From positions 15,879 through 79,878 of the forward strand of contig JBMFKI010000004.1 in the NCBI GenBank assembly GCA_049972525.1: 64,000 bases of DNA. Direction: 5' to 3'. The position numbers and the translations under genes were made by a program. The notes under the pieces were generated by a model. That model saw only the letters and a program-made list of their open reading frames with translations. It did not search any database and was not told where the DNA came from. Below, piece after piece: positions 1-64,000 of the stretch (positions are counted from its first letter, which is position 1; each line of letters opens with the position of its first letter). Source of the stretch: Candidatus Bathyarchaeia archaeon (GTDB lineage: Archaea > Thermoproteota > Bathyarchaeia > Bathyarchaeales > Bathycorpusculaceae).

Positions 1-633
1 TGTTTGGGCTTGAACTACAAGGATCATGCTGCTGAACAAAACGTGCCGATACCAGACGAACCGATAATATTTTTCAAACCAAGAACCACAATAATCGGAC
101 CGAACGAAAAAATAGTCAAACCAAGCTTTGTTAATCAGCTTGACTATGAAGCTGAACTTGCGGTGGTCATAGGGAGAAAAGCGAAGAATGTCAAAGTTTC
201 AGAGGCAAAAACATACATTTTCGGATATACGATAATGAATGATGTTTCAGCTAGGGACATACAATTCAAGGACAAGCAGTGGACAAGGGGGAAAAGTTTT
301 GACACGTTCGCCCCAACTGGGCCATGCATAACCACCATAAACCAAATTGAAGACACATCTAGCTTGTCCATCCGTACATGGGTTAACAGTGAGCTTCGCC
401 AAAATTCAACAACGAAGAACATGGTCTTCACAGTTGAGGAGGTTATACATCACCTAAGCCGAGTGATGACACTTGAACCGTGTGACATAATTGCAACTGG
501 AACACCTGCAGGTGTTGGTTTTGCCATGAAGCCGAAACCGAAATTTCTGCAAGACGGCGATGTGGTAAGAATAGAAATTGAAAATATCGGTGTGCTTGAA
601 AACACTGTTGCAGAGGAAAAAGAAGTTCGCTAG
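1..633 (+). CDS. Fumarylacetoacetate hydrolase (FAH) family protein, 5'-truncated by the window edge
   Basis: The frame is open from base 1, so the true start lies upstream. The translation (GLNYKDHAAE, DYEAELAVVIG, ATGTPAGVG) follows the FAH-fold / 2-keto-4-pentenoate hydratase-like pattern. Stop at 631-633. Confidence 0.8.
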   Translation, partial: CLGLNYKDHAAEQNVPIPDEPIIFFKPRTTIIGPNEKIVKPSFVNQLDYEAELAVVIGRKAKNVKVSEAKTYIFGYTIMNDVSARDIQFKDKQWTRGKSFDTFAPTGPCITTINQIEDTSSLSIRTWVNSELRQNSTTKNMVFTVEEVIHHLSRVMTLEPCDIIATGTPAGVGFAMKPKPKFLQDGDVVRIEIENIGVLENTVAEEKEVR

Positions 634-639
634 ACGCAT

Positions 640-2727
640 TCACCTTTCAACTGTAACTTTGCTTACGCCAGCTTCCTTCTCAAGTCTTATCACATGTTCA
701 GCTTTCTCAGCGAAGGCTTCGCTGTGCGTAACTGCTATTATTTGTTCTATAGCCTTTAAACGTGATATTGCCTCTGCCAAGCGGTCTATTGAACCGTCTT
801 CTCTTCCAAGGCTTTCTGTAGGTTCATCGAGAAGCAGCATGCTTAACCCGTGACCAGTTCTTGACTGCATAATCAGCTGCCCCAAACCAAGGCGATACGC
901 AAATGCAATAAGCGTTCTTTCTCCGCCAGACAAGTTGGAAACATCCCGTTCAACACCACTTTCGCTCTTTACGTACGGCGTGTAAGTTTCATCAATCATC
1001 ACGTTTAGGAGCGGCCCTTCCCCGCCCACAAGACTATCTAGGATTTGTTGAACAAAGCTTCTCAAGATGCTTATGAACTCGCTTCTCAGTTTCGGTTGGA
1101 TGCTGCGGTAGGCGTCACGTATATTGCCGATAACCTCGATGATTTTTCCAATCTTCTCCATCTGCTCAATCTTCTGCTGGGCATTATCTATTCTCTCCTT
1201 AACATCGTCTAAACGCTTAAGCAGCTCTTTCTTGCTGTTTTCCTTGCTTTTCAATTCGGATTCAAGCCTAAAAAACAGCTTATAGGCATAATCCCTCTGG
1301 TTTTTAGCATTTTCCAGCTGCGATAAGTCAAATTTGCCAATTTCAGCTCGAACGGTTTCCAATTGCACGCGCAACTCCCTCTCCAACCTTTGTTTTTCTT
1401 TAAATTCTCGTGTAAGTTCAGATAGCGCCTCTTCTTCCTTGCTGATATTTCCTTTCAAGTTTTCCAGCTGCAAATTAAGCGTTTGCAGATTGGAAAAGGC
1501 GTTGTTCGCTATGTTTCTTACACGCTGAAGCTCTTCGATTTCCCGTTGAAGCTCACTTGCGGTCTTTTGCCTCTCAACATTTTCAGCTTGGATTCTCTGA
1601 AGCAAACCGCTTTTGTACTCATCATTCAAGGGCTGCAAACAGAGGGGGCATCTACTTTCAGCTGAGAGCTCCGTGACCCTTTTCTGGTTTTCCCTCATGC
1701 CTTTTAGGGTTGACTCTTGCTCAGCCTTTAAGCTTGAAATTTGGTCGTCGAAGTATGTTAGGTACTGCCTTAAACTCTCAATCGGCTGATCTGGTGAGAT
1801 TCCAACCTCTTTAAGTTTAAACTTGCAAGATTCTATCTGTGCTTCTATTTGCGTTAAACGTTTTCTTATATTTTCAATTGTGCCTTTTCGCTGTTCAATT
1901 TTTTCCGCAATACTGGCTGATGCATCTTCGATGTTTGCTAAGCTTGTCTGTATCTGCGTTTCCTTCCTCCTATGCTCCTCAACCTGTGCCTTCAGTTCTT
2001 CAAGTCTTTTTAGCTTTAAATCAGCCTCTTCTAGCACCCTCTTCGCTTTTTCCAGTTCTCCGCTTTTCTCCTGCAGCTCGCTCTCAACTGCTGATAACTC
2101 TTCAACCGCTCGGTTGTATTCCGTCTTTAGCCTTTCAATTCCAACAACATCTGGATCTCCAGCATATGCTTTCCTTTCTCCCTCGTATTCTTTTACGTAT
2201 CCCGCGAGGTTACTCCATGCAGTCTCGTAGTCTGATAAGCCGAAAAGCTCGTCTAGGCGCCTCTGTCTTTCTCTCGGCGTGATGTCTAAAAGTTCCTTCA
2301 AGTGTTCTTGCCTAACCCAAACTATTTCACGGAAAATATCCTTATCCAAACCAGTTATTGCTCTTAGCTGTTCGGCGACAGCGTCGCCCTTTACGCTTGC
2401 TATTAAGGTTTCATCTTCGAAAAGTTTCAGTTCATCGAAGTCTTGGCTTATGCCCTTCCCACGCCTCTTTAGACCGCGAATTATTTTGTAGCTCTTACCG
2501 TTTTGGAAAAACTGGATGGTTACTCTACCACTTTCTGCGCCTTCGCGAAGAAGATACTCATAGCCCTTTCCTAGAGGTTCACCGAACAAGGCGAAGTCTA
2601 CAGCGTATAAAATGCTTGATTTTCCACATCCTAAACCGCCGACTAGGCAGTTGAACCCCTTTGTGAAGGGCACTGTTGACTTTACATGAGATCGGATATT
2701 CTCCAGCTGGATGATTTCAATTTTCAT
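640..2727 (-). CDS. rad50: DNA double-strand break repair ATPase Rad50 (short, 695 aa)
   Basis: Walker A GGLGCGKSS, a long E/K/L-rich coiled coil with a central zinc hook CPLC, ABC signature LSGGER, Walker B LLLDEPT and H-loop VTHS. It overlaps mre11 by 4 nt. Confidence 0.9.
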   Translation of the reverse strand: MKIEIIQLENIRSHVKSTVPFTKGFNCLVGGLGCGKSSILYAVDFALFGEPLGKGYEYLLREGAESGRVTIQFFQNGKSYKIIRGLKRRGKGISQDFDELKLFEDETLIASVKGDAVAEQLRAITGLDKDIFREIVWVRQEHLKELLDITPRERQRRLDELFGLSDYETAWSNLAGYVKEYEGERKAYAGDPDVVGIERLKTEYNRAVEELSAVESELQEKSGELEKAKRVLEEADLKLKRLEELKAQVEEHRRKETQIQTSLANIEDASASIAEKIEQRKGTIENIRKRLTQIEAQIESCKFKLKEVGISPDQPIESLRQYLTYFDDQISSLKAEQESTLKGMRENQKRVTELSAESRCPLCLQPLNDEYKSGLLQRIQAENVERQKTASELQREIEELQRVRNIANNAFSNLQTLNLQLENLKGNISKEEEALSELTREFKEKQRLERELRVQLETVRAEIGKFDLSQLENAKNQRDYAYKLFFRLESELKSKENSKKELLKRLDDVKERIDNAQQKIEQMEKIGKIIEVIGNIRDAYRSIQPKLRSEFISILRSFVQQILDSLVGGEGPLLNVMIDETYTPYVKSESGVERDVSNLSGGERTLIAFAYRLGLGQLIMQSRTGHGLSMLLLDEPTESLGREDGSIDRLAEAISRLKAIEQIIAVTHSEAFAEKAEHVIRLEKEAGVSKVTVER

Positions 2728-3929
2728 TGGAAAAGCTCCTCTAGGGTCTGCTTAACTTTTTCCTCCTGCTTTTTCGTGAGGGGCTCGATTAGGCTAACGG
2801 CTATGCGCGCTATTTTTTCAGCCTCTTCGCGGCTGTGGCGTTCAGAAAAAATCTGCAGAAAGTATTCGAAAGACTTCGTCTTTAAATCTTTAAGCTCTCC
2901 TTGAAATATTGAGCGGACAATGTCCTCCGAAACTTCGCTTTCGCGCAGCAATATTATTGGATGTACAATAAGCGCTTTTTCCGCAGCGCTTCTGATTTGG
3001 GCTACGTCAACCTCGGCGCGACTTGCCTCAACTGGTAGACTTCCCTTCAAAACTGGAATTATAATTACGCCTTCTTCATCTGCGCCTTTCACAAGTTGAA
3101 CTGCCAAATCAGTTATTTTCGAAGGCATCAGTCCCGTAAAATCTTGCTCTAAAACGACAAATTTGCGAGTTGACTCAAGCTCCACAAACTTTAAAGAAGC
3201 CCTCTTCGACTCGTCAACCCTAACATAGTAAAAGCCCTTTTTAATCCTAGCCTCATCATAATTGACTGTTTCCGTACACCCGCTGTAAACAAGTGTTCCA
3301 GACTTAAATTTCCCCTCATATGGCAAATGCACATGCCCCGCTGCATAATAATCAAAGCCATCTGGTAAAAGCTCTGGCGGTGCCTCAGCCTCCATGTAAG
3401 GCGGCTTAACGCTTGGAATATCTAAAGCCATGTGAAATACAAATATGTTAAAAAGCGATGGATCAGGCGTTGGCTTGTTCTGCTCCATAAAAACGGGAAG
3501 CTGCTCTTCGGTTTTGCGTCTTGTTCTAAAGTTTGGCACACCATAAACGTAGCAGCATTCCGGCTTAAGCCAACAAGCACCCTCATGTTTTGGCAGGTGG
3601 TAAATTAGTCCAGCACTGTCAAGCGGATTTAGGATCGTTCCCGTTATTATGTTTGGAGCTGAATCATGCGAACCGTCCACCGTTAAAACTGGAATTCCAG
3701 CATCTCTGAGGCGGCTAAAATTTCTAATAGCCATTTCAAGCGTCGCGTTTGATGGTCTAGCTTGGTGGAACAGGTCCCCTGCAATTATCATGAAGTCAGG
3801 CTTTAATTCTACGGCTTTATCCACTAACTCTCCAAAGGCTCTGTCAAAGTCTTCGCGCCTTTCCTCTAGGCCGTACTGCGAATAACCCAAATGCAAATCT
3901 GCAGCGTGAATGAAGTTGAAAGCCTTCAA
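2724..3929 (-). CDS. mre11: DNA repair nuclease Mre11
   Basis: Calcineurin-like phosphoesterase motifs in order: HAADLHLG, AGDLFH, VDGSHD, GHVH. It lies immediately upstream of and overlaps rad50, the conserved archaeal operon arrangement. Confidence 0.9.
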   Translation of the reverse strand: MKAFNFIHAADLHLGYSQYGLEERREDFDRAFGELVDKAVELKPDFMIIAGDLFHQARPSNATLEMAIRNFSRLRDAGIPVLTVDGSHDSAPNIITGTILNPLDSAGLIYHLPKHEGACWLKPECCYVYGVPNFRTRRKTEEQLPVFMEQNKPTPDPSLFNIFVFHMALDIPSVKPPYMEAEAPPELLPDGFDYYAAGHVHLPYEGKFKSGTLVYSGCTETVNYDEARIKKGFYYVRVDESKRASLKFVELESTRKFVVLEQDFTGLMPSKITDLAVQLVKGADEEGVIIIPVLKGSLPVEASRAEVDVAQIRSAAEKALIVHPIILLRESEVSEDIVRSIFQGELKDLKTKSFEYFLQIFSERHSREEAEKIARIAVSLIEPLTKKQEEKVKQTLEELFQ

Positions 3930-4079
3930 ATTTCTCTGCAGCTCCTAACAATGACGTTTTAGAATTGGTGAAAGCACTATTTTAAAATAACTTGACACAT
4001 CAAACACTTTTTAGCGAGATAGAAACATATAAACAGTTGCCCGAATTTTAAGTTAAGCATCAAAAGGATTGTAAAAGCA

Positions 4080-4898
4080 ATGCAGTGCGACAAATGCAAG
4101 AAGGAAGTGTTCCTACCATTCAAATGTCCATATTGTGGAGGCTACTTCTGCGCTGAACACCGCCTACCAGAAAACCACAATTGCCCACAAATAGACCATG
4201 TGCACGCGCCAACGCATATAACACCAACAATAGTCGTTCAAAATCAAGGACCAACCGAATATTCCGTGACATACGTTTCAGTTGAACCTCCCAAAAGGGG
4301 CAAAGTTCATTTCAGCATAAAAGAGGCCCAACACTTAGCCATAGCCACATTATTGGTTATAGGCATAGCTTTATCACTAATAGTTTTTCCAGGGTTTAAA
4401 ATAGAAATTATCGACCCAACCATAATCGCAGCATCAGCTACAATATTGGTCGTATCCTTCTTCGCCCATGAAATGGCACATAAAATTACAGCTCAAAAAC
4501 ATGGTTTTTGGGCGGAGTTTAGGCTGACTTTTATGGGAGCAATATTAACATTGTTCTCTATAATGTCACCCTACTTCAAGGTTATATCGCCTGGCGCAGT
4601 AATAGTTTCTGGACTGGCAGACAAGGAAACCCTTGGAAAAGTGTCAATCGCTGGACCAACAACCAATATAGCATTGTCAACAGCTTTTCTTGCAGCAAAC
4701 TTTTTCAGCGCCCAGAATGCTTTAGCTCCAATATTTTTGTTTGGTGCAGCTTTCAACGCTTGGATAGCCCTTTTTAACTTAATCCCGCTGGGAATACTTG
4801 ACGGCTTCAAAGTCTTCACGTGGAATAAGCGGATATGGATTTCAACCTTTGCAATAAGCCTACTTCTAACATGGTACTCCTACACGCTGATCTTTTAG
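4080..4898 (+). CDS. AN1-type zinc finger fused to an M50 (site-2 protease-like) membrane metalloprotease
   Basis: N-terminus CDKCKKEVFLPFKCPYCGGYFCAEHRLPENHNC follows the AN1 finger pattern. Several hydrophobic helices follow, then HEMAHK (HExxH) and NLIPLGILDG (M50 NxxPxxxLDG motif). Confidence 0.75.
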   Translation: MQCDKCKKEVFLPFKCPYCGGYFCAEHRLPENHNCPQIDHVHAPTHITPTIVVQNQGPTEYSVTYVSVEPPKRGKVHFSIKEAQHLAIATLLVIGIALSLIVFPGFKIEIIDPTIIAASATILVVSFFAHEMAHKITAQKHGFWAEFRLTFMGAILTLFSIMSPYFKVISPGAVIVSGLADKETLGKVSIAGPTTNIALSTAFLAANFFSAQNALAPIFLFGAAFNAWIALFNLIPLGILDGFKVFTWNKRIWISTFAISLLLTWYSYTLIF

Positions 4899-4980
4899 CA
4901 AAAACCACTTTAACCTTCGGAAAAAGTTATTTACTTAATTAAACCTTACAGATTAAACGTAAAATTTTCGTGATAGCAAC

Positions 4981-5271
4981 ATGGTAAACAGAGATAGACA
5001 CGACATAACATTCGCAATTTTGAAGAAAGCCATCCATGGAAAGAGGAAAACGGAAATAATGCGGGATGTAGGTTTGTCCTACATGCAGTCAAAACAATAT
5101 TTCACGATGCTCTTGGAGAAAGGTCTGCTGGAAATCAGCGGCGACAAGCTTAAGACAACAAAGAAGGGTTTAGAATTTATGGAGAAATGCGCGAACTGCT
5201 TGTTATACCATTGGGGCAAACAAAAAAGCAACGATGGCAATTGTGTTTATGAGAGCTCTATGGTTACATGA
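4981..5271 (+). CDS. Small winged-helix DNA-binding protein (putative transcription regulator)
   Basis: 96-aa ORF. The helix-turn-helix-like stretch KTEIMRDVGLSYMQSKQYFTMLLEKGLLEI resembles small archaeal wHTH proteins. It overlaps the convergent rps10 3' end by 25 nt. Confidence 0.5.
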   Translation: MVNRDRHDITFAILKKAIHGKRKTEIMRDVGLSYMQSKQYFTMLLEKGLLEISGDKLKTTKKGLEFMEKCANCLLYHWGKQKSNDGNCVYESSMVT

Positions 5272-5561
5272 ACTTCTTCTGGAACACGAATACGCATTAT
5301 GCGCCTCATAACTTGCCCTTCGGCATCAATGTATATGACGCGCTTATGGATGCGCATCTCCCATTTATCCCAAGTGGATGTTCCCTCGCCGCAGGGAGAC
5401 TTCAAAACCGGGACGCGTAACCTTTTAGTGGGCAGTGGGATGGGCCCGTTCATTTTAACCCCGGTTTTCTCGGCGATGGCCTTCAGTTCCCCACATACCT
5501 CTTCCAGCTTCTCGTAATCTGTGCTTGTTAAGCGTATTCTTGCCATTTTAGCCATCGCCAA
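5247..5561 (-). CDS. rps10: 30S ribosomal protein S10 (uS10)
   Basis: ARIRLTSTDYEKLEEVC...GPIPLPTKRLRVPVLKSPCGEGTSTWDKWEMRIHKRVIYIDA is a typical archaeal uS10 sequence. Size is about 100 aa. The start may be one of the in-frame Met codons at residues 1, 3 or 6. Confidence 0.9.
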   Translation of the reverse strand: MAMAKMARIRLTSTDYEKLEEVCGELKAIAEKTGVKMNGPIPLPTKRLRVPVLKSPCGEGTSTWDKWEMRIHKRVIYIDAEGQVMRRIMRIRVPEEVHVTIELS

Positions 5562-5741
5562 TCATTCCCGCAAGCTTTTCTAAACGGATTTGTTTGGTAA
5601 TTACCTTACAACAACAAGCCGCAAATAAAAACTTATCGACAGTTGCTTTTGAGTTGTTAACCCTAATTTTTCCACTTGCGTGTCTGGTTAATATATCATC
5701 TTGACAAAGTTTATTGAAAAGGAAGTAATAGTCCTAAGCAG

Positions 5742-6416
5742 ATGGAAGAGAGCAGAATGGTAGCCAAAAAATTGAGAGTTAAGGCTGTACTCTTGGACTT
5801 GGATGGTACAATAGTTGACTCTAGGGAAGCCTATCTAGAAGCGTTAAAACATGCTTTCTCCGCAACTGGACAAAACATGATGATTGAAAAGACGGCGCTT
5901 GAGATCCCTAAGAGACTGGAACAGAATTTGCCAATAAACGACTTGATAGGAAACGTGAACGCGCAACGGTTTTTGGAAGTATACCTCAAGTCCTATTATG
6001 AGGCAACAGCAGCAAAGACGAAGCCTATGCCGAAAATTTCAGAAACATTGGATAAACTTTCAGGTAGAGCAAAGCTGGCTTTGATAACTATGCGTTATGT
6101 TCCGAAGGAGAACGTGATTTCAGAACTTGAAGGATTCGGCTTATCAAAATACTTCCAGTATGTAGTTACGGCGCTTGACACCAAAAACCCTAAACCTTCT
6201 CCAGAAGCGCTGATACGGTGTGCTAAGCAGCTTTGCGTCGAACCTTGCGAGTGTGCAGTTGTAGGAGACTCTGTAGCTGATGTTAAAGCTGGGAAGAGGG
6301 CTGGCGCAAAGACTGTTGCTGTTTTAACTGGAATATTCTCCCTAAAAGAATTAAAGGCTGAAAAACCAGACCTAATTATTGAAAGCATCGATAAACTTCC
6401 AGATTTTATAGAATAA
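5742..6416 (+). CDS. HAD-superfamily hydrolase (phosphoglycolate phosphatase-like, subfamily IA)
   Basis: Motif I LLDLDGTIVDS and motif IV VGDSVADVKAGKRAG, with a helical cap between them. Confidence 0.75.
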   Translation: MEESRMVAKKLRVKAVLLDLDGTIVDSREAYLEALKHAFSATGQNMMIEKTALEIPKRLEQNLPINDLIGNVNAQRFLEVYLKSYYEATAAKTKPMPKISETLDKLSGRAKLALITMRYVPKENVISELEGFGLSKYFQYVVTALDTKNPKPSPEALIRCAKQLCVEPCECAVVGDSVADVKAGKRAGAKTVAVLTGIFSLKELKAEKPDLIIESIDKLPDFIE

Positions 6417-6534
6417 GCCTTTAAATTTGTCTGAAGATATTCTGTTTTTTGAAATATGGCTGAAAATTACTTAAAAATCTTATAGAAGCAACCATAAATA
6501 AAGCTTAATTAAAAGCTCAACACCTAATTTAAAC

Positions 6535-7176
6535 ATGGAGAAGGCTTCAGAGCGGGAGTGTCAAATGAACTTCATTGAAATACTGTTGTCTGAAAGACTC
6601 AAAAACATAAACCCCTCATTAGACATATTCGGCTCAGACCGCAAAGTGCTTCAAGTGGCATGTCAAGACCTAACGAACTATCTTAAAGTTCACTGGAACC
6701 TAATAGGAAAAGAGGCGAATGACTGCGAAACGGCAGAACGCCTAGAAAAGTTTTTCAACGAAAATCCACGCGAACTGGAAGAGTTCCTTGACATTTGGAC
6801 GGAAATATGGTTTAAGAAGTGGAAGGAACGCGTAAAACTGCTTATAGGAAACGAAAATTCAAAAAGGTGGGACAAAGTTACGAAAATTCTAAGCGACGCA
6901 GAACCATTATGGCGTAGACTTTCAAACCGTCAGGAGATGCAGGAAATAGTCGTTTCCACACTTGTGAAAAATGGCGAGATATGTGGCACAGCAATCTTGG
7001 CGGAGAACCTCCTAAAAATGGAGTTGGGAGAAAGAAAGAGGGAATATGCCAACGACGCAGAGCACATAGTAAAAATTGTTAACTCCACATTAAGAAAGGC
7101 AAGAGAATTGACAAGAAGCAGTGGACCACTAATTTACGTCAAAATTGATAGGGGCTACTACAATTTTACACATTAA
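6535..7176 (+). CDS. Hypothetical protein (no recognisable family)
   Basis: 213-aa ORF in an otherwise unoccupied interval. It is charged and helical-looking, with no motif I can name. Confidence 0.4.
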   Translation: MEKASERECQMNFIEILLSERLKNINPSLDIFGSDRKVLQVACQDLTNYLKVHWNLIGKEANDCETAERLEKFFNENPRELEEFLDIWTEIWFKKWKERVKLLIGNENSKRWDKVTKILSDAEPLWRRLSNRQEMQEIVVSTLVKNGEICGTAILAENLLKMELGERKREYANDAEHIVKIVNSTLRKARELTRSSGPLIYVKIDRGYYNFTH

Positions 7177-7187
7177 AAATGGCAAAA

Positions 7188-7385
7188 TTAACGAAGCCTT
7201 TCTTTATGAATGTTCCTTGTTTTCCACGAATACTCCTTGATAGATTTCGTTTCTCCGTAACCGCACGCTGCGCACCTTTTCTTCGTTACGTTATATGCTC
7301 TTCTGCCGCATCGTCTACAACGAATATGGAGAGTTTTTCCGGCGCGTTTGCCGAAAGAGGGCGTGCCTTTTCCCAAAAGATTCAC
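7188..7385 (-). CDS. rpl37e: 50S ribosomal protein L37e (eL37)
   Basis: [10 protein letters not shown]...[23 protein letters not shown] is the zinc-ribbon eL37 signature. It overlaps the upstream Sm gene by 4 nt, the conserved archaeal Sm-L37e operon. Confidence 0.9.
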
Positions 7386-7609
7386 CTTGGAGGTGGCGAA
7401 ATTAGGACAACGTTATCCCCGCGGACAATTATCAAGCCAAGCTTCTTCACGCTTTCATTGTTTGTAGTGTCCTCTGTTTCTTCTAAAACGAGGTTTAAAT
7501 GCTGGTCGAAACCCTTCAATCTTCCACGTAGGCTTTTCCCACCCTTCAAGCGTACAAGAACTATTTTACCCAGGTTTTGTTCAAGAATCTCCGTTGTCAT
7601 CTCACTCAT
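7382..7609 (-). CDS. Sm-like archaeal protein (SmAP/LSm)
   Basis: Sm1/Sm2 motifs: [31 protein letters not shown]...[11 protein letters not shown]. 75 aa. Confidence 0.9.
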
Positions 7610-7686
7610 TCAGGACCCTCAAACCACATTTTATGTCTTTTATACTTAAACTTATACCATTTAAACCTATCTAAGGAGAAAGCCAA

Positions 7687-8190
7687 ATGTCCGCAAAATT
7701 TAGAAGACATTTTCTAAAAGCAAAGGATTTAAGGACGCTAATAAACGACGCCTCAAAAAAGCTGAAAATCAATTTAGAGCAAACGTTAAAGGGCAAGCTA
7801 AACGCTGAGGTTATCGAAGCCGATGGCGCTGAAGTATACTTGCTGAATGGTAAAGCATTATTGGCTAAGGTGGATGGAAATCTCTTTCCAACGCTTACCT
7901 TTACAGAATACCTAAACTCAGCGCCTAAAGTAGTTGTCGATATGGGCGCTGTCCCGCATGTCTGTAATGGGGCGGATATTATGGCGCCAGGAATCAAAAA
8001 TTTTATTGGAGAATTTAAAGGCGGCGATTTTGTTCTCGTTGTGGATGAAAAATATGGTAAGCCATTAGCTGTTGGCGAAATACTGTTTGACGCGGAAAGA
8101 GTTGCCGAAATCAAGCATGGTAGGGTTGTTAAAAACGTTCACTTTGTCGGCGACGAAGTGTGGAGTGTCATAAAGCGGGTTAAAGGTTAA
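7687..8190 (+). CDS. PUA-domain RNA-binding protein (MCT-1/Tma20-like)
   Basis: C-terminal PUA pattern VVVDMGAVPHVCNGADIMAPGI...KPLAVGE...VKNVHFVGDEVW. 167 aa. Confidence 0.8.
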   Translation: MSAKFRRHFLKAKDLRTLINDASKKLKINLEQTLKGKLNAEVIEADGAEVYLLNGKALLAKVDGNLFPTLTFTEYLNSAPKVVVDMGAVPHVCNGADIMAPGIKNFIGEFKGGDFVLVVDEKYGKPLAVGEILFDAERVAEIKHGRVVKNVHFVGDEVWSVIKRVKG

Positions 8191-8303
8191 GCTGGAATCC
8201 ATATTTCAGATTCATAAGACAATTATCTGTAATAGAAATTTAGACCTGAAATTAAGAAACACTTAAACTGTAGAAAAGAGAATAAAATTTAGAGAGGAGA
8301 AAA

Positions 8304-8660
8304 TTGCCGGGTTTAGGTGGAATCCTGCGCAAGTCAAAAAGGGAAGAAAAAGCGGAATTGAAGGGTGCTTCTGGCAAGACATACCTTAAGGCTATGCCTC
8401 TCAGAGACTTGTCGGATCTTGACAACGTGAAGGCCGAGGTGAAATCTGGCAACATACTAATTCTTAGAATAACCCCTCTCGCAAGCAAAAGCGTAGATGA
8501 TGTTAAACGCGCTGTGAATGAGTTGTGCGAGTTTGCCGAATCTTTAGGCGGGGACATTGCAAGACTTGGAGAAGAACGTGTGGTTATTTGTCCCCCGAAT
8601 GTTAAGATTTGGCGAGAAAAAACTCCAGTTTCAAAGGAACCTATGGTCACAGCAGCCTGA
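8304..8660 (+). CDS. sepF: Cell division protein SepF-like (DUF552)
   Basis: 118 aa with a TTG start. The core LRDLSDLDNVKAEVKSGNILILRITPL...DIARLGEERVVICPPNVKI matches the archaeal SepF fold pattern. Confidence 0.6.
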   Translation: MPGLGGILRKSKREEKAELKGASGKTYLKAMPLRDLSDLDNVKAEVKSGNILILRITPLASKSVDDVKRAVNELCEFAESLGGDIARLGEERVVICPPNVKIWREKTPVSKEPMVTAA

Positions 8661-10566
8661 AAGTCTCCATGACGGAAGGCGCAAACGCTTGCAAACCCAT
8701 CCTTTTCTGAAGGAAGTTTGCAATGCTCAGGCATTTTGCTTTTTCGCCGTGACAAACTATTACTCTCTCTGGTTCTGGCTTGAGGCTTGATATGTAATTG
8801 ATTATTTGTTTTCTATCCGAGTGCCCTGAAAAGCCTTCAATAGATTCCACGCGCAGCCTTACTTTTATAACATCCATTTTACCTTCGCTGTTCAGAAGCG
8901 TAACTTCGTTTAAGCCCTTTTGGACGCGCCTTCCAAGAGTGCCTTCTATCTGATAACTGACGAAAATCACCGTGTTCGCTTCGCTTTCAGCCAACGCCTT
9001 AAAATACTCTATCACTGGCCCACCTTCAAGCATTCCAGAAGTTGCCAAGATTATGCATGGTTCTCCGTCGATCACATCTTGTCTGACGTTGGGATGTTCA
9101 ACAACCGTGAAGTAATCTGACTGGAACGGGTTAATGCCCTCATGTAAAATGCTGTTACGCACTTCTCTGCCTAAATATTCTGGATAAGCCGTGTGAATAG
9201 CCGTGGCTTCTGAAATCATCCCTTCAATGAATACTGGAGCTTCCTTCATTAACCCACGCTTCATGTAGCCGTCGATGATTAGCATTATTTCCTGAGCTCT
9301 GCCAACCGCGGGTACCGGAATCAAAACTTTGCCCCTACGCTCAAGGGTCTCATTTATAATCGTTGTTAGACGCTCTTCAGCTTCAACTCTCGACGGCATA
9401 ATGTCCTCTGGACCGCCATAAGTGCTTTCGGTGATAACAGTTTCAACCCTTGGAAACTCTCTTGTTGCGGCTTCGAGAAGCATTGTTCTTGCAAACTTGT
9501 AATCGCCAGTATAGACTATGTTATGTAACCCTTCGCCTATATGTAAGTGCACGAGAGAGGAGCCTAAAATGTGACCAGCATTATGAAGCGTTAATCGAAT
9601 GTCTGGAGCTATGTCCGTAACTACGCCGTAGCGCAGTGGAATCGTGTGTAAAACGCATTCTCTCACATCTTTCTGGTCGTATGGCGACATTATCCCCTGT
9701 TTGCTAGCTACATCCAGATAGTCAAGTTGAAGGAGCGTCATCAAATTGGATGTTGGAGCTGAACAGTATACTGGTCCATCATAACCATACTTGTAAAGGA
9801 AAGGAACAAGCCCGCAATGGTCAAGATGCGCGTGGCTTATCACAACAGCATCTAAAGAGTCAAGTTCAAACTCTGGATTGTCAAGCCTTGGAAAAGACTC
9901 AAAGGGCTTTGAAGAACCGGGGTTTATACCGCAATCAAGAAGCACGCTGCTCTCACGTGTTTGAACTAGAAAAGCTGACCTTCCAACTTCTTGGGCTCCT
10001 CCGAGAACAGTTATTCGGACGTCTCCGACCTCGTATATTTGTGGTCTAAAAATTCGCTCGCCTATTGTGCGCAGTATTCGTTCCCTCTCCTTGCTTTCTG
10101 AATGGAGGTAATGCCGCATGTGCGTAATAATCTTTGAACGCAACGGCGGACTCCTTAAGACATGTGGGCGCCACTTGGTCTGCCTAATTATTTCCTGTAA
10201 TACGGCACCATTTTTCCCTATGACAAGCCCTGGCTTTTTTGCTTCAATTATTATTTCACCTAGGCTTGGGTCAAAGTTTATGTCTGTTACCTCTGCTTCA
10301 GATGGAATTATCACCCTCGCTATTTTTTCAGCATCACCTTCTGGAAGCCTCACCGAGGGGTCAGAGCGCACAACTATTCTTTTTCTTATCACGTTAACTA
10401 TGTCTGCAATTAGACTGCTTTGCTCAACAAGCAACTCTGGTCTTTTGGTGTAGACGGCAAGCGTTGAACCTTCATACTCTATCCTGGTCACTTCAACCTC
10501 TTTTGGAACATGCTCCAGTATGTAGTGGCTTATTTCGATTTTATCCTTATCAGAGTTAGGTGTCAC
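8647..10566 (-). CDS. aCPSF1 / FttA-type beta-CASP ribonuclease with N-terminal KH domains
   Basis: 639 aa. Two N-terminal KH-like segments (GLVIGKNG) are followed by the metallo-beta-lactamase motif HAHLDHCG and a beta-CASP region. This is the typical archaeal aCPSF1 length and order. Confidence 0.9.
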   Translation of the reverse strand: MTPNSDKDKIEISHYILEHVPKEVEVTRIEYEGSTLAVYTKRPELLVEQSSLIADIVNVIRKRIVVRSDPSVRLPEGDAEKIARVIIPSEAEVTDINFDPSLGEIIIEAKKPGLVIGKNGAVLQEIIRQTKWRPHVLRSPPLRSKIITHMRHYLHSESKERERILRTIGERIFRPQIYEVGDVRITVLGGAQEVGRSAFLVQTRESSVLLDCGINPGSSKPFESFPRLDNPEFELDSLDAVVISHAHLDHCGLVPFLYKYGYDGPVYCSAPTSNLMTLLQLDYLDVASKQGIMSPYDQKDVRECVLHTIPLRYGVVTDIAPDIRLTLHNAGHILGSSLVHLHIGEGLHNIVYTGDYKFARTMLLEAATREFPRVETVITESTYGGPEDIMPSRVEAEERLTTIINETLERRGKVLIPVPAVGRAQEIMLIIDGYMKRGLMKEAPVFIEGMISEATAIHTAYPEYLGREVRNSILHEGINPFQSDYFTVVEHPNVRQDVIDGEPCIILATSGMLEGGPVIEYFKALAESEANTVIFVSYQIEGTLGRRVQKGLNEVTLLNSEGKMDVIKVRLRVESIEGFSGHSDRKQIINYISSLKPEPERVIVCHGEKAKCLSIANFLQKRMGLQAFAPSVMETFRLL

Positions 10567-10579
10567 TTCTTAAACATCC

Positions 10580-11218
10580 TCAACTAGACAGTAACCTTTT
10601 CTTCTCCTTATCGTTCAGTTCACGGTAGCCTTTTCCGTCTATAACTGCAACGTTAAAGCTGTCACCGCTTGCAGCGTCCCGCTTCATAGCAGAGTTTACA
10701 GCCTTAACAACCATTGGCAGAAACTCCTCTACGGTAACATCCTCGCGGTATCTGTCCTCTAAAATTCCATAAGCTATAGGCGAACCAGAACCAGTGGCAA
10801 CACACTTTTCTTCAGTTAGGCTTCCAAATGGATCAAGAGAGTAGACATGCGGACCGTTCTCGTCAACCCCGCCTATAAGAATCTGAGTTAGAAGAGGTGC
10901 ATATCTAGCTGAAAACAGTATGTTTGCAATCAGTCTTGCTCCAGAACTCACTGGTAGAGGTCTTCCCATGTTCAACTTGTATATTTGCGCGTTTGCCGTT
11001 AGTATGTCAACAGTCCTTTGGGCATCCGCAAGCGAACCAGCAATAGTCATCGCCAGATGGTCATCTATCCTGTATATTTTTTTGCCGTGCTTGTGGGCTA
11101 CGTAAAAGCCCATAGTTACTCGCGTGTCTGAGGCCAGTATTACACCGTCTTTGCATACGACGCCTATGGTGGTTGTTCCCTTAAGCGTCAACTTATCAAC
11201 TGCGTCCTTACTTATCAT
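10580..11218 (-). CDS. psmB: Proteasome subunit beta
   Basis: Propeptide followed by GTTTIGVVCKDGVILASDTR (Thr nucleophile context). 212 aa. Confidence 0.9.
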   Translation of the reverse strand: MISKDAVDKLTLKGTTTIGVVCKDGVILASDTRVTMGFYVAHKHGKKIYRIDDHLAMTIAGSLADAQRTVDILTANAQIYKLNMGRPLPVSSGARLIANILFSARYAPLLTQILIGGVDENGPHVYSLDPFGSLTEEKCVATGSGSPIAYGILEDRYREDVTVEEFLPMVVKAVNSAMKRDAASGDSFNVAVIDGKGYRELNDKEKKRLLSS

Positions 11219-11404
11219 CCCATTTTTCTCCCAAAACCTAAATAACTGCAGAATACTTCGCTAGGAAACAGCATCATTAAATCACACCGTGACATTTATT
11301 AACATTACGGTTAAGTGGAGAGAAATCAATAGCATTTAAATGCTAAAACACTCATTAAAATAAGGTTCGTATAGGCTGGTAAATGAAAGCAACTAGAGTT
11401 TAGA

Positions 11405-12472
11405 GTGGTTGATTTGCCTCTAAATCATCATCACATGCAGCTTCCAAGAGAGGTAATCGTTGGAGATGGCACCTTACAACGTGTTTCAGAAATCTCGCTG
11501 AAACTCGGTTTCACGAGATCCGCACTAATAGTTGCAGGCTCAAAAACCTACGAGATAGCTGGAAAAAACGTGAAGGAACTCCTCGAGAAGGAAGGCTTGA
11601 AAGTTGACACGGTGCTTGTTAAATCCGCGACTGTTAATGATGTTGAGGCTGTAGAGGAGAAAATCAAGTTTTTTAAACCGCAAGCTGTTTTCGGCGTAGG
11701 CGGCGGAACAAAGATTGATGTTGCAAAGTTAAGTTCAGCCCGTCAACAAGTTCCATTTATAAGCATCCCGACGACAGCATCCCATGATGGAATAGCAAGT
11801 CCACTTTCCTCCATCAAAGGGTTTGAAAAGCCATACTCCGTTATGGCTCAAGCGCCAGTAGCAATCATAGCGGACACGAACATAATAATTCAGTCGCCTT
11901 GGCGTTCAATAATAAGCGGATGTGGAGACGTAATTGCAAAATTCACAGCTGTAAGAGACTGGAAACTTGCACATAAAGAGAAAAATGAGTATTATGGAGG
12001 TTACGCTGCAAGCCTAGCTCTGATGAGCGCGAAACTCCTCATTGAAAACGCTCATGCAATTAAACCAGACAGCGAAGAAGGTTTACGCATTCTCATCGAA
12101 GCTCTGATAAGCTGTGGGGTTGCAATGAGCATTGCTGGAAGCAGCCGACCGTGCAGCGGTTCAGAACACCTCTTCAGCCACGCATTAGACATCATAGCAT
12201 CTTCTTCGCACGGGTTGCATGGCGAACAATGTGGTGTCGGAACAATAATTATGGCTTATCTACATAAGGCAAACTGGAAACGCATAAGGGAAACCCTAAA
12301 AAAGATTGGAGCGCCAACAAACGCGAAAGAGTTGAACGTGAAGGAAGAAGATATCTTAAAGGCTTTAGAGCTTGCCGCAAACCTAAGACCGGAAAGATAT
12401 ACAATTCTTAACAAGCTTAACTTAAATCGCGAAGACTATGAGAGAGTTGCGCAAACAACAGGGGTTATATAA
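11405..12472 (+). CDS. egsA: sn-Glycerol-1-phosphate dehydrogenase [NAD(P)+]
   Basis: Iron-type alcohol dehydrogenase fold with GVGGGTKIDVAK, IPTTASHDGIAS and SEHLFSHALD, the archaeal G1PDH pattern. The start may instead be the internal Met at 11435. Confidence 0.85.
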   Translation: MVDLPLNHHHMQLPREVIVGDGTLQRVSEISLKLGFTRSALIVAGSKTYEIAGKNVKELLEKEGLKVDTVLVKSATVNDVEAVEEKIKFFKPQAVFGVGGGTKIDVAKLSSARQQVPFISIPTTASHDGIASPLSSIKGFEKPYSVMAQAPVAIIADTNIIIQSPWRSIISGCGDVIAKFTAVRDWKLAHKEKNEYYGGYAASLALMSAKLLIENAHAIKPDSEEGLRILIEALISCGVAMSIAGSSRPCSGSEHLFSHALDIIASSSHGLHGEQCGVGTIIMAYLHKANWKRIRETLKKIGAPTNAKELNVKEEDILKALELAANLRPERYTILNKLNLNREDYERVAQTTGVI

Positions 12473-12492
12473 AGACTAGGCGCGGGCGAGAG

Positions 12493-13200
12493 CTAAGTTT
12501 TTGTTTCCTTTTTAGGTTCAGCCTTAAAGGTTTCAGTGAACTTTACAGTTGCTATCTCCGGAAAGAACTTTTGTATATCCACGGCTATTCCCCGTTTTGC
12601 CACCTGAATCCCTTCTAGGTAGAAGGCTTCTTCTGGCATTTCTATGCTAACAGCCTTTGCCTTAACCGTAAACTTGAACTTGCTTCCTTCCACTGTTGGA
12701 ACTCTGCGGTGAATGAGCGCCTCAACTTTCTCCTCCACGGTTTCAAGCTTCTTCTTAACGGTAACCTCGTAAACAAGCGTTTTTCCAGCTAGTGGAGGAT
12801 TAAAGTCTAATAGGACCCTTCCAGCTCCTATGGCACGCACTGTCGCCAGCTTTCCATCGTATTCCACGCGCATTCCTAGGCTTGGGGTTATTCCCTTATC
12901 TGTCAAATGCCTCAATGGAACGCGCCTAACTTTTTCTGGATCTCTAGATCCGAACGCTTTATCTGGCGGTATCTCAATAACAGATTGCTTACCAACTTCC
13001 ATATTTGTTAGGCTTTCATCCAACGCTTTTAGAACCCAACCTTCTCCTACGACAACAAGTTTAGGTTCGTAGATTTCTCCTTCCTTGTACAATCGCTCCT
13101 TTTTGGCTATATCCTCCATTGTTGTGTCGAAAACTTCTCCTGTTTCCTTCACTTTTGCAACATAGTCGATAAGTATGAAGTCGCCTTTTTGTAAAGACAT
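12493..13200 (-). CDS. FKBP-type peptidyl-prolyl cis-trans isomerase (long archaeal type)
   Basis: N-terminus KGDFILIDYVAKVKETGEVFDTT, an IF/flap insert, then AGKTLVYEVTV and an extra C-terminal domain. 235 aa. Confidence 0.85.
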   Translation of the reverse strand: MSLQKGDFILIDYVAKVKETGEVFDTTMEDIAKKERLYKEGEIYEPKLVVVGEGWVLKALDESLTNMEVGKQSVIEIPPDKAFGSRDPEKVRRVPLRHLTDKGITPSLGMRVEYDGKLATVRAIGAGRVLLDFNPPLAGKTLVYEVTVKKKLETVEEKVEALIHRRVPTVEGSKFKFTVKAKAVSIEMPEEAFYLEGIQVAKRGIAVDIQKFFPEIATVKFTETFKAEPKKETKT

Positions 13201-13306
13201 GTACTTTCATCCTTTATGGCATTGCATGTAGCTTTAAACTCTAATAAAAACTTTCTTCATACTTCTACTAAAATTTATTAGCGTGTTACGTTCATCATAA
13301 ACTGCA

Positions 13307-14095
13307 ATGATAACCCTAGACGACTTGTTTGCAGAGAACCCCTACCTAATAACGATATTATGGATCACCGTTGTAGCCGCTGCCGCGCTAATCATTGAAA
13401 GAGTTTTCACAAGATGGCTAAGACAAGTTATAAAGAAGAAAGAAATCCCACCAGCAGCTGGAAATGGGATCTTGCTAACTGAAAGAATCATAATTCTAAT
13501 AGGCGTTACAATAGCGCTTTTGCATGTGGGAGGATTACCATCAGAAACGATCATAAGCCTTTCCGCCGTCGGAGGCGCTGCGGTTGGGTTTGCATCCACA
13601 AGAACTATTGGAAACCTAATAGCTGGACTTTTCATCTTTGTGACGCGCCCCTTCCGCGTTGGAGATTATGTTCGCATAGATAGCATCGAAGGAATCGTAC
13701 AGGAAATAACGTTGAACTACGCGAAGATTTTAACGATTTCAGGTAACATTGTTTCGATAAGCACCCAAAACATCTTAGATAAGGACATAACTAACTACCG
13801 TTTTACTAAAGAGGAATCGCGCATGTTCCGCTACGGATTTGAGATAGCCTTTGACCACACCTTATCCGTGGATGAACTTGAAAAGATGCTGGACGCTGTT
13901 CTTGAAAGGTATGCTGGAAAAATGCCAAAAAAACCAGACTACCAACCAACAGGGATAACCGCATTCGCGAGAAGCTACAAAATTTACATTTACACCGAAA
14001 ATGCAGAGGACATCTTCATATTTTACCCAAAGATCATGCGGGAGATAATCCAAGCATGGGACGAAGCGAAAGCGAAGCTACCTAAGCAAGCGTAG
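13307..14095 (+). CDS. Small-conductance mechanosensitive channel (MscS family)
   Basis: Three N-terminal hydrophobic helices, then GNLIAGLFIFVTRPFRVGDYVRI. Confidence 0.8.
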   Translation: MITLDDLFAENPYLITILWITVVAAAALIIERVFTRWLRQVIKKKEIPPAAGNGILLTERIIILIGVTIALLHVGGLPSETIISLSAVGGAAVGFASTRTIGNLIAGLFIFVTRPFRVGDYVRIDSIEGIVQEITLNYAKILTISGNIVSISTQNILDKDITNYRFTKEESRMFRYGFEIAFDHTLSVDELEKMLDAVLERYAGKMPKKPDYQPTGITAFARSYKIYIYTENAEDIFIFYPKIMREIIQAWDEAKAKLPKQA

Positions 14096-14157
14096 CATTA
14101 GGTTTTTAAGTTTATATAACTGGAGAAATCCGTTAAATCAGAATAGAAGGCTAAACG

Positions 14158-15360
14158 TTGGCTGAAGAGAAATCAAATGCAAACGCCCGCAAGGCTGCAT
14201 ACTTCGGCATTTTATCCCTGGGCACAATAAGCTTGATGGGAGACATAATCTATGAAGGCTCAAAAGGCATAGTTCCAAGTTACCTTGCATATTTGGGTGC
14301 ATCAATAGCCATAATAAGCTTCATTGGTGGAGTAGGCGAATTTTTAGGCTATACGATGAGGCTTGTGGGTGGATATTTAGCTGATACAACTCGCAACTAC
14401 TGGATTTTCGTGTTCTTGGGCTACAGTCTAATAGTTTCAATTCCACTTATAGGGCCTTTAGGTACGTTTGGCTTGGGGATGATAATAGCTCTAGTTCTGC
14501 TTGAAAGATTTGGAAAAGCCATAAGATCGCCTTCACGAGACACCCTACTATCAATACTAAGTAAGAATATTGGCGCTGGAAAAGCCTTCGGTTTACATGA
14601 ACTTTTAGACCAGATAGGTGCAGTGCTTGGTCCAGTCATCGTATTTGTCCTAATGTTCGTGAGCACTAACAATTACGGTTACACTTTCACTTTTCTATTT
14701 GTGCCGTTTGCTGTGCTCCTGATGGTTTTGACTTACACATACAGGAAACTAAGCCGGAAAGTGATTGTTGCAGAATCGCAGGCAGCTGGTGGAAAAGCGA
14801 AACTTACAAAAGAATTTTACATTTACGCTTTTGCTGTTTTCTTCAACACCATGGGGCTTATTCCATACACGCTCATACTAGGCAAGGCCTCAGATATTCT
14901 CCCGCTGGAAGAGCAGTGGATTATACCGCTAATGTATACGCTTATTCAAGGGGTGGACGCGCCAGCCGCTTTGATTTCTGGATATGCCTATGACAAGTTT
15001 GGAATAAGGATTCTTGTTTCGCCCTTTCTCATTTCAATAGTTCCATCCGTGCTGGCAGTTGCAAACAGCGAGATGTTAACGTTATGGGTTGCCGCTATCT
15101 TCTTTGGTTTGGTGCTTGGGATGCATGAGTCGGTTTACCGCGCTGCAGTATCAGAGTTCACACCGATTACTTCAAGAGGCATGGCTTATGGAATTTTCAA
15201 CACCATGTACGGCGTAGGTTTCCTTGTAAGTGGCGGATTATACGGCTTATTTATGGCGCTAAGCGTACCATTCATATTCATGACATGTTATGCTGTGGTA
15301 ATTCAGTTGACAGCGATATATTTGCTGCTTAAGGCTTGGAGGCTTAAGCATCAAAATTGA
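14158..15360 (+). CDS. MFS-type transporter
   Basis: 400 aa with about 12 hydrophobic segments in a 6+6 arrangement and a central basic loop (RKLSRK). Confidence 0.6.
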   Translation: MAEEKSNANARKAAYFGILSLGTISLMGDIIYEGSKGIVPSYLAYLGASIAIISFIGGVGEFLGYTMRLVGGYLADTTRNYWIFVFLGYSLIVSIPLIGPLGTFGLGMIIALVLLERFGKAIRSPSRDTLLSILSKNIGAGKAFGLHELLDQIGAVLGPVIVFVLMFVSTNNYGYTFTFLFVPFAVLLMVLTYTYRKLSRKVIVAESQAAGGKAKLTKEFYIYAFAVFFNTMGLIPYTLILGKASDILPLEEQWIIPLMYTLIQGVDAPAALISGYAYDKFGIRILVSPFLISIVPSVLAVANSEMLTLWVAAIFFGLVLGMHESVYRAAVSEFTPITSRGMAYGIFNTMYGVGFLVSGGLYGLFMALSVPFIFMTCYAVVIQLTAIYLLLKAWRLKHQN

Positions 15361-15869
15361 CTTGCTTGATGTATTTTGGCGGAATGCTTTTGCATAAATA
15401 GACTTTATCAGTTGCTCTAAAGAATCTTAAACCATCTTTTCTGGCGGTTTCAGCGTCTATCCTAAGATCGCTGGTCTGCTTGTTCTTCGCATCCCCATCT
15501 TCGCTTCATCGGTTTTAGTCCCTCCTTCAAAATCTTCGAGGCTACGTTGGGCGTTGATCTGTGATAGAGCACTTTTACGGTTTTATCCTCTTCAAGCTTA
15601 ATCTCCACTAGAATGGTGTGCCCGTATAAGGCTCTAATTTTGTTTCCGACAACCTCAAAGCGTTTTTTACCACTTTTCTCAGCAATCACCAAAACAAAAT
15701 TTTTGTCCACGCCGAAACGCCGATTAAGTTTTTCTATAAGCTTGTCTAAATAAACAAAACCATATTCATCCATAACCAAGTCTCCAGGGTTATGTCTCAA
15801 AAGATAACTCATGTGCCTGCTCACCTTAACTCGCAAGTTATTCTCGATAAGCTTTCCCCACCATCGCAT
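15344..15869 (-). pseudogene. kptA: RNA 2'-phosphotransferase (KptA/Tpt1), apparently frameshifted
   Basis: ORF 15462..15869 encodes the KptA N-terminal part (VSRHMSYLLRHNP...KILKEGLKPMKR), then unrelated codons and a stop. A second frame (15344..15505) continues with the KptA C-terminus SEDGDAKNKQTSDLRIDAETARKDGLRFFRATDKVYLCKSIPPKYI. The expected R-x-x-VHLS junction segment is absent. Confidence 0.6.
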
Positions 15870-15900
15870 TCGTTTAACGCTTCGGCCAGTCGATTATAAA

Positions 15901-16578
15901 TCAGATTTTATTGAACTTTACGCGTGAATCACTGTGTGCGTACTTCATCCACTCATCTAATATTGGCTGAAAACCCAACTTGACATATGACTCGTAAACT
16001 TCTTCAAGCTTCTGTAGACACCGCTTCAAAAGGTCTTCAAGTATTATTTTCTTTTTAAGCTTCTCTTTAAGTGAAGTTACGATGGGTTTTAGCTCTTCTG
16101 GAAACTCTTTTGAAACCGCGGAGTTTGCATTTATACCTATGCCAACTACCGTGTAGTTCACATTTTCGCCTACGCTGTTAACTTCAGTAAGTATTCCACA
16201 GACCTTTTTTCCATCGAGCAGTACATCGTTAGGCCACTTGGTTTCGACGCTTAAACAGTAATTTTCATGTAAAGTTTTGGCAATCGCCAAGCCAGCGGCT
16301 ATTAGGATTCCAACCACCTCGTTAACTTTCATTTTCGGCCTTAAAATAAGAGAAAAATACAGTCCACCCTTTGGCGAAAACCATTTTTGCCCACGTCTTC
16401 CACGCCCAGCAGTCTGCTCCTCAGCTATTACAATAGTGCCTTCAGCGGCGCCATAACGCGCCAACTTCTTAGCAAAATTGTTTGTGGAATCCACTTTATG
16501 CAGCAGAATTATCGTTTTTCCAAACTTTTTTGTTTGTAAGCCTTCTTGGATTTTGTCAGCGTTCATAAGCAAATACAA
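15901..16578 (-). CDS. Biotin--protein ligase (class I, no HTH; C-terminal domain appears missing)
   Basis: GRGRRGQKWFSPKGGLYFSLILRP (biotin-binding loop) and KWPNDVLLDGKKVCGIL. The ORF ends at ...DSRVKFNKI, where the small C-terminal beta domain normally begins. Confidence 0.8.
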   Translation of the reverse strand: MYLLMNADKIQEGLQTKKFGKTIILLHKVDSTNNFAKKLARYGAAEGTIVIAEEQTAGRGRRGQKWFSPKGGLYFSLILRPKMKVNEVVGILIAAGLAIAKTLHENYCLSVETKWPNDVLLDGKKVCGILTEVNSVGENVNYTVVGIGINANSAVSKEFPEELKPIVTSLKEKLKKKIILEDLLKRCLQKLEEVYESYVKLGFQPILDEWMKYAHSDSRVKFNKI

Positions 16579-16580
16579 GC

Positions 16581-16985
16581 CTAGGGCTTTTCCACAAGCT
16601 CTAATAAAACGCCATGCGTACTTTTTGGGTGGATAAAAGCGATTTTTGCCCCTTCGGCGCCCATCTTCGGCTTTTCATCAACTAAGATTATGCCTTTACG
16701 TTTGAACTTTTCCAAGGTGACGCTTATATCGTCAACTTTAACAGCAATGTGATGTATGCCTTCTCCTCGGTTTCCAAGAAACTTTGCAACAGGGCTGTCG
16801 CTGCCAATTGGTTCAAGAAGCTCGATTTGTGTTTCATCGCCAGACGACAGAAACGCAACTTTAACTTTTCTTTCAGTTAAAACGTGTATGCCTTCAAGCT
16901 TAAAGCCTAAAATTTCGCTGTAAACTTTTATGGTTTCTTCTAAATTTTTCACTGCAACGCCGACATGATCAACACCAATGAACAT
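16581..16985 (-). CDS. mce: Methylmalonyl-CoA epimerase (VOC/glyoxalase fold)
   Basis: 134 aa: [13 protein letters not shown]...[13 protein letters not shown]...[14 protein letters not shown] is the typical epimerase pattern. Confidence 0.8.
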
Positions 16986-17171
16986 TTTTCTTTTTAGCTC
17001 CTATTCATTTTAGACGTTAAAAGCCATATCAAACACTGCAATAAAAGCTTGCTGTAATGTACTGCAACTTGCATTTTAAATTTGTAAACGTTTCAATATT
17101 GGGAAAAATGGAAAAACTATAAAGGTTAGGTCGTAAAATCTAAGTTTCTTAAAACGTGGAGAACTTCAAAG

Positions 17172-18872
17172 ATGGAAAAACACACGCATGACATAGTTAT
17201 AGTTGGCGCTGGACTTGCAGGGTTAAGGGCTGCAGTTGCCGCCGCGGAAAAAAGTAAGAAACTGGATATAGCAGTGGTGTCGAAGCTTCACCCGATACGC
17301 TCGCATTCAGTCTGTGCGCAAGGCGGAACAGCGGCTGTAATGCGTGAAAAAGACTCCTTTGATTTGCATGCTTTCGATACTATTAAAGGTGCAGACTACC
17401 TCGCAGACCAAGATGCCGTGGAATTCTTTGTGAGACAAGCACCTAAAGAAATAATTTTAACAGAACATTGGGGGCTGCCATGGAGCAGAACAGCGGATGG
17501 AAAAATAGATCAACGCCCATTCGGCGGTCACAGTTTTCCAAGGGCATGTTTCGCGGCGGACATGACTGGCTTCCATGAGATGCACACGCTTTATGGAAAA
17601 GCAACATCATATAGCAACGTGAAATTTTATGACGAATGGTTCGCAACCTCGCTAATAGTTGAAGATAACACAGCGGTTGGTCTGACAGCGATAGAGCTTA
17701 AGACTGGCGAGATGCATGCATTCAAAGCGAAAGCAATTGTGATGGCTACTGGAGGACACGAGCGCATATATGAATTCACAACATTTTCCTACACAACAAC
17801 TGGCGACGGAATGGCGATGGCATACCGCGCGGGAGTGCCACTTGAAGACATGGAGTTCGTTCAATTCCACCCAACAGGCTTGGTTCCGTCAGGAGTGCTA
17901 ATCACAGAGGGCGCTAGGGGAGAAGGGGGATACCTACTAAACGGTAAGGGAGAACGCTTCATGAAGAATTATGCTCCAGAGAAGATGGAGCTTGCCCCAC
18001 GTGACGTTGTTTCAAGAGCAGAACAGACAGAAATACTTGAAGGAAGAGGTTTTGAAGGACCATATGGACCATACATAGCCTTGGACTTAACACATCTTGG
18101 CGAGGAAAAAATAAACGAGCGTTTACCGTTAATACGTGAAGTCGCCATAAAACTAGGAGGAGTTGACCCAGTTAAGGAGTACATACCAATAAGGCCAGCA
18201 GCGCACTATTCCATGGGTGGAATAAAAGCCAACATAAAAACAGAAACACCAGTCGCTGGATTATATGCCGCTGGCGAATGCTCATGCATAAGCATCCACG
18301 GCGCAAACAGGCTTGGAACAAACTCGACAGCGGAATGCCTAGTTTTCGGAGCAGTTGCTGGGGAAGAAGCTGCAAAACACGCTTTGTCAACCAGTTTTAA
18401 GGAAATCCCAGGGGAGAAGCTTGCTTTAGAGGAAAAACGTGTCTATGACGGAATTTTGGGCAGTGAGGGGGGAGAGAAAGTTTCGGCTATTAGGGATGAA
18501 ATGCGCCGCACAATGAACGAGAAGGTATGGATTTTTAGAAGGGGCGACCAGCTTGAAGAAGCCCTAAAAAAGATAGGGGAACTTAAAAATCGATCCAAAC
18601 GGATAAAAGTTGAGGATAAACGCGGACCATTCAACAGCGGGCTCACGGAAGCCTTACAGCTCGACTTCATGCTAGACTTGGCAGAAGTCACTGTATACTG
18701 CGCGCTCGCCAGAACCGAGTCCCGCGGAGCACACACACGAAGAGACTATCCAAAAAGAGATGACGCAAACTGGCTTAAACACACATTAGCATACCGCACA
18801 CGAGACGGACCAAGACTCGAGTACATTCCAGTCACAATAACAAAGTGGACGCCAGCTGCAAGAACCTACTAG
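17172..18872 (+). CDS. tfrA: Fumarate reductase / succinate dehydrogenase flavoprotein subunit (TfrA-like)
   Basis: FAD motifs [30 protein letters not shown] and HGANRLG. No membrane-anchor genes are adjacent. Confidence 0.85.
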
Positions 18873-18894
18873 TCATAGGGGGCGTGTAAAGGAC

Positions 18895-20460
18895 ATGAAC
18901 GTTAAAGTTGAAAAAGTTGTTGAGTTTAAAATTCACCGTTACGACCCAGAAGATAAGAGGCATTATGTATCCAAATATAAAGTGCCGATACGCAAGGGCA
19001 CGACGGTGCTTGACGCGTTAAGCTATATTAGGGACAACCTGGACGAAACATTGAGTTTTAGGCATTCATGCAGAATGGGCATATGTGGAAGCTGCGGAGT
19101 CAACATAAACGGAAAACCCATGTTAGCATGCTACACGCAAGTGCTTGATCTAAACTCAGACTCGCTTGAGATCGCCCCACTTTCAAACTTGCCTGTGATA
19201 AAGGATTTAGTAGTGGATACTGAACCGTTCTTTGAAGCTTTCAAGAAAATTAAGACCGTATTGATAAAACCTGAAACAGAACTTGTAAAGATGGTTGAGT
19301 TCGTTCAATCGCCGATAGACCTTAAAAAATACTGGGACTTAACACTGTGTACAAAGTGTTCAATTTGCTATTCAGCATGCCCCGCGGCAATAGATGAAAA
19401 ATTCCTTGGACCCTCAGCGCTAACAGCAAATTACAGGTTCCTCGCAGATTCAAGAGATGAAGGAGCAGATGAAAGGTTAAAACCCATGGCGAATAACATA
19501 TGGCTCTGCACACAGTGTAACTCATGCACGCTCTTCTGTCCGAAACAAGTTGACTGCGCAAGCGCCCTGGTTAATGACCACTGTTTGCTGGTTGAAGCTG
19601 GGAACATTCCAAGAACAGTTAAGGATGTGCTTGAAAGCGTTTACAAATACAATAACCCTATGGGAACGCATCAAAGCAAGAGGATGGATTGGGCTAAAGG
19701 ATTGAACGTTAAGTCTTACCCATTAGTTACTGAAGCTGAGGTCTTACTGTTTGTTTGCTGCTCGAATGCCTTTGACGCTAGAAATCAAGAAACTGCAAGG
19801 ATTACGGCTTCGATACTCGATAAGTTGGGTGTCAGTTATGCAACTTTAGGCTCTGAAGAATGGTGCTGCGGAGACCACATACTAAGGATGGGCGAAAAGG
19901 GATTATTCGAAGTTTTAGCAGAACACAACATTTCAATGTTCAAAAAATTCAATGCCGAAAAAATTCTAACATTGTCACCGCACTGCTACAACACGTTTAA
20001 GAATGATAAGCCATACAGCGAAGCAAATCTAAACGTGCAGCATTACACGCAGTTTTTAGCTGAAGCAATAAGCTCAGGTAAGCTTAAACTTTCAAAAACT
20101 GTTAAAAGGCGAGTGGCTTATCACGATCCATGCTTCCTAGGTAAACGAAACAACATATTTGATGAACCAAGGCGGATTCTGCAGACAATAAACGGTTTAG
20201 AGCTTGTTGAAATGAGAAGAACGAGGCAAAGCAGCTTCTGCTGTGGTGGCGGCGCTGGGAGAGTCTGGACTGAAGAGGCTCCCGCTGAAAAGAGACCAGC
20301 AGTTGAAAGGGTTAAGGAAGCGTTGGAGTTGAACGTTGACACAATAGCAGTAGCGTGTCCCTACTGCATCACAACACTTGAGGACGCCATCAAAGTGTTA
20401 GATGTTGAAGGCAAAATCGCCGTTAAGGATATCCTTGAACTCGTAAAAGAAGCAATTTGA
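18895..20460 (+). CDS. tfrB: Fumarate reductase iron-sulfur subunit fused to an HdrD-like CCG-domain module (TfrB-like)
   Basis: The N-terminal SdhB-type part has CRMGICGSCG ([2Fe-2S]), CTKCSICYSACP and CTQCNSCTLFCP. The C-terminal half has two CCG motifs (WCCGDH, FCCGGGAG) and ACPYC, and is clearly homologous to the HdrD-like protein at 50625..51746. Confidence 0.75.
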   Translation: MNVKVEKVVEFKIHRYDPEDKRHYVSKYKVPIRKGTTVLDALSYIRDNLDETLSFRHSCRMGICGSCGVNINGKPMLACYTQVLDLNSDSLEIAPLSNLPVIKDLVVDTEPFFEAFKKIKTVLIKPETELVKMVEFVQSPIDLKKYWDLTLCTKCSICYSACPAAIDEKFLGPSALTANYRFLADSRDEGADERLKPMANNIWLCTQCNSCTLFCPKQVDCASALVNDHCLLVEAGNIPRTVKDVLESVYKYNNPMGTHQSKRMDWAKGLNVKSYPLVTEAEVLLFVCCSNAFDARNQETARITASILDKLGVSYATLGSEEWCCGDHILRMGEKGLFEVLAEHNISMFKKFNAEKILTLSPHCYNTFKNDKPYSEANLNVQHYTQFLAEAISSGKLKLSKTVKRRVAYHDPCFLGKRNNIFDEPRRILQTINGLELVEMRRTRQSSFCCGGGAGRVWTEEAPAEKRPAVERVKEALELNVDTIAVACPYCITTLEDAIKVLDVEGKIAVKDILELVKEAI

Positions 20461-20571
20461 CAACAAGCTTTCCCAATTTTTAATCTAACTACTTGCAAAA
20501 AGGCGCAGATACATTAATATAACTTATAATACAAATTATATGATTCAATTTAAACTAAGTTTGGAGGAAAA

Positions 20572-22455
20572 ATGATGCACGGCTATGCTGGTCGAGTACT
20601 CCACGTAGATTTAGCAACAGGAAAAACACATGTTGAACCATTAAATGAGGATTACGCAAAAAAATACATCGGCGGAATAGGCTTAGGAATGCGCCTATGG
20701 CTTGACCATTCACAAGCAGGAGTCGACCCATTCAGCCCAGAAAACCCTTTGATTCTAACAGTAGGTCCAATAGCTGGCACCGTCTGGCCCACAGGTGGAA
20801 ATGGACATGCCTTCATTTCGAAATCGCCACAAAGTTTTGGAATAGGTGAATCGAAATCCCACGGCTCCTTCGGTGCTGAAGTGAAAAGGGCTGGATACGA
20901 TGCTGTGATCTTTAAGGGTAGGGCTGAAAAACCCGTTTACGTGTGGATTGACGATGACTCGGTTCAGCTTCTCAATGCTTCGCATTTAATGGGAAAGTCT
21001 CCAGCAGACACAGAAGATGCGATAAAGGATGAGTTGGGCGACTACTACATTCGCGTTGCAGCCATAGGTCCGGCGGGAGAGAAACTGGTTCGAATAGCAT
21101 GCATAATAAATGAAAAGACAAGGGCTGCTGGCAGATGCGGATTGGGTGCCGTTATGGGTTCGAAGAATATTAAGGCAATTGCTGTTCGCGGAACACACGA
21201 TGTCAGCGTCGCGAAGCCAGATGAGTTTCTCGAGTTTGTCAAGGAGTTTCACGAAAGAATGAAAGGCCCAGCCACACAAAAATATAGAACATTAGGTACA
21301 CCTGAAAATGTTCTAGTTCACAACGCTCTACACTGCATGCCAACAAGAAACTATAACAACGCACATTTTGATATGGCGGAAAAAGTAAGCGGAGAAGCCC
21401 TAAACGAAAGGTTTGTGGCGAAAATTATTGGTTGCAGTTCGTGCGCCATGCGATGCGAACATATTGCTGTTGTTCCCGAAGGACCATACAAGGGTGCCAT
21501 GGCTCGAGTTGAATATGAGCCGTTATGGGCTTTGGCACCCTACTGTGGAATAGATCGCCTTGACGCTGTAATTAAGGGAATAGAACTTTGCAATTATTAT
21601 GGGATAGACGCTATAGGCGCTGGCGTTATAGTTGGCTTTGCCATGGACTGCTACGAAAATGGAATATTAACACTGGAAGACCTTGACGGGATAGACGCCA
21701 GATTCGGCAATCATGAAGCCATGGTCAAACTTGTAGAAAAAATGGGCAAACGTGAAGGGATAGGCGACATCCTTTCAGAAGGAGTGAAATTCGCCGCTGA
21801 AAAGATAGGAAAAGGAGCAGAAAAACTAGCACAGCACATCAAAGGAGTGGAAGTTACTGGCTACGACCTTCGATCCCTAAAAACAGCTGCTTTAGGCTTT
21901 GCCGTTTCCTTCCGTGGAGCAGACCATAACAGACATGGAGCCTACGCCTTTGACGTTAAGGGAAAAGTCAACCGTTTAGTTGCTGAGAAGGGTAGAGGAA
22001 GAATGGTTAAAGACATCGAGGACATATACACCATTATCGACTCCTTAATCATTTGCAAATTCTCAAGGGGAACGTACTACAAGGAATTCGAAGACTTAGC
22101 TAAACTTTACACGCTTGTTACCGGCTTCGAAACAACACCACAAGAGATGAAACTTAAGGGCGAAAGGATAAACAACCTTGCAAGGGTATGCAACGTCAGA
22201 GAAGGCTTCAGTAGAAAGGATGACACCCTACCATACAAAGTTATGCATCTTCCAATACCAGATGAAGGACCATCAAAAGGAGCTTATGTAACACAAGAAG
22301 AATTAGACTTGCTTTTAGACGACTACTATGAAGCCAGAGGATGGAACAAAGATGGCATACCAACCGCGGAGAAGCTGAAGGAACTCGCCATGGAAGATTT
22401 GATTCCAATAATTGAAAGAAAAATTGGAAAAAGCGGAGGAAAACTGGAGGAATAG
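20572..22455 (+). CDS. aor: Aldehyde:ferredoxin oxidoreductase family (tungstopterin enzyme)
   Basis: 627 aa. The N-terminus GYAGRVLHVDLATGK...YIGGIGLG is typical of the AOR family, with a Cys-containing [4Fe-4S] region (CSSCAMRCEH). Confidence 0.85.
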   Translation: MMHGYAGRVLHVDLATGKTHVEPLNEDYAKKYIGGIGLGMRLWLDHSQAGVDPFSPENPLILTVGPIAGTVWPTGGNGHAFISKSPQSFGIGESKSHGSFGAEVKRAGYDAVIFKGRAEKPVYVWIDDDSVQLLNASHLMGKSPADTEDAIKDELGDYYIRVAAIGPAGEKLVRIACIINEKTRAAGRCGLGAVMGSKNIKAIAVRGTHDVSVAKPDEFLEFVKEFHERMKGPATQKYRTLGTPENVLVHNALHCMPTRNYNNAHFDMAEKVSGEALNERFVAKIIGCSSCAMRCEHIAVVPEGPYKGAMARVEYEPLWALAPYCGIDRLDAVIKGIELCNYYGIDAIGAGVIVGFAMDCYENGILTLEDLDGIDARFGNHEAMVKLVEKMGKREGIGDILSEGVKFAAEKIGKGAEKLAQHIKGVEVTGYDLRSLKTAALGFAVSFRGADHNRHGAYAFDVKGKVNRLVAEKGRGRMVKDIEDIYTIIDSLIICKFSRGTYYKEFEDLAKLYTLVTGFETTPQEMKLKGERINNLARVCNVREGFSRKDDTLPYKVMHLPIPDEGPSKGAYVTQEELDLLLDDYYEARGWNKDGIPTAEKLKELAMEDLIPIIERKIGKSGGKLEE

Positions 22456-22459
22456 AAAA

Positions 22460-22966
22460 ATGGTTAAAATTCACGAAAGAAAATTCGTCGCTGCAGACCC
22501 AGACAAGTGCGTTGGCTGTCAAGTCTGTGAATACATCTGCTCATTTACAAAAGAGAAGTCCTTTAATCCGCTGAAGTCGCGAATAAGAGTCGTTCGACTG
22601 AATCCTCTGGTGAACGTGGCGATAACTTGCCGATTATGCGAAGACCCCCCATGCGTCGCTGCATGCCCCAGAGATGCCCTAACACAGTCCGAAGAAACAG
22701 GCATAATAATGGTGGACGAAGATAAATGCAATGGATGCGGATGGTGCATTGAAGCATGTGACTACGGGGCAATAATGATACATCCAGAGAAAAAAGTCGT
22801 GTTTGTCTGCGACCTATGCAAAGACAAGGGCGAGCCCCAATGCGTTAAGTGGTGTCCTGAAGAGGCGTTAGACTTTGTTACAAGCGATGTCCTCGCCCAG
22901 AAAGCTAGGATTGCGGCCACAAAGAAGCTTTTCCAAGAAGCAATGAAAGTAGCAACTAGAACATAA
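22460..22966 (+). CDS. Multi-cluster 4Fe-4S ferredoxin (AOR-associated electron-transfer subunit)
   Basis: Four Cys clusters: CVGCQVCEYIC, CRLCEDPPCVAACP, CNGCGWCIEAC, CDLCKDKGEPQCVKWCP. The ATG at 22460 follows a GGAGG 5 nt after the aor stop. The track ORF begins at 22412, inside aor. Confidence 0.75.
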   Translation: MVKIHERKFVAADPDKCVGCQVCEYICSFTKEKSFNPLKSRIRVVRLNPLVNVAITCRLCEDPPCVAACPRDALTQSEETGIIMVDEDKCNGCGWCIEACDYGAIMIHPEKKVVFVCDLCKDKGEPQCVKWCPEEALDFVTSDVLAQKARIAATKKLFQEAMKVATRT

Positions 22967-23003
22967 AGGTGCCATTTCCATTTTTTATTTCTGGAAAGCT
23001 GAC

Positions 23004-23498
23004 TTACGAGAGAGCACTAAAAAGTAAATCAGCAATTTTTTTGGCTGACGCCTCAACTTCCCTAGTTAAACCTTCTCCAAACTCGGCATTTTTGGGCTGT
23101 ATAAGCAGTAAAGCGATTTTTGCGCCAGTTGCTTTTGAGACGTATTCACAAAAAACACGTAGTGGAAGCACATGCGTCGAAAAAGCCGGGAACGTTGCAA
23201 GGTTTTCTGAGTGTAGAAGTTTTGCCTCACCTGGCTTCAGATTTAAAATTGCTGCGTCTACTAGTAGGATGTGGGTTGGGTTGAAGTCTATTATTTGCTG
23301 TATGAAACTTTCTGGGACTGTTTCACATTCTATAAGATACACCTTTTCAGAAACTTTGCCGCGTAGATTTTGGACGATTTTTACCCCAACAAAATCGTCC
23401 ATGCGTATTGGATTTCCAATCCCAGCGATAACTATTTTCCGCGCTTTTGAAAGCCACTTTTTCAACTCACTTTCAAGATTATGCTTTTTATCAGTCAA
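23004..23498 (-). CDS. [NiFe] hydrogenase maturation endopeptidase
   Basis: IAGIGNPIRMDDFVGVKIV motif (GxGNxxxxDD) and a downstream STHVLP histidine. 164 aa, 39 nt downstream of mvhA. Confidence 0.8.
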   Translation of the reverse strand: MTDKKHNLESELKKWLSKARKIVIAGIGNPIRMDDFVGVKIVQNLRGKVSEKVYLIECETVPESFIQQIIDFNPTHILLVDAAILNLKPGEAKLLHSENLATFPAFSTHVLPLRVFCEYVSKATGAKIALLLIQPKNAEFGEGLTREVEASAKKIADLLFSALS

Positions 23499-23537
23499 TT
23501 GAAGTCTCCATCAAAAGAAAGTAAGGGAAAAAGATTT

Positions 23538-24992
23538 TTACCTTTCCACGGTTTTGAGCAGTTGCTTCTTGCTGTTGTAGATTTCTATTGTCAGTGGCAT
23601 CTGCCCAACCGCAAAATGCGTGGCGCATCCGAAACATGGGTCGTAAGCCCTAAAAGCCATCTCAACCATGTTAAGTATTGTATGGTCAACTTTGTCGCCG
23701 TGTATTAAGCCCTTAGCCGCATTCCTAATAGACATGTTTATGGATGGACTGTTATTAACCGTTGCAACTATCAGGTTCACATCCTTAATAAGCGCATTCT
23801 CATCCAAAACGTAATGGTGAATCAATGTCCCCCTCGCTGCTTCAACTACACCTATGCCCTCTCCTGGTTCGCCTGGCTTGTTGCGCACATCCTTGCTCGT
23901 TATTTCAGGATCTTTGCTCAATTCTAAGGCTCTCTCGGAAGCGTAAAGCAATTCGATAAGCCTAGCCCAATGATAGGCAAGCGTTGAGTGAACTGGTTTT
24001 CCGCCAAGCGTCTTATACATGAATTCATACTCCTCCTGCGCCAGTGGCGTTGCCATGCCATCTGCAGCGTTAAGCCTTCCAAGAGGCCCAACACGGTACG
24101 CACCACTTTCCGGACCGTCAATGAAGCCTTTCCATCCAATTTTCTTCAAATATGGAAACTTAACGTAAGTCCATTCTTCAACATGTTCACCAATGTGATC
24201 AAGATAGTCTTTAGCTTCGAACTTCAAGAACTCCATGCCATGCGGGTCTACCACCCTAATCTTGCCATCGTAAAAGTTCACATTGTTGTTTTCGTCAACT
24301 AACCCCATGTAATAGGTCTTCAGCGTGTACGCGTCGCTCCTAATCAAGTCGACGTATTTGCTGTTCCCGAGAACAAGGTCGTGGAAAAGCTTGAGCGAAA
24401 ACTTTGCAAAGTTCACAGTTGAAGAAGCCATTTTCTCAATTTCGCTCCGTTCTTCTTCGCTTAATGGCTTAGAGATTCCGCCTGGTAATCCACAGACAGG
24501 ATGCGTGGCTTTTCCGCCAATTATTTCCGTTATTCTTTGACCATAAGCCCTATGCTTTATGACTTCTTTGCCGATGTCTAATCCAGCCTTTTCAATGACG
24601 CCTATAATATTTCTTTTTTCCGGAGGAGCGTCTGGTCCGACTATAAAGTCTGGTCCACCCAAATAATAGAAGTGCAACGTGTGGTCATAAATAAAATAGC
24701 CGCAGTACATGAGCTCCCTAAGTTTTTTAGCCGCTGACGGTGGATCCACGTTGAACGCTGCATCTAAGGTTTTTGTTCCAGCCATGTGATGAGCTACTGG
24801 ACATACGCCGCAGATTCTACTCGTCAAAAGTGGCATATCCTCAGCTTTTCTTCCTATGCAAAACTTTTCGAAGCCTCTAAGCTCTGGAATTTGCATGTAA
24901 GCATTTTCCACTTCGCCTTCATCGTTTAGGAATATGGCTATTTTCCCGTGTCCTTCAAGCCTTGTTATCGGGTCGATGATAACCTTTTTCAT
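23538..24992 (-). CDS. mvhA: F420-non-reducing (Mvh-type) [NiFe] hydrogenase large subunit, copy 1
   Basis: RLEGHGKI, N-terminal Ni ligands RICGVCPVAH, C-terminal DPCFGCATH followed by a cleavable extension. Confidence 0.9.
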   Translation of the reverse strand: MKKVIIDPITRLEGHGKIAIFLNDEGEVENAYMQIPELRGFEKFCIGRKAEDMPLLTSRICGVCPVAHHMAGTKTLDAAFNVDPPSAAKKLRELMYCGYFIYDHTLHFYYLGGPDFIVGPDAPPEKRNIIGVIEKAGLDIGKEVIKHRAYGQRITEIIGGKATHPVCGLPGGISKPLSEEERSEIEKMASSTVNFAKFSLKLFHDLVLGNSKYVDLIRSDAYTLKTYYMGLVDENNNVNFYDGKIRVVDPHGMEFLKFEAKDYLDHIGEHVEEWTYVKFPYLKKIGWKGFIDGPESGAYRVGPLGRLNAADGMATPLAQEEYEFMYKTLGGKPVHSTLAYHWARLIELLYASERALELSKDPEITSKDVRNKPGEPGEGIGVVEAARGTLIHHYVLDENALIKDVNLIVATVNNSPSINMSIRNAAKGLIHGDKVDHTILNMVEMAFRAYDPCFGCATHFAVGQMPLTIEIYNSKKQLLKTVER

Positions 24993-25972
24993 TTTCTCAT
25001 AATCCTCCTTCGCAGAATTGAAGCTGGCAAAGCGTACATGTAAAACGTGCCAATTGGATCCTTTATTTGGCTGATCAGTTTTTCAACTTCCTCCTCTGTG
25101 TACTTCTCTTTCTCTTCCTCTAACCCCAATATGGAAGCTAAAGCGCTTATCATCGCAGCTCCCTGTTCTGGCGAGTTCGGGCATGGTCCACCGCATCCTG
25201 TGCATGGCATGTTAGCCTTTAGGCATCTTGCACTACATCCGCCTCTCGTGGCTGGTCCCATGCATATTATTCCCTGTTCAAGCAAGCATCTTTCAGGGTC
25301 CGGTGTCTTTTCATAAACCCTATATATCTTAGAGATTTTCTTGTTTTCTTTCTTTCTTGGACATTCATCACAAACCGATTTAAGTGGTGCTAGAACAGAA
25401 CCTTTAGGTGGCAATTCGCCCTTTGCTATAACGTCTAATGCGTAAAGTGTGCGTTCAACAGCTGGTGGGCAGCCCGGAACATAATAGTCCACGTCCACTG
25501 TTTGGTCAAGTGTTCTAACTGTATCGTAAAATTCTGGAATTTCTAATTCGCCTTCTTTAACAGTTACTTTTGGTTTCGGTACAGTTCCATTTGGGTTTAC
25601 CGTTGAAAATGTTGTTTTGTAAACTTTCTCGAAAATCTCCTCTTTATTGGTCATGTTTGCCAGTCCTGGGATACCGCCAAGTTGGGCGCAAGCACCATAA
25701 GCAACTAAAAATTTTGATTTTTGCCTTAGAAGTTTAGCCATGTGTTCTTGTTCGCTGTTGCGTATTCCACCGTTGAAGAAGCACACGTCTATGTATTTGT
25801 CTGGCATTTCTTCGACGTCTTTGTATTTTATGTCCATTGCAACTGGCCAGAAAACTATGTCAGCTAATTGTAAAACGTCCAGTATTTTCTCGTTTATGTC
25901 TAAAACTGCGATTTCGCAGCCTCCACAACTTGCAGCCCAATAGAATGCGAATTTCAATTTTGCTTTGGCCAT
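24989..25972 (-). CDS. mvhG: Mvh-type [NiFe] hydrogenase small subunit, copy 1
   Basis: FYWAASCGGCEIAVLD, GCPP, and distal cluster cysteines CMGPATRGGCSARCLKANMPCTGCGGP. It overlaps mvhA by 4 nt. Confidence 0.85.
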   Translation of the reverse strand: MAKAKLKFAFYWAASCGGCEIAVLDINEKILDVLQLADIVFWPVAMDIKYKDVEEMPDKYIDVCFFNGGIRNSEQEHMAKLLRQKSKFLVAYGACAQLGGIPGLANMTNKEEIFEKVYKTTFSTVNPNGTVPKPKVTVKEGELEIPEFYDTVRTLDQTVDVDYYVPGCPPAVERTLYALDVIAKGELPPKGSVLAPLKSVCDECPRKKENKKISKIYRVYEKTPDPERCLLEQGIICMGPATRGGCSARCLKANMPCTGCGGPCPNSPEQGAAMISALASILGLEEEKEKYTEEEVEKLISQIKDPIGTFYMYALPASILRRRIMRK

Positions 25973-25973
25973 C

Positions 25974-26867
25974 TTAATTCTCTCCTTTTTGAATTTGATT
26001 TAAAAGTTCGGATGGTTTCACTCTAAGCTCGTTTAATCCAAGTTCTTCTGGTGAAAAGCCCATGGCTAAGCCTAACAGTTGAGGATAGTGCAGAACTGGT
26101 ATGCCAAACTTTTCGTTAAAGGCTCTCTCTATTCTAGGCTGGTTCATATCAAACATCATGTGGCAGAAGGGGCAAGCCGTAATTAACGCTTGAGCCTTCA
26201 CTGCCCTAACGTGGTCAAGTTTTTCTTTAGCCATCTGGAATGGAACCTCCTCGTTTACGCCGATTATTGGATTTCCGCAGCATTCAGTTTCATCCATATA
26301 GTCCAAACACTGCGCACCAGTAAGCCTAATCAAGTTTTTAAGCAGCGTTGGATTTTCTGGGTCGTCGCCGTGTTTAACATATTTTGCTGGACGAACGAGG
26401 TGGCATCCTGAATGTTGGGCTACGGAAAGATTAGTTAATGGTCTCTTAACAGAATCCCTTATCTTCTCAAAGCCAACATCCTCAGCGAGCACATGAACAA
26501 GATGTTTAACTTCTATTGTCCCTTTGAACTCCATGCCAATTTCCTTTAAATGAGCGTTCACTTCTTCCCTCAGTTTCTTATCTTCTTTCAACATTTTGTT
26601 TGTTTCATTTAAACTGCAGAAGCATCCATTACAGAGTGTTAAAATGTTCAAGTTCTGTTGTTCTGCTACACAGAGGTTGCGTGCAGCCAAAGTTATCATT
26701 AAGTCATGGTTTATTGCGTCCATTGGGTATCCACAACAGTTAAACGTTGGCATCTCGACCAATTCTACGCCTAATTTGTCGAGGACTTTTCTCGCAGAAA
26801 TTTCGTAGCTCGAAAGTCTATATGGGATAACGCATCCCAGAAATATCAGATATTTTGGTTTTGACAT
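25974..26867 (-). CDS. hdrB: Heterodisulfide reductase subunit B-like (two CCG domains), copy 1
   Basis: FLGCVIPYR...NCCGYP...CNGC and SGCH...ECCGNP...CPFC, which are two complete CCG cysteine motifs. Confidence 0.85.
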   Translation of the reverse strand: MSKPKYLIFLGCVIPYRLSSYEISARKVLDKLGVELVEMPTFNCCGYPMDAINHDLMITLAARNLCVAEQQNLNILTLCNGCFCSLNETNKMLKEDKKLREEVNAHLKEIGMEFKGTIEVKHLVHVLAEDVGFEKIRDSVKRPLTNLSVAQHSGCHLVRPAKYVKHGDDPENPTLLKNLIRLTGAQCLDYMDETECCGNPIIGVNEEVPFQMAKEKLDHVRAVKAQALITACPFCHMMFDMNQPRIERAFNEKFGIPVLHYPQLLGLAMGFSPEELGLNELRVKPSELLNQIQKGEN

Positions 26868-26868
26868 T

Positions 26869-27423
26869 TCAGCTTTTCACCTTCTCAAAAGTTTTCACGT
26901 TTTCAAGTATTTTCGAGGAACCTGTAACTTCGAAGATTTTTGCAATTTCTTCCAGATTCGGCTTTGGCAACGGTGGAAGCCCAAGCTCCATCCTCTTTTT
27001 GTGGCGTGATTCCAAAATCTCGTATACATAGCCTCCCTTTAGAAGGTTAGATGCGAGTTCCCTGTAAACTAATGGCATGGCGCCTTTTTCCTTTACTGAA
27101 AGGTTTCGCAAAACACGTACTATGCCAGCAATTTCCACTCCTTGGGGACAGTGGTCAACGCATGTGAAGCATGATGAACATAGCCACAAGGCTTTATCCA
27201 GCAAAAGCCTATCCTTCAAGCCTAATTGGACCATGCGGGCTATTCGGCGTGGTCTGTAAAACTCGCTGAATCTTGCTATGGGGCAGTCAGCCGTGCATGT
27301 GCCACATTGGAAGCAAAGCATTATTCTTTCTGCACCATGCTTCTTGCTCATTTCATACTTAAATTTCAGGTTCATTTCCTCAGCTTTTATAACACTCGGA
27401 ACATATTCCTGTGCTTCACTCAC
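26869..27423 (-). CDS. hdrC: Heterodisulfide reductase subunit C-like (2x[4Fe-4S]), copy 1
   Basis: CFQCGTCTADCP and CSSCFTCVDHCP. 184 aa, 1-nt spacing to hdrB. Confidence 0.8.
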   Translation of the reverse strand: MSEAQEYVPSVIKAEEMNLKFKYEMSKKHGAERIMLCFQCGTCTADCPIARFSEFYRPRRIARMVQLGLKDRLLLDKALWLCSSCFTCVDHCPQGVEIAGIVRVLRNLSVKEKGAMPLVYRELASNLLKGGYVYEILESRHKKRMELGLPPLPKPNLEEIAKIFEVTGSSKILENVKTFEKVKS

Positions 27424-27859
27424 CTTGTTTTCCTCCCATTTTCAAAGGGTTTGGACCAAGCTTCTTAATCTGTTCAACCATGTCTCGGACTACGGCTGCA
27501 AATTTGTCTCCCTCGCCGGCGGAAACCCATTCCAGCCGCACACGTTCGGGTTCTATCCCAAAATCTTTAAGCACTTTCTTTAATAGCGTTACTCTTCGCA
27601 AAGCCTTAAAATTACCACTAAGATAGTGGCAGTCGGATGGAAGGTGGCAGCCAGCCACCAAAACACCGTCAGCTCCATTTTTCAAGGCTTCTATTATGAA
27701 GGCTGGGTCTATTCTTCCACTACACATAACGCGGATAACACGGATGTTCGGTGGGTATTGGATTCGACTTACACCAGCCAAGTCTGCACCAGCATAGGCA
27801 CACCAGTTGCATAGAAAACCAACAATTTTTGGTTCAAAATCCGTTTTGGCTTCGCTCAT
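27416..27859 (-). CDS. mvhD: MvhD (hydrogenase delta / [2Fe-2S] adaptor subunit)
   Basis: IVGFLCNWCAYAGADLAG...VMCSGRIDP...AGCHLPSDCHY is the canonical MvhD/FlpD pattern. 147 aa. It overlaps both neighbouring genes. Confidence 0.85.
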   Translation of the reverse strand: MSEAKTDFEPKIVGFLCNWCAYAGADLAGVSRIQYPPNIRVIRVMCSGRIDPAFIIEALKNGADGVLVAGCHLPSDCHYLSGNFKALRRVTLLKKVLKDFGIEPERVRLEWVSAGEGDKFAAVVRDMVEQIKKLGPNPLKMGGKQGE

Positions 27860-30800
27860 TTGGCAACCACCTCCATCTCCTTTAAGACAGCCCTAACCTG
27901 GGCGAGAATCTCCTCAGTTGTGAAGTGCCCGAGGGTTATGGCCTTTGTTGGGCATGCTGTTCCGCAGACTCCGCAGCCCTTACACAAGGCTTCAATCACA
28001 TGGGCAACCACTTTGCCATCTTTCTCCTTCATCTCAATCGCACTGTAGGGGCATAGAAATTCACAGATTCTGCATCCACTACATAAATCTTCATCTACAC
28101 TTGCCACGATTCCTTCCATTTCAAGGGCTTTCTTCGAAAGTATTGTGGCTGCTCTTGCTGCGGCTGCACATGCTTGGGAAATGCTCTCCTCAATGTATTT
28201 TGGCGAGTGAGCCATTCCGCATAGGAAGACACCGTCCGTCTGGAAGTCCACTGGGCGAAGCTTCATGTGCGCCTCCAAGAAGAAGCCATCCTTTGTCAGT
28301 GGCACTTTTAGCATTTCGGCTATGCGCTTATTGTCTGGGTTAGGGATGGTTGCGGCACTTAAAATGACGTAGTCTGGCTCCAACTGAACCTCTTGCTTCA
28401 ATACCGGCTCGCAGAAGGAGACTTTCAGCTTTCCGCCCTCTTTTGTGACTTTTGGCTTGCTTTCGTCTGAATAGTTTATGAAGATGACGCCTTTGGCTGC
28501 TGCCTCCCGGTAGTACTCCTCCTTAAAGCCGTAACTCCTAACATCCTTGTAGAGGACGTAAACATCAACGTCTGGGTTAAGCTCCTTAATCTTCAAAGCG
28601 TTTTTGATGGCTTGCCCACAGCATATACGTGCACAGTTGGGGCGCTCCTCGTTCCTTGCGCCAACACACTGAATCATAACAACTTTTTTGGCTTTGAACT
28701 CGCCTTTGGCAATTTTCTCCTCCAACTCGTGCTGGGTCATGACTCTGGGGTCTTCGCCATACAAGTATTCTTTTGGCTTATACTCAACGGCACCAGTTGC
28801 AACAATGACTACACCATGCTCCACCAGTTTTTCCTCGCCACTGCTCAGCCTTATTTTTGATTTGAAGTTGCCGATGAAACCGCTTACCTCCATAACCTCC
28901 GCGCCTAAATAAACGTGGATAAGCTTGTTTTCCATAACAGCCCTAACAAGCCTCTTCAAGTGCTCCTGTGGGTCTTCGCCCTCAAGCAAGTAATAGATTT
29001 TCCTTAAGTGTCCGCCAAGCTCCTTTTCGCGTTCAACAAGGTGAACCTCAAAGCCTTGGTTGGCTAATTCTAGCGCTGCGGTCATCCCTGAGACCCCACC
29101 ACCAATTACGAGTCCTGCTGGAGTGACATTGACTGTCGGGTTTTTCAGCGGTTTTAGAAGCCTCGCCTTTGCGACGACGGAGCGGACGAGGTCTTTTGCT
29201 TTTTCAGTTGCCGCATCTGGCTCGTGCATGTGAACCCAGCTGCACTGGTCTCGGATGTTTGCCATCTCGAATAGGTATGGGTTTAGGCCAGCCTCTCGGA
29301 GGGTTTCTCTGAAAAGCGGTTCATGGGTTCTTGGCGTGCATGAAGCCACAACAACACGGTTTAGGTTGTACTCCTTAATCTTCTCCCTAATCCGCTTCTG
29401 GGTGTCATCTGAACAAGTGTAAAGGTTATCCTCGGCATAAACAACATTCGGAAGCTTTTTGGCGTATTCTACAACTTCTGGAACCCGGACTATTCCGCCT
29501 ATGTTTATGCCGCAGTGGCATATGAAAACGCCTATGCGGGGCTCTTCTTGGCTAACGTCCCGTTCTGGCGGATACTCCTTAACGGTTATGAGCTTGCCAC
29601 GTTCTGGGGCTATTATTGCCATGGCTTTCGCTGCGGCGCCACTCGCTTGGGCAACACTTTCCGGAATATCCTTAGGCGAGCTGAAGGCTCCGCAAACGTA
29701 TATGCCTGGCTTTGAAGTTTCTAGCGGTGTGAAGGTATTGGTTTCGCAGAAGCGGTACTTGTTGAGCTTTATGCCTAAAGCCTTGGCTAGTTTTTCCACG
29801 TCCTTTGGAGGTTGCATTCCGGTGGAGAGCACAACCATGTCGAACTCCTCAACCCGTGGAGTTTCATCCTCTCCAACATAGTGCACAAGCAAGTTGCAGG
29901 TCGCTGGGTCTTCGGTTATGCTGGCAACCCTTGAACGCACAAAATGGATGCCATACTCCTCCTGAGCCCGCTTATAGTAGGCGTCAAACTCCTTACCATA
30001 AGCCCTAATATCCATATAGAAAATCGTACAGTCCAACTTTGTTGGCACGTGTTCTTTGGCTATAATGGCTTCCTTAATGCTGTACATGCAACAAGCAGCA
30101 GAACAATAATTGTTCCCAAGCTGAGCATCCCGAGAACCAACACACTGTACAAAGGCAATTTTTCGTGGAATCTCGCCGTCAGAAGGTCTCAAAACAATCC
30201 CGCCGTAGGGTCCAGAAGCGCTCAGTATGCGTTCGAACTCTATGCTTGTCACAACATTTGCGTATCGCCCATAACCATACTCGCTCTTAAGCCGTGCATC
30301 AAAGGGTTCAAAACCGGGAGCCAAAATCACAGCGCCAACATTTAGAACAATTTCGCTGTCTTTCTGGTCATATTCAACGGCGTTCGCCTTACAAACCTCT
30401 TGACATGTTCTACAACCAATGCATTTTTCGCGGTCTATTTTGAAGCGTAGTGGAACTGCCTGTGGAAATTCGACGTAGACGGCGCTTCTGTCCGTTAACC
30501 CCTTATTGTAGGTGTCTATGGCTTCAACGGGGCATTTTTGTGCACAAAGCCCACAACCATTACATTTTTCCTCGTTTATGTAGCGGCTTCTTTTTCGAAT
30601 CTTCACTTCGAAGTTTCCAGCCTCACCGCTTAAGCCCAGCACTTCGCTGTTCGTAATTAAGGAAATGTTGGGATGCCTCCCAGCAGCAACAAGCTTAGGA
30701 GCCAAAATACACATTGAACAGTCATTTGTTGGAAAAGTCTTGTCCAATTGAGCCATAACACCGCCGATGCTGGGCGACTGGTCAACCATGTACACTTTAA

Positions 30801-30888
30801 AGCCTGAATCAGCCAAGTCTAAGGCCGCCTGTATTCCAGCAACGCCTCCGCCTACAACAAGAACTGCTCCTACTTTTCCTTCAGCCAT
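27856..30888 (-). CDS. hdrA: Tandem-fused HdrA-like flavoprotein (1010 aa, two FAD modules)
   Basis: Module 1: VVGGGVAGIQAALDLA, FPTNDCSMCIL, and an inserted ferredoxin (CNGCGLCAQKCP, CIGCRTCQEVC). Next comes the canonical HdrA N-domain IGVFICHCGINIGG...ASCTPR...DQCSW. Module 2: VIGGGVSGMTAALELA, without the inserted ferredoxin. The C-terminal ferredoxin has CSGCRICEFLCP and CKGCGVCGTACP. Confidence 0.85.
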   Translation of the reverse strand: MAEGKVGAVLVVGGGVAGIQAALDLADSGFKVYMVDQSPSIGGVMAQLDKTFPTNDCSMCILAPKLVAAGRHPNISLITNSEVLGLSGEAGNFEVKIRKRSRYINEEKCNGCGLCAQKCPVEAIDTYNKGLTDRSAVYVEFPQAVPLRFKIDREKCIGCRTCQEVCKANAVEYDQKDSEIVLNVGAVILAPGFEPFDARLKSEYGYGRYANVVTSIEFERILSASGPYGGIVLRPSDGEIPRKIAFVQCVGSRDAQLGNNYCSAACCMYSIKEAIIAKEHVPTKLDCTIFYMDIRAYGKEFDAYYKRAQEEYGIHFVRSRVASITEDPATCNLLVHYVGEDETPRVEEFDMVVLSTGMQPPKDVEKLAKALGIKLNKYRFCETNTFTPLETSKPGIYVCGAFSSPKDIPESVAQASGAAAKAMAIIAPERGKLITVKEYPPERDVSQEEPRIGVFICHCGINIGGIVRVPEVVEYAKKLPNVVYAEDNLYTCSDDTQKRIREKIKEYNLNRVVVASCTPRTHEPLFRETLREAGLNPYLFEMANIRDQCSWVHMHEPDAATEKAKDLVRSVVAKARLLKPLKNPTVNVTPAGLVIGGGVSGMTAALELANQGFEVHLVEREKELGGHLRKIYYLLEGEDPQEHLKRLVRAVMENKLIHVYLGAEVMEVSGFIGNFKSKIRLSSGEEKLVEHGVVIVATGAVEYKPKEYLYGEDPRVMTQHELEEKIAKGEFKAKKVVMIQCVGARNEERPNCARICCGQAIKNALKIKELNPDVDVYVLYKDVRSYGFKEEYYREAAAKGVIFINYSDESKPKVTKEGGKLKVSFCEPVLKQEVQLEPDYVILSAATIPNPDNKRIAEMLKVPLTKDGFFLEAHMKLRPVDFQTDGVFLCGMAHSPKYIEESISQACAAAARAATILSKKALEMEGIVASVDEDLCSGCRICEFLCPYSAIEMKEKDGKVVAHVIEALCKGCGVCGTACPTKAITLGHFTTEEILAQVRAVLKEMEVVAK

Positions 30889-30891
30889 CTT

Positions 30892-31638
30892 TTATCGCAC
30901 CTCCAAAGCCTTATACAATGGTGTGTAACCTTCAACATGGTCTAGGGCTATCATACCCTTCCGTCGCATGTTGGTTATGTGCCTCAAAACGGCAGAGGGC
31001 TTAATCCCAAGAATTTGGGCTAACTCCTTAACAGAGCGTGGCTTAACCCTTGTCAAGTAGTGAATTTTGTAGCGGATGAACTCAGCCCTAACAATATCGT
31101 CCAATAAGGCGTCAAACTCTTCTTCTGATATTTTCTCGCCGTAGGCGTTCATGAATTCGGTTAGCTCTTCTTCTCTCCCCAGTAAAACGCGGAGTCTAAA
31201 GGCTGAGGTTGCCTCCTTAGCCGCTGTGAGGTTAGCTAAAAGCTCCTCCTTCCCCAGTGGAGAGTTTCCAAGCTTCCAAACTTCTTCTGAAAACTCCTTG
31301 GCATAGTGGCTGAAGCCTTTATCCTCCAAAGGTGAAACCAGAAGAAGCTTCAACCTTTCAGGCTCAAGTTCAGCCAAAGCCAACAATTTCTTCAACATTT
31401 TAACTGCTCGTTCCGCATGGAGGTTTCCGTCGACAAAGTGGCAGTCTGGAGGCTTGCATCCGACAAGTAAGATACCATCTGCTCCGTTAATGAAGGTTTC
31501 AAGAACAAGTGCTTGGTCCATTCTCCCAACACACATAACGCGGATAATGTTAACGTTGTATGGAACACGCATTTCTTCTTCGCAGAAAGTCCAGTTGCAC
31601 ATGAAACAAACAATTTTTGGTGGGTTAGAAGACTCCAT
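30892..31638 (-). CDS. MvhD-type domain fused to a C-terminal winged-helix DNA-binding domain
   Basis: The N-terminal 120 aa align with MvhD (IVCFMCNWTFC...VMCVGRMD...VGCKPPDCHF...LEPERL). The C-terminal SVKELAQILGIKPSAVLRHITNMRRKGMIALDHVEGYTPLYKAL has a MarR/ArsR-like wHTH pattern. Confidence 0.65.
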   Translation of the reverse strand: MESSNPPKIVCFMCNWTFCEEEMRVPYNVNIIRVMCVGRMDQALVLETFINGADGILLVGCKPPDCHFVDGNLHAERAVKMLKKLLALAELEPERLKLLLVSPLEDKGFSHYAKEFSEEVWKLGNSPLGKEELLANLTAAKEATSAFRLRVLLGREEELTEFMNAYGEKISEEEFDALLDDIVRAEFIRYKIHYLTRVKPRSVKELAQILGIKPSAVLRHITNMRRKGMIALDHVEGYTPLYKALEVR

Positions 31639-31645
31639 TCCAATT

Positions 31646-33361
31646 TCACCTCTCCATGGCTGTTAAAACCATGGTTAGAATCTGCTCGTTGGAAAGCTTC
31701 TTCATGGTTATGGCTCTTTCTGGGCATCTTGCAGCACACAAGCCGCAGCCCTTGCAAAGCTCCTCGTCCACTTGAGCTACACCCTTCTCATTCTTTTTGA
31801 TGGCGCCAACTGGACATACGACCGCGCAGACGTTGCAGCCCACACACTTGCCCTCGTCAACAACAGCCTTATCGCCCTCGCACAAGTCCATGCTTGCGAG
31901 GCACTCGGCACACGGTCCACATCCCAAACAGCGGAAAGCCTCAAATCTTGCTTGACGCTTCAGCTTTTCAAGATATTCCCTCGCCTCCTCAAAGCTTAAG
32001 TGAGGCTTTTCCAGTGGAGGTTCGTATCTGCGCTCCTTCTTTTTAACGTAACCCCAATTCTTAACCCACGTCGTCTCCTCAATCTTCTCTTCTCTCGCGA
32101 TTCTTGGGTCTTGTCCGCGAAGGTAAAGGTGAATGGAAACCGCCGCTTTTTTGCCTGCTCCAACAGCCTCAATTATGTTTGCTGGTCCAGTAGCCATGTC
32201 GCCTCCAGCGAAAACACCCTTCACGTTTGTTTCCATAGTTGTAAAGTCAACTTTTATTGAAGGCGCTCTTGCCTCTTTGTCTAGGAGTTCTGGCGGCACA
32301 CATGACAATTCTAGAACTTGTCCAAGCGCGGGTATGACCATGTCAACCTCGTACTGATGCTCTGAAAAGCTTATTGGAATTGGCTTTCTTCTTCCGCTTT
32401 TGTCTGGCTCACCGAGCCGCATCCTTAAGCATTCAACAGCCTTAACCTTGCCATTTTCGCCTATTATCTGCTTTGGCGCAACCAAAAAGTAGAATTTAAC
32501 GCCGTCTCTTTCGGCTTCTGCTATCTCATGTGGCAATGCGGGCATTTCCTCGCGTGAGCGCCTATACAATATTATAACTTCTTTTGCACCAAGCTTCTTT
32601 GCGGTTCTCGCCGCGTCTATGGCTGTGTTTCCGCCGCCTATGACGGCAACTCGCTCTCCAACTTTTATTGGCTCGCCGAGCGATATAGCCCTCAAAAAGT
32701 CAACAGCGTTTACTACACCTTCAAGTTCTTCGCCTGGAACGTTCAATTTCATTCCCTTTTGTGTGCCAATTGCAAGGAAAATTGCCTTGTAGCCATCTTT
32801 GCGTAGGCTTTCAAGTGTTATGTCCTTTCCAAATTCCACGCCAGTCTTTATTTCCACGCTCAAATCTTTTATGTAGGCTATTTCATTCGTCACAACAAAC
32901 TTTTCAAGGCGAAAGTTTGGTATGCAGTAGCGCATCATCCCGCCAGGTTCAGCCATCCGCTCAAAAACAGTTACTGGATAACCGAGTTTTGCAAGTTCGT
33001 AGGCTGCTGTTAAGCCCGCTGGTCCAGCGCCTATTATGGCAACTTTTTCGCTGTATTTTTTGGGTATTGGTTCTGGCTTTACGCGACCTTGTTCTCTTTC
33101 AATGTCCGCCACAATTCTTTTTAGTGCACGTATTGCTACTGCTTGGTCAACGTTTGTTCTTGCACATGCGTCTTCGCATGGGCTGAAGCATACGCGTCCG
33201 CAGATTGCTGGGAATGGCATGTCCTTGCGTATGATTTCTACAGCTTCTCTGAATTTGCCTCTTTGAATTAGTGAGACGTATCCTTGAACGTTTACGTGGG
33301 CTGGGCATGCAGAGCGGCATGGCGGTAGTTTCTTTACTTTTGTTTGGTTATTATTTGTCAT
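31646..33361 (-). CDS. GltD/NfnB-like NAD(P)H-binding FAD oxidoreductase with C-terminal 2x[4Fe-4S] ferredoxin domain
   Basis: N-terminus CRSACPAHVNVQGY...ICGRVCFSPCEDAC, then [12 protein letters not shown] and VIGGGNTAIDAA. The C-terminal extension has CLGCGPCAEC, CVGCNVCAVVCP and CKGCGLCAARCP. Confidence 0.8.
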   Translation of the reverse strand: MTNNNQTKVKKLPPCRSACPAHVNVQGYVSLIQRGKFREAVEIIRKDMPFPAICGRVCFSPCEDACARTNVDQAVAIRALKRIVADIEREQGRVKPEPIPKKYSEKVAIIGAGPAGLTAAYELAKLGYPVTVFERMAEPGGMMRYCIPNFRLEKFVVTNEIAYIKDLSVEIKTGVEFGKDITLESLRKDGYKAIFLAIGTQKGMKLNVPGEELEGVVNAVDFLRAISLGEPIKVGERVAVIGGGNTAIDAARTAKKLGAKEVIILYRRSREEMPALPHEIAEAERDGVKFYFLVAPKQIIGENGKVKAVECLRMRLGEPDKSGRRKPIPISFSEHQYEVDMVIPALGQVLELSCVPPELLDKEARAPSIKVDFTTMETNVKGVFAGGDMATGPANIIEAVGAGKKAAVSIHLYLRGQDPRIAREEKIEETTWVKNWGYVKKKERRYEPPLEKPHLSFEEAREYLEKLKRQARFEAFRCLGCGPCAECLASMDLCEGDKAVVDEGKCVGCNVCAVVCPVGAIKKNEKGVAQVDEELCKGCGLCAARCPERAITMKKLSNEQILTMVLTAMER

Positions 33362-33467
33362 TTTTAAATCATCTTAGGAATAATTCTATGAGCCTCTTCG
33401 AATATATTAGTGCATTTACGCTAAAATTGACACATATTTAACATAAAAAGAAAAGGAGAAAAATAGT

Positions 33468-34058
33468 TTATTCTCGAAGTCTTCCTTCAAGTTTGCTTAC
33501 CCATTTATTGTATTCACGGGCGCCCAACAACTTTTTAAGTTCCTGCTCCAGAGTTAGCGAGTTGTTAGGCTTAATTTCCACAATCCATCCTTCGCCGTAT
33601 GGGTCTTCATTAACTAAGTTTGGCTCATTTTTCAGTTTCTCGTTCACTTTAACTATTTTGCCGCTTACTGGTGCATATAGGTCAAACATGAACATCCATG
33701 TTTCTGCAACGCCGAATGGCTCCATATGACTTATTTCCTTTCCAACAGGTTCAGTCATTATGTTCGCTATGCCTTTCAAATGTCTCTGCGCGTAATCTGA
33801 AACGCCCACTCTAATGTTTCCCTCTGGCGTCACCTGTGCCCATGTGTGCTTTGGCGTGTACAGAAGAAGCTCAGGCGTTAAAAGCAATTCCTTTCGTTTT
33901 TCCGCTGGTATCCCCTCCGCACGCATCAGGTCTTCGAGGCGTAGGCGGATTGCTTCTGAAACGAATTCTGATATGCTTCTGTAGCGCCCCGTTTTGATTG
34001 CTTCTTCAATCTGTTTTATTAGTTCTTGTCTTATGCTTACGGTTTTCCATTCAGACAT
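33468..34058 (-). CDS. Ribbon-helix-helix domain fused to a GcvH-like (lipoyl-carrier fold) domain that lacks the lipoyl lysine
   Basis: N-terminus VSIRQELIKQIEEAIKTGRYRSISEFVSEAIRLRLEDL is CopG/RHH-like. The C-terminus YTPKHTWAQV...VGVSDYAQ...GVAETWMFMFDLYAPVSGKIVKVN...EDPYGEGWIVEIK is GcvH-like. M124 (33693-33695) sits where GcvH has the lipoyl Lys (ESVK). The ATG at 34058 lies 9 nt after GGAGGA. The track ORF starts at TTG 34064. Confidence 0.65.
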   Translation of the reverse strand: MSEWKTVSIRQELIKQIEEAIKTGRYRSISEFVSEAIRLRLEDLMRAEGIPAEKRKELLLTPELLLYTPKHTWAQVTPEGNIRVGVSDYAQRHLKGIANIMTEPVGKEISHMEPFGVAETWMFMFDLYAPVSGKIVKVNEKLKNEPNLVNEDPYGEGWIVEIKPNNSLTLEQELKKLLGAREYNKWVSKLEGRLRE

Positions 34059-34064
34059 TTCCAA

Positions 34065-34183
34065 TCATCCTCCTTTACAGCTGAATTATATATAGCATAA
34101 GCGTCAAATATATATCTGGTGCATATATTTTATATTATAGTAAATACAATATATAAATTCAGACGGAAAATAATACATTGAAA
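34065..34183 (-). promoter_or_regulatory. AT-rich intergenic region with four TATATA-type elements upstream of the RHH-GcvH-like gene (candidate promoter/operator)
   Basis: ATATAT(A) cores lie near 34088, 34108, 34123 and 34150. GGAGGA is at 34068-34073 on the minus strand. At least one element is placed to act as the archaeal TATA box. Confidence 0.3.
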
Positions 34184-34456
34184 CTATTCCTTAGATTCCC
34201 TTCCAAAACTTAGCAAATTCCAAACACGCTCATGAAAATAATAAAGAACTGTTTTAAAAACGAGTTCAGATATTCCAACAATGCCGCCTAAAGTCCAGTC
34301 TCCCTTACTAAAGATTACAACCAAAAGAATCGTTGTTAAAGTTGCTACAATTCTCCACGAAATAGTCTTTGCCAAACTTCTAACTGGTTTTTCCAAACTC
34401 AAAATCTCCTCTTCAAAAGTAGAGTATTCAAAACCATAATTAAACTTTTGATGCAC
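34184..34456 (-). CDS. Small membrane protein, DUF2061-like
   Basis: C-terminal SLAKTISWRIVATLTTILLVVIF...GGIVGISELVFKTVLYYFHERVWN resembles DUF2061. The track ORF extends to 34594 but would overlap the divergent gene at 34525. An internal GTG at 34456 is a more plausible start. The start remains uncertain. Confidence 0.45.
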   Translation of the reverse strand: MHQKFNYGFEYSTFEEEILSLEKPVRSLAKTISWRIVATLTTILLVVIFSKGDWTLGGIVGISELVFKTVLYYFHERVWNLLSFGRESKE

Positions 34457-34524
34457 AGAAACAGAAAAATATAGGCCCTGTATAAAAGCATGTACAGTAA
34501 ATACTATATAAACGGTGAAAACTT

Positions 34525-35601
34525 TTGGAAAGTAGAAAAGTACAAAAAGTAGGCTACTCAACCTTAACAGTTTCACTTCCAAGTGAATGGGCAAAACAGA
34601 ATAACATTAACCCAGGAGACCTAGTTTTCATGATGCCTGAAAGGGATGGGACACTAAAGATCATGCCAAGTCAATTTGCACTAAAAGAAGAAGCAGAAGA
34701 ATATGTGATAAATGCTGATGCTTGCGACGAAAATGGAATGCTTGAAAGAATAATTGTTGGAAGTTACATGCTTGGAAGAGACGTTTTAAGGGTTGTATCT
34801 TCAACGAGAATAAGCAAAGTACATGTGGATGAGGTTAGAGGAATCGTTCCTAAACTAATTGGTCTCGGAATTTTGGAGGAAACACCAAAAAGTGTGCTGT
34901 TGCAATGTTCAGTTGACCCGTCAAAATTCAAACTTGACATGCTGATTAGGCGTTTATCCCTAATTGCCTCAACAATACTTTCAGAGGCGATGCAGGCCTT
35001 CCTAGAAGGCAAAGAGGACTTGGCGATCGAAGCCATCAGCCGTGAAGACGAAGCTGATACAATTTATTACCTTGCTGTTCGCCTGTTGCTTTCTGCGCAG
35101 GCTAAACCAGAAATAGCAGAGCAGATAGGTGCGACGGATGTCCTTTTCATTCCGGCAACGAGGCTTATACTCCAATATTTAGAGTTAATCGCAGATTACT
35201 CTGAAGATATAGCCAAAAAAATTGTTGAGCTAAAGATTTACCGTAACAGAATTCCAGCAGACATCGTGCAGAGAATTTACCACATTGGCGAGCTAGCTCA
35301 AACAATCTTTCAGAAAGCCTTAGACTGTATTTTTACGCGAGACCTTCGCGTAGCCAATGGAGTTTTGGAAATGAAGGAGGTTCTAGAAAGAGAGGCTGAA
35401 AGACTAATGCACGAAGCTCCTGAAATTCCATACTTAAGAGCTTACATTTCATGCCTAACAAAAATCGCAGACAAAGGCGCAACGATTGCGGATATAGCCA
35501 TAAACAGAGCCCTTGAGCAGCCTAAGAAAGATGTAGAGAACATTGTCCGCATGGTAAAACATGTGCGCTCAATTCCCTTATCGACGAAAAAGGAACAGTA
35601 A
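34525..35601 (+). CDS. AbrB/SpoVT-domain plus PhoU-repeat regulator (archaeal phosphate-uptake-regulator-like)
   Basis: N-terminus KVQKVGYSTLTVSLPSEWAKQNNINPGDLV follows the AbrB-type swapped-hairpin pattern. Two PhoU-like helical repeats follow. TTG start. Confidence 0.7.
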   Translation: MESRKVQKVGYSTLTVSLPSEWAKQNNINPGDLVFMMPERDGTLKIMPSQFALKEEAEEYVINADACDENGMLERIIVGSYMLGRDVLRVVSSTRISKVHVDEVRGIVPKLIGLGILEETPKSVLLQCSVDPSKFKLDMLIRRLSLIASTILSEAMQAFLEGKEDLAIEAISREDEADTIYYLAVRLLLSAQAKPEIAEQIGATDVLFIPATRLILQYLELIADYSEDIAKKIVELKIYRNRIPADIVQRIYHIGELAQTIFQKALDCIFTRDLRVANGVLEMKEVLEREAERLMHEAPEIPYLRAYISCLTKIADKGATIADIAINRALEQPKKDVENIVRMVKHVRSIPLSTKKEQ

Positions 35602-35689
35602 AAATTGCTTCATTTATGATTTAGTTTTGACACAAGAAGCCTTAAGTGCATGTATGTAAATATTGTAAATATGGAGAGGCTTGAGATAG

Positions 35690-36157
35690 ATGAGTAGTTT
35701 TGAGGAAGCCCTCCGAAATATAGATGTTTTCTGCAGAGTTTTAGTGAAGAAGATTGCTGAAAGCGAGGAAGATAAAAGCGACATCCTTGTGGAGCCTATG
35801 GAGAAGCTCCTTTACAAGAAATACATAATAAGCGAACAAGTAGAACCAAGTCCAGCGAAACATTTAATTCCGCTGCCACAACTTGAGGAACCTCTCATAG
35901 ATGTTTTTGAGGATGAAAGCTACGTTAAAATTCTAATACAGTGTAGATGCAAGGATCAAAAGATAACGGTTCACATGGATGTGGACGGTATAGAAATCTG
36001 CAACAAAGTATGCCATAAAAGGGATGATGGAAACGAAGTTTGCGTTGACGAGTGTAGGAAGTTAACGCTTCCAGTTGAACACTTGAAAATTGAGAGCATG
36101 ATTACAAAGTGCAATAATAATGAAGCATTTGAAATAGAAATTCCAAAAGGAAACTGA
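35690..36157 (+). CDS. Hypothetical Cys-rich protein with possible Hsp20/alpha-crystallin-like core
   Basis: EPLIDVFEDESYVKILIQ...ITVHMDVDGIEI...LTLPVEHL...NNNEAFEIEIPK loosely follows the ACD strand pattern, with a Cys-rich insert (CNKVCH...CVDEC). Confidence 0.3.
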   Translation: MSSFEEALRNIDVFCRVLVKKIAESEEDKSDILVEPMEKLLYKKYIISEQVEPSPAKHLIPLPQLEEPLIDVFEDESYVKILIQCRCKDQKITVHMDVDGIEICNKVCHKRDDGNEVCVDECRKLTLPVEHLKIESMITKCNNNEAFEIEIPKGN

Positions 36158-36177
36158 TAGAGTTTAAGCGTATTGCC

Positions 36178-36378
36178 TTATTGCTGACTTTCCTCTCTTC
36201 GCCTTATTCTACCTCTGCATTTTTCTTCTTCGCTGCATTTCATACAAGTGTAAATTACGTCGAACTCGCTTTTGCTTGGGTTTGACGGATTTACGAAAAA
36301 CGCGAAGCATTCTTCACCTTTCTTTATTGTAGCTCCGCAACAAAAGCACTTATGCTCTTTAAGGGCGGTTACTTTCAT
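36178..36378 (-). CDS. Small zinc-ribbon protein (hypothetical)
   Basis: 66 aa with CFCCG...CMKC cysteine pairs and a basic tail. It occupies an otherwise empty interval. Confidence 0.35.
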   Translation of the reverse strand: MKVTALKEHKCFCCGATIKKGEECFAFFVNPSNPSKSEFDVIYTCMKCSEEEKCRGRIRRREESQQ

Positions 36379-36475
36379 AACTTATTCCCAAAATTGAAAT
36401 TACGCTTTGGACTATTAAACACTTATTCAGCAATTTTGGAAAAACAAATGAACAAAAGTGGAGATAGAGACGATT

Positions 36476-37351
36476 TTAGCCTATTTTGCTGAGCACTGGG
36501 TCTAATTTTACTTTGTGAAATTCAGGTGCAAGCTCTTTTGGATTTACACCCAAGCTTATGCTTAAAAGTTCAGCGTAGTGTATTACGGGTATATTGTATT
36601 CTTCTTTGTATGTTGTTTTTATCAGCATTTGCCCAAGGTCTAACGTTAGGAAACAGAATGGACAAAGCGTTGATATACAGTCGGCTCCAACCCTAGAGGC
36701 GTTAACGATTTTGTCTCTTGCTATGGCTAAAGCCACATCGTCAGCATAACCCCTTAAAAGACCACCGCAACATTTCAGCTTATTCCTATACCAGATGCTT
36801 TCAGCACCTATAGCCTCAACCAAATTGTCGAAGATTTTCGGGCGCTCTGGGTCGTCAAACCTTAGAAGGGCGCTTGGTCTTAGTAGGTGGCATCCAGAAA
36901 AGGCTGCAACCTTAAGTTTGCTCAGTGGCTTCGTTACGTTTTTCTTTAGGTTGTTTACGCCAATATCGTTCATCAAAACTTGGAGGTAGTGCCGCACTTC
37001 CTTGTTTCCCTTAAATTCTTTCCCAACATTTGAAAGGATTTTGTTAACCCTCTTCTTTAGTCCTTGCTTTTCTTTAAGGAGGGTGTTTGCCATCGCAAGT
37101 GATTCGAAGCATCCCGTGCACAAAGTAACGATGTTAAGATCTGCTTCTTCGGCTAGACAGATGTTGTACGCTGCAATTGCCAAGCTTGTTTCTAGGTCTA
37201 TTGACTGTAATGGTGGCGGAGCGCAGCACGTCATTTTTTCCAAATCTACGAGTTCTATTCCAAGTTTTGTTAGGGATTTTCGTGCTGCCAATTCGTAATG
37301 CGGTTGCCGCGCGGGTATCGTGCAACCCAAAAATAAAGCATAGCTCGTCAC
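36476..37351 (-). CDS. hdrB: Heterodisulfide reductase subunit B-like, copy 2 (divergent)
   Basis: FLGCTIPAR...TCCAPP...CTGC (first motif has CCA instead of CCG) and SGCH...KCCGG...CPFC. It is only distantly similar to copy 1. Confidence 0.8.
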   Translation of the reverse strand: MTSYALFLGCTIPARQPHYELAARKSLTKLGIELVDLEKMTCCAPPPLQSIDLETSLAIAAYNICLAEEADLNIVTLCTGCFESLAMANTLLKEKQGLKKRVNKILSNVGKEFKGNKEVRHYLQVLMNDIGVNNLKKNVTKPLSKLKVAAFSGCHLLRPSALLRFDDPERPKIFDNLVEAIGAESIWYRNKLKCCGGLLRGYADDVALAIARDKIVNASRVGADCISTLCPFCFLTLDLGQMLIKTTYKEEYNIPVIHYAELLSISLGVNPKELAPEFHKVKLDPVLSKIG

Positions 37352-37866
37352 TACGTCTCACCCTTCTTAAACTGGATTTTGTCGAACTCCGTTGCCGAAA
37401 GAATTTTTTTCACGGCTTCGACGCCTGCTGGCTTAAGCGGTGGCAAACCGTATTCTGCCCGCTTTTTCTCAAGGAATTTCGACATTTGAACTATGCGCCC
37501 TTCGCTTGCAAGCCCAGCTGCAAATTCCGAGTAGATGTTTGGTATGTTTCCCTCGCGGATGGCCATGTTTCTTAAGGCATAAATTACGTCGGCTACTTCG
37601 ACCTTTTGTGGACAACGTTCTTGGCAGTTATAGCACGAAGAACAGAGCCATATGGCATCGCCGGATAAGACTTCATCCCTTAACCCAAGAAGCGCCAACC
37701 TAATGACTTCTCTCGGATTGTATTTTTCTGTTATTTTTGCCACTGGGCAGCTTGCGGCGCATGTTCCACACTGATAGCATAGGGTTATCGTTTCTCCGCC
37801 AAGTCTGCTAGTAATCTCTTTGGCGAAATTCTTTGCGAATGGTTTCGTTTGCGTTTCCTCTGCCAT
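37351..37866 (-). CDS. hdrC: Heterodisulfide reductase subunit C-like, copy 2
   Basis: CYQCGTCAASCP and CSSCYNCQERCP. 1-nt overlap with hdrB copy 2. Confidence 0.8.
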   Translation of the reverse strand: MAEETQTKPFAKNFAKEITSRLGGETITLCYQCGTCAASCPVAKITEKYNPREVIRLALLGLRDEVLSGDAIWLCSSCYNCQERCPQKVEVADVIYALRNMAIREGNIPNIYSEFAAGLASEGRIVQMSKFLEKKRAEYGLPPLKPAGVEAVKKILSATEFDKIQFKKGET

Positions 37867-37888
37867 AGCGTTTATTCTCCTCTCTGGT

Positions 37889-40312
37889 TTAGGCTACGTG
37901 CAGCGCGCCTAGCTTCTCTACTCTCTCAGTCATCGCTCTCGCAACTTCGGCGAACTTGTCTCCTTCTATGTAAACCATGTTGAACATTTCAAGGCGTTCT
38001 GGTTCTATGCCATACTCCTTCAGCAGCATTTTTGCAAGCTCAACCTTCCTTTGCGCCTTTTGGCTTCCAACTTCATAGTGGCAACCGTCTGGCTTACATC
38101 CTACAACCATTACTCCCTGAGCGCCAGCCTTAAAGGCTTCAAGTATCTGCTGAACTTGAAGAATGCCCGTGCATGGAACTCGCATTGTCCTTACGTTTGC
38201 TGGATACTTCAGCATAGCCATTCCAGAAGAGTCAACTGCAGCGTGACCGCATTCGGAGCAGCATAAAGCCAAAATTAAAGGCTTTGATGTTCCATTAACA
38301 GATAATAACGCTTTCATCTGCGCTGAAATTTGGCTCGGTTTCAAGTGGCGAAGTTCTATTGCACCTACTGGACACGTACCCACGCAGACGCCGCAGCCCT
38401 CGCACAAGAGGTCGTCAACATGCGCAACAAGGTGTCCATCAGCCTTTTCTGTCAGGGTTATTGCTCCGTATGGGCAGGTTACTGGACAGAATTCGCAGTC
38501 TCCGCAGTAATCCTCATTTACGTGAGCTGTCTTCTGGTCTTTAACTATTTTGCCGTTTAGAAGGAACTTTGCAGTTTTAACCGCTGCTGAGTGAGCTTGA
38601 AGCGATGTTGTTGGCGCATCCTTCGGAAATGTTGCTCCACCACAGATGAATATACCTTTCTTCTTCGTTTCTGTAGGTCGAAGTTTCGCGTTGTATTCTT
38701 TGAAGAAACCGTCCTTGTCGATTTCCAACCCCAACATTTCCGCGAGTTGTTTCGTGTCTTCAACTGGCACCATCGCGGGTGACAGAACGACGAGGTCTGC
38801 TTCCAGTTCTAGGAATCTTCTTAACAGTTCATCTTCAACATCGACTATTAGCAGTTTTGCCTCTGGGTCGTACAGAATTTCCGTAGGTCTACCCTTAACA
38901 AATTTTATTCCCATCTCTCTTGCACGTTCATAATAGTATTCGTGTTCTCTTCCAGTTGTTCTAATGTCAATGTAACATATTGTTATATCCGCATCTGGAT
39001 AAGCCGACTTAATAAGCGTTGCATGTTTCAGCGATATCATACAGCAAATGCTTGAGCAGTATGGGTTCCAACGCCTATCCCTAGAACCAACGCATTGTAT
39101 GAAAACTATGCGCTTTGCTGGCTTTTTGTCTGAAGGACGAATTATCATGCCGTTTGTCGGTCCGAAACCGTCAATCATCCTTGCAAGTTCAAGCTGCGTT
39201 ATAACGTCTGGATATTCACCGTAATGATACTCCTTTATCACGCTTGGGTCGTATTCCCTAAAGCCAGTTGCGACTATTATGCTGCCGACATTAAGCGTCA
39301 CCTTCTTACTCTTCTGATTCAATTCAATGGCTTTTGTCGGACAGACGTCAACGCATTTTGCGCACTCTTCAAATTTGCATGCCTCAGCGTCTATGACATA
39401 TACTGGCGGGTAAACAAGCGGCGTGTTTATGTAAATTGCTTTTCGATTCTTTAGTCGTGCATTGTACTTGTCTGGAACTTCAACTGGACAGACGGATGCA
39501 CATAAGTTGCATGCAACACATTTTTCCTCGTTAACATATCGCGGTTTTCTTTCAACAGTAACCTTATAGTTTCCAGGTGCACCTTCAACTTTTAAAATTC
39601 TAGAGTTTGTCAGCACATTTAGGTTTGGAATTTCAGAAAAGCCAGAACGGTAAACGCATTTTCGCGAAGTGTGCGTTATTGTTTTAACGTCTGAAGTTGG
39701 TGATTGAATGCATATTGCACAGTCGTCTGTTGGGAAGAACCTTCCAGCCTTTGCGGCTAATCCGCCTAGGAATGGTTCTTTCTCTACCAAGTAAACCTCA
39801 AAGCCCATGTCCGCCAGGTCCTCGGCTGCCTGCATTCCTGCCAGCCCGCCGCCTATGACTAAGACGGATTTTACGGCTGGAAATTCAAGTTTCTCTATAG
39901 GCTCTGCAAGTTTGACGCGTTCTGTTGCGGCTAAGAGCATAGCCTTCGCCTTTTCTGTAGCTTCTTTTGGAGAGTCTCTGTGCGGCCATGCGCAGTGGTC
40001 TTTTATGTCTATAACTTCCACAAAGTTTGGGTTAAGTCCAGCGTTTTCAACGGCTTCAACTATATTTATTTCGCCAAGTTTTGGGATGCTTTCAGCAACG
40101 ACGACGCGGTTTATTTTCCCGTTTTTCACGGCGTCCACTATCGTTTTAAGCCCTTGACCTCGCCAAAATTCGCTTCCAACCGCCATAAGAGAGACTCCTG
40201 GAACCTTTTTCAAGTAGCCCGCTATTTCCTCGAAGTTTAGGATTTCCGTTAACTGTTTTCCACAGTCGGAAAGGAATATTCCAATTTTGGCTTCTTCCAT
40301 TTTCCCACTCAC
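37889..40312 (-). CDS. hdrA: HdrA-MvhD fusion protein (807 aa)
   Basis: VIGGGLAGMQAAEDLA, FPTDDCAICI, inserted ferredoxin (CVACNLCASVCP, CAKCVDVCP), C-terminal ferredoxin (CGDCEFCPVTCP, CEGCGVCVGTCP). A complete MvhD domain follows: LALCCSECGHAA...VPCTGIL...VGCKPDGCHY. Confidence 0.85.
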   Translation of the reverse strand: MSGKMEEAKIGIFLSDCGKQLTEILNFEEIAGYLKKVPGVSLMAVGSEFWRGQGLKTIVDAVKNGKINRVVVAESIPKLGEINIVEAVENAGLNPNFVEVIDIKDHCAWPHRDSPKEATEKAKAMLLAATERVKLAEPIEKLEFPAVKSVLVIGGGLAGMQAAEDLADMGFEVYLVEKEPFLGGLAAKAGRFFPTDDCAICIQSPTSDVKTITHTSRKCVYRSGFSEIPNLNVLTNSRILKVEGAPGNYKVTVERKPRYVNEEKCVACNLCASVCPVEVPDKYNARLKNRKAIYINTPLVYPPVYVIDAEACKFEECAKCVDVCPTKAIELNQKSKKVTLNVGSIIVATGFREYDPSVIKEYHYGEYPDVITQLELARMIDGFGPTNGMIIRPSDKKPAKRIVFIQCVGSRDRRWNPYCSSICCMISLKHATLIKSAYPDADITICYIDIRTTGREHEYYYERAREMGIKFVKGRPTEILYDPEAKLLIVDVEDELLRRFLELEADLVVLSPAMVPVEDTKQLAEMLGLEIDKDGFFKEYNAKLRPTETKKKGIFICGGATFPKDAPTTSLQAHSAAVKTAKFLLNGKIVKDQKTAHVNEDYCGDCEFCPVTCPYGAITLTEKADGHLVAHVDDLLCEGCGVCVGTCPVGAIELRHLKPSQISAQMKALLSVNGTSKPLILALCCSECGHAAVDSSGMAMLKYPANVRTMRVPCTGILQVQQILEAFKAGAQGVMVVGCKPDGCHYEVGSQKAQRKVELAKMLLKEYGIEPERLEMFNMVYIEGDKFAEVARAMTERVEKLGALHVA

Positions 40313-41766
40313 CTTTTTATTTCTCTAATTAACTGCCTCTTATTATCGTAAATTTCAATTTCCATTGGCATTTGTCCAACCGCAAAATGCGTGGCGCATG
40401 CAAAGCATGGGTCGTAAGCCCTAAAAGCCATCTCAACCATGTTCAATACTCCATCGGTGACGCTTCCCTCTTTTATCAGCGCCTTCGCGGCATTCTTTAT
40501 TGATATGCATATGCTTGGTGCATTATGCGTTGTAGCCACGATCAGGTTAACTTTTTTGGCTAAGGCTTTCTCGTCAAGTATGTAATGGTGGATAAGTGTT
40601 CCCCTTGCAGCCTCAACTATGCCAACGCCTTCACTTGGCTTTCCAGGCTTATTCCTAATATCTTTGCTTGTTATTTCAGGGTCTGTTACAAGCTCTAATG
40701 CACGTTCAGCTGCATACAGAAGCTCTATTAGCCTAGCCCAGTGATAAGCTAAGGTATTGTGGACTGGTTTTCCGCCGAGGGTTTTATACATTCTTTCGTA
40801 TTCAGCCTGTGCCAAAGGAGTTGCCATGCCATCTGCGGCGTTAAGCCTTCCAAGAGGCCCAACACGGTAAAGCCCGCTTTGCGGTCCGCCAACCAAGCCT
40901 TTCCATCCAATTTTCTTTAAGTATGGCAGTTTCACGTACGTCCACGGTTCCACATGCTCTTCAATCACGTTTAGGTATTCTTTCGGTTTGAATTTCACAA
41001 ACTCTTTCCCATAGGGGTCAACAACACGTACATCGCCGTCATAAAAGTTTACATGGTTGTTCTTGTCAACTAAGCCCATGTAGTAGGTTTGCAACGTGTA
41101 GGCTTCGCTTTTTATAAGGTTTACATAGTCCGTGTTTTTCAGCACTATGTCGTCGAAGAGTTTTAAGCTAAATTTTCCAAATTCAAGACAGCTTCTAACC
41201 ATCTTTTCAATTTCCCGCCTCTCCTCTTCGGACAATGGTTTTGAAATGCCTCCTGGTATGCAAGCGCTAACTGGATGCGTTGCCTTCCCGCCTAGAATCT
41301 CTGTTATCCTTTGCCCGTAAGCTCTATGCTTTATGACTTTTTTGCCAATTTCTAGTCCAGCTTTTTCTATGACGCCCAAAACATTTCGCTTTTCTGGCGG
41401 TGCGTTTGGTCCTACGACGAAATCTGGTCCACCTAAATAGTAGAAGTGCAATGTGTGGTCGTAAATAAAGTAGCCACAATACATGAGTTCGCGGAGTTTT
41501 TTGGCTGTTTCTGTTGGCTCAACATTGAATGCTGCATCTAAGGCTTTTGCGCCTGCCATGTGGTGTGCAACTGGGCATACGCCGCAGATTCTCGTTGTTA
41601 TTATTGGTAGATCTTCAGCTCTTCTTCCCTCGCAGAACCTTTCGAAGCCTCTTAATTCTGGAACTTGGAAGTAAGCTTCCTCCACGTTTCCAGCGTCGTT
41701 CAAGAATATTGTTATTTTTCCGTGTCCCTCAAGCCTTGTGATTGGGTTTATAACTATCTCCTTCAT
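40309..41766 (-). CDS. mvhA: Mvh-type [NiFe] hydrogenase large subunit, copy 2
   Basis: RLEGHGKI, RICGVCPVAH, DPCFACATH. By eye it is roughly three-quarters or more identical to copy 1. Confidence 0.9.
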   Translation of the reverse strand: MKEIVINPITRLEGHGKITIFLNDAGNVEEAYFQVPELRGFERFCEGRRAEDLPIITTRICGVCPVAHHMAGAKALDAAFNVEPTETAKKLRELMYCGYFIYDHTLHFYYLGGPDFVVGPNAPPEKRNVLGVIEKAGLEIGKKVIKHRAYGQRITEILGGKATHPVSACIPGGISKPLSEEERREIEKMVRSCLEFGKFSLKLFDDIVLKNTDYVNLIKSEAYTLQTYYMGLVDKNNHVNFYDGDVRVVDPYGKEFVKFKPKEYLNVIEEHVEPWTYVKLPYLKKIGWKGLVGGPQSGLYRVGPLGRLNAADGMATPLAQAEYERMYKTLGGKPVHNTLAYHWARLIELLYAAERALELVTDPEITSKDIRNKPGKPSEGVGIVEAARGTLIHHYILDEKALAKKVNLIVATTHNAPSICISIKNAAKALIKEGSVTDGVLNMVEMAFRAYDPCFACATHFAVGQMPMEIEIYDNKRQLIREIKR

Positions 41767-41767
41767 T

Positions 41768-42703
41768 CTACTTCACCTTCCTCCGCAGAATAGAATTAGC
41801 CAAAGAATACTTGTAGAAAGTTCCAATAGGGTCAACGATCTGCTCGATGACTTTTGAGTCTGCGGCTATTGACGCGAAAGCGCTTACCATTGCTGCGCCC
41901 TGTTCTGTCACTCTTGGCGTTGGTCCACCGCATCCCGTGCATGGCACATTAGCCTTTAGACACTGTGCACTGCATCCGCCTCTTGTTGCGGGTCCCATGC
42001 ATATTACGCCTTGGTCTAGGAAGCAGGTTTTGAAATCGTCCTCTATCTCGTATATTCTCTTTATTTGCGTGATTTTTCTATCTTTTTTCTCTCTTGGACA
42101 TTCGTCACATACCGACTTGTTCAGTAGGAAACTTGCGCCTTTTGGCGGCAGTTTACCGCTTACTATTGCGTCTAGGGCTTCTATTATCCGCGGAACTGGT
42201 GGTGGACAACCCGAAATAAAGTAGTCAACATCAACTGTTTGAGTTAAAGTTTTGACAGTGTCATAAAACTCTGGCAGCTCAAGTTCACCTTCCCTAACAT
42301 TTAGGCGAGTTTGAGGAATAATCATCTGCGGATTTTTCGTAGATGGTGTTTCGAAATAGGCCCTTTCAAAGATTTTCTCTTTATTCCACAAGTTTCCAAG
42401 CCCTATTACGCAGCCGTCGCAAGCGCACGAGCCAAAAGCTACAAGAACTTTAGACTTTTGCCTTAGGAGCTTTGCCATCTGCTCTTGCTCACTGTTACGA
42501 ATTGCACCGTTAAAGAAACAGACATCTATGCTTTTATCTGGCATGTTTTCAACATCTTTGTATTTTATGTCCATGGCTACTGGCCAAAAGACTATGTCGG
42601 CTTTCGCTACCACATCAAGGATTTTCTCGTTTATGTCCAGTACAGCAATTTCGCAGCCGCCACAACTGGCAGCCCAATAAAACGCGAATTTTAGCTTCTC
42701 CAT
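41768..42703 (-). CDS. mvhG: Mvh-type [NiFe] hydrogenase small subunit, copy 2
   Basis: FYWAASCGGCEIAVLD, GCPP, CMGPATRGGCSAQCLKANVPCTGCGGP. Confidence 0.85.
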   Translation of the reverse strand: MEKLKFAFYWAASCGGCEIAVLDINEKILDVVAKADIVFWPVAMDIKYKDVENMPDKSIDVCFFNGAIRNSEQEQMAKLLRQKSKVLVAFGSCACDGCVIGLGNLWNKEKIFERAYFETPSTKNPQMIIPQTRLNVREGELELPEFYDTVKTLTQTVDVDYFISGCPPPVPRIIEALDAIVSGKLPPKGASFLLNKSVCDECPREKKDRKITQIKRIYEIEDDFKTCFLDQGVICMGPATRGGCSAQCLKANVPCTGCGGPTPRVTEQGAAMVSAFASIAADSKVIEQIVDPIGTFYKYSLANSILRRKVK

Positions 42704-42832
42704 TTCTGCACCAGCTTGACATTCAATAAAGTGTTGATAATCACATTTCTATGATTTAAATTTAGCCATAGTAAATAGAGAAAATATTATGAGAAAGTAA
42801 ATTATATTTAAGGCATTTTTAACGCATACCGC

Positions 42833-45643
42833 CTAACTGCTAACAGCCTCTGCCTCCTTCTGCTCCTGCTGCGTAGAGCTAAACGCCAGATTTTGTGTTT
42901 CTTTTGAGGCTTGTTCTGTTTTTAGGCATTGCAAAGGCAATTCCTCTTCTTTCAGATTTAGGACCCCCTTAACTGTGCCGTCCTCCATGTACTTAAGTTC
43001 AAAGCCCATCTTCCTCACAAGGTTTATAGCCCTATAATTGTCCGGAAGCATTATACCGTAAAGCGTTTCAACACCCATATCCTTGCATATCTCAATAACG
43101 TAATCAACCATCTTTGTGCCAAGCCCCAGCCCCTGCCACGGATCAGCCACTATAAAGGCTATTTCGCCAGACTTTCTGTCTGGTTCTAAGCTAACTCTTG
43201 TAACGCCCAGTATTCTTCTTCGCCCATCCTCGTTAAGCTCGGCGACTATGGCTATTTCCCTATCATAGTCGATGTTGCAGTAGCGCACGCGCACCTCATG
43301 CGGCGTGTCCTTAATTATCTGGAAGAACCTATAGCGTATGGATTCTTCTGAGAAGTTTTGGAACATTTCGAGCCATAATGGTTCATCTTCAGGCTTTATT
43401 GGCCTTAGGAGTACTGTGCGTCCGTCACGCATCCGCCACAATGTCTCATATTTCTTGGGATACGGGCTTATAACAAGGTGCTGATGTGGCTCAAGCCTTT
43501 GGAATACAAGTTGCTTGTCAATCACGATTCTTGCGTCAAGGGCATAGGCGTCCTTCTCATTGACCAGAAGCGGATTTATGTCAACCTCCTTTAACTGTGG
43601 AAAATCGACAAGCAACTGCGAGAAAAGTAAGATTATTTCTTCAAGCCGCTTTACGTTTGCTGGAGGCACGTTCCGATAGCCCTTCAAAAGCTGATAAACC
43701 TTTGTTTCCTCCATTAGACGCCTAACCAACGTCTGGTTTAACGGTGGAAGTCCTATGGAAAAATCTTTAAACAGCTCTACGCCTATGCCGCCCATGCCGA
43801 AAAGAATTACTGGTCCAAAAAGTGGGTCAGTTTTTGCCCCAAGTATGACTTCGTATCCTTGCCTCTTTATCATTGGTTGAACGGTGACGCCGAGAATTTC
43901 CGCTTCTGGATTATAGTTTTTTGCATTGCGTATAATCTGCTCGAATGCCTCTCTAACTTCCGCTTCACTCTTTAGGTCAAGGAAAACTCCGCCAGCGTCA
44001 GTCTTGTGAACAATCTGCGGAGACAGGATTTTAAGCACAACAGGGTAACCGATCTGACATGCGAAGGCTGCAGCTTCATCTGCAGTTTTCGCTATAAGTG
44101 TTTTCACGGATGGAAAGCCGTAGTACTCCAGCATCTTTTTTGCTTCAACCTCTGTTAGAAGCTCACGGTTTTCCATGGCAGCATTTCTCATTATGACTTG
44201 AATTGGACGTTTTGGTGGTGAAACGTCAACTGGGAGCTCTTCTGGAGTTTCATACAACAATTCAAGGTTGCGCTTGTACTGGTACATGTAAAGGTAAGTC
44301 TTTATTGCTTGTTCTGGCGTTGAGTATGTTGGAATATCGTTTTCGTTGAAAATACGATTAGCTTCTTCCACGGCCGCGTAACCCATAAATGATGTAAGCA
44401 CTGTCTTGTTTTGGTACGCCATGTTTTTGTAAACTTCAACTATGCCCTTCGCTATTTCAACTGGTTCTGCAACCGCTTGAGCAGTGTAAATTATTAGGAT
44501 GCCGTCGACATTCTCGTCTTTTAAGCAAGCCTCAAAAACCGCCTTGTAGCGGTCAGCCTTTGCATCACCTAAAATGTCTATAGGGTTTCCTCGGCTCCAG
44601 TAATGCGGCAATATGCTGTTAAGAAACTCCATGGTTTTTGGACTAAGCTTCGCCAGTTTTCCTCCCCTTGCAATGAGTGCATCGGTAGCCATGACGCCTG
44701 GACCTCCAGCGTTGGTGATTATTGCAAGGTTTGGACCCTTCGGGAGTGGTTGTAAACCTAAAACTTCTGCACAGTTGAATAGGTCTGCTATTTCCTCGAC
44801 GCGTACAATTCCTGCACGCTTAAACGCTGCATCATAGACGTCGTCTTCTCCGGTCATTGAACCAGTGTGCGAAGCAGCAGCCTTTGCACTCTCACCGAAT
44901 TTTCCTGCCTTAACAACAATTATTGGTTTCGTTCTTGCAAAGTGTCTAGCGGCGCTCATGAATTTCCTAGCGTCTGTTATCCCTTCAACATACATGAGTA
45001 TACTTCTAGTCTTCGGGTCTGTTCCAAAATAGTCTATTAAATCGCCAAAATCCACATCAATCATCGAGCCTACGGAGACGAAGTTGCTGAAGCCAATGTT
45101 CTCATGCATAGCCCAATCAAGTATTGCCGCACCCAAAGCGCCACTTTGGCTTATAAAAGCAATGTTGCCCTGCTTAGGCATCTTGCTTATGAAAGTTGCG
45201 TTCAGCTTGTTGCTTGGGCGGATTATTCCCAAACAGTTTGGTCCAACAATGCGCAAGTCATACTTCTTCTTTATCTCCAAAATTTTGTCTTCTAATGCTT
45301 TACCTTCTGGACCAACTTCCTTAAAACCAGCGCTTATTATGATTATGCCCTTTATTCCAGCCTTTCCACATTGCTCAACAATGTCTGGAACGGTTTTCGC
45401 CGGAGTGGCGATGATGGCCAAATCAACAGTTTCTGGAATCTGCTCTACAGACTGATACGCTTTTAACCCCAAAACCTCACTCTTGTGAATGTTGACAGGG
45501 TGAAGTTTACCCTCAAAACCAAAATCCATAAAGTTCTTCATCAAAGCGTATCCAACGCTTCCTTCTTCGTCGCTTGCGCCTATTATTGCTACACTTTTAG
45601 GGCTGAAAATCTTATCAAGATAAGTTGTAACCAAATCGACCAA
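42833..45643 (-). CDS. ADP-forming acyl-CoA synthetase (alpha-beta fused) with C-terminal GNAT acetyltransferase domain (Pat-like architecture)
   Basis: CoA-binding N-terminus SVAIIGASDEEGSVG, phosphohistidine loop AASHTGSMTG, ATP-grasp region, then a GNAT core ADPWQGLGLGTKMVDYV. 936 aa. Confidence 0.8.
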   Translation of the reverse strand: MVDLVTTYLDKIFSPKSVAIIGASDEEGSVGYALMKNFMDFGFEGKLHPVNIHKSEVLGLKAYQSVEQIPETVDLAIIATPAKTVPDIVEQCGKAGIKGIIIISAGFKEVGPEGKALEDKILEIKKKYDLRIVGPNCLGIIRPSNKLNATFISKMPKQGNIAFISQSGALGAAILDWAMHENIGFSNFVSVGSMIDVDFGDLIDYFGTDPKTRSILMYVEGITDARKFMSAARHFARTKPIIVVKAGKFGESAKAAASHTGSMTGEDDVYDAAFKRAGIVRVEEIADLFNCAEVLGLQPLPKGPNLAIITNAGGPGVMATDALIARGGKLAKLSPKTMEFLNSILPHYWSRGNPIDILGDAKADRYKAVFEACLKDENVDGILIIYTAQAVAEPVEIAKGIVEVYKNMAYQNKTVLTSFMGYAAVEEANRIFNENDIPTYSTPEQAIKTYLYMYQYKRNLELLYETPEELPVDVSPPKRPIQVIMRNAAMENRELLTEVEAKKMLEYYGFPSVKTLIAKTADEAAAFACQIGYPVVLKILSPQIVHKTDAGGVFLDLKSEAEVREAFEQIIRNAKNYNPEAEILGVTVQPMIKRQGYEVILGAKTDPLFGPVILFGMGGIGVELFKDFSIGLPPLNQTLVRRLMEETKVYQLLKGYRNVPPANVKRLEEIILLFSQLLVDFPQLKEVDINPLLVNEKDAYALDARIVIDKQLVFQRLEPHQHLVISPYPKKYETLWRMRDGRTVLLRPIKPEDEPLWLEMFQNFSEESIRYRFFQIIKDTPHEVRVRYCNIDYDREIAIVAELNEDGRRRILGVTRVSLEPDRKSGEIAFIVADPWQGLGLGTKMVDYVIEICKDMGVETLYGIMLPDNYRAINLVRKMGFELKYMEDGTVKGVLNLKEEELPLQCLKTEQASKETQNLAFSSTQQEQKEAEAVSS

Positions 45644-45806
45644 CCATCCCAGCTTGGATGTGGATGTGAAAAGGAAGCAGAAATTAAAACTTTATGCCAC
45701 ATAAATCACATTTTGCTTGCAAAAATGCAGTGAAAACTATAGGGGAGGGGTTAGAAATCGAATAGACCTCCTAGGCAGCTACAATTCGCCTTTATCGAAA
45801 ACTAAA

Positions 45807-48037
<2,231 letters not shown>

Positions 48038-48045
<8 letters not shown>

Positions 48046-49270
48046 TTTTCTTTGCCTCCGAAGTTTCAATTTTTAAAGCAGGCATCAAAGCTATCTTCTT
48101 GAAAAACTCCTCAAATTTCTTGTTGAATTCTCCAACACAACGAGGTGAAACCGTGAAAAGCTCAAAACGTTCAAGAAGCCCCCTCTTTTTCAGAAAATCT
48201 TTAAGCACATCCACATTTCTCTCGGCTGTTTCCCTTCCCTCTTGAAGTTTGCAGTCCTCAGCCGAGCAGACAACAGCCATTACGCCGTCAAAGCCGCTGT
48301 GCAAAGCTTCAACAACATGAACTGGGTCAAGAGACTTAAAACATGGAATCTCCATGGCTACAGCTCTCTTCTTGAAAAGTAGGCATTCTGGGTCGTCTAG
48401 GCACGAAAAGTCTGACCATTGACAGCAGAAAACGAGGATCGATGGAAAGTTGGCTTCCGCCTTCAATTTTCTGGCAGCTTCGCCATAAAGCCTTATCAAC
48501 CTGCTAATGTTTTCAAACTCGAAACCCTCAACCTGAATTGCCAAATGTGGACAAACGAGTGCGCAGGCGCCGCATCCCATGCACGCTTCTTGAATTATTT
48601 TTGGCGTTGCAAACTCTTCAGCTTCTATCGCGCCGTATGGACATATGAAAACGCATTTGTCGCAGCCGACGCATTTTTCAGTGTCGTAAACAGCTTTATG
48701 CGAGTACTTAATAACCTTCAAAGCGTCTTTACTGAAGCCCAACTGCTCAAGCACGGCCTTGCCAAGCATAAGCCTTCTAGTGTTGATTTTTGTTCCCCTT
48801 TTAAAGCGGCAGAACTCGTCTTCACATTGTATGGAAACAACATATTTTACGCCAGAGTTCAAAGCCTTAAAAATAAATTCTGTCGGCACCCGCCCTGAGC
48901 ACGGTATACGTAGGGGAATATAATCCCTTATTTTCAAGCCTTGGCTTTCAAGTATTTCTTCAATTTTGCATGTTGCTGGCGAGTTGCCGCGGCACATGAG
49001 AACAAGTGTGTCGCTTCCTTTTTTCTCGCGTATGCGGTTAAGATATCCTATCAGATTATCATAACTGTAATAGACAATTTCTATGGCAAGCGAGGGACAA
49101 GCACTGTAGCAGATTCCGCAAACTTGGCACTTCTGAATGTCAATTTCGAAGTTGCCGCTTTCCAAATCCCGCCTTATAGCCTCATAGGGGCAGACGGAAT
49201 AACAAACTGCACATTTACTGCAATAATCCTGATTTATGCGTACAGCGGCTGCACACGCCTCCTCACTCAT
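48038..49270 (-). CDS. Duplicated [2x4Fe-4S ferredoxin + MvhD-like domain] protein
   Basis: Repeat 1: CSKCAVCYSVCP, CQVCGICYSACP, then LVLMCRG...IPCSGRVP...IQCEDEFC. Repeat 2: CVGCDKCVFICP, CMGCGACALVCP, then LVFCCQW...IPCFKSLD...VVCSAEDC. Its stop overlaps the nfnA-like GTG start by 8 nt. The alternative GTG start is at 49285. Confidence 0.7.
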
Positions 49271-49374
49271 GAAACATTTCTCCACCGTTCTAGTGAAACT
49301 TGCCTTATGATTAATACATAGGCTTAGAAGATTTTTGAGGCATCTCCAATGATATAATAGTTTTGGAGCACAAC

Positions 49375-50310
49375 CTATGGTTTATAATAGTAAGGTCTAC
49401 GAATAAAGCCATAAGCTTCAACAGCCGCGGTTATGCCTTGACCAACAGCTGTTCCAACTTGCTTCACCGGGTGATTCGTAACGTCTCCAGCAGCGTAAAC
49501 CCCAGGAATGTTTGTTCTTTGACGAATGTCAACTATGATGTAGCCTTCTTCATTTACAGCTACGCCTGCTTCTTTGGCTATTTGGCTGTTCGGGTCTTCG
49601 CCTGCTTGGATGAAGACGCCGTCAACGGGCAGTTCTTTGATTTCGTCAGTTCTATTATTGAAAATTACAGCTTTATTTACGAGTTTTTCGCCCTTAATCT
49701 CCTTAACCTCAGTGTTCCACAAAATCTCCACATTATCCTTTCCTTTCAAAGCGTTCACAAGCGCTTCCTCAGCTCTAAATGCCTCCCGCCTATGAGAAAC
49801 TTTAACTTCTCCTGCAAGCTCAGCTATATACAAAGCTGTCACAACAGCAGCGTTTCCACCGCCAACAACAAGCACACGCTTACCCTTAAACAATGGCCCA
49901 TCACAAATGCCACAGTAACTTACCCCCCTTCCAAGAAATTCTCTCTCACCAGGAACGCCTAATTCGCGATAACGCGAACCAGAAGCAATTATTAAGGCCT
50001 TCGCCTCATAAGTGGTTCTATTAGTTTTCACCAACTTCTTTTCACCTTTCAAGTCTAAGCTTGAGACCCCCTCAAACTCGCGTATGGTGACACCAGCTTT
50101 CCTGCAGTGCGCCGCCATCCTCTGGGCTAACTCTACGCCAATTATACTTTCGAAGCCTGGATAATTCTCTATTTTGGGGGCGTCAGCAGCTGTGCCTCCA
50201 ACAATTTTTTCCTCCAAAATCAACGTTTTAAGTCCGCTTCTCGCGCCGTAGATTCCAGCTGCTAATCCCGCGGCGCCGCCGCCCACGATTATCAGTTCCC
50301 AATTTTCCAT
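49375..50310 (-). CDS. trxB: Thioredoxin-disulfide reductase-like flavoprotein
   Basis: IVGGGAAGLAAGIY, redox CxxC in YCGICDGPLF, second Rossmann VVGGGNAA, and GVYAAGD. The ATG at 50310 is 9 nt from GGAGG. Confidence 0.75.
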   Translation of the reverse strand: MENWELIIVGGGAAGLAAGIYGARSGLKTLILEEKIVGGTAADAPKIENYPGFESIIGVELAQRMAAHCRKAGVTIREFEGVSSLDLKGEKKLVKTNRTTYEAKALIIASGSRYRELGVPGEREFLGRGVSYCGICDGPLFKGKRVLVVGGGNAAVVTALYIAELAGEVKVSHRREAFRAEEALVNALKGKDNVEILWNTEVKEIKGEKLVNKAVIFNNRTDEIKELPVDGVFIQAGEDPNSQIAKEAGVAVNEEGYIIVDIRQRTNIPGVYAAGDVTNHPVKQVGTAVGQGITAAVEAYGFIRRPYYYKP

Positions 50311-50406
50311 GAGGTACATCCTCCTTTTCTAATACTTTTGTTGTTTGCGCTTATCAAGCGTTCGCATTGTTTTAACTGCCTTCACCAATTTCAAAATTGA
50401 GTTCGC

Positions 50407-50625
50407 TTATTTCTGTTTCGTAGCATCGTTGGCATAGCCATCAAAATTTTCATACTCATCTTCATTAATTCCACTACCGCAAACTGAGCAGTAAAACTTC
50501 TTTCCGCCTTCCTCTTCGGAAACCTTACGCTTCTTCTTTTTCTGTTTCCCAAGCAAATCGCTAAATAATTTAGCCGCCACATTAACGTAAAACCATTTTG
50601 AACACAAATCAATAAAGGTTGACAC
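50407..50625 (-). CDS. Possible small Lys-rich protein with a single CxxC (very uncertain)
   Basis: 72-codon ORF with a GTG start overlapping the hdrD-like stop by 1 nt (TAGTG). No recognisable family, and it could be non-coding. Confidence 0.2.
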   Translation of the reverse strand: MSTFIDLCSKWFYVNVAAKLFSDLLGKQKKKKRKVSEEEGGKKFYCSVCGSGINEDEYENFDGYANDATKQK

Positions 50626-51746
50626 TATATTGCTTGAGCAACAAGTTCGGCGATATCCATAACTTGGATTTTACCTTCATTACCAGTTGTTTTCACAGCA
50701 TCCTCAATTGTCAAGAGACAGAATGGACAAGCTACGGCTAATATTTCAGCGCCAGAGGCCACGGCGTCTTTGACGCGTATTTCCGCAAGCCTTGGTCCTG
50801 GAATGTCAACCCACATCCTTCCGCCTCCTCCCTCACAGCATAGGCTTCTGGCTCTTGAGCGGTCAAACTCTAAAAGTGTCACGCCCGGAATGCTTTCGAT
50901 AACTTTGCGCGGTTCTTCGTATATGCCATTTTGCTTGCCTAGGAAGCATGGGTCATGGTAAATCACTTTCTTTTCCACTTCCTTTGTGAATGTCAGTTTC
51001 TTCTCATCTACCAGTTTGGCTAGCAGCTGTGAGTGGTGTAGCGGTTCAAAGTTTGATTGGTTGTAGCGGTTTTTGAAAGCATGAAAGCCGTGTGGACAGT
51101 TTGTAACGACTTGTTTAACTGCGTATTTATTGAAAATCTTCATGTTCTCCTCGACTAAGAATTCGAATAAGCCCTTTTCGCCCATGCCGTAAACTTCGCT
51201 TCCACAACAGTTTTCCTCTTCGCCTAAAACTCCAAAGTTTACTCCCGCTTTTTGAAGGCTTAAGACGAGACTTTTCGCAACGTTTTGGACACGTGGATCA
51301 TAAGCCGACGTGCAACCTACATAGTATAGAATTTCTGCACCTTGAGAGATGTGTTTGACGTTTAAGCCTTGACTCCATTCGGCACGTTTGCTGCGAATTC
51401 TAGCCCACGGATTCCCATTTTTGAATATGCTTTCCAAAGCGTCGCGAATTGTTGGCGCTATCTGACCCTCTTCAACAGCCATGCTTCTAATGTCAATCAA
51501 AAATTCGTAGGGGTTCAAATCCTTGGGACAGCGAACACCACAAGTTGAGCACGTTGTGCAGCTCCACAACTCGTTTTGAGAGTGAATGGTTAGCCTGCCA
51601 AGAGCAGAAACTTCACGCATATAACGTCTAATGTTTAGGTTAGCCTTCTTTGAAACTGGGCAGCTGCCCGTGCACATTCCACATTGTATGCATTCAAGCA
51701 GCTTATGTTTTTGAATGAGCTCTTGAACGTTCATTCTAAACGTCAC
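50625..51746 (-). CDS. hdrD: HdrD-like iron-sulfur/CCG-domain oxidoreductase (soluble)
   Basis: CIQCGMCTGSCP, CTTCSTCGVRCP, then two CCG motifs (NCCGSE, LCCEGGGG) and ACPFC. No long hydrophobic segment. The alternative ATG start is at 51734. Confidence 0.8.
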   Translation of the reverse strand: MTFRMNVQELIQKHKLLECIQCGMCTGSCPVSKKANLNIRRYMREVSALGRLTIHSQNELWSCTTCSTCGVRCPKDLNPYEFLIDIRSMAVEEGQIAPTIRDALESIFKNGNPWARIRSKRAEWSQGLNVKHISQGAEILYYVGCTSAYDPRVQNVAKSLVLSLQKAGVNFGVLGEEENCCGSEVYGMGEKGLFEFLVEENMKIFNKYAVKQVVTNCPHGFHAFKNRYNQSNFEPLHHSQLLAKLVDEKKLTFTKEVEKKVIYHDPCFLGKQNGIYEEPRKVIESIPGVTLLEFDRSRARSLCCEGGGGRMWVDIPGPRLAEIRVKDAVASGAEILAVACPFCLLTIEDAVKTTGNEGKIQVMDIAELVAQAI

Positions 51747-51818
51747 TTTGACTGATTTTTGGGAGTAAGATTTTTAATAAGTGTTTTCCTTCTATGAGTC
51801 AAAACGCACCATTAAATA

Positions 51819-54200
51819 ATGGAGATCATCCTCATGGAGAAGAAGAATCAGCGCATTGGAATTTTTGTTTGCGAGTGCGGCGGGAACATAGGCGACGTGG
51901 TGGACGTTAAGGCTGTCGTTGAAGCTGTTAAAAACTGGAAAAGTGTCGTCGTAGCTAAACAGCACAAGTATTTGTGTTCAAAACCAGCTCAAGAAATGAT
52001 AATAGAAGCCATAAAAAAGAACAATCTGGACCGCGTTATCGTTGCAAGTTGCACACCACGCATGCACTTGCCCACTTTCCAAAGCGTCTTAGAAAGGGCT
52101 GGATTAAACCCTTACATGCTCGAGTTCGTAAATATCCGCGAACAAAGCTCATGGGTTCACGGCCCACACGCATCAGCAGAAGCCACAAGAAAAGCTATAA
52201 GCCTTATCCGAGGCGGATATGAACGAAGTTTCGAGCTTGAACCACTAGAACCAGTAAGCGAGAAAGGCTCAAGGGAAATCCTCATAGTCGGCGGGGGAAT
52301 AGCTGGTATAACAGCTGCACTTGAGCTTGGATATTTGGGTTATAAGGTTCACCTTGTTGAGCGAAAGCCAAGCATAGGCGGTAACATGGCGAAACTTACA
52401 AAGGTTTTCCCCACTTTAGACTGCGCCCAATGTATCTTAACGCCGAGAATGGCTGAAGTTGGAAGAAACCAAAATGTCAACTTGCTCACATACGCTGAAG
52501 TGCAGGAAGTAAGCGGGCGACCTGGCAATTATAAGGTTAAGGTTTTCATGAAGCCTAGAGGTGTTGACGTTGAAAAATGCAGAAGCTGCGGCGTATGCGC
52601 AAAAGTTTGCCCAGTTACCGTTCCAGACGAATTTAATGAAGGCTTAGCTCAAAGAAAAGCAGCTTACATAGAGTTTCCGCAGGCTGTACCATCAGCCTAC
52701 ACTATAGATTTCAACGCCTGCAACAAATGCCGAAAATGCGAACAGCTTTGCCCAGCAAAAGCCATAAACATAGACGACCAAGGCAAGGTCGTTGAACTAA
52801 ACGTTGGCGCAATAATCCTAGCTGCGGGATATCAGCTTTATGATGCGCGGAAACTGGAAATTTATGGTTATGGCACGTATAAAGATGTTATAACAATGAT
52901 GGAACTTGAAAGACTCACATCAGCAACTGGACCAACAGGAGGCTTCGTTAAAAAGGCTGATGGAAGTGATGTGCGGAAAATGGCGATTGTCCTCTGCGCT
53001 GGTTCACGTGACAAGAATTACATTCCATATTGCAGCCGCATATGCTGCATGTACTCACTTAAACAGGCTTTTGTACTTAAGAAAATGCTCGGAATAGACG
53101 TTACAATCTACTACATCGACATTAGAGCAACTGGAAAAGGTTATGAGGACCTGTATTGGCGAGACCAAGAGGCAGGCGTCCTCTTCATCAAGGGTAAAGT
53201 AGCTGAAATCTACAGGAACAACGCCAATGGTAAGCTTGTGGTTTTGGCTGAAGACACGTTGACAGGCGAGGTGCGTGAAGACGAGTACGACATGGTTGCC
53301 TTGGCTACGCCAATGGTTCCATCAGCTGGGCTTAAAGAACTAGCCGAAAAGATGAAAGTGGCTGTTGGCGAAGACGGTTTCATAACTGAAAAGCATCCAA
53401 AACTTGACCCTGTAGATTCACTTGTTGCTGGAATATTCGCTTGCGGTTGCACACTAAGCCCGAAAGATGTGAGGGACACTGTTTCGGATGGTTTAGGCGC
53501 AGCAGCCAAGGCTGCACTCTTCCTAAAAAGTGAATATGTAACAACAAGTCCGGAAAAAGCCTATGTCATTACGGATTTGTGTAACGGATGCCAAGCATGC
53601 ATACCTGTATGTCCAGTTAACGCAATAAGGATGGTTGAAGGCAAAGCGAAGATAGACCCATTCCAATGCACTGGATGTGGCGCGTGCGTACCAACATGTC
53701 CACAAGAGGCAATAGACTTCAAGAACGCAACGACAAAGCAGATTCTCGCCACTTTAAGGGGGGTTTTAGCTGAAAAGCAGGCTGGCGAAGTGCGAATAAT
53801 AGCCTTCGTCGACAAGAACGTTGGGTATACTGGAATGGACTTCTTGGGGTTGGATAGAACTAACTATCCGGAAAACATTCGCATCGTGGCTGTTCCCTCA
53901 ACAGCAATTTTAGGACTGAAACATGTTCTATACGCTTTTGCTTACGGTGCTGACGGCATCCTCGTAATTGAGGGGCAAGAGGAAATTGACGAAAAATTCA
54001 CGAAAAAACGAATGATTGACATGGGAAGGGAACTGGCCAAATACGGCATAGAATCAATGCGGGTGCGCTATAGCTATGTTCCGCTGCCAGTTTACAAGAA
54101 GGCAGCAGAACTTTTTACAATGTTCACTGATAGAATAAAGAAGTTTGGACCAGTCGCTGAGGAAAAAAGAAATAACATAAAGCAGCAACTAAAAATTTAA
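51819..54200 (+). CDS. hdrA: HdrA-like flavoprotein with C-terminal cysteine-less MvhD-like domain (793 aa)
   Basis: N-domain IGIFVCECGGNIG...ASCTPR...EQSSW, VGGGIAGITAALEL, FPTLDCAQCIL, inserted ferredoxin (CRSCGVCAKVCP, CNKCRKCEQLCP), C-terminal ferredoxin (CNGCQACIPVCP, CTGCGACVPTCP). The tail then aligns to MvhD but has no cysteines. Confidence 0.8.
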   Translation: MEIILMEKKNQRIGIFVCECGGNIGDVVDVKAVVEAVKNWKSVVVAKQHKYLCSKPAQEMIIEAIKKNNLDRVIVASCTPRMHLPTFQSVLERAGLNPYMLEFVNIREQSSWVHGPHASAEATRKAISLIRGGYERSFELEPLEPVSEKGSREILIVGGGIAGITAALELGYLGYKVHLVERKPSIGGNMAKLTKVFPTLDCAQCILTPRMAEVGRNQNVNLLTYAEVQEVSGRPGNYKVKVFMKPRGVDVEKCRSCGVCAKVCPVTVPDEFNEGLAQRKAAYIEFPQAVPSAYTIDFNACNKCRKCEQLCPAKAINIDDQGKVVELNVGAIILAAGYQLYDARKLEIYGYGTYKDVITMMELERLTSATGPTGGFVKKADGSDVRKMAIVLCAGSRDKNYIPYCSRICCMYSLKQAFVLKKMLGIDVTIYYIDIRATGKGYEDLYWRDQEAGVLFIKGKVAEIYRNNANGKLVVLAEDTLTGEVREDEYDMVALATPMVPSAGLKELAEKMKVAVGEDGFITEKHPKLDPVDSLVAGIFACGCTLSPKDVRDTVSDGLGAAAKAALFLKSEYVTTSPEKAYVITDLCNGCQACIPVCPVNAIRMVEGKAKIDPFQCTGCGACVPTCPQEAIDFKNATTKQILATLRGVLAEKQAGEVRIIAFVDKNVGYTGMDFLGLDRTNYPENIRIVAVPSTAILGLKHVLYAFAYGADGILVIEGQEEIDEKFTKKRMIDMGRELAKYGIESMRVRYSYVPLPVYKKAAELFTMFTDRIKKFGPVAEEKRNNIKQQLKI

Positions 54201-54325
54201 ATTCATTTTTCTTCCACACTTCATGCATTTCTCTACGTGTTGATGTGGAAAAACTAGAAAAGAAAGCAAAAATTATATGAAAATGGTTTGTTTATCCTCT
54301 CTTCAATTTGGAGAGGAGAAAAGCT

Positions 54326-55114
54326 TTGGACATAATTGTTTGTGTTAAACACGTCCCAGAAACCGCTGAGGCGGAGCTAAAAATTGATGTAAACGGAAAA
54401 ACCATAGAAAAGTCGGGATTGGTCTTTGACATCAACGAGTGGGACGACTACGCATTAGAGGAGGCAGTGCGCATAAAAGAGAAACTGGGCGGAACGGTCA
54501 CAGCGATAACAGTTGGCGCTGAAGATTCTGACAGTACACTGCGCAAGTGCTTAGCCCGCGGCGCAGACAGAGCAATACGCTTAACAGACCCAAAATTTGA
54601 GGGCTCAGATGGCTACGCAACAGCAAAACTACTCTGCAGCGTAATCAAGAACATGCATTACGATTTGATTTTGACCGGTTTTCAGGCTGGAGATGACGGT
54701 TACTCAATGGTTGGTCCAATACTGGCTGAGTTGCTTGGAATACCGCACGCAACGCTTGTTAAAAAAATTGAGTTGAGCGCTGACACTGCAAGGGTTAATC
54801 GTGAACTTGAAGGTGGATTGGAAGAAGTTGTTGAGGTTAAGCTTCCAGCACTTTTCGCTGTTCAAACAGGCATAAATGAGCCACGCTACGTTTCGATAAT
54901 GGGCATCCGCAAGGCAATGCAGAAAGAGATAAAAGTCATGAATTTAGCGGAAACAGGCTTAAGCGAAGCGGATGTTGGTGAAGCGGGTTCATGGCTCAAA
55001 ATAGAGAAACTTTACGTTCCTCCAGTTGAAAAACAAGCAGAATTCCTCAAAGGAAGCCCAGACGAAGTTGCAGCGAAAATTGTTGAAATCCTCAAGTCAA
55101 GGGGGCTGATATAA
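54326..55114 (+). CDS. etfB: Electron transfer flavoprotein beta subunit
   Basis: LDIIVCVKHVPE... is the typical EtfB N-terminus, followed by DLILTGFQAGDDG. The TTG at 54326 lies 7 nt after GGAGAGGAG. The track ORF starts at TTG 54308. Confidence 0.85.
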   Translation: MDIIVCVKHVPETAEAELKIDVNGKTIEKSGLVFDINEWDDYALEEAVRIKEKLGGTVTAITVGAEDSDSTLRKCLARGADRAIRLTDPKFEGSDGYATAKLLCSVIKNMHYDLILTGFQAGDDGYSMVGPILAELLGIPHATLVKKIELSADTARVNRELEGGLEEVVEVKLPALFAVQTGINEPRYVSIMGIRKAMQKEIKVMNLAETGLSEADVGEAGSWLKIEKLYVPPVEKQAEFLKGSPDEVAAKIVEILKSRGLI

Positions 55115-55115
55115 A

Positions 55116-56105
55116 ATGGCGGAAATTTTCGTTTTAACAGAACATAGGCAAGGGCAGATACGGGACATAACGTATGAGATGCTGACGAAGGGCAAGGAGA
55201 CAGCTGAAAAGTTAAACGCTGAGCTAACTGCGGTTATGCTTGGCAAGGATGTTAAGGAAAAGGCGAAGGAACTTTCTGAATACGCTGAAAAAGTTTTGGT
55301 TGTTGAAAATGCTAAACTTGAAAACTTCAATTCTGAAGTTTACCAAAAGGTGCTCTCAAACCTAATCAGAGAACAAAAGCCAACATTAACAATGGTTGGA
55401 CACACTTCTTATGGCGTGGAACTTGCCCCAAGACTTGCAGCATCGCTTAATATTCCGTTAGCAACAGACTGCATAGATCTAACATTTGAAGGTAAAAACC
55501 TCACGGTTACTAGGCAGATGTACGGAGGAAAAGTTAACGTTAAGGCTACGCTTAAAGAGGCAGAAGGCTACATGGTCACTGTGCGCCAAGCAGCCTTCAC
55601 AGCCAAAAAACCCCAGCCACCACTAAACGGCGAAATAATAGAAAAACCAGCACTATTAACAGAGGAAATAACGGCAAAACGCTTTGTAGAATATGTTCTG
55701 CCGCCACCTGGAGGCGTAGACATAACAGCAGCAGAGAAGCTTGTCGGCATTGGAAGAGGCATAAAAGACCAGGCGAACATGCCTATAATTGAAGAGTTTG
55801 CAAAGGCTTTAGGCGCTGTGCTTGCGTGCTCAAGACCAGTTGTGGATAAGGGTTGGCTTCCAAGCGACCGTCAAGTGGGCAGTTCAGGAAAAACCGTGAA
55901 ACCGAAACTTTACATAGCGGTTGGCATAAGCGGTGCCTTCCAGCATGTTCTAGGAATGAAGAACTCTGATTTGATTATAGCAATAAACAAAGATCCAAAC
56001 GCGCCGATATTTAACTTCTCAGACTACGGCATAGTGGATGACTTATTCAAGGTTATTCCAGCGCTAAAGAATAAGATAAACGAGTTAAAAGAACAAAAAG
56101 CATAG
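55116..56105 (+). CDS. etfA: Electron transfer flavoprotein alpha subunit
   Basis: C-terminal FAD motif PKLYIAVGISGAFQHVLGM...IIAINKDPNAPIF. The start is 1 nt after the etfB stop. Confidence 0.85.
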   Translation: MAEIFVLTEHRQGQIRDITYEMLTKGKETAEKLNAELTAVMLGKDVKEKAKELSEYAEKVLVVENAKLENFNSEVYQKVLSNLIREQKPTLTMVGHTSYGVELAPRLAASLNIPLATDCIDLTFEGKNLTVTRQMYGGKVNVKATLKEAEGYMVTVRQAAFTAKKPQPPLNGEIIEKPALLTEEITAKRFVEYVLPPPGGVDITAAEKLVGIGRGIKDQANMPIIEEFAKALGAVLACSRPVVDKGWLPSDRQVGSSGKTVKPKLYIAVGISGAFQHVLGMKNSDLIIAINKDPNAPIFNFSDYGIVDDLFKVIPALKNKINELKEQKA

Positions 56106-56133
56106 CCTACTACTCAACCGGAGGAAGAAACAA

Positions 56134-57288
56134 ATGGAGTTTAAAATGACAGAGGAACAGCTTGAAATCAAAAAGGCAGCCAAAGAGTTCGCGGAAAAGG
56201 AGTTCACACCAGAACTAGCACTAGAATACGACCAAAAAGAAGAGTTCCCAATGACACTATATAAAAAGGCTGCACAGCTGGGTTTTACGGGAATGCGCAT
56301 ACCACAAGAATATGGCGGACAAGGCTACGGCGTGCTTGAAGATTGCATAGTCGTAGAAGAATTTTGCAGAGTGGACCCTGGACTAGGCGTGGCGGTATCC
56401 CTTGGAAACCTAATGGTTCCAGATGTTCTCCTAAAACATGGCACGGAACAGCAAAAAGAGAAGTATATTCCGCCACTGGCGAAAGGCGAAAAAGTAGCTG
56501 CAGCAGCCTTCACAGAGCCGGAACATGGAAGCGACATAACACGGATGAATACAACCGCAATAAAAAGTGGAAACGAGTGGATAATTAATGGCAACAAACA
56601 GTTCATAACAAATGCGCCAATAGCAGACACGTTCATAATACTGTGTCAAACAGACCCGAACGCCCAGCCATCACACAGAGGACAAAGCCTGTTTCTAGTA
56701 GAAAAGGGCATGTCAGGACTGGATGCAACGAAGTTGCATAGGAAGATGGGGATAAAACCATGCGTTACTGGCTCACTTGCACTCAGCGACTTAAGAGTGC
56801 CGGAAGCAAACCTTGTCGGCGAATTGAATAAGGGATTCTATTATGCTTTGGAGCTTTTTGACGGAACAAGAATAACAGTTGCAGCCCAAGCCGTAGGCAT
56901 GGCACAAGGAGCATTTGAACGTGCATTGAACTATGCGAGAACACGAAAACAGTTCGGTCAACCAATAATAAACTTTCAAGCAGTGTCATTCAAGTTAGCT
57001 GAGATGACGATGAAGATTGAGGCTGCCCGCTTGATGACGTATAAGGCTGCTTGGCTTTATGACAACGAAAAGCCTAACCCCGCGGCAACATCAATGGCTA
57101 AAGCCTACGCGAGTCGTGTGGCAATGGAAGTTACAGATGATGCTATACAAATCCTTGGTGGATATGGATATTTGGCTGATTACCATGTTGAACGTTTCCA
57201 CCGCTGCGCAAAGATAACGGAAATCTATGAGGGCACAACGGAAGTTCAGAAACTAACAATAGTCAATTTCCTACAGAAACAGGCGTAA
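56134..57288 (+). CDS. Acyl-CoA dehydrogenase, copy 1
   Basis: 384 aa: AAFTEPEHGSD, FITNA and the catalytic-Glu region IYEGTTEVQ. GGAGG lies 9 nt upstream. Confidence 0.9.
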   Translation: MEFKMTEEQLEIKKAAKEFAEKEFTPELALEYDQKEEFPMTLYKKAAQLGFTGMRIPQEYGGQGYGVLEDCIVVEEFCRVDPGLGVAVSLGNLMVPDVLLKHGTEQQKEKYIPPLAKGEKVAAAAFTEPEHGSDITRMNTTAIKSGNEWIINGNKQFITNAPIADTFIILCQTDPNAQPSHRGQSLFLVEKGMSGLDATKLHRKMGIKPCVTGSLALSDLRVPEANLVGELNKGFYYALELFDGTRITVAAQAVGMAQGAFERALNYARTRKQFGQPIINFQAVSFKLAEMTMKIEAARLMTYKAAWLYDNEKPNPAATSMAKAYASRVAMEVTDDAIQILGGYGYLADYHVERFHRCAKITEIYEGTTEVQKLTIVNFLQKQA

Positions 57289-57392
57289 CAATCCACACTT
57301 TCTTCTTTCTATTTTAAACTTACTGACGTGTTATTTCAAAACTTTTATACTCTTTCAACCACATTTACATTCTCTAAAAAGGAGGAGATATT

Positions 57393-58583
57393 TTGGCGGT
57401 TGGAAAAATCCAAAAAGCGGTAGTTATAGGTTCTGGAGCTATGGGACATGGAATCGCGCAGCTTCTAGCAATGACTGGACACAATGTTACAATGGTTGAC
57501 GTAAGCGACGAGTTTCTCCAAAAGGGTATGGAGAAAATCAAATGGAGCCTTGAAAAGTTTGTTGAGAAGAAAAGGATTAGACGTGAAGACGCTGACGCTG
57601 CATTAGCTAGGATAAGCACAACAACAAGTTACGAGCAGGCGGCGAAAGACATTGACTTAGCAATAGAGGCAGTCCCGGAAAACATAGAGCTGAAAAAGAA
57701 GGTTTTCGCAACAGTTGACGCAGTGGCGCCTCCGCAAGCGATTTTAGCGTCAAACACTTCAACGCTGAGCATAACGGAGATGGGAAAAGCCACAAAACGC
57801 TCAGACAAAGTTGCTGGAATGCACTTCTTCAATCCACCGCAACTAATGGCTCTTGTGGAAGTGATAAAAGGTGAAGGAACAAGCCAAGAAACGCTAAACA
57901 CACTTGTAGAGCTTGCAAAAAAGCTTGGAAAAACGCCAGTAGTAGTGCGGAAAGACGTTAGGGGCTTTATAGTCAACAGAATTTTAGGCGCAGTTTTCAA
58001 CGAGGCATTCTGGGCTTACTATAGAGGAGAAACGACAAAGGAAGGAATAGATGCTTCAGTAAAATATACGGGTGGTTTTCCAATGGGATGGTTTGAACTT
58101 GCAGACTTTGTTGGTCTGGACATAGCTTATGAAGTTGGTAAAATACTCTATGATGCCTACGGTGAGAGAATGAAGCCATGCGCAGAAGTGATTGAACCAC
58201 TAGTAAAGGAACGCAAGTTCGGACAAAAAACAGGCGTAGGCTTCTACGACTGGACAAAGGGGAGACCACGCATACCATTCAACCTACTCGAGGAATACGA
58301 TGTTGAAAGATCGTGGGCTGTAGCCGCAAACGAGGCGGCATGGCTCATACATGATGATGCCGCAAACCCAGAAGACATAGATACTGGAATGAAGCTCGGC
58401 ACTTATTGGCCTTCAGGTCCCTGCGAATACGCTGACAAGGTTGGTTTAGATGTTATACTGAGCAAATTGAAGGAGCTGTATACCAAATATAACATAGAAA
58501 TGTATAAGCCCTGTCCGCTGCTTGAAGATTACGTTAGCAAGGGCTGGACTGGGAAAAAGGCCGGTAGGGGGTTCTACCAATGA
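57393..58583 (+). CDS. 3-Hydroxyacyl-CoA dehydrogenase
   Basis: Rossmann VIGSGAMGHGIAQ, NTSTLSITE, HFFNPP, and an extended C-terminal dimerisation domain. TTG start after GGAGGAG. Confidence 0.85.
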   Translation: MAVGKIQKAVVIGSGAMGHGIAQLLAMTGHNVTMVDVSDEFLQKGMEKIKWSLEKFVEKKRIRREDADAALARISTTTSYEQAAKDIDLAIEAVPENIELKKKVFATVDAVAPPQAILASNTSTLSITEMGKATKRSDKVAGMHFFNPPQLMALVEVIKGEGTSQETLNTLVELAKKLGKTPVVVRKDVRGFIVNRILGAVFNEAFWAYYRGETTKEGIDASVKYTGGFPMGWFELADFVGLDIAYEVGKILYDAYGERMKPCAEVIEPLVKERKFGQKTGVGFYDWTKGRPRIPFNLLEEYDVERSWAVAANEAAWLIHDDAANPEDIDTGMKLGTYWPSGPCEYADKVGLDVILSKLKELYTKYNIEMYKPCPLLEDYVSKGWTGKKAGRGFYQ

Positions 58584-59734
58584 AATTCGAATTGACGGAA
58601 GAGCAAATTGGAATTGTAAACGCCGTTAGAGAATTTTGCCAAAAAGAGTTTAAGCCAGAACTAGCCTTGGAGCTTGACAAGAAAGAAGAGTTTCCAATTG
58701 AAATCTACAAGAAAGCGGCACAACTGGGTTTCACAAGCATGTTCTTCCCAGAGGAGTACGGTGGGCAAGGCTATGGGCTTCTAGAAGTATGCCTAGTTAT
58801 CGAAGAAATGTGCCGTGCAGACTCCTCATTAGGAGTGGCCGTTTCTAGTGGAAATTTCGGAAGCGATTTGATACTGGCTCATGGAACAAAGGAACAGAAG
58901 GAGAAGTATCTGCCCCCAATATGCAAAGGAGATTTCATATCAGCAGCAGCCTTCACAGAGCCGAACGTGAGTGGAAGCGACATAACACGCATGGAAACGA
59001 CAGCAACAAAATATGGAAACGAATGGTGGATAAATGGGACAAAAACTTTCATAACAAACGCGCCAATGGCAGACTTCATAGTTGTCCTAACACAAACAGA
59101 CACAAAAGTGAGGCCAACATATAGAGGTGAAACACTGTTCGTAGTTGACAAGGGCACGTCTGGACTGGAAACAACGAAACTTCACAACAAAATGGGGATC
59201 AGGTGCTCGGTAACAGGCGAAGTTAAATTTGACAACGTCAAGGTGACAGACGCAGACATCGTTGGGGAACTAAACAGAGGATTCTACTACTCAATGGAGT
59301 TCTTCGACAAAACAAGAGTAGGCGTAGCAGCCCAAGCCGTAGGCATGGCACAAGGAGCATGGGAAATCGCCTTCAAATATGCAAAGCAAAGAGAAGCTTT
59401 CGGACAGCCAATACTGCAACATGAACTTATAGGTTGTGGATTAGCAGAAGCCATGACGAAAATTGAGGCTGCAAGATGGCTAACTTATAGGGCTGCTTGG
59501 CTCATAGATGCTGGAAAGATGGATCCGATGGCAACGGCGATGGCGAAGCAATACGCAGGCAAGGTTGCAATGGAAGTCACCGATTTCGCAATTCAAACGC
59601 TTGGCGGATATGGATATTTGGGCGACTACCGTGTTGAGCGCTACCATAGAGACGCAAAGATAACTGAAATTTACGAGGGAACAAGCGAAATCCAGAAGCT
59701 AACAGTGCTGAAGTATCTGCTCAGGAAATTCTAA
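58580..59734 (+). CDS. Acyl-CoA dehydrogenase, copy 2
   Basis: Paralog of 56134..57288, with AAFTEPNVSGSD, FITNA and IYEGTSEIQ. It overlaps the upstream gene by 4 nt. Confidence 0.9.
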   Translation: MKFELTEEQIGIVNAVREFCQKEFKPELALELDKKEEFPIEIYKKAAQLGFTSMFFPEEYGGQGYGLLEVCLVIEEMCRADSSLGVAVSSGNFGSDLILAHGTKEQKEKYLPPICKGDFISAAAFTEPNVSGSDITRMETTATKYGNEWWINGTKTFITNAPMADFIVVLTQTDTKVRPTYRGETLFVVDKGTSGLETTKLHNKMGIRCSVTGEVKFDNVKVTDADIVGELNRGFYYSMEFFDKTRVGVAAQAVGMAQGAWEIAFKYAKQREAFGQPILQHELIGCGLAEAMTKIEAARWLTYRAAWLIDAGKMDPMATAMAKQYAGKVAMEVTDFAIQTLGGYGYLGDYRVERYHRDAKITEIYEGTSEIQKLTVLKYLLRKF

Positions 59735-59786
59735 GACATGAAAAGTGATAATAATTGCACACAACAAAATAGAGGATGGTGAAAAG

Positions 59787-60575
59787 ATGAGTAAAGCATA
59801 TGAAACTGTAAAAGTGGAGAGGGAACAAAGCGTATTGTGGATAACACTGAACAGGGCGCATAGGCTTAACGCCTTCAACGATGTCCTACTTGAAGAGCTA
59901 GGCGACGCTTTAGATACTGCTGAAAAAGATCCGTCAGTTAGGTGCGTCATAATAACAGGCGAAGGCGACAGAGCCTTCAGCGCGGGCGCAGACGTAACAA
60001 TGTTTCCTAAAGCAACACCAGCCAAAGCAGAAGAATTCTCAAGATTGGGACAGAAGACCTTCGGAAAAATAGAGGAGATGTCAAAACCAGTAATTGCGGC
60101 GATAAACGGCTTCGCCTTAGGCGGAGGGCTAGAGCTAGCCCTAGCATGTGACTTTAGAATAGCAGCGGAACATGCGGAACTTGGAAGCCCAGAAATAGGT
60201 TTAGGTTTAATTCCAGGATGGGGCGGAACACAGAGGCTCGTCAGAATTGTAGGCTTAGCAAAGGCGAAGGAGATGGTTATGCTTGGCGAGCGAATCAAAG
60301 CGGAAGATGCCCTAAAAATTGGTTTAGTTCACAAGGTTGTGCATTTTGACAAGCTTAAAGATGAAACCCGATCCTTGGCGAACAAGATTGCTGAAGGGCC
60401 ACCGATAGCCATGAAATATGCGAAGCATGCCATAAACTTTGGAACACAAGTTCCATTGGAAGTTGGATTGCGCCTAGAGTCTGGGCTTATGGGCTTGGCG
60501 TTTTCAACCGAAGACTTGAAAGAAGGCGTGGAAGCGTTCATGTCGCGACGCAAAGCTGAATTCAAAGGAAAGTAA
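59787..60575 (+). CDS. Enoyl-CoA hydratase (crotonase family)
   Basis: ITLNRAHRLNAF, FSAGADV, AAINGFALGGGLELALACDFRIA. The ATG at 59787 is preferred over the track start at 59745. Confidence 0.85.
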   Translation: MSKAYETVKVEREQSVLWITLNRAHRLNAFNDVLLEELGDALDTAEKDPSVRCVIITGEGDRAFSAGADVTMFPKATPAKAEEFSRLGQKTFGKIEEMSKPVIAAINGFALGGGLELALACDFRIAAEHAELGSPEIGLGLIPGWGGTQRLVRIVGLAKAKEMVMLGERIKAEDALKIGLVHKVVHFDKLKDETRSLANKIAEGPPIAMKYAKHAINFGTQVPLEVGLRLESGLMGLAFSTEDLKEGVEAFMSRRKAEFKGK

Positions 60576-60653
60576 GCGTGAACATAAGCATCAATAACTT
60601 TTTCTCCATCTTACCCTTTTTTGATTTAATGTTTAAAATCAGATGTGGTTAAA

Positions 60654-61826
60654 ATGAGAAAAGTAGCAGTAATAGGAGTTGGAAACTCCAAGTTCGGCGT
60701 TAGAAACGACGTAAACATCGCAGAAATAGCTTACGAGGCTGTTAAGCCATCGCTTGAAGATGCAGGAGTAACCGCCAGAGACATAGAATTTGTAGCTCTT
60801 GGCTCTGTAGGTGCTGGCGCCTGGTATGAGGAACTTCTCCCAGCAGTCGTTACAGCAGAATACTGCGGTTTAACAAAGGCTGGTTTAGTTCGCTGTGAAG
60901 CTGCATGTGCCAGCAGTAGCGCAGCCTTCTTCACTGCTTACTCGGCTATTGCAAGTGGCCAAGTGGAAATAGCAATGGCTTTAGGCGTTGAAAAAATGCG
61001 TGAAATTGATACACCCACTGCTATGGAGTGGATTGGAAGAGCGGGCTATTACCTTTGGGAGTTTCACAATTTTGGAATGACGTTCCCGGCCTACTATGCT
61101 ATGCACGCCACGGCGCACATGGCAAAGTTCGGAACCACTGAGGAAGACTTGGCTTTAGTGGCTGTTAAAAATCATAAGTATGGCTCTATGAACCCCATAG
61201 CGCATTTCCAAAACAGGATAACAGTGGATGATGTGCTTTCATCAATGGTTATAGCTTCGCCTCTTAAGCTGTTTGATTGCTGTCCCATAACGGATGGTGC
61301 AGCATCGATAATTCTCGCTTCAGAAGAAAAAGCTAGGCAATTGGGCGTTGACACTCCGGTGTGGGTTGCTGGGATAGGCTACTCTTCTGGAACAGCAAAC
61401 CTAAGCAGAAGACTTGATTATGTTGGTTTAGAGTCAAGCGTTTACGCTTCGCAGATGGCTTATAAAATGGCTGGTGTAACGCCAAACCAAATAGACTTCG
61501 CAGAGGTTCACGACTGCTTTACAATAGCAGAGATAATGGCTTACGAAGACATCGGATTCTGCAAAAAAGGGGAAGGGGCAAAGCTCATCCGTGAGGGACA
61601 AACAGAAATTGGCGGAAAAATCCCAGTAAACGTGGATGGTGGTTTAAAGGCGAAGGGTCATCCTATAGGTACAACTGGTTGTTCAATGATATACGAATTA
61701 ACAAAGCAGCTTAGGGAAGAAGCCGTAGAAAAAAGCAGGCAGGTTCCACTGAAAAACTACATTGGATTGGCGCATAACGTTGGTGGAACTGGGCATTACT
61801 GTTACGTGACTATCTTAAGGAGGTGA
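60654..61826 (+). CDS. Thiolase (archaeal acetyl-CoA C-acyltransferase type)
   Basis: VAVIGVGNSKFG, active-site region CEAACASSSAAF, DCFT, GHPIGTTG. The ATG at 60654 is preferred over GTG 60645. Confidence 0.85.
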   Translation: MRKVAVIGVGNSKFGVRNDVNIAEIAYEAVKPSLEDAGVTARDIEFVALGSVGAGAWYEELLPAVVTAEYCGLTKAGLVRCEAACASSSAAFFTAYSAIASGQVEIAMALGVEKMREIDTPTAMEWIGRAGYYLWEFHNFGMTFPAYYAMHATAHMAKFGTTEEDLALVAVKNHKYGSMNPIAHFQNRITVDDVLSSMVIASPLKLFDCCPITDGAASIILASEEKARQLGVDTPVWVAGIGYSSGTANLSRRLDYVGLESSVYASQMAYKMAGVTPNQIDFAEVHDCFTIAEIMAYEDIGFCKKGEGAKLIREGQTEIGGKIPVNVDGGLKAKGHPIGTTGCSMIYELTKQLREEAVEKSRQVPLKNYIGLAHNVGGTGHYCYVTILRR

Positions 61827-61830
61827 ATAC

Positions 61831-62259
61831 ATGTCTGCTATGCCTTCTATAAAGTCGAGAGAGATTAAAATTGTGCAGGAGATACCGATAAGTAAAACTT
61901 TGAGGTTTTGGGAAGGCTTAAAAAATGGAAAAGTTTACGCGACGAAATGCGCTAAATGTGGAAAAATCTATTTTCCGCCAGTAGCAGACTGCCCAGAATG
62001 CCTAACATCGAACATGGAATGGACTGAGCTAAGCAACGAAGCAGAGATTGAAACATTCACGCATGTTGTTGCAAGACCAACATCATTCCTGCAGAGTAAA
62101 CCATACACGGTTGCAATTGGAAGGCTTAAAGAAGGCGTGAGAGTGCTTGCATGGCTGACGGGATTTAAACTTTCACAAGTTAAAGTCGGAATGAAAGTTA
62201 AGCTTACAGCCAAAACAACGCCAGAGGGAAACCTAACATACGAGTTCGTTCCACCATAA
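61831..62259 (+). CDS. DUF35 zinc-ribbon/OB-fold protein (thiolase partner)
   Basis: CAKCGKIYFPPVADCPEC rubredoxin-like ribbon followed by an OB-fold segment. It lies directly downstream of the thiolase, as is typical in archaea. Confidence 0.8.
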   Translation: MSAMPSIKSREIKIVQEIPISKTLRFWEGLKNGKVYATKCAKCGKIYFPPVADCPECLTSNMEWTELSNEAEIETFTHVVARPTSFLQSKPYTVAIGRLKEGVRVLAWLTGFKLSQVKVGMKVKLTAKTTPEGNLTYEFVPP

Positions 62260-62302
62260 CAAAATCCTCCATTTTCTTTTTCAAAACGCGAAATGTTGTA
62301 AA

Positions 62303-63115
62303 TTAAAGCTTCTTCAATGTTTCCTTTATCCAGCTTAATGTTTCAGTTATAAGAGTTCTCTCCTTCCCTTTGTAAACGTGATCAGCTGAATCGATAACTA
62401 CAAGTTTTTTAGGTTCCTTTGCAGAGTTGAATATCGCCTTTGCCTCGTCCACTCCGACTATAACGTCCCTATCGCCAATCACGATTAGTAAGGGAACGCC
62501 TTCAAGCTTTGAAACAGCTTCAAGCTCGTCCAGCTTCATTAATTTCTCTCTGACATATCTTGGGCGTAGCGGTATACCGTAAACCTCAAGCTTATAAAAC
62601 CTTGAAACGTCAAGAAGTTTATCAATCCATGAAAGAAGCAGGAAAAGCCATAAGCCAATTCTTCCTCTAGTATTCATAACAAATTTTTTGACGTTGTAAT
62701 TGTGGTTTTTTGGCGTTGACCACAAAACAAGCCCCTTTAAACGTTTGTCGCCTTGAACAGCGTAGATAGACACTGCACCGCCTAGACTATGACCTACAAC
62801 GAAAATTTTTTCCGAGGCGACCTCTTGCCTAGAAGCCAAATAATTCAATGCACATTTAACATCTTCTTGTTCGCCAAGGCCATAATCAAAAGTTCCGTCG
62901 CTTTTCCCCGTTCCTCTGAAATCAAAAAGAAGCGAGACAAACCCGTTTTTACATGCCTCTTCTGCTAGGTCAGAATAAATTTTCAGCAAATGAAAACCTT
63001 GAGCGTTCATTCCATGGCAAATCAGCAGCGCCGGGGCTGGGACAATTTCAGGAAAGTAGATTTCACCGTAAAGCCTCATTCTGGCGCATTCTATCCAAAC
63101 TTTTTCTGTTCTCAA
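62303..63115 (-). CDS. Alpha/beta hydrolase
   Basis: LLICHGMNAQG (oxyanion region), nucleophile elbow GHSLGG, and late D and H residues (GDRD, DH). The track ORF to 63295 overlaps the divergent fadD-like start. A TTG at 63115 or ATG at 63079 is more plausible. Confidence 0.7.
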   Translation of the reverse strand: MRTEKVWIECARMRLYGEIYFPEIVPAPALLICHGMNAQGFHLLKIYSDLAEEACKNGFVSLLFDFRGTGKSDGTFDYGLGEQEDVKCALNYLASRQEVASEKIFVVGHSLGGAVSIYAVQGDKRLKGLVLWSTPKNHNYNVKKFVMNTRGRIGLWLFLLLSWIDKLLDVSRFYKLEVYGIPLRPRYVREKLMKLDELEAVSKLEGVPLLIVIGDRDVIVGVDEAKAIFNSAKEPKKLVVIDSADHVYKGKERTLITETLSWIKETLKKL

Positions 63116-63156
63116 GCATGTCCATCCATGGAAAGTATTATTACATCCTTCAATTG

Positions 63157-63171
63157 CTATATTTAAAAATA
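63157..63171. promoter_or_regulatory. Candidate shared TATA/BRE element in the divergent hydrolase / acyl-CoA synthetase intergenic region
   Basis: CTATATTTAAAAATA lies 15-29 nt upstream of the ATG at 63186. This spacing suggests a leaderless or very short-leader transcript. Confidence 0.3.
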
Positions 63172-63185
63172 GGGTTGACAGAGTT

Positions 63186-64000
63186 ATGCCAACTAAAAGA
63201 AAAAGGGAAAAAGCGAAGGAAGTTGAGAAACCGTCGGAAAAACCCCTAGAAAAGCCATGGTTCAAGTTTTGGCCTGAAGGCGTTCCAAAACACATCGACT
63301 ATCCTGAGATTCCGCTTTTTGATTTTTTGAGGAAAACCGCTGAAAAATATCCAGACAATATTGCACTCGTGTACTTTGATAACAAGATAACCTATAAAGA
63401 GCTGGATTTAGCAACCGACAAGTTTGCAACAGCCTTAACTGATTTTGGAGTGAAAAAGGGTGACAAGGTAGCTATCTTTCTTCCTAACGTCCCACAATTT
63501 ATAATTGCGTATTATGGCGCAATCAAGACTGGCGCAATTGTGACGGCTATAAGTCCACTATACAAGGAGCGTGAAGTGGAGCATCAACTTAACGATTCAG
63601 AGGCGGAAACGGTAGTTGTTTTGGATATGCTTTACCCAATAATCGAAAAGGTGTGGGAGAAAACAAAGCTGAAGATGGTGATTGTAACTGGGCTTAAGGA
63701 TTACATGCCGTCGATGACAGCGTTTCTAGGCTCTTTGCTTGGAAAGATACCATCACACAAGGTTGAACGTAAACCAAACGTATACTTCTTCAAAGAACTT
63801 CTAAGCAAATATGAGGCAAAGCCTCCAGTTGTCGAAATTAACCCTAAGGAAGACTTAGTGGCGCTTCAGTATACTGGCGGAACTACTGGAACTTCAAAAG
63901 GTGCTATGTTAACGCATATGAACCTTGTTTCAAACGCTATAATGTGCAGAGCTTGGCTCAAAGATGCTCAGGAAGGAAACGAGGTTTTCTTAGCTGTTTT
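63186..64000 (+). CDS. Long-chain/medium-chain acyl-CoA synthetase (AMP-forming), 3'-truncated by window edge
   Basis: Not in the ORF track because there is no stop in the window. The manual translation from ATG 63186 gives MPTKRKREKAKE...PWFKFWPEGVPKHIDYPEIPLFDFLRKTAEKYPDNIALVY...LQYTGGTTGTSKGAMLTH, the AMP-binding signature. Confidence 0.85.
   Translation, partial: MPTKRKREKAKEVEKPSEKPLEKPWFKFWPEGVPKHIDYPEIPLFDFLRKTAEKYPDNIALVYFDNKITYKELDLATDKFATALTDFGVKKGDKVAIFLPNVPQFIIAYYGAIKTGAIVTAISPLYKEREVEHQLNDSEAETVVVLDMLYPIIEKVWEKTKLKMVIVTGLKDYMPSMTAFLGSLLGKIPSHKVERKPNVYFFKELLSKYEAKPPVVEINPKEDLVALQYTGGTTGTSKGAMLTHMNLVSNAIMCRAWLKDAQEGNEVFLAV

Follow-up and report, generated by a model that had tools for sequence, protein, structure and literature searches.

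A predicted ribbon-helix-helix protein with a non-lipoylatable H-protein fold, encoded beside hydrogenase-linked operons of Bathyarchaeia, as a candidate transcriptional regulator

Introduction

A stretch of 64,000 nucleotides from a Candidatus Bathyarchaeia archaeon (hereafter the window) contains, at the head of a minus-strand HdrABC-Mvh operon, a gene whose product joins a short N-terminal segment with ribbon-helix-helix (RHH) features to a C-terminal domain with the fold of the glycine cleavage H protein (GcvH). This domain has lost the lysine that carries lipoate in GcvH. The protein belongs to a family that is under strong purifying selection and whose genes are preceded by conserved cis-elements and by a divergent gene for an AbrB-PhoU protein. 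On balance, the protein is probably a NikR-style transcription factor in which the exapted H-protein fold would act as a sensor or as an oligomerisation domain; its binding to DNA, its targets and its signal are predicted from the evidence set out below.

The gene and its conservation

The open reading frame reported in the preliminary description (33468-34064, minus strand, TTG start, 198 aa) is present in the window, and its start is most likely the ATG at 34058 rather than the TTG at 34064. The ATG is preferred because the GGAGG motif lies 10 nt from it and only 4 nt from the TTG, and because an alignment of close homologues shows MSEWK as the N-terminus in 104 out of 121. The numbering used here is that of the resulting 196-aa protein, in which M122, K134 and K137 correspond to Met124, K136 and K139 of the 198-aa version. 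Pairwise dN/dS values are below 0.07 in both the RHH and the GcvH domains wherever dS could be estimated, synonymous sites being otherwise saturated, and the family is thus under the strong purifying selection mentioned above. The features of the locus are collected in Table 1.

Table 1. Coordinates of the RHH-GcvH-like gene, its domains, its candidate control elements and the neighbouring genes in the window
Feature	Position	Strand	Details
CDS, RHH-GcvH-like protein	33471..34058	minus	196 aa from ATG at 34058; stop 33468-33470
Predicted RHH motif, residues ~4-45, WKTVSIRQELIKQIEEAIKTGRYRSISEFVSEAIRLRLEDL	33924..34049	minus	Pfam RHH_1, NCBIfam models and NikR profile alignment
H-protein (GCV_H) fold domain, residues ~62-190, not lipoylatable	33489..33875	minus	Pfam, PDB search, AF2, structure match
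Hairpin E119-T-W-M-F-M-F-D126, replacing the lipoylation hairpin E-S-V-K-A-V-S-D	33681..33704	minus	Met codon 33693-33695
Conserved promoter block, ~90 nt upstream of the gene	34065..34155	minus	TATATAT-type boxes 34107-34115 and 34086-34095; SD GGAGG 34069-34073
Palindrome TTGTATTTACTA, candidate operator	34138..34149		~91 nt upstream of ATG; family consensus TAGTATTTACTA
Second palindrome copy, TAGTATTTACTG on the minus strand	34495..34506		19 nt upstream of the AbrB-PhoU start
Intergenic region 3' of the gene	33362..33467	minus	T-rich terminator-like run 33445-33463; weak palindrome ~33419-33430; TAATATAT box 33401-33410
DUF2061, small membrane-protein gene between the PhoU and RHH-GcvH genes	34184..34400	minus	True start uncertain; homologues ~66-70 aa
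AbrB/SpoVT-PhoU protein, divergent, predicted DNA-binding	34525..35601	plus	358 aa; Pfam MazE_antitoxin + PhoU
Downstream operon	23538..33361	minus	Eight genes, GltD-like to MvhA
GltD-like NAD(P)H flavoprotein with ferredoxin domains	31646-33361	minus	
MvhD-wHTH (MvhD fused to an ArsR-like winged helix)	30892-31638	minus	
HdrA	27856-30888	minus	
MvhD	27416-27859	minus	
HdrC	26869-27423	minus	
HdrB	25974-26867	minus	
MvhG	24989-25972	minus	
MvhA	23538-24992	minus	

An H-protein fold without the lipoyl lysine

The C-terminal domain can be assigned to the GcvH fold with confidence. Pfam GCV_H (PF01597) matches residues 65-188 with E=2.7e-31, and a phmmer search of PDB sequences reaches the GcvH of Mycobacterium tuberculosis at 3.8e-24. 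An AF2 model, for which an alignment of 108 family sequences was used as input, has pLDDT values of 87-96 in this domain, and Foldseek superimposes it on solved H-proteins with TM 0.91-0.94 and an rmsd of 1.1-1.9 A. The best family matches of the protein are ordinary GcvH models.

HMMER pairs the segment 'fgvaetwmfmfdlyap' with 'fgevestksvsdlyap' of the M. tuberculosis protein, which places M122, encoded by the ATG codon 33693-33695, at the position of the lipoyl lysine; in the window protein this lysine is therefore replaced by methionine. The position is occupied by M, W, L, P, F, S or C in the RHH-fused relatives, and no hairpin lysine was found in any of those recovered, whereas 99% of the 80 canonical GcvH sequences compared have K there. 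The loss of this lysine makes lipoylation at that site impossible. The assignment of an H-protein fold, the change of ESVKA to ETWMF and the resulting loss of lipoylation had all been proposed beforehand, together with the counter-case that K136 or K139 might sit in the lipoylation hairpin; the alignment agrees with the former and locates both lysines of the counter-case (K134 and K137 here) on the strand after the PVSG motif, away from the hairpin tip, and they were rejected as alternative lipoylation sites.

Methionine at the lipoyl position is not itself a hallmark of the family, since paralogs vary there; more common is the preceding tryptophan, which is found in 73% of a mixed set and is invariant in the 121 close relatives. 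Relative to the 80 canonical sequences, S-V-K-A has become T-W-x-F, LGD has become LK(G/E) and the ELP motif has gone. Canonical GcvH has a core net charge of -9.5, as against -4 in the paralog clade and -1.2 in the clade of the window protein; the acidic surface with which GcvH docks has disappeared.

These results bear on the possibility that the protein still carries a lipoyl or other acyl group on a different residue and works as a shuttle for Hdr in the manner of GcvH or LbpA. Such a carrier would be compatible with the intact fold, with the retention of K134 in 83% of the family and with the score against NF002270 (121.5 vs a cutoff of 117 bits). NF002270, however, is the looser subfamily model used by PGAP, and it is because this model passes its cutoff that PGAP names the protein GcvH; the TIGR00527 equivalog stays below its own (102.1 vs 115.85). 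The hairpin E119-D126 has no lysine, K134 does not lie in the turn that lipoate ligase recognises, and the window protein has zero Cys. Among the approximately 37 open reading frames scanned in the window, no gcvT, gcvP, lpd or lipoate ligase/synthase gene was found; the BPL-family gene at 15901-16578, which was considered as a lipoate ligase and is the only member of its family in the window, turned out to encode a biotin ligase. In addition, a true K-bearing GcvH accompanies the K-less form at another locus, as described below. A carrier role is thus very improbable.

A predicted ribbon-helix-helix N-terminus

Several independent RHH models match the N-terminus in the same register, each of them marginally. 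Pfam RHH_1 aligns to residues 6-42 with E=4e-4 and 20.6 bits against a cutoff of 20.5, and taken individually it matches 42 of 108 family members. The best NCBIfam RHH match is a ParD antitoxin model (E=8.5e-7, and at best 4.4e-7 among isolated N-termini of the family). When isolated N-termini were compared with other NCBIfam models, YlcI/YnfO was recovered in 21/28 members and haloarchaeal CdrS in 11/28, again in register, while NikR models matched in 14-19 of the 28 over residues 6-44 only. A search of the PDB with the family profile aligned TVRIRQELVEEIEKEVEKGQYQSLSEFVSEAIRLRL to the RHH of Helicobacter pylori NikR (residues 14-49) with E=0.018; little weight is given to this alignment because a spurious match to the VASP coiled coil scores better (0.007). 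The N-terminal profile reached a probability of 3% in hhalign against one CopG sequence, a value that carries no information because the template was a single sequence. Residues typical of RHH proteins that read DNA, namely the polar residues of the strand and the S-x-SE helix cap, are conserved. Taken together, the consistency of the models suggests that the N-terminus is an RHH motif, in line with what had been proposed from the sequence alone.

When the protein or a natural tandem fusion was modelled as a single chain with AF2, this segment came out as a low-confidence helix (pLDDT 38-72) and the ribbon did not form. If the segment were merely helical, the protein could be a regulator that does not bind DNA and acts by contacting AbrB-PhoU or a linked transporter (DUF2061, TauE). 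The near-universal pairing of the gene with AbrB-PhoU and the recurrence of DUF2061 and TauE genes in the vicinity, also around a third paralog, would suit such a role. The strand of an RHH, however, takes shape only when two chains pair, and isolated RHH chains are commonly mis-modelled; the single-chain helix is therefore not decisive. Together with the agreement of several RHH models over residues 6-42, this makes a contact regulator improbable.

The ParD match raises a further alternative, that of a type II toxin-antitoxin antitoxin with an RHH of the ParD/CopG type. No toxin gene lies next to the RHH-GcvH gene, whose neighbours (DUF2061, AbrB-PhoU and the GltD-like gene) are in conserved synteny, and the C-terminal domain has the GcvH fold. 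This role is even less probable than that of a carrier, and both can be considered essentially excluded.

Distribution and paralogs

A word-indexed search returned 1340 relatives. The best 120 of these are 85-99% identical and 196-202 aa long; where their source is named it is Bathyarchaeia or Bathyarchaeota, and most are annotated as 'glycine cleavage system protein GcvH'. The ETWMF motif is invariant in 121 close sequences, and the RHH-bearing members show the hairpin variants ETWWF, ETWLS, ETVARWPLVIHD and ETPGWWYL, all of them without lysine. When representatives at 50% identity were searched exhaustively, only 17 clusters fell below 1e-30, and in GTDB, with one genome per species, full-length matches occurred in 11 species, all of them Bathyarchaeia. 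The family appears to be confined to this group. One subfamily member is labelled 'Baldrarchaeota', a label that is probably a binning artefact because the gene adjoins a protein 89% identical to a Bathyarchaeia one.

A second and more divergent paralog clade exists, and in some lineages its gene lies immediately upstream of the first paralog. A natural fusion of both paralogs, 417 aa long, was found in two independent assemblies. Tandem and fused paralogs fit the obligate pairing of RHH motifs. Other Bathyarchaeia have a true stand-alone GcvH with ESVK, and at one locus (L051) a K-bearing GcvH and a K-less RHH form are encoded within the same 12-kb stretch. This coexistence indicates that the K-less protein is a neofunctionalised paralog and not a lineage-wide oddity of GcvH.

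Gene neighbourhood

The gene neighbourhood was compared in 80 metagenome loci and in about 17 others taken from GTDB genomes or further assemblies; the counts given below out of 56 and 50 are restricted to those metagenome loci whose flanks extend far enough. In 55 of the 56, the upstream neighbour is a divergently transcribed AbrB-PhoU gene. Downstream, an Mvh/Hdr operon is present in 44 of 50; the GltD-like gene follows directly in 39 of them, and in the other 5 an inserted or variant gene comes before the operon. In another five loci TauE follows, together with a hydrogenase cluster of the Hox type that has genes similar to NuoE, NuoF and NuoG as well as those for the small and large NiFe subunits, and in the remaining one the next gene is unrelated. 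At one of the genome loci (L082) no hdr genes were found downstream. The enzymes encoded downstream are mostly linked to hydrogenase and to NAD(P)H. The DUF2061 gene is present at only part of the loci, and DUF2061 and TauE recur near family genes even around the third paralog, which is located elsewhere in a genome.

The preliminary description had placed the gene beside an hdr cluster. This holds in the window and for most of the family; nevertheless, Hdr is not the most constant link, since AbrB-PhoU is found almost without exception while the downstream enzymes vary. The constant partner of the RHH-GcvH-like protein is thus AbrB-PhoU, a predicted regulator, and not Hdr.

Candidate promoters and operators

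Between loci, identity over the 92 nt ahead of the start codon is 65-79%, compared with 33-40% at fourfold-degenerate sites of the same loci and 24-42% in more distal upstream sequence. This conserved block includes one copy of a 12-bp palindrome with the consensus TAGTATTTACTA. Allowing at most one mismatch, 61 matches to the palindrome occur across 615 kb of sequence from related loci, almost all of them at two positions, either 12-22 nt upstream of the AbrB-PhoU start or 86-109 nt upstream of the RHH-GcvH start. Loci without such a match keep the core GTATTTAC. Where the two genes are adjacent a single palindrome serves both, and where DUF2061 intervenes, as in the window, both copies are kept. 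This arrangement argues for a control element shared by the two genes. The palindrome could instead belong to AbrB-PhoU or be a bidirectional promoter element resembling a TATA box. It was also looked for before the hdr operon and is absent there; that region has a different and weaker palindrome, yTAA-N2-4-TTAr.

The small palindromes of this second type precede the TAATATAT box and are variable (e.g. CGTTAAATTTAACG, GCTAATTTTAGC and GCTAAGTTTAGC). In the clade of the window the TAATATAT box forms a separate promoter for the downstream operon. With an upstream promoter block, a T-run behind the gene and this separate box, the RHH-GcvH gene is a transcription unit of its own in this clade. In the lineages with two paralogs, the gap to the operon is 58-79 nt and no TATA box is visible, and the RHH-GcvH genes are probably co-transcribed with the enzyme genes.

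The latter arrangement is what would be expected of a subunit with an accessory or structural role in the redox complex, an adaptor in which the H-protein domain docks on HdrB, on the GltD-like protein or on a hydrogenase diaphorase module, in a way comparable to LbpA or GcvH on their own enzymes, and the RHH serves only for dimerisation. The sequence conservation of the RHH-GcvH-like protein, which equals that of the downstream enzyme subunits, points in the same direction. So does a protein from another organism (P0132) in which a lysine-less GCV_H domain is fused to an FAD-oxidase and CCG (HdrD-like) protein, and there is precedent in LbpA for a GcvH-like protein that works with Hdr-like enzymes (PMC6067878). 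An adaptor fits poorly with a downstream operon that changes from Mvh-Hdr to Hox-type or is missing while AbrB-PhoU stays constant, with a window-clade gene that has its own promoter and terminator-like T-run, with the conservation of DNA-reading residues in the RHH and with the loss of the acidic docking surface. We regard this role as unlikely, although it is the main alternative.

Proposed role

The role of a sensor or regulator that had been suggested from the sequence alone is the best-supported reading, and we hold it with guarded confidence. It is favoured by the RHH matches, marginal as they are, by the separate promoter and T-run, by the constancy of AbrB-PhoU next to a variable operon, by the shared palindrome and by the tandem and fused paralogs. 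It is weakened by the low scores of the RHH models, by the helix predicted by AF2 and by candidate operators that are not tied to one protein; further, the genes of the two-paralog lineages look co-transcribed with the enzymes, and a conservation similar to that of enzymes is unusual for a regulator.

According to the regulator reading, two N-terminal RHH motifs would pair to form a DNA-reading ribbon, as in NikR. The pair would be a homodimer in the window and a heterodimer in the lineages with tandem paralogs or fusions. The H-protein-like domain, with its Trp/Met/Phe hairpin exposed, could be an oligomerisation module or one that binds a ligand or partner and thereby modulates DNA binding. 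Together with the divergent AbrB-PhoU, the protein would constitute a conserved two-gene regulatory module. This module probably controls the adjoining hydrogen- and NAD(P)H-linked operons, which are Mvh-Hdr with the GltD-like gene here and the Hox-type hydrogenase elsewhere, and probably also controls itself through the shared palindrome, to which either of the two proteins may bind.

A more specific and doubtful proposal is that the domain, a dead carrier, mimics a lipoyl or thiol carrier. By docking reversibly on the Hdr/GltD-like complex or on a hydrogenase-diaphorase complex, or by binding the substrate that Hdr has in these non-methanogenic archaea, it would couple the redox state or occupancy of the enzyme to transcription via the RHH, in a manner similar to PutA. 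As a variant, the W-M-x-M hairpin of the window clade might be a site for a soft metal or small ligand, and the protein would then resemble NikR as a sensor that serves hydrogenase operons.

If the regulator reading is true, the family would offer a clear case in which a transcription factor has taken over a cofactor-carrier fold, that of the H-protein, for its effector domain. No description of the RHH plus GcvH architecture was found in the searchable literature, and an RHH regulator with an effector domain of this fold seems to be undescribed. We know of no established role or substrate for HdrABC-MvhADG in non-methanogenic Bathyarchaeia, and the conserved module of RHH-GcvH-like protein, AbrB-PhoU and palindrome that precedes these operons provides an experimental handle through recombinant proteins, with no need for a culture. 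There is also a consequence for annotation. PGAP and IMG label more than 1000 such proteins 'glycine cleavage system protein GcvH', and this misnaming could inflate inferences about the glycine cleavage or reductive glycine pathways in Bathyarchaeia if gcvH is scored from annotation alone.

Comparison with known systems

The window protein shares with GcvH (PF01597, TIGR00527) the barrel-sandwich hybrid fold, at the TM values of 0.91-0.94 given above and 30-40% identity, and the core motifs HxW, PxSG..N and DPY..GW. Unlike GcvH, it has no lipoyl lysine, its LGD and ELP motifs are changed and its charge is about -1 instead of about -9.5; it also has an N-terminal RHH extension, lacks a gcvT/gcvP context and scores below the TIGR00527 cutoff. 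With neither the defining lysine nor a passing equivalog score, the protein is not GcvH.

LbpA, which is likewise a GcvH-like protein encoded beside hdr genes, belongs to sHdr systems; its lysine is strictly conserved, two cysteines are usually conserved as well, and lipoate-maturation genes are encoded alongside (Cao et al., 2018; PMC6067878). In contrast, the window protein has neither the lysine nor any Cys and does have the RHH, and the adjoining cluster is of the HdrABC-MvhADG hydrogenase type and not sHdr. The protein is not LbpA, and the earlier suggestion that it descends from an Hdr-linked lipoate carrier of this kind finds no support in these differences or in the ordinary GcvH models that match it best.

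Divergent H-protein or hybrid-motif folds outside glycine cleavage are also found in GcvH-L of Streptococcus and Staphylococcus and in the lysine-less hybrid-motif domains RnfC_N and NqrA_N (structural match to 5a35, E=5.5e-6). GcvH-L is lipoylated and ADP-ribosylated, while RnfC_N and NqrA_N belong to redox complexes of the membrane. Unlike the window protein, none of the three has an RHH.

Parallels in design come from other RHH proteins. NikR, which acts in the context of hydrogenase and nickel, is built in the same way, with an RHH of about 45 aa at the N-terminus and a distinct domain at the C-terminus; in NikR the latter is an ACT-like nickel-binding tetramerisation domain, whereas here it has the GCV_H fold and no His/Cys metal site. 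PutA and other 'trigger enzymes' likewise combine an RHH with a module of metabolic origin. PutA keeps its catalytic domains and flavin, in contrast to the RHH-GcvH-like protein, which has no recognisable cofactor site. The resemblance to NikR and PutA is thus one of design only, and the design of PutA leaves room for a model of DNA binding controlled by the state of an enzyme or partner.

Gene content around the RHH-GcvH gene

The operon that lies 3′ of the RHH-GcvH gene contains two MvhD genes, the first of which encodes a protein with an ArsR-like winged-helix domain at its C-terminus (HTH_5, 2.4e-5; NF033788, 3e-5). This fusion is kept across all related loci. The protein is possibly an iron-sulfur redox-sensing DNA-binding protein, or the winged helix may be structural. 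On the divergent side, a conserved ORF of 155 aa, for which no family match was found, invariably comes after the AbrB/SpoVT-PhoU gene, and a Cys-rich ORF of 66 aa is frequently close by.

The window also holds a dense redox island, which comprises genes for a TfrAB-like thiol:fumarate reductase and an aldehyde:ferredoxin oxidoreductase, a second mvhGA-hdrACB cluster, an ACS-GNAT fusion (936 aa), NfnAB-like, thioredoxin-reductase-like and HdrD-like genes, a Fer4-MvhD protein and an HdrA-MvhD fusion. Separately, a candidate lipoate ligase was rejected as such, the gene being a biotin-protein ligase; the adjoining glyoxalase-family gene may encode a methylmalonyl-CoA epimerase.

Features of the window and of related loci (L-numbers)
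Feature	Location	Strand	Remark
Biotin-protein ligase and adjoining glyoxalase-family gene	15901-16985	-	TIGR00121 2.5e-58 (ligase)
Redox island	17172-22966 and 36476-54200
MvhD-winged-helix gene	30892-31638	-	[2Fe-2S] FlpD
AbrB/SpoVT-PhoU and following ORF	34525-36157	+	ORF, 35690-36157
Cys-rich ORF	36178-36378	-
CMD/AhpD-like gene	L164:8651-9022 and L165:8651-9022		PF02627
TauE/Hox-type arrangement	L132:6673-12590; also L006, L117, L131, L135, L137
Stand-alone bona fide GcvH with ESVK lysine	L051:1203-1529	-

GCV_H domains in other settings

In one sublineage, Mvh-Hdr is replaced after the RHH-GcvH/AbrB-PhoU pair by TauE, of the sulfite-exporter family, and a gene cluster for an NAD(P)-linked NiFe hydrogenase of the Hox type. 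A third paralog (L166) is likewise flanked by TauE and DUF2061. Lysine-less GCV_H domains also occur in three tandem copies with FAD-oxidase, Fer4 and two CCG domains in an HdrD-like protein (P0132), and in P0252 and P0139, where the partner is a TIR domain in one protein and a MoCF_biosynth fragment in the other. At two loci, the CMD/AhpD-like gene is flanked by two lysine-less GCV_H genes. In mycobacteria, lipoyl domains serve as the reductants of AhpD-family proteins, which would make this placement curious.

The lysine-bearing GcvH of L051 stands in divergent orientation relative to the second mvhGA-hdrACB cluster, and the lysine-less RHH form of the same species is located 8.5 kb away. 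Such an arrangement, with a lipoylatable H-protein beside an Mvh-Hdr cluster, is reminiscent of the pairing of LbpA with sHdr.

Follow-up and report, generated by a model that had tools for sequence, protein, structure and literature searches.

A soluble EMO/EtfD-like iron-sulfur protein paired with HdrA beside etfBA and acyl-CoA genes in Bathyarchaeia: a candidate Etf/ferredoxin module

When a gene for an HdrD-like iron-sulfur protein is divergent from an hdrA gene that is itself followed by etfBA and genes for acyl-CoA oxidation, is the pair a disulfide reductase with these genes as mere neighbours, or does it handle the electrons of the Etf? The question is raised by a 64,000-nucleotide stretch (the window, to which all coordinates refer) of a Bathyarchaeia genome, the host being a sediment and hot-spring archaeon. 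The reading frames lie where a first-pass annotation had placed them. On the + strand, hdrA copy 3 (hdrA3; 51834..54200; Pfam and NCBIfam) is followed by etfB (54326..55114) and etfA (55116..56105), both recognised from Pfam and PDB matches, the latter (Pfam ETF and ETF_alpha) encoding the FAD-carrying large subunit. Then come acd (56134-57288), hbd (57393-58583), a second acd (58580-59734), crt (59745-60575), thiolase (60645-61826) and DUF35 (61831-62259), all assigned by Pfam and NCBIfam. Pfam matches are strong for every gene from etfB to DUF35 and, judged by these families, acd-hbd-acd-crt-thiolase-DUF35 (56134..62259) is a complete short-chain β-oxidation or reverse β-oxidation set.

On the − strand, the gene for the HdrD-like protein, a soluble non-cubane-cluster (NCB) iron-sulfur protein (50625..51734; Pfam), is followed by those for a thioredoxin-reductase-type flavoprotein (TrxR; 49375..50319; motifs CGIC and HRRxxFR; TIGR01292, 345.3 bits against a cut-off of 343.45) and a polyferredoxin with two MvhD/FlpD domains that retain their Cys (48038-49285; Pfam), then by nfnS/A (47200-48069; Pfam, 294 bits to P. 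furiosus NfnI-S), nfnL/B (45807-47219; Pfam, 613.6 bits to T. maritima NfnB, 4ylf_B) and a gene for an ADP-forming acyl-CoA synthetase fused to a GNAT domain (42833..45643; Pfam and NCBIfam). The polyferredoxin, nfnS/A and nfnL/B genes overlap and form one operon (45807..49285, −). Elsewhere the window has a TfrAB-like pair (17172-20460) and two further, conventional mvh-hdrABC clusters.

The answer put forward here, in a judgement that is close to evenly balanced, is that the product of 50625-51734 may not be a heterodisulfide reductase but a soluble electron-transfer module of EMO/EtfD type, with two cubane and two non-cubane clusters of which the proximal one is His-capped. HdrA would replace the haem-b membrane anchor, and the outcome would be a soluble module that bifurcates or confurcates between Etf and ferredoxin.

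The HdrD-like protein

In its longest form (50625-51746, −; GTG start at 51746) the HdrD-like ORF encodes 373 amino acids, with two [4Fe-4S] motifs and two CCG domains (Pfam). Its best PDB sequence match is M. smegmatis EtfD (9ojn_A; 197.6 bits, E=3e-57), compared with 67 bits to HdrC and 20 bits to HdrB, and an AF2 model (pLDDT 74.8) matches the same structure, 9OJN (TMq 0.80, E=1e-22). EMO/EtfD, the ETF:(methyl)menaquinone oxidoreductases (DUF224) that include EtfD and the S. aciditrophicus enzyme SaEMO, are tied to canonical EtfAB and acyl-CoA dehydrogenases. They share with the HdrD-like protein an HdrC-like di-cubane part and an NCB domain, and the ligand map onto EtfD and SaEMO is complete, including the capping His and the distal-site Gly that replaces HdrB Cys81. 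Over 80 orthologs the 18 cluster Cys and H219 are invariant and position 220 is never Cys; C217-P-H219-G220 corresponds to SaEMO H534/G535.

The difference from EMO/EtfD is in the membrane part. About 100 of the 150 closest 50%-cluster representatives are of EMO type (640-780 amino acids with at least three predicted TM helices), as are 18 of the 19 carriers of the exact CCCC-HG signature among the 150. No TM helix was predicted in the HdrD-like protein, whose sole hydrophobic 19-mer (329-347) bears the cluster ligands C340 and C343. The earlier view of it as a soluble relative of the membrane DUF224/EMO/EtfD Etf oxidoreductases therefore stands, the family being the same and the membrane domain absent. 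In the bacterial module, electrons from reduced canonical EtfAB reach menaquinone by way of the haem-b membrane domain. Since the HdrD-like protein lacks this NarI-like domain, quinone cannot be its partner; its gene is strictly paired with one for HdrA.

In a distance tree calculated without bootstrap, membrane EMOs are further from the Bathyarchaeial clade than soluble and SdhB-fused (TfrB-like) forms are, which counts against the preferred reading, and the best NCBIfam match is the C-terminal part of the thiol:fumarate reductase TfrB. Over the whole NCB module the HdrD-like protein shares 40% identity with the TfrB-like protein encoded in the window, which has the His too, though in S-P-H-C rather than C-P-H-G. 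Unlike TfrB, the HdrD-like protein has no SdhB-type [2Fe-2S] N-terminal domain and no adjoining TfrA, and TfrB-like relatives are never beside HdrA. The sequence of the HdrD-like protein places it in the EMO/EtfD/TfrB-like non-cubane-cluster clade, as a member without TM helices.

The tree and the TfrB match, together with HdrA2 as the best NCBIfam match of HdrA3, are what would be expected if the two proteins were a genuine soluble disulfide reductase, resembling HdrA2B2C2 or FlxABCD-HdrABC, that reduces ferredoxin along with a disulfide, either of low molecular weight or in a protein, with the Etf and β-oxidation genes mere neighbours. This is unlikely. Both scores are far under their cut-offs (181 against 385 for TfrB; 854 against 1100 bits for HdrA2). 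The first CCG motif is incomplete, with 9 Cys plus the His, while the two genuine HdrBs of the window (C-N-G-C and C-T-G-C) are of the 10-Cys, C-x-G-C type, and the His sits where the CoM site is blocked in SaEMO. With the NCB site His-capped and one Cys short, catalysis of the CoM-S-S-CoB type is unlikely, and the Etf:disulfide route that had been suggested as one possibility loses favour, the proximal cluster being capped as in EMO and not as in the HdrBs of the same genome. However, the capping His is no proof of a non-catalytic site, as it is common to TfrB-like proteins, whose methanogen prototype has been reported to use thiols.

HdrA copy 3, the Etf and a possible coupling

HdrA3 (793 amino acids in the longest ORF, 51819-54200, +) is a full HdrA, with FAD and six [4Fe-4S] motifs, to which a C-terminal FlpD/MvhD-like tail is added. 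It aligns with methanogen HdrA (8rvu_a) at 643 bits and about 50% identity, all cluster motifs included, and shares 36% identity with the window's HdrA copy 2. The tail scores just 77 bits as an FlpD domain (Pfam) and has no Cys in the window or in 65 of 69 orthologs. Methanogen HdrABC-MvhAGD is similar in its HdrA and in that its HdrC and HdrB have a fused counterpart in the NCB protein; a similar scheme is expected too, with the HdrA flavin bifurcating between ferredoxin and a high-potential branch that ends at non-cubane clusters. It differs in that the fused MvhD domain here is without Cys and the conserved core, with its TrxR, MvhD-polyferredoxin and NfnSL neighbours, has no hydrogenase genes. 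The idea that the electrons ultimately feed the Mvh hydrogenases is not supported, on these same two points, Cys for a [2Fe-2S] relay being missing from the tail. Their lack also makes it hard to see how electrons would enter or leave the HdrA flavin, which counts against the preferred reading.

That the Acd-EtfAB is itself a bifurcating complex of Bcd/Etf type, with the hdr genes as unrelated neighbours, is what archaeal MAG papers usually assume. It has in its favour that the best PDB matches of EtfA are bifurcating EtfAs (LctC, CarE) and that, among NCBIfam models, those for clostridial acryloyl-CoA reductase give the highest scores to the Acd and Etf proteins. EtfB makes it very improbable. 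Its best match in the PDB, at 196 bits, is to the beta subunit of the canonical Methylophilus W3A1 ETF (bifurcating EtfBs score about 141 bits), Asp stands at the position of Gly123, which is invariant in bifurcating EtfB (28 of 29 orthologs also have Asp), and the hexapeptide DDGYSM departs from the bifurcating DG[DE]T[AG]Q (e.g. DGDTAQ) at five of six positions, the 100%-conserved Thr among them. Lacking the bifurcating motif, the Etf is classed as a canonical, non-bifurcating one-flavin carrier, with AMP-binding predicted, and so is of the type for which a dedicated partner had been postulated. The same EtfB type (DDG[YF]) occurs beside a membrane EMO-like gene (L122) and beside soluble relatives (L085, L093, L101, L111, L136).

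In the preferred Etf/ferredoxin module, the NCB protein, deprived in Bathyarchaeia of a membrane domain, would instead form a soluble complex with its dedicated HdrA3. Its non-cubane clusters would trade single electrons with canonical EtfAB/acyl-CoA dehydrogenase as the high-potential branch (about −10 mV), ferredoxin would trade electrons with the ferredoxin domains of HdrA as the low-potential branch, and the HdrA flavin would join or split the electron pair towards a mid-potential two-electron carrier. The carrier could be H2, F420H2 or NAD(P)H, the last by way of the adjacent MvhD-polyferredoxin/NfnSL operon. In one direction acyl-CoA would be oxidised by confurcation with reduced ferredoxin; in the other, enoyl-CoA reduction would generate reduced ferredoxin. 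The physical complex, the Etf as partner and the bifurcation are all inferred. Kinship with EMO/EtfD, the canonical Etf, the constant HdrA and the soluble relatives with HdrA, etf or acd neighbours speak for an Etf/ferredoxin route, confurcating, as the first-pass annotation had suggested, or bifurcating. On general thermodynamic grounds the oxidative direction is feasible only at very low H2 or NADH, a point that counts against the preferred reading.

Like clostridial Bcd-EtfAB, such a module would link enoyl-CoA/acyl-CoA as high-potential and ferredoxin as low-potential couple to a mid-potential hydride carrier, and the catabolic genes (thl, hbd, crt, acd, etfBA) are the same. However, HdrA would bifurcate, through an EMO-like iron-sulfur wire, instead of a second Etf flavin; if so, this is a ‘split’ functional equivalent of Bcd-EtfAB. 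The FlxABCD-HdrABC and HdrL-type systems of anaerobic bacteria, for which reduction of DsrC or of an unknown disulfide through standard HdrBC has been proposed, are likewise soluble and HdrA-based and include MvhD-like adaptors and flavoproteins that bind NAD(P)H, and bacterial NCB relatives adjoin HdrA/GltD fusions (L081, L118). The module here differs in being of EMO type, and for its NAD(P)H part it has a genuine NfnSL, which comes with an MvhD-polyferredoxin of its own and has a putative link to HdrA3. The class II benzoyl-CoA reductase BamBCDEFGHI is described in the literature as having a soluble HdrD-like NCB subunit (BamD), HdrA-like BamE, MvhD-like BamF, an NAD-binding module and etf genes nearby (the Etf BamOP is encoded in its cluster), but tungsten aldehyde-oxidoreductase-type subunits of the BamB/C kind are absent from the conserved core here.

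Conservation of the neighbourhood and relatives in other lineages

All 70 related loci whose upstream DNA reaches far enough for an evaluation have the divergent hdrA/hdrD pair (77-95% identity), so the arrangement is not due to chance and HdrA, as had been proposed, is the constant companion of the HdrD-like protein. The further linkage to etfBA held in part. Of 39 Bathyarchaeial loci that could be evaluated in full, 21 have etfBA-acd within 10 kb. The genes adjoin directly in about 10 and etfBA has a promoter-like element of its own; since they can be on either side of the core, the association survives rearrangement. In the other 18, etfBA was not found within 7.5-10 kb and housekeeping genes (LeuRS, PolB, primase) flank hdrA3, which speaks for the disulfide reductase and against the preferred reading. 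The strict HdrA pairing beside fatty-acid genes suggests a new soluble coupling of acyl-CoA redox chemistry to ferredoxin.

Downstream of hdrD, trxR, fd-mvhD and nfnSL are found in about 85% of loci (TrxR in 46, NfnB in 45 and Fd-MvhD in 39 of 53 evaluable). TrxR, the most constant of these neighbours, could point to thiol chemistry and to this extent favours the disulfide reductase over the preferred reading, but the conserved core showed no gene for a thioredoxin, a DsrC-like protein or a thiol cofactor. The polyferredoxin/NfnSL operon may be linked to HdrA3. In many related loci the acyl-CoA synthetase-GNAT gene adjoins nfnB or hdrA3, and in five further loci genes for 2-hydroxyacyl-CoA dehydratase, crotonase and acd adjoin hdrD.

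Short soluble relatives from other lineages have an HdrA-like gene within 3 kb in 19 of 27 cases and etf in 10 of 27. They are often beside etf/acd, by far their commonest catabolic neighbour, and this co-occurrence, far above chance, is a further argument against a disulfide reductase. The L118 operon has DctPM, CoA ligase, Acd, NCB, EtfB, EtfA and an HdrA/GltD fusion, and similar operons occur in L131, L133, L137 and L152 (HdrA three times, NCB, EtfA, EtfB). Membrane relatives show the complementary pattern, with etf beside them in 6 of 9 cases and HdrA in none. In Anaerolineales the relative lies between two HdrA-like genes, in keeping with the preferred reading, but has no etf within 8 kb, which counts against it.

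In L087 and L088, hdrD is followed directly by tfrA and tfrB. This, the TfrAB-like pair of the window and the varied core neighbours (etf/acd, HGD-D dehydratases, ACD) would fit a pair that is not Etf-specific but a general high-potential electron hub for several flavoenzymes, such as a TfrA-type fumarate reductase, Acd/Etf and others. It is improbable, as SdhB-fused relatives have their own NCB domain, are accompanied by TfrA only and never adjoin HdrA, and as etf/acd so clearly leads among the catabolic neighbours of the soluble forms.

Spacers and promoter-like elements

Alignment of the window with 79 related loci gives conserved starts at ATG 51734 for hdrD (MNVQEL) and ATG 51834 for hdrA3 (MEKKNQ). 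The 72-bp divergent spacer reported earlier is that between the longest ORFs; between the conserved starts it is about 99 bp. The shared promoter postulated for it has a counterpart in a BRE/TATA-like element, GATTTTTAATAAGTGTTTTCC (51769..51789), conserved in the window and the 79 loci, which may serve as an archaeal promoter, shared or bidirectional.

For etfB the conserved start is TTG 54326 (alternative 54308) and it is the upper value of the 107-125 nt given earlier for the hdrA-etfB gap, 125 nt, that fits. About 50 nt upstream of this start is a promoter-like BRE/TATA element (54264..54279, +; AAGCAAAARTTATATG / AAGCAAAAATTATATG), conserved as AAGCAAAAATTATATG in the window and three other loci (L001, L002, L015), from which a separate etfB promoter is inferred. 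Separate promoter-like elements for hdrA3 and etfB count against the preferred Etf/ferredoxin module. A T-run after the hdrA3 stop codon lies inside the same gap.

The hdrA3/hdrD pair and its neighbourhood

The gene for the HdrD-like protein (longest ORF 50625-51746, minus strand) encodes 373 aa with two [4Fe-4S] motifs and two CCG domains, and is divergent from hdrA copy 3 (longest ORF 51819-54200, plus strand), whose 793-aa product, HdrA3, has a FlpD/MvhD-like tail. Domain matches place etfB, etfA, acd, hbd, acd, crt, thiolase and DUF35 genes 3′ of hdrA on its strand. On the far side of the HdrD-like gene, and on the minus strand with it, are a thioredoxin-reductase-type gene, trxR (49375-50319), an operon of overlapping genes (45807-49285) for a polyferredoxin with two MvhD domains, NfnS and NfnL, and a gene for an ADP-forming acyl-CoA synthetase/GNAT fusion (42833-45643), with two conventional mvh-hdrABC clusters farther off on the same side. 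ORF calls and domain matches bear out all the ORFs, coordinates and domains of the first-pass annotation.

When the hdrD/hdrA spacer of the window is aligned with those of 79 related loci, ATG 51734 emerges as the conserved start of the HdrD-like gene and ATG 51834 as that of hdrA, and the spacer is therefore ~99 bp; the divergence first described holds, but its 72-bp length does not. One strongly conserved BRE/TATA-like element is present in the spacer (51769-51789), and a second, different one (54264-54279) in the hdrA-etfB gap, which extends for 125 nt up to a conserved TTG (54326) and contains a T-run. As the two conserved elements are distinct, hdrA and hdrD probably have a common promoter region and etfBA a separate one, both the calling of the elements and their action as promoters being deduced from conservation.

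The window is of Bathyarchaeial origin. The HdrD-like protein shares 77-90% identity with its 120 best homologs, and all of these with a named source are labelled Bathyarchaeia, Bathyarchaeota or Bathycorpusculaceae; the closest genome locus is that of a hot-spring MAG (L001, 95% identity). Scanning the GTDB species, with one genome for each, gave 186 relatives. The best 80 of the 186 loci, in genomes that are mostly MAGs, were used for synteny, which was based on tblastn, and are labelled Bathyarchaeia or Bathyarchaeota bar one contig, probably mis-binned. The divergent pair is found at all 70 loci with enough upstream DNA (median gap 92 bp), and identity across related loci is 78-94% for HdrA3 and 77-95% for the HdrD-like protein. 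3′ of hdrD, trxR is present at 46, nfnL at 45 and the ferredoxin-mvhD gene at 39 of the 53 evaluable loci. Of the 39 loci having both flanks, 21 have etfBA no more than 10 kb away: 19 of these carry it on the hdrA side (gaps 21-5811 bp, and at most 1.1 kb in ~10) and two beyond nfnL, on the opposite side, an arrangement seen at four loci overall (L004-L007). The other 18 have no etf nearby, and LeuRS, PolB and primase genes flank hdrA3 there. A strict hdrD-hdrA-etfBA linkage, as first envisaged, is thus not conserved. With 70/70 for the pair and 21/39 for etfBA, the invariant unit is hdrA3/hdrD. Its etf and beta-oxidation neighbours are frequent yet mobile; on a rough estimate, they occur near it far above expectation for a gene set of one to few copies per ~2 Mb genome.

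Five loci have two HGD-D (2-hydroxyacyl-CoA dehydratase family) genes, together with crotonase, luciferase-like oxidoreductase and acd genes, beside hdrD. At these loci, which are of one Bathyarchaeial subgroup (L014, L015, L019, L020 and L031), the HGD-D pair is of the 2-hydroxyacyl-CoA dehydratase or benzoyl-CoA reductase B/C type, the luciferase-like oxidoreductase is possibly F420-dependent and the acd is a paralog. The contig labelled as from a Krumholzibacteriaceae bacterium (L080, DATKLC010000084.1) carries the acd-etfA-etfB-hdrA3/hdrD layout of Bathyarchaeia at 72-80% protein identity, with a hdrA3-etfB gap of only 24 nt, and is probably a mis-binned archaeal contig.

NfnL scores 613.6 bits against 4ylf_B (T. 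maritima) and NfnS 293.9 bits against 5jca_S (P. furiosus), both passing their NCBIfam cut-offs, and on these scores NfnSL is taken to be a close relative of the characterised NfnAB/NfnI. The idea that it is an obligatory subunit was downgraded accordingly in favour of a bona fide stand-alone-type Nfn, though one translationally coupled to the MvhD-polyferredoxin. The stop of the polyferredoxin gene (48038-49285, minus strand) overlaps the start of nfnS (47200-48069), which in turn overlaps nfnL, and a dedicated MvhD adaptor for a bona fide NfnSL is unusual. At ~9 related loci without the polyferredoxin gene, a divergent nfnS (~52-55% identity) directly follows trxR. The acyl-CoA synthetase fusion (936 aa) has alpha and ATP-grasp beta parts followed by a C-terminal GNAT acetyltransferase domain, and its gene recurs beside the island, on either side.

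A soluble relative of EMO and EtfD

Among solved structures, M. smegmatis EtfD (9ojn_A) is the closest to the HdrD-like protein in sequence, with 197.6 bits and E=3e-57 for residues 58-371 against 407-743; HdrC gives 67 bits and HdrB 20-22 bits. EtfD is also the top fold match of an AF2 model of the HdrD-like protein (E=1e-22, query TM-score 0.80), and HdrB comes next at TM 0.52, over the non-cubane-cluster (NCB) half only. The model used came from a broader alignment (pLDDT 74.8), one from 13 near-identical sequences (pLDDT 62) being set aside.

Ligands have been listed for EtfD (PMC13083937) and for the S. aciditrophicus EMO, SaEMO, which has Gly for HdrB Cys81 (preprint 10.64898/2026.08.18.745454). 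In the HdrC-like domain of the HdrD-like protein the eight Cys for two cubane [4Fe-4S] clusters are all present and are invariant in 80 orthologs (C19, C22, C25, C29, C63, C66, C69 and C73, corresponding to EtfD C301, C304, C307, C311, C412, C415, C418 and C422). The proximal non-cubane cluster has C267, C303, C304, C340, C343 and H219, corresponding to EtfD C637, C672, C673, C709, C712 and H583; H219 is the counterpart of the capping His (H534 in SaEMO) that in EMO/EtfD fills the HdrB substrate site. The distal site (C145, C180, C181, C217-P-H-G220) is of the SaEMO variant, with Gly for HdrB Cys81. All 18 Cys and the His are invariant across the 80 orthologs, of which 74 have Gly at position 220, four Ser, two Ala and none Cys; the two genuine HdrBs of the window have C-N-G-C and C-T-G-C at the corresponding place. 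The HdrB/HdrD catalytic pattern (two CCG motifs with 10 Cys, CX31-39CCX35-36CXXC, and an open substrate site) is not found, the first CCG motif ending C-P-H-G to leave 9 Cys and a His. With this ending and the capping His, the Etf:disulfide route that had been suggested is unsupported.

The NarI-like haem-b domain of five TM helices is absent from the protein, which is 369-373 aa and starts at the di-cubane domain. A hydropathy count predicts no TM helix, the sole hydrophobic stretch bearing C340 and C343, and so the protein is expected to be soluble, as the first-pass annotation held. Against the TfrB model (NF004898) it scores 181 bits versus a cut-off of 385 and matches model positions 125-488 only, the SdhB-type [2Fe-2S] N-terminal domain being absent.

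A search of 1.8 billion cluster representatives provided the 150 closest relatives, at 34-66% identity over the matched stretches. Approximately 100, of 640-780 aa, belong to the EMO/EtfD type, at least three TM helices being predicted for an N-terminal extension; in the long forms the extension is of 250-350 aa with 3-6 such helices. A further ~32 are short and soluble, and ~16, of ~520 aa, are TfrB-like, being fused to an SdhB-type N-terminus. Of the 150, 19 have the exact CCCC-HG signature, and 18 of the 19 are membrane forms. The capping His, considered as an EMO-specific marker, was dropped from that role since 149 of the 150 have it, SdhB-fused TfrB-like forms included, as does the window's own TfrB-like protein (40% identity to the HdrD-like protein; S-P-H-C). 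The contrast with genuine HdrB, which has Gly at that position, stands. In a distance tree without bootstrap, the Bathyarchaeial clade is beside the soluble and TfrB-like forms, and membrane EMOs join deeper. Because the His is widespread and the tree gives this placement, the HdrD-like protein is assigned by sequence to the EMO/TfrB-like NCB clade, as a predicted soluble member and not an HdrB-type catalytic subunit.

The window's TfrB-like gene (within 17172-22966, plus strand) follows that for a soluble SdhA/TfrA-like flavoprotein (901 bits, PRK06069); its 521-aa product joins an SdhB N-terminus to an NCB module and scores 314.7 bits versus the TfrB cut-off of 385. Genes for an aldehyde:ferredoxin oxidoreductase and a ferredoxin come after it. 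At two related metagenome loci (L087 and L088) tfrAB is immediately after the hdrD-like gene.

The closest soluble relatives beyond Bathyarchaeia are from Anaerolineales (49-53% identity) and have HdrA-like genes on both flanks, with a giant GltD/NfnB-HdrA fusion and MvhD upstream, and CoA-transferases and a distant acd nearby; no etf is within 8 kb. Metagenomes scanned with an alignment built from diverse soluble forms gave 80 loci. Of the short soluble forms from outside Bathyarchaeia, 27 have at least 4 kb of flank; 19 of these have an HdrA-like gene no farther than 3 kb away, 10 have etf no farther than 6 kb, and 6 have both. The membrane forms, by contrast, have etf in 6/9 and HdrA in 0/9; the SdhB-fused forms have TfrA in 2/2 and neither HdrA nor etf. 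With etf but not HdrA beside membrane forms, and HdrA and often etf beside soluble ones, the membrane domain and HdrA look like alternative exits of one Etf-linked iron-sulfur module, and this complementary distribution provides a clean evolutionary hypothesis for the exchange of Hdr and EMO modules. Individual metagenome operons have the components together: DctP, DctM, AMP-forming CoA ligase, Acd, NCB, EtfB, EtfA and a 905-aa HdrA/GltD fusion in L118; three HdrAs, NCB, EtfA and EtfB in L131, L133, L137 and L152; and Hbd, Acd, NCB, EtfB, EtfA, Acd, HdrA (52%) and an NfnB-like protein in L101, where the NCB protein shares the CCCC-HG signature with the HdrD-like protein at 54% identity. GltD/NfnB-like modules recur beside HdrA in relatives (L081, L099, L101, L109, L118 and L143).

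HdrA copy 3 and a predicted non-bifurcating Etf

HdrA3 aligns end-to-end with methanogen HdrA (8rvu_a; 643 bits, residues 10-652), keeping the thioredoxin-reductase-like FAD domain and the N-terminal, inserted and C-terminal ferredoxin-type cluster motifs with all Cys aligned. With HdrA copy 2, also in the window, it shares only 36% identity, and it scores 854 bits versus the cut-off of 1100 for HdrA2 (NCBIfam NF040770, the MvhD-fused M. acetivorans type). Its FlpD/MvhD-like tail has no Cys, as is so in 65/69 orthologs: the motifs FLCNWC, MCSG and GCH..DCH are replaced by FVDKNV, VPST and EGQ..DEK, while the Cys are kept in stand-alone MvhD, in HdrA copy 2 and in both FlpD domains of the polyferredoxin. 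The usual [2Fe-2S] relay therefore cannot be bound there. A role for the fused MvhD domain as relay to Mvh hydrogenase was rejected for this reason, and the feeding of Mvh that had been envisaged is left unsupported. The two HdrAs are degenerate in a complementary manner. HdrA3 (51819-54200, MvhD part aa ~655-793) keeps the Cys of its N-terminal domain (CECG...C...C) and has lost all those of the fused MvhD; HdrA copy 2 (37889-40312) keeps its MvhD Cys and has lost Cys of the N-terminal domain (SDCG, VAESIPK).

Motif sets for Etf classes were drawn from two sources. Bifurcating EtfBs have an invariant Gly123 in A. fermentans numbering (PMC12630350) and a ‘zipper’ hexapeptide D-G-[DE]-T-[AG]-Q, which in group-1 canonical ones is D-D-D-S-N-Q (PMC8958531). 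Of solved structures, the window EtfB is closest (196 bits, versus ~141 bits for bifurcating EtfBs) to the Methylophilus W3A1 ETF, which is canonical and binds AMP. Neither part of the bifurcating (group 2) signature is present in it: the hexapeptide is D-D-G-Y-S-M, and Asp is at the Gly123 position, as in 28/29 orthologs. Only 2/6 positions match the canonical hexapeptide, which in W3A1 ETF itself is D-Q-A-Y-A-S. From the W3A1-like EtfB, the Asp for Gly123 and the non-bifurcating hexapeptide, the window Etf is predicted to be a single-FAD carrier, unable to bifurcate alone and needing a separate redox partner. The class of the Etf, left to be checked by the first-pass annotation, is thus non-bifurcating by hexapeptide and Gly123, and the EtfB sequence at this locus speaks against the bifurcating Acd-EtfAB that MAG papers generally assume (e.g. 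PMC9723716). The DDG[YF] type of EtfB also occurs beside a membrane EMO-like gene (L122) and beside soluble relatives (L085, L093, L101, L111 and L136). In the operons with three HdrAs (L131, L133, L134, L137 and L152) EtfB has D-G-[AS]-T-x-Q as its hexapeptide, near the bifurcating motif, and so in some lineages a two-FAD Etf may occur together with HdrA and a soluble NCB protein.

A possible electron route and other Hdr systems of the window

In EMO/EtfD, single electrons from reduced canonical Etf enter at the non-cubane clusters and reach menaquinone through two cubanes and haem b. In HdrABC, an electron pair is divided at the HdrA flavin, with ferredoxin on one branch and the cluster chain of HdrC-HdrB on the other. 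On the basis of these known routes the Bathyarchaeial pair is inferred to merge both designs. Electrons would go from Etf via the non-cubane clusters and the cubanes to the HdrA flavin, which would also be linked to ferredoxin and a mid-potential two-electron partner. The Etf link of the NCB protein is that of neighbourhood, with etfBA close by at 21/39 loci and etf beside relatives. In an oxidative mode, the confurcation first suggested, acyl-CoA and reduced ferredoxin would reduce a mid-potential carrier; in a reductive mode a mid-potential donor would reduce enoyl-CoA and ferredoxin, in the manner of Bcd-EtfAB. Fermentative, reductive use would fit the ACD gene, thermodynamics and, at some loci, the HGD-D dehydratase neighbours, and oxidative use would fit the transporter and ligase operon of L118. 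A candidate mid-potential partner is the conserved neighbouring MvhD-polyferredoxin/NfnSL operon, though NfnSL is a complete enzyme itself and the MvhD tail of HdrA3 is cluster-less.

Family membership and comparative context, all computational and mostly MAG-based, back the general idea of a soluble Etf acceptor comprising HdrD and HdrA. Tentatively, and with rather more doubt than confidence, HdrA and a membrane-less EMO-type protein may constitute an unrecognised class of flavin-based bifurcating complex with canonical EtfAB (acyl-CoA/enoyl-CoA) as high-potential substrate. All Bathyarchaeia would have such a complex, and it would recur in anaerobic bacteria, Anaerolineales among them. As a modular alternative to both Bcd-EtfAB and the quinone-dependent EMO, it would also account for some ‘orphan’ Hdr genes in non-methanogens without CoM/CoB and quinones. 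Bathyarchaeia are among the most abundant archaea of anoxic sediments, and their genomes have many Hdr genes to which, to our knowledge, substrates are unassigned. If HdrA, the soluble EMO-type module and canonical Etf do cooperate, an ‘orphan’ Hdr would have a concrete, testable role. High-potential electrons of acyl-CoA dehydrogenation would be disposed of, or exploited, without quinones or a membrane enzyme, adding a modular route to syntrophic oxidation or to the ferredoxin-coupled fermentation of fatty acids or amino acids.

HdrD-like FeS oxidoreductases were already known as Etf partners (EMO/EtfD, FadF and the Desulfobacterium HdrF3-etfBA; PMC2702500; PMC5109826), and a soluble HdrD beside HdrA had been noted in Desulfobacterium as hdrA4-hdrD2. 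Etf with a membrane FeS oxidoreductase, and separately BamOP, are also in the literature, and from its literature description class II benzoyl-CoA reductase, with BamD, BamE and BamF and Etf genes nearby, can be likened to the arrangement here. No description of a soluble EMO-type/HdrA/Etf complex, or of its universality in Bathyarchaeia, was found in the literature covered, in which subscription journals are poorly represented.

The first hdr/mvh operon of the window is headed by a gene for a GcvH-like lipoyl-carrier protein (198 aa, 33468-34064, minus strand), in the order gcvH-like, gltD-like/ferredoxin (571 aa), MvhD-like (248 aa), giant HdrA (1010 aa), mvhD, hdrC, hdrB, mvhG and mvhA, and a lipoate-protein ligase gene (15901-16578, minus strand) is 17 kb from gcvH-like. 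The combination is reminiscent of the LbpA/sHdr systems of sulfur oxidisers, and the lipoyl protein could be the dithiol/disulfide substrate of the Hdr of this operon. The 1010-aa HdrA (27856-30888, minus strand) has two Pyr_redox/FAD modules, a tandem HdrA core. With the GltD/NfnB-like NAD(P)-binding protein that precedes it (31646-33361, minus strand), which has a C-terminal ferredoxin domain, and the MvhD-like protein, it looks like a split ‘HdrL’-type NAD(P)H-linked Hdr joined to MvhAG.
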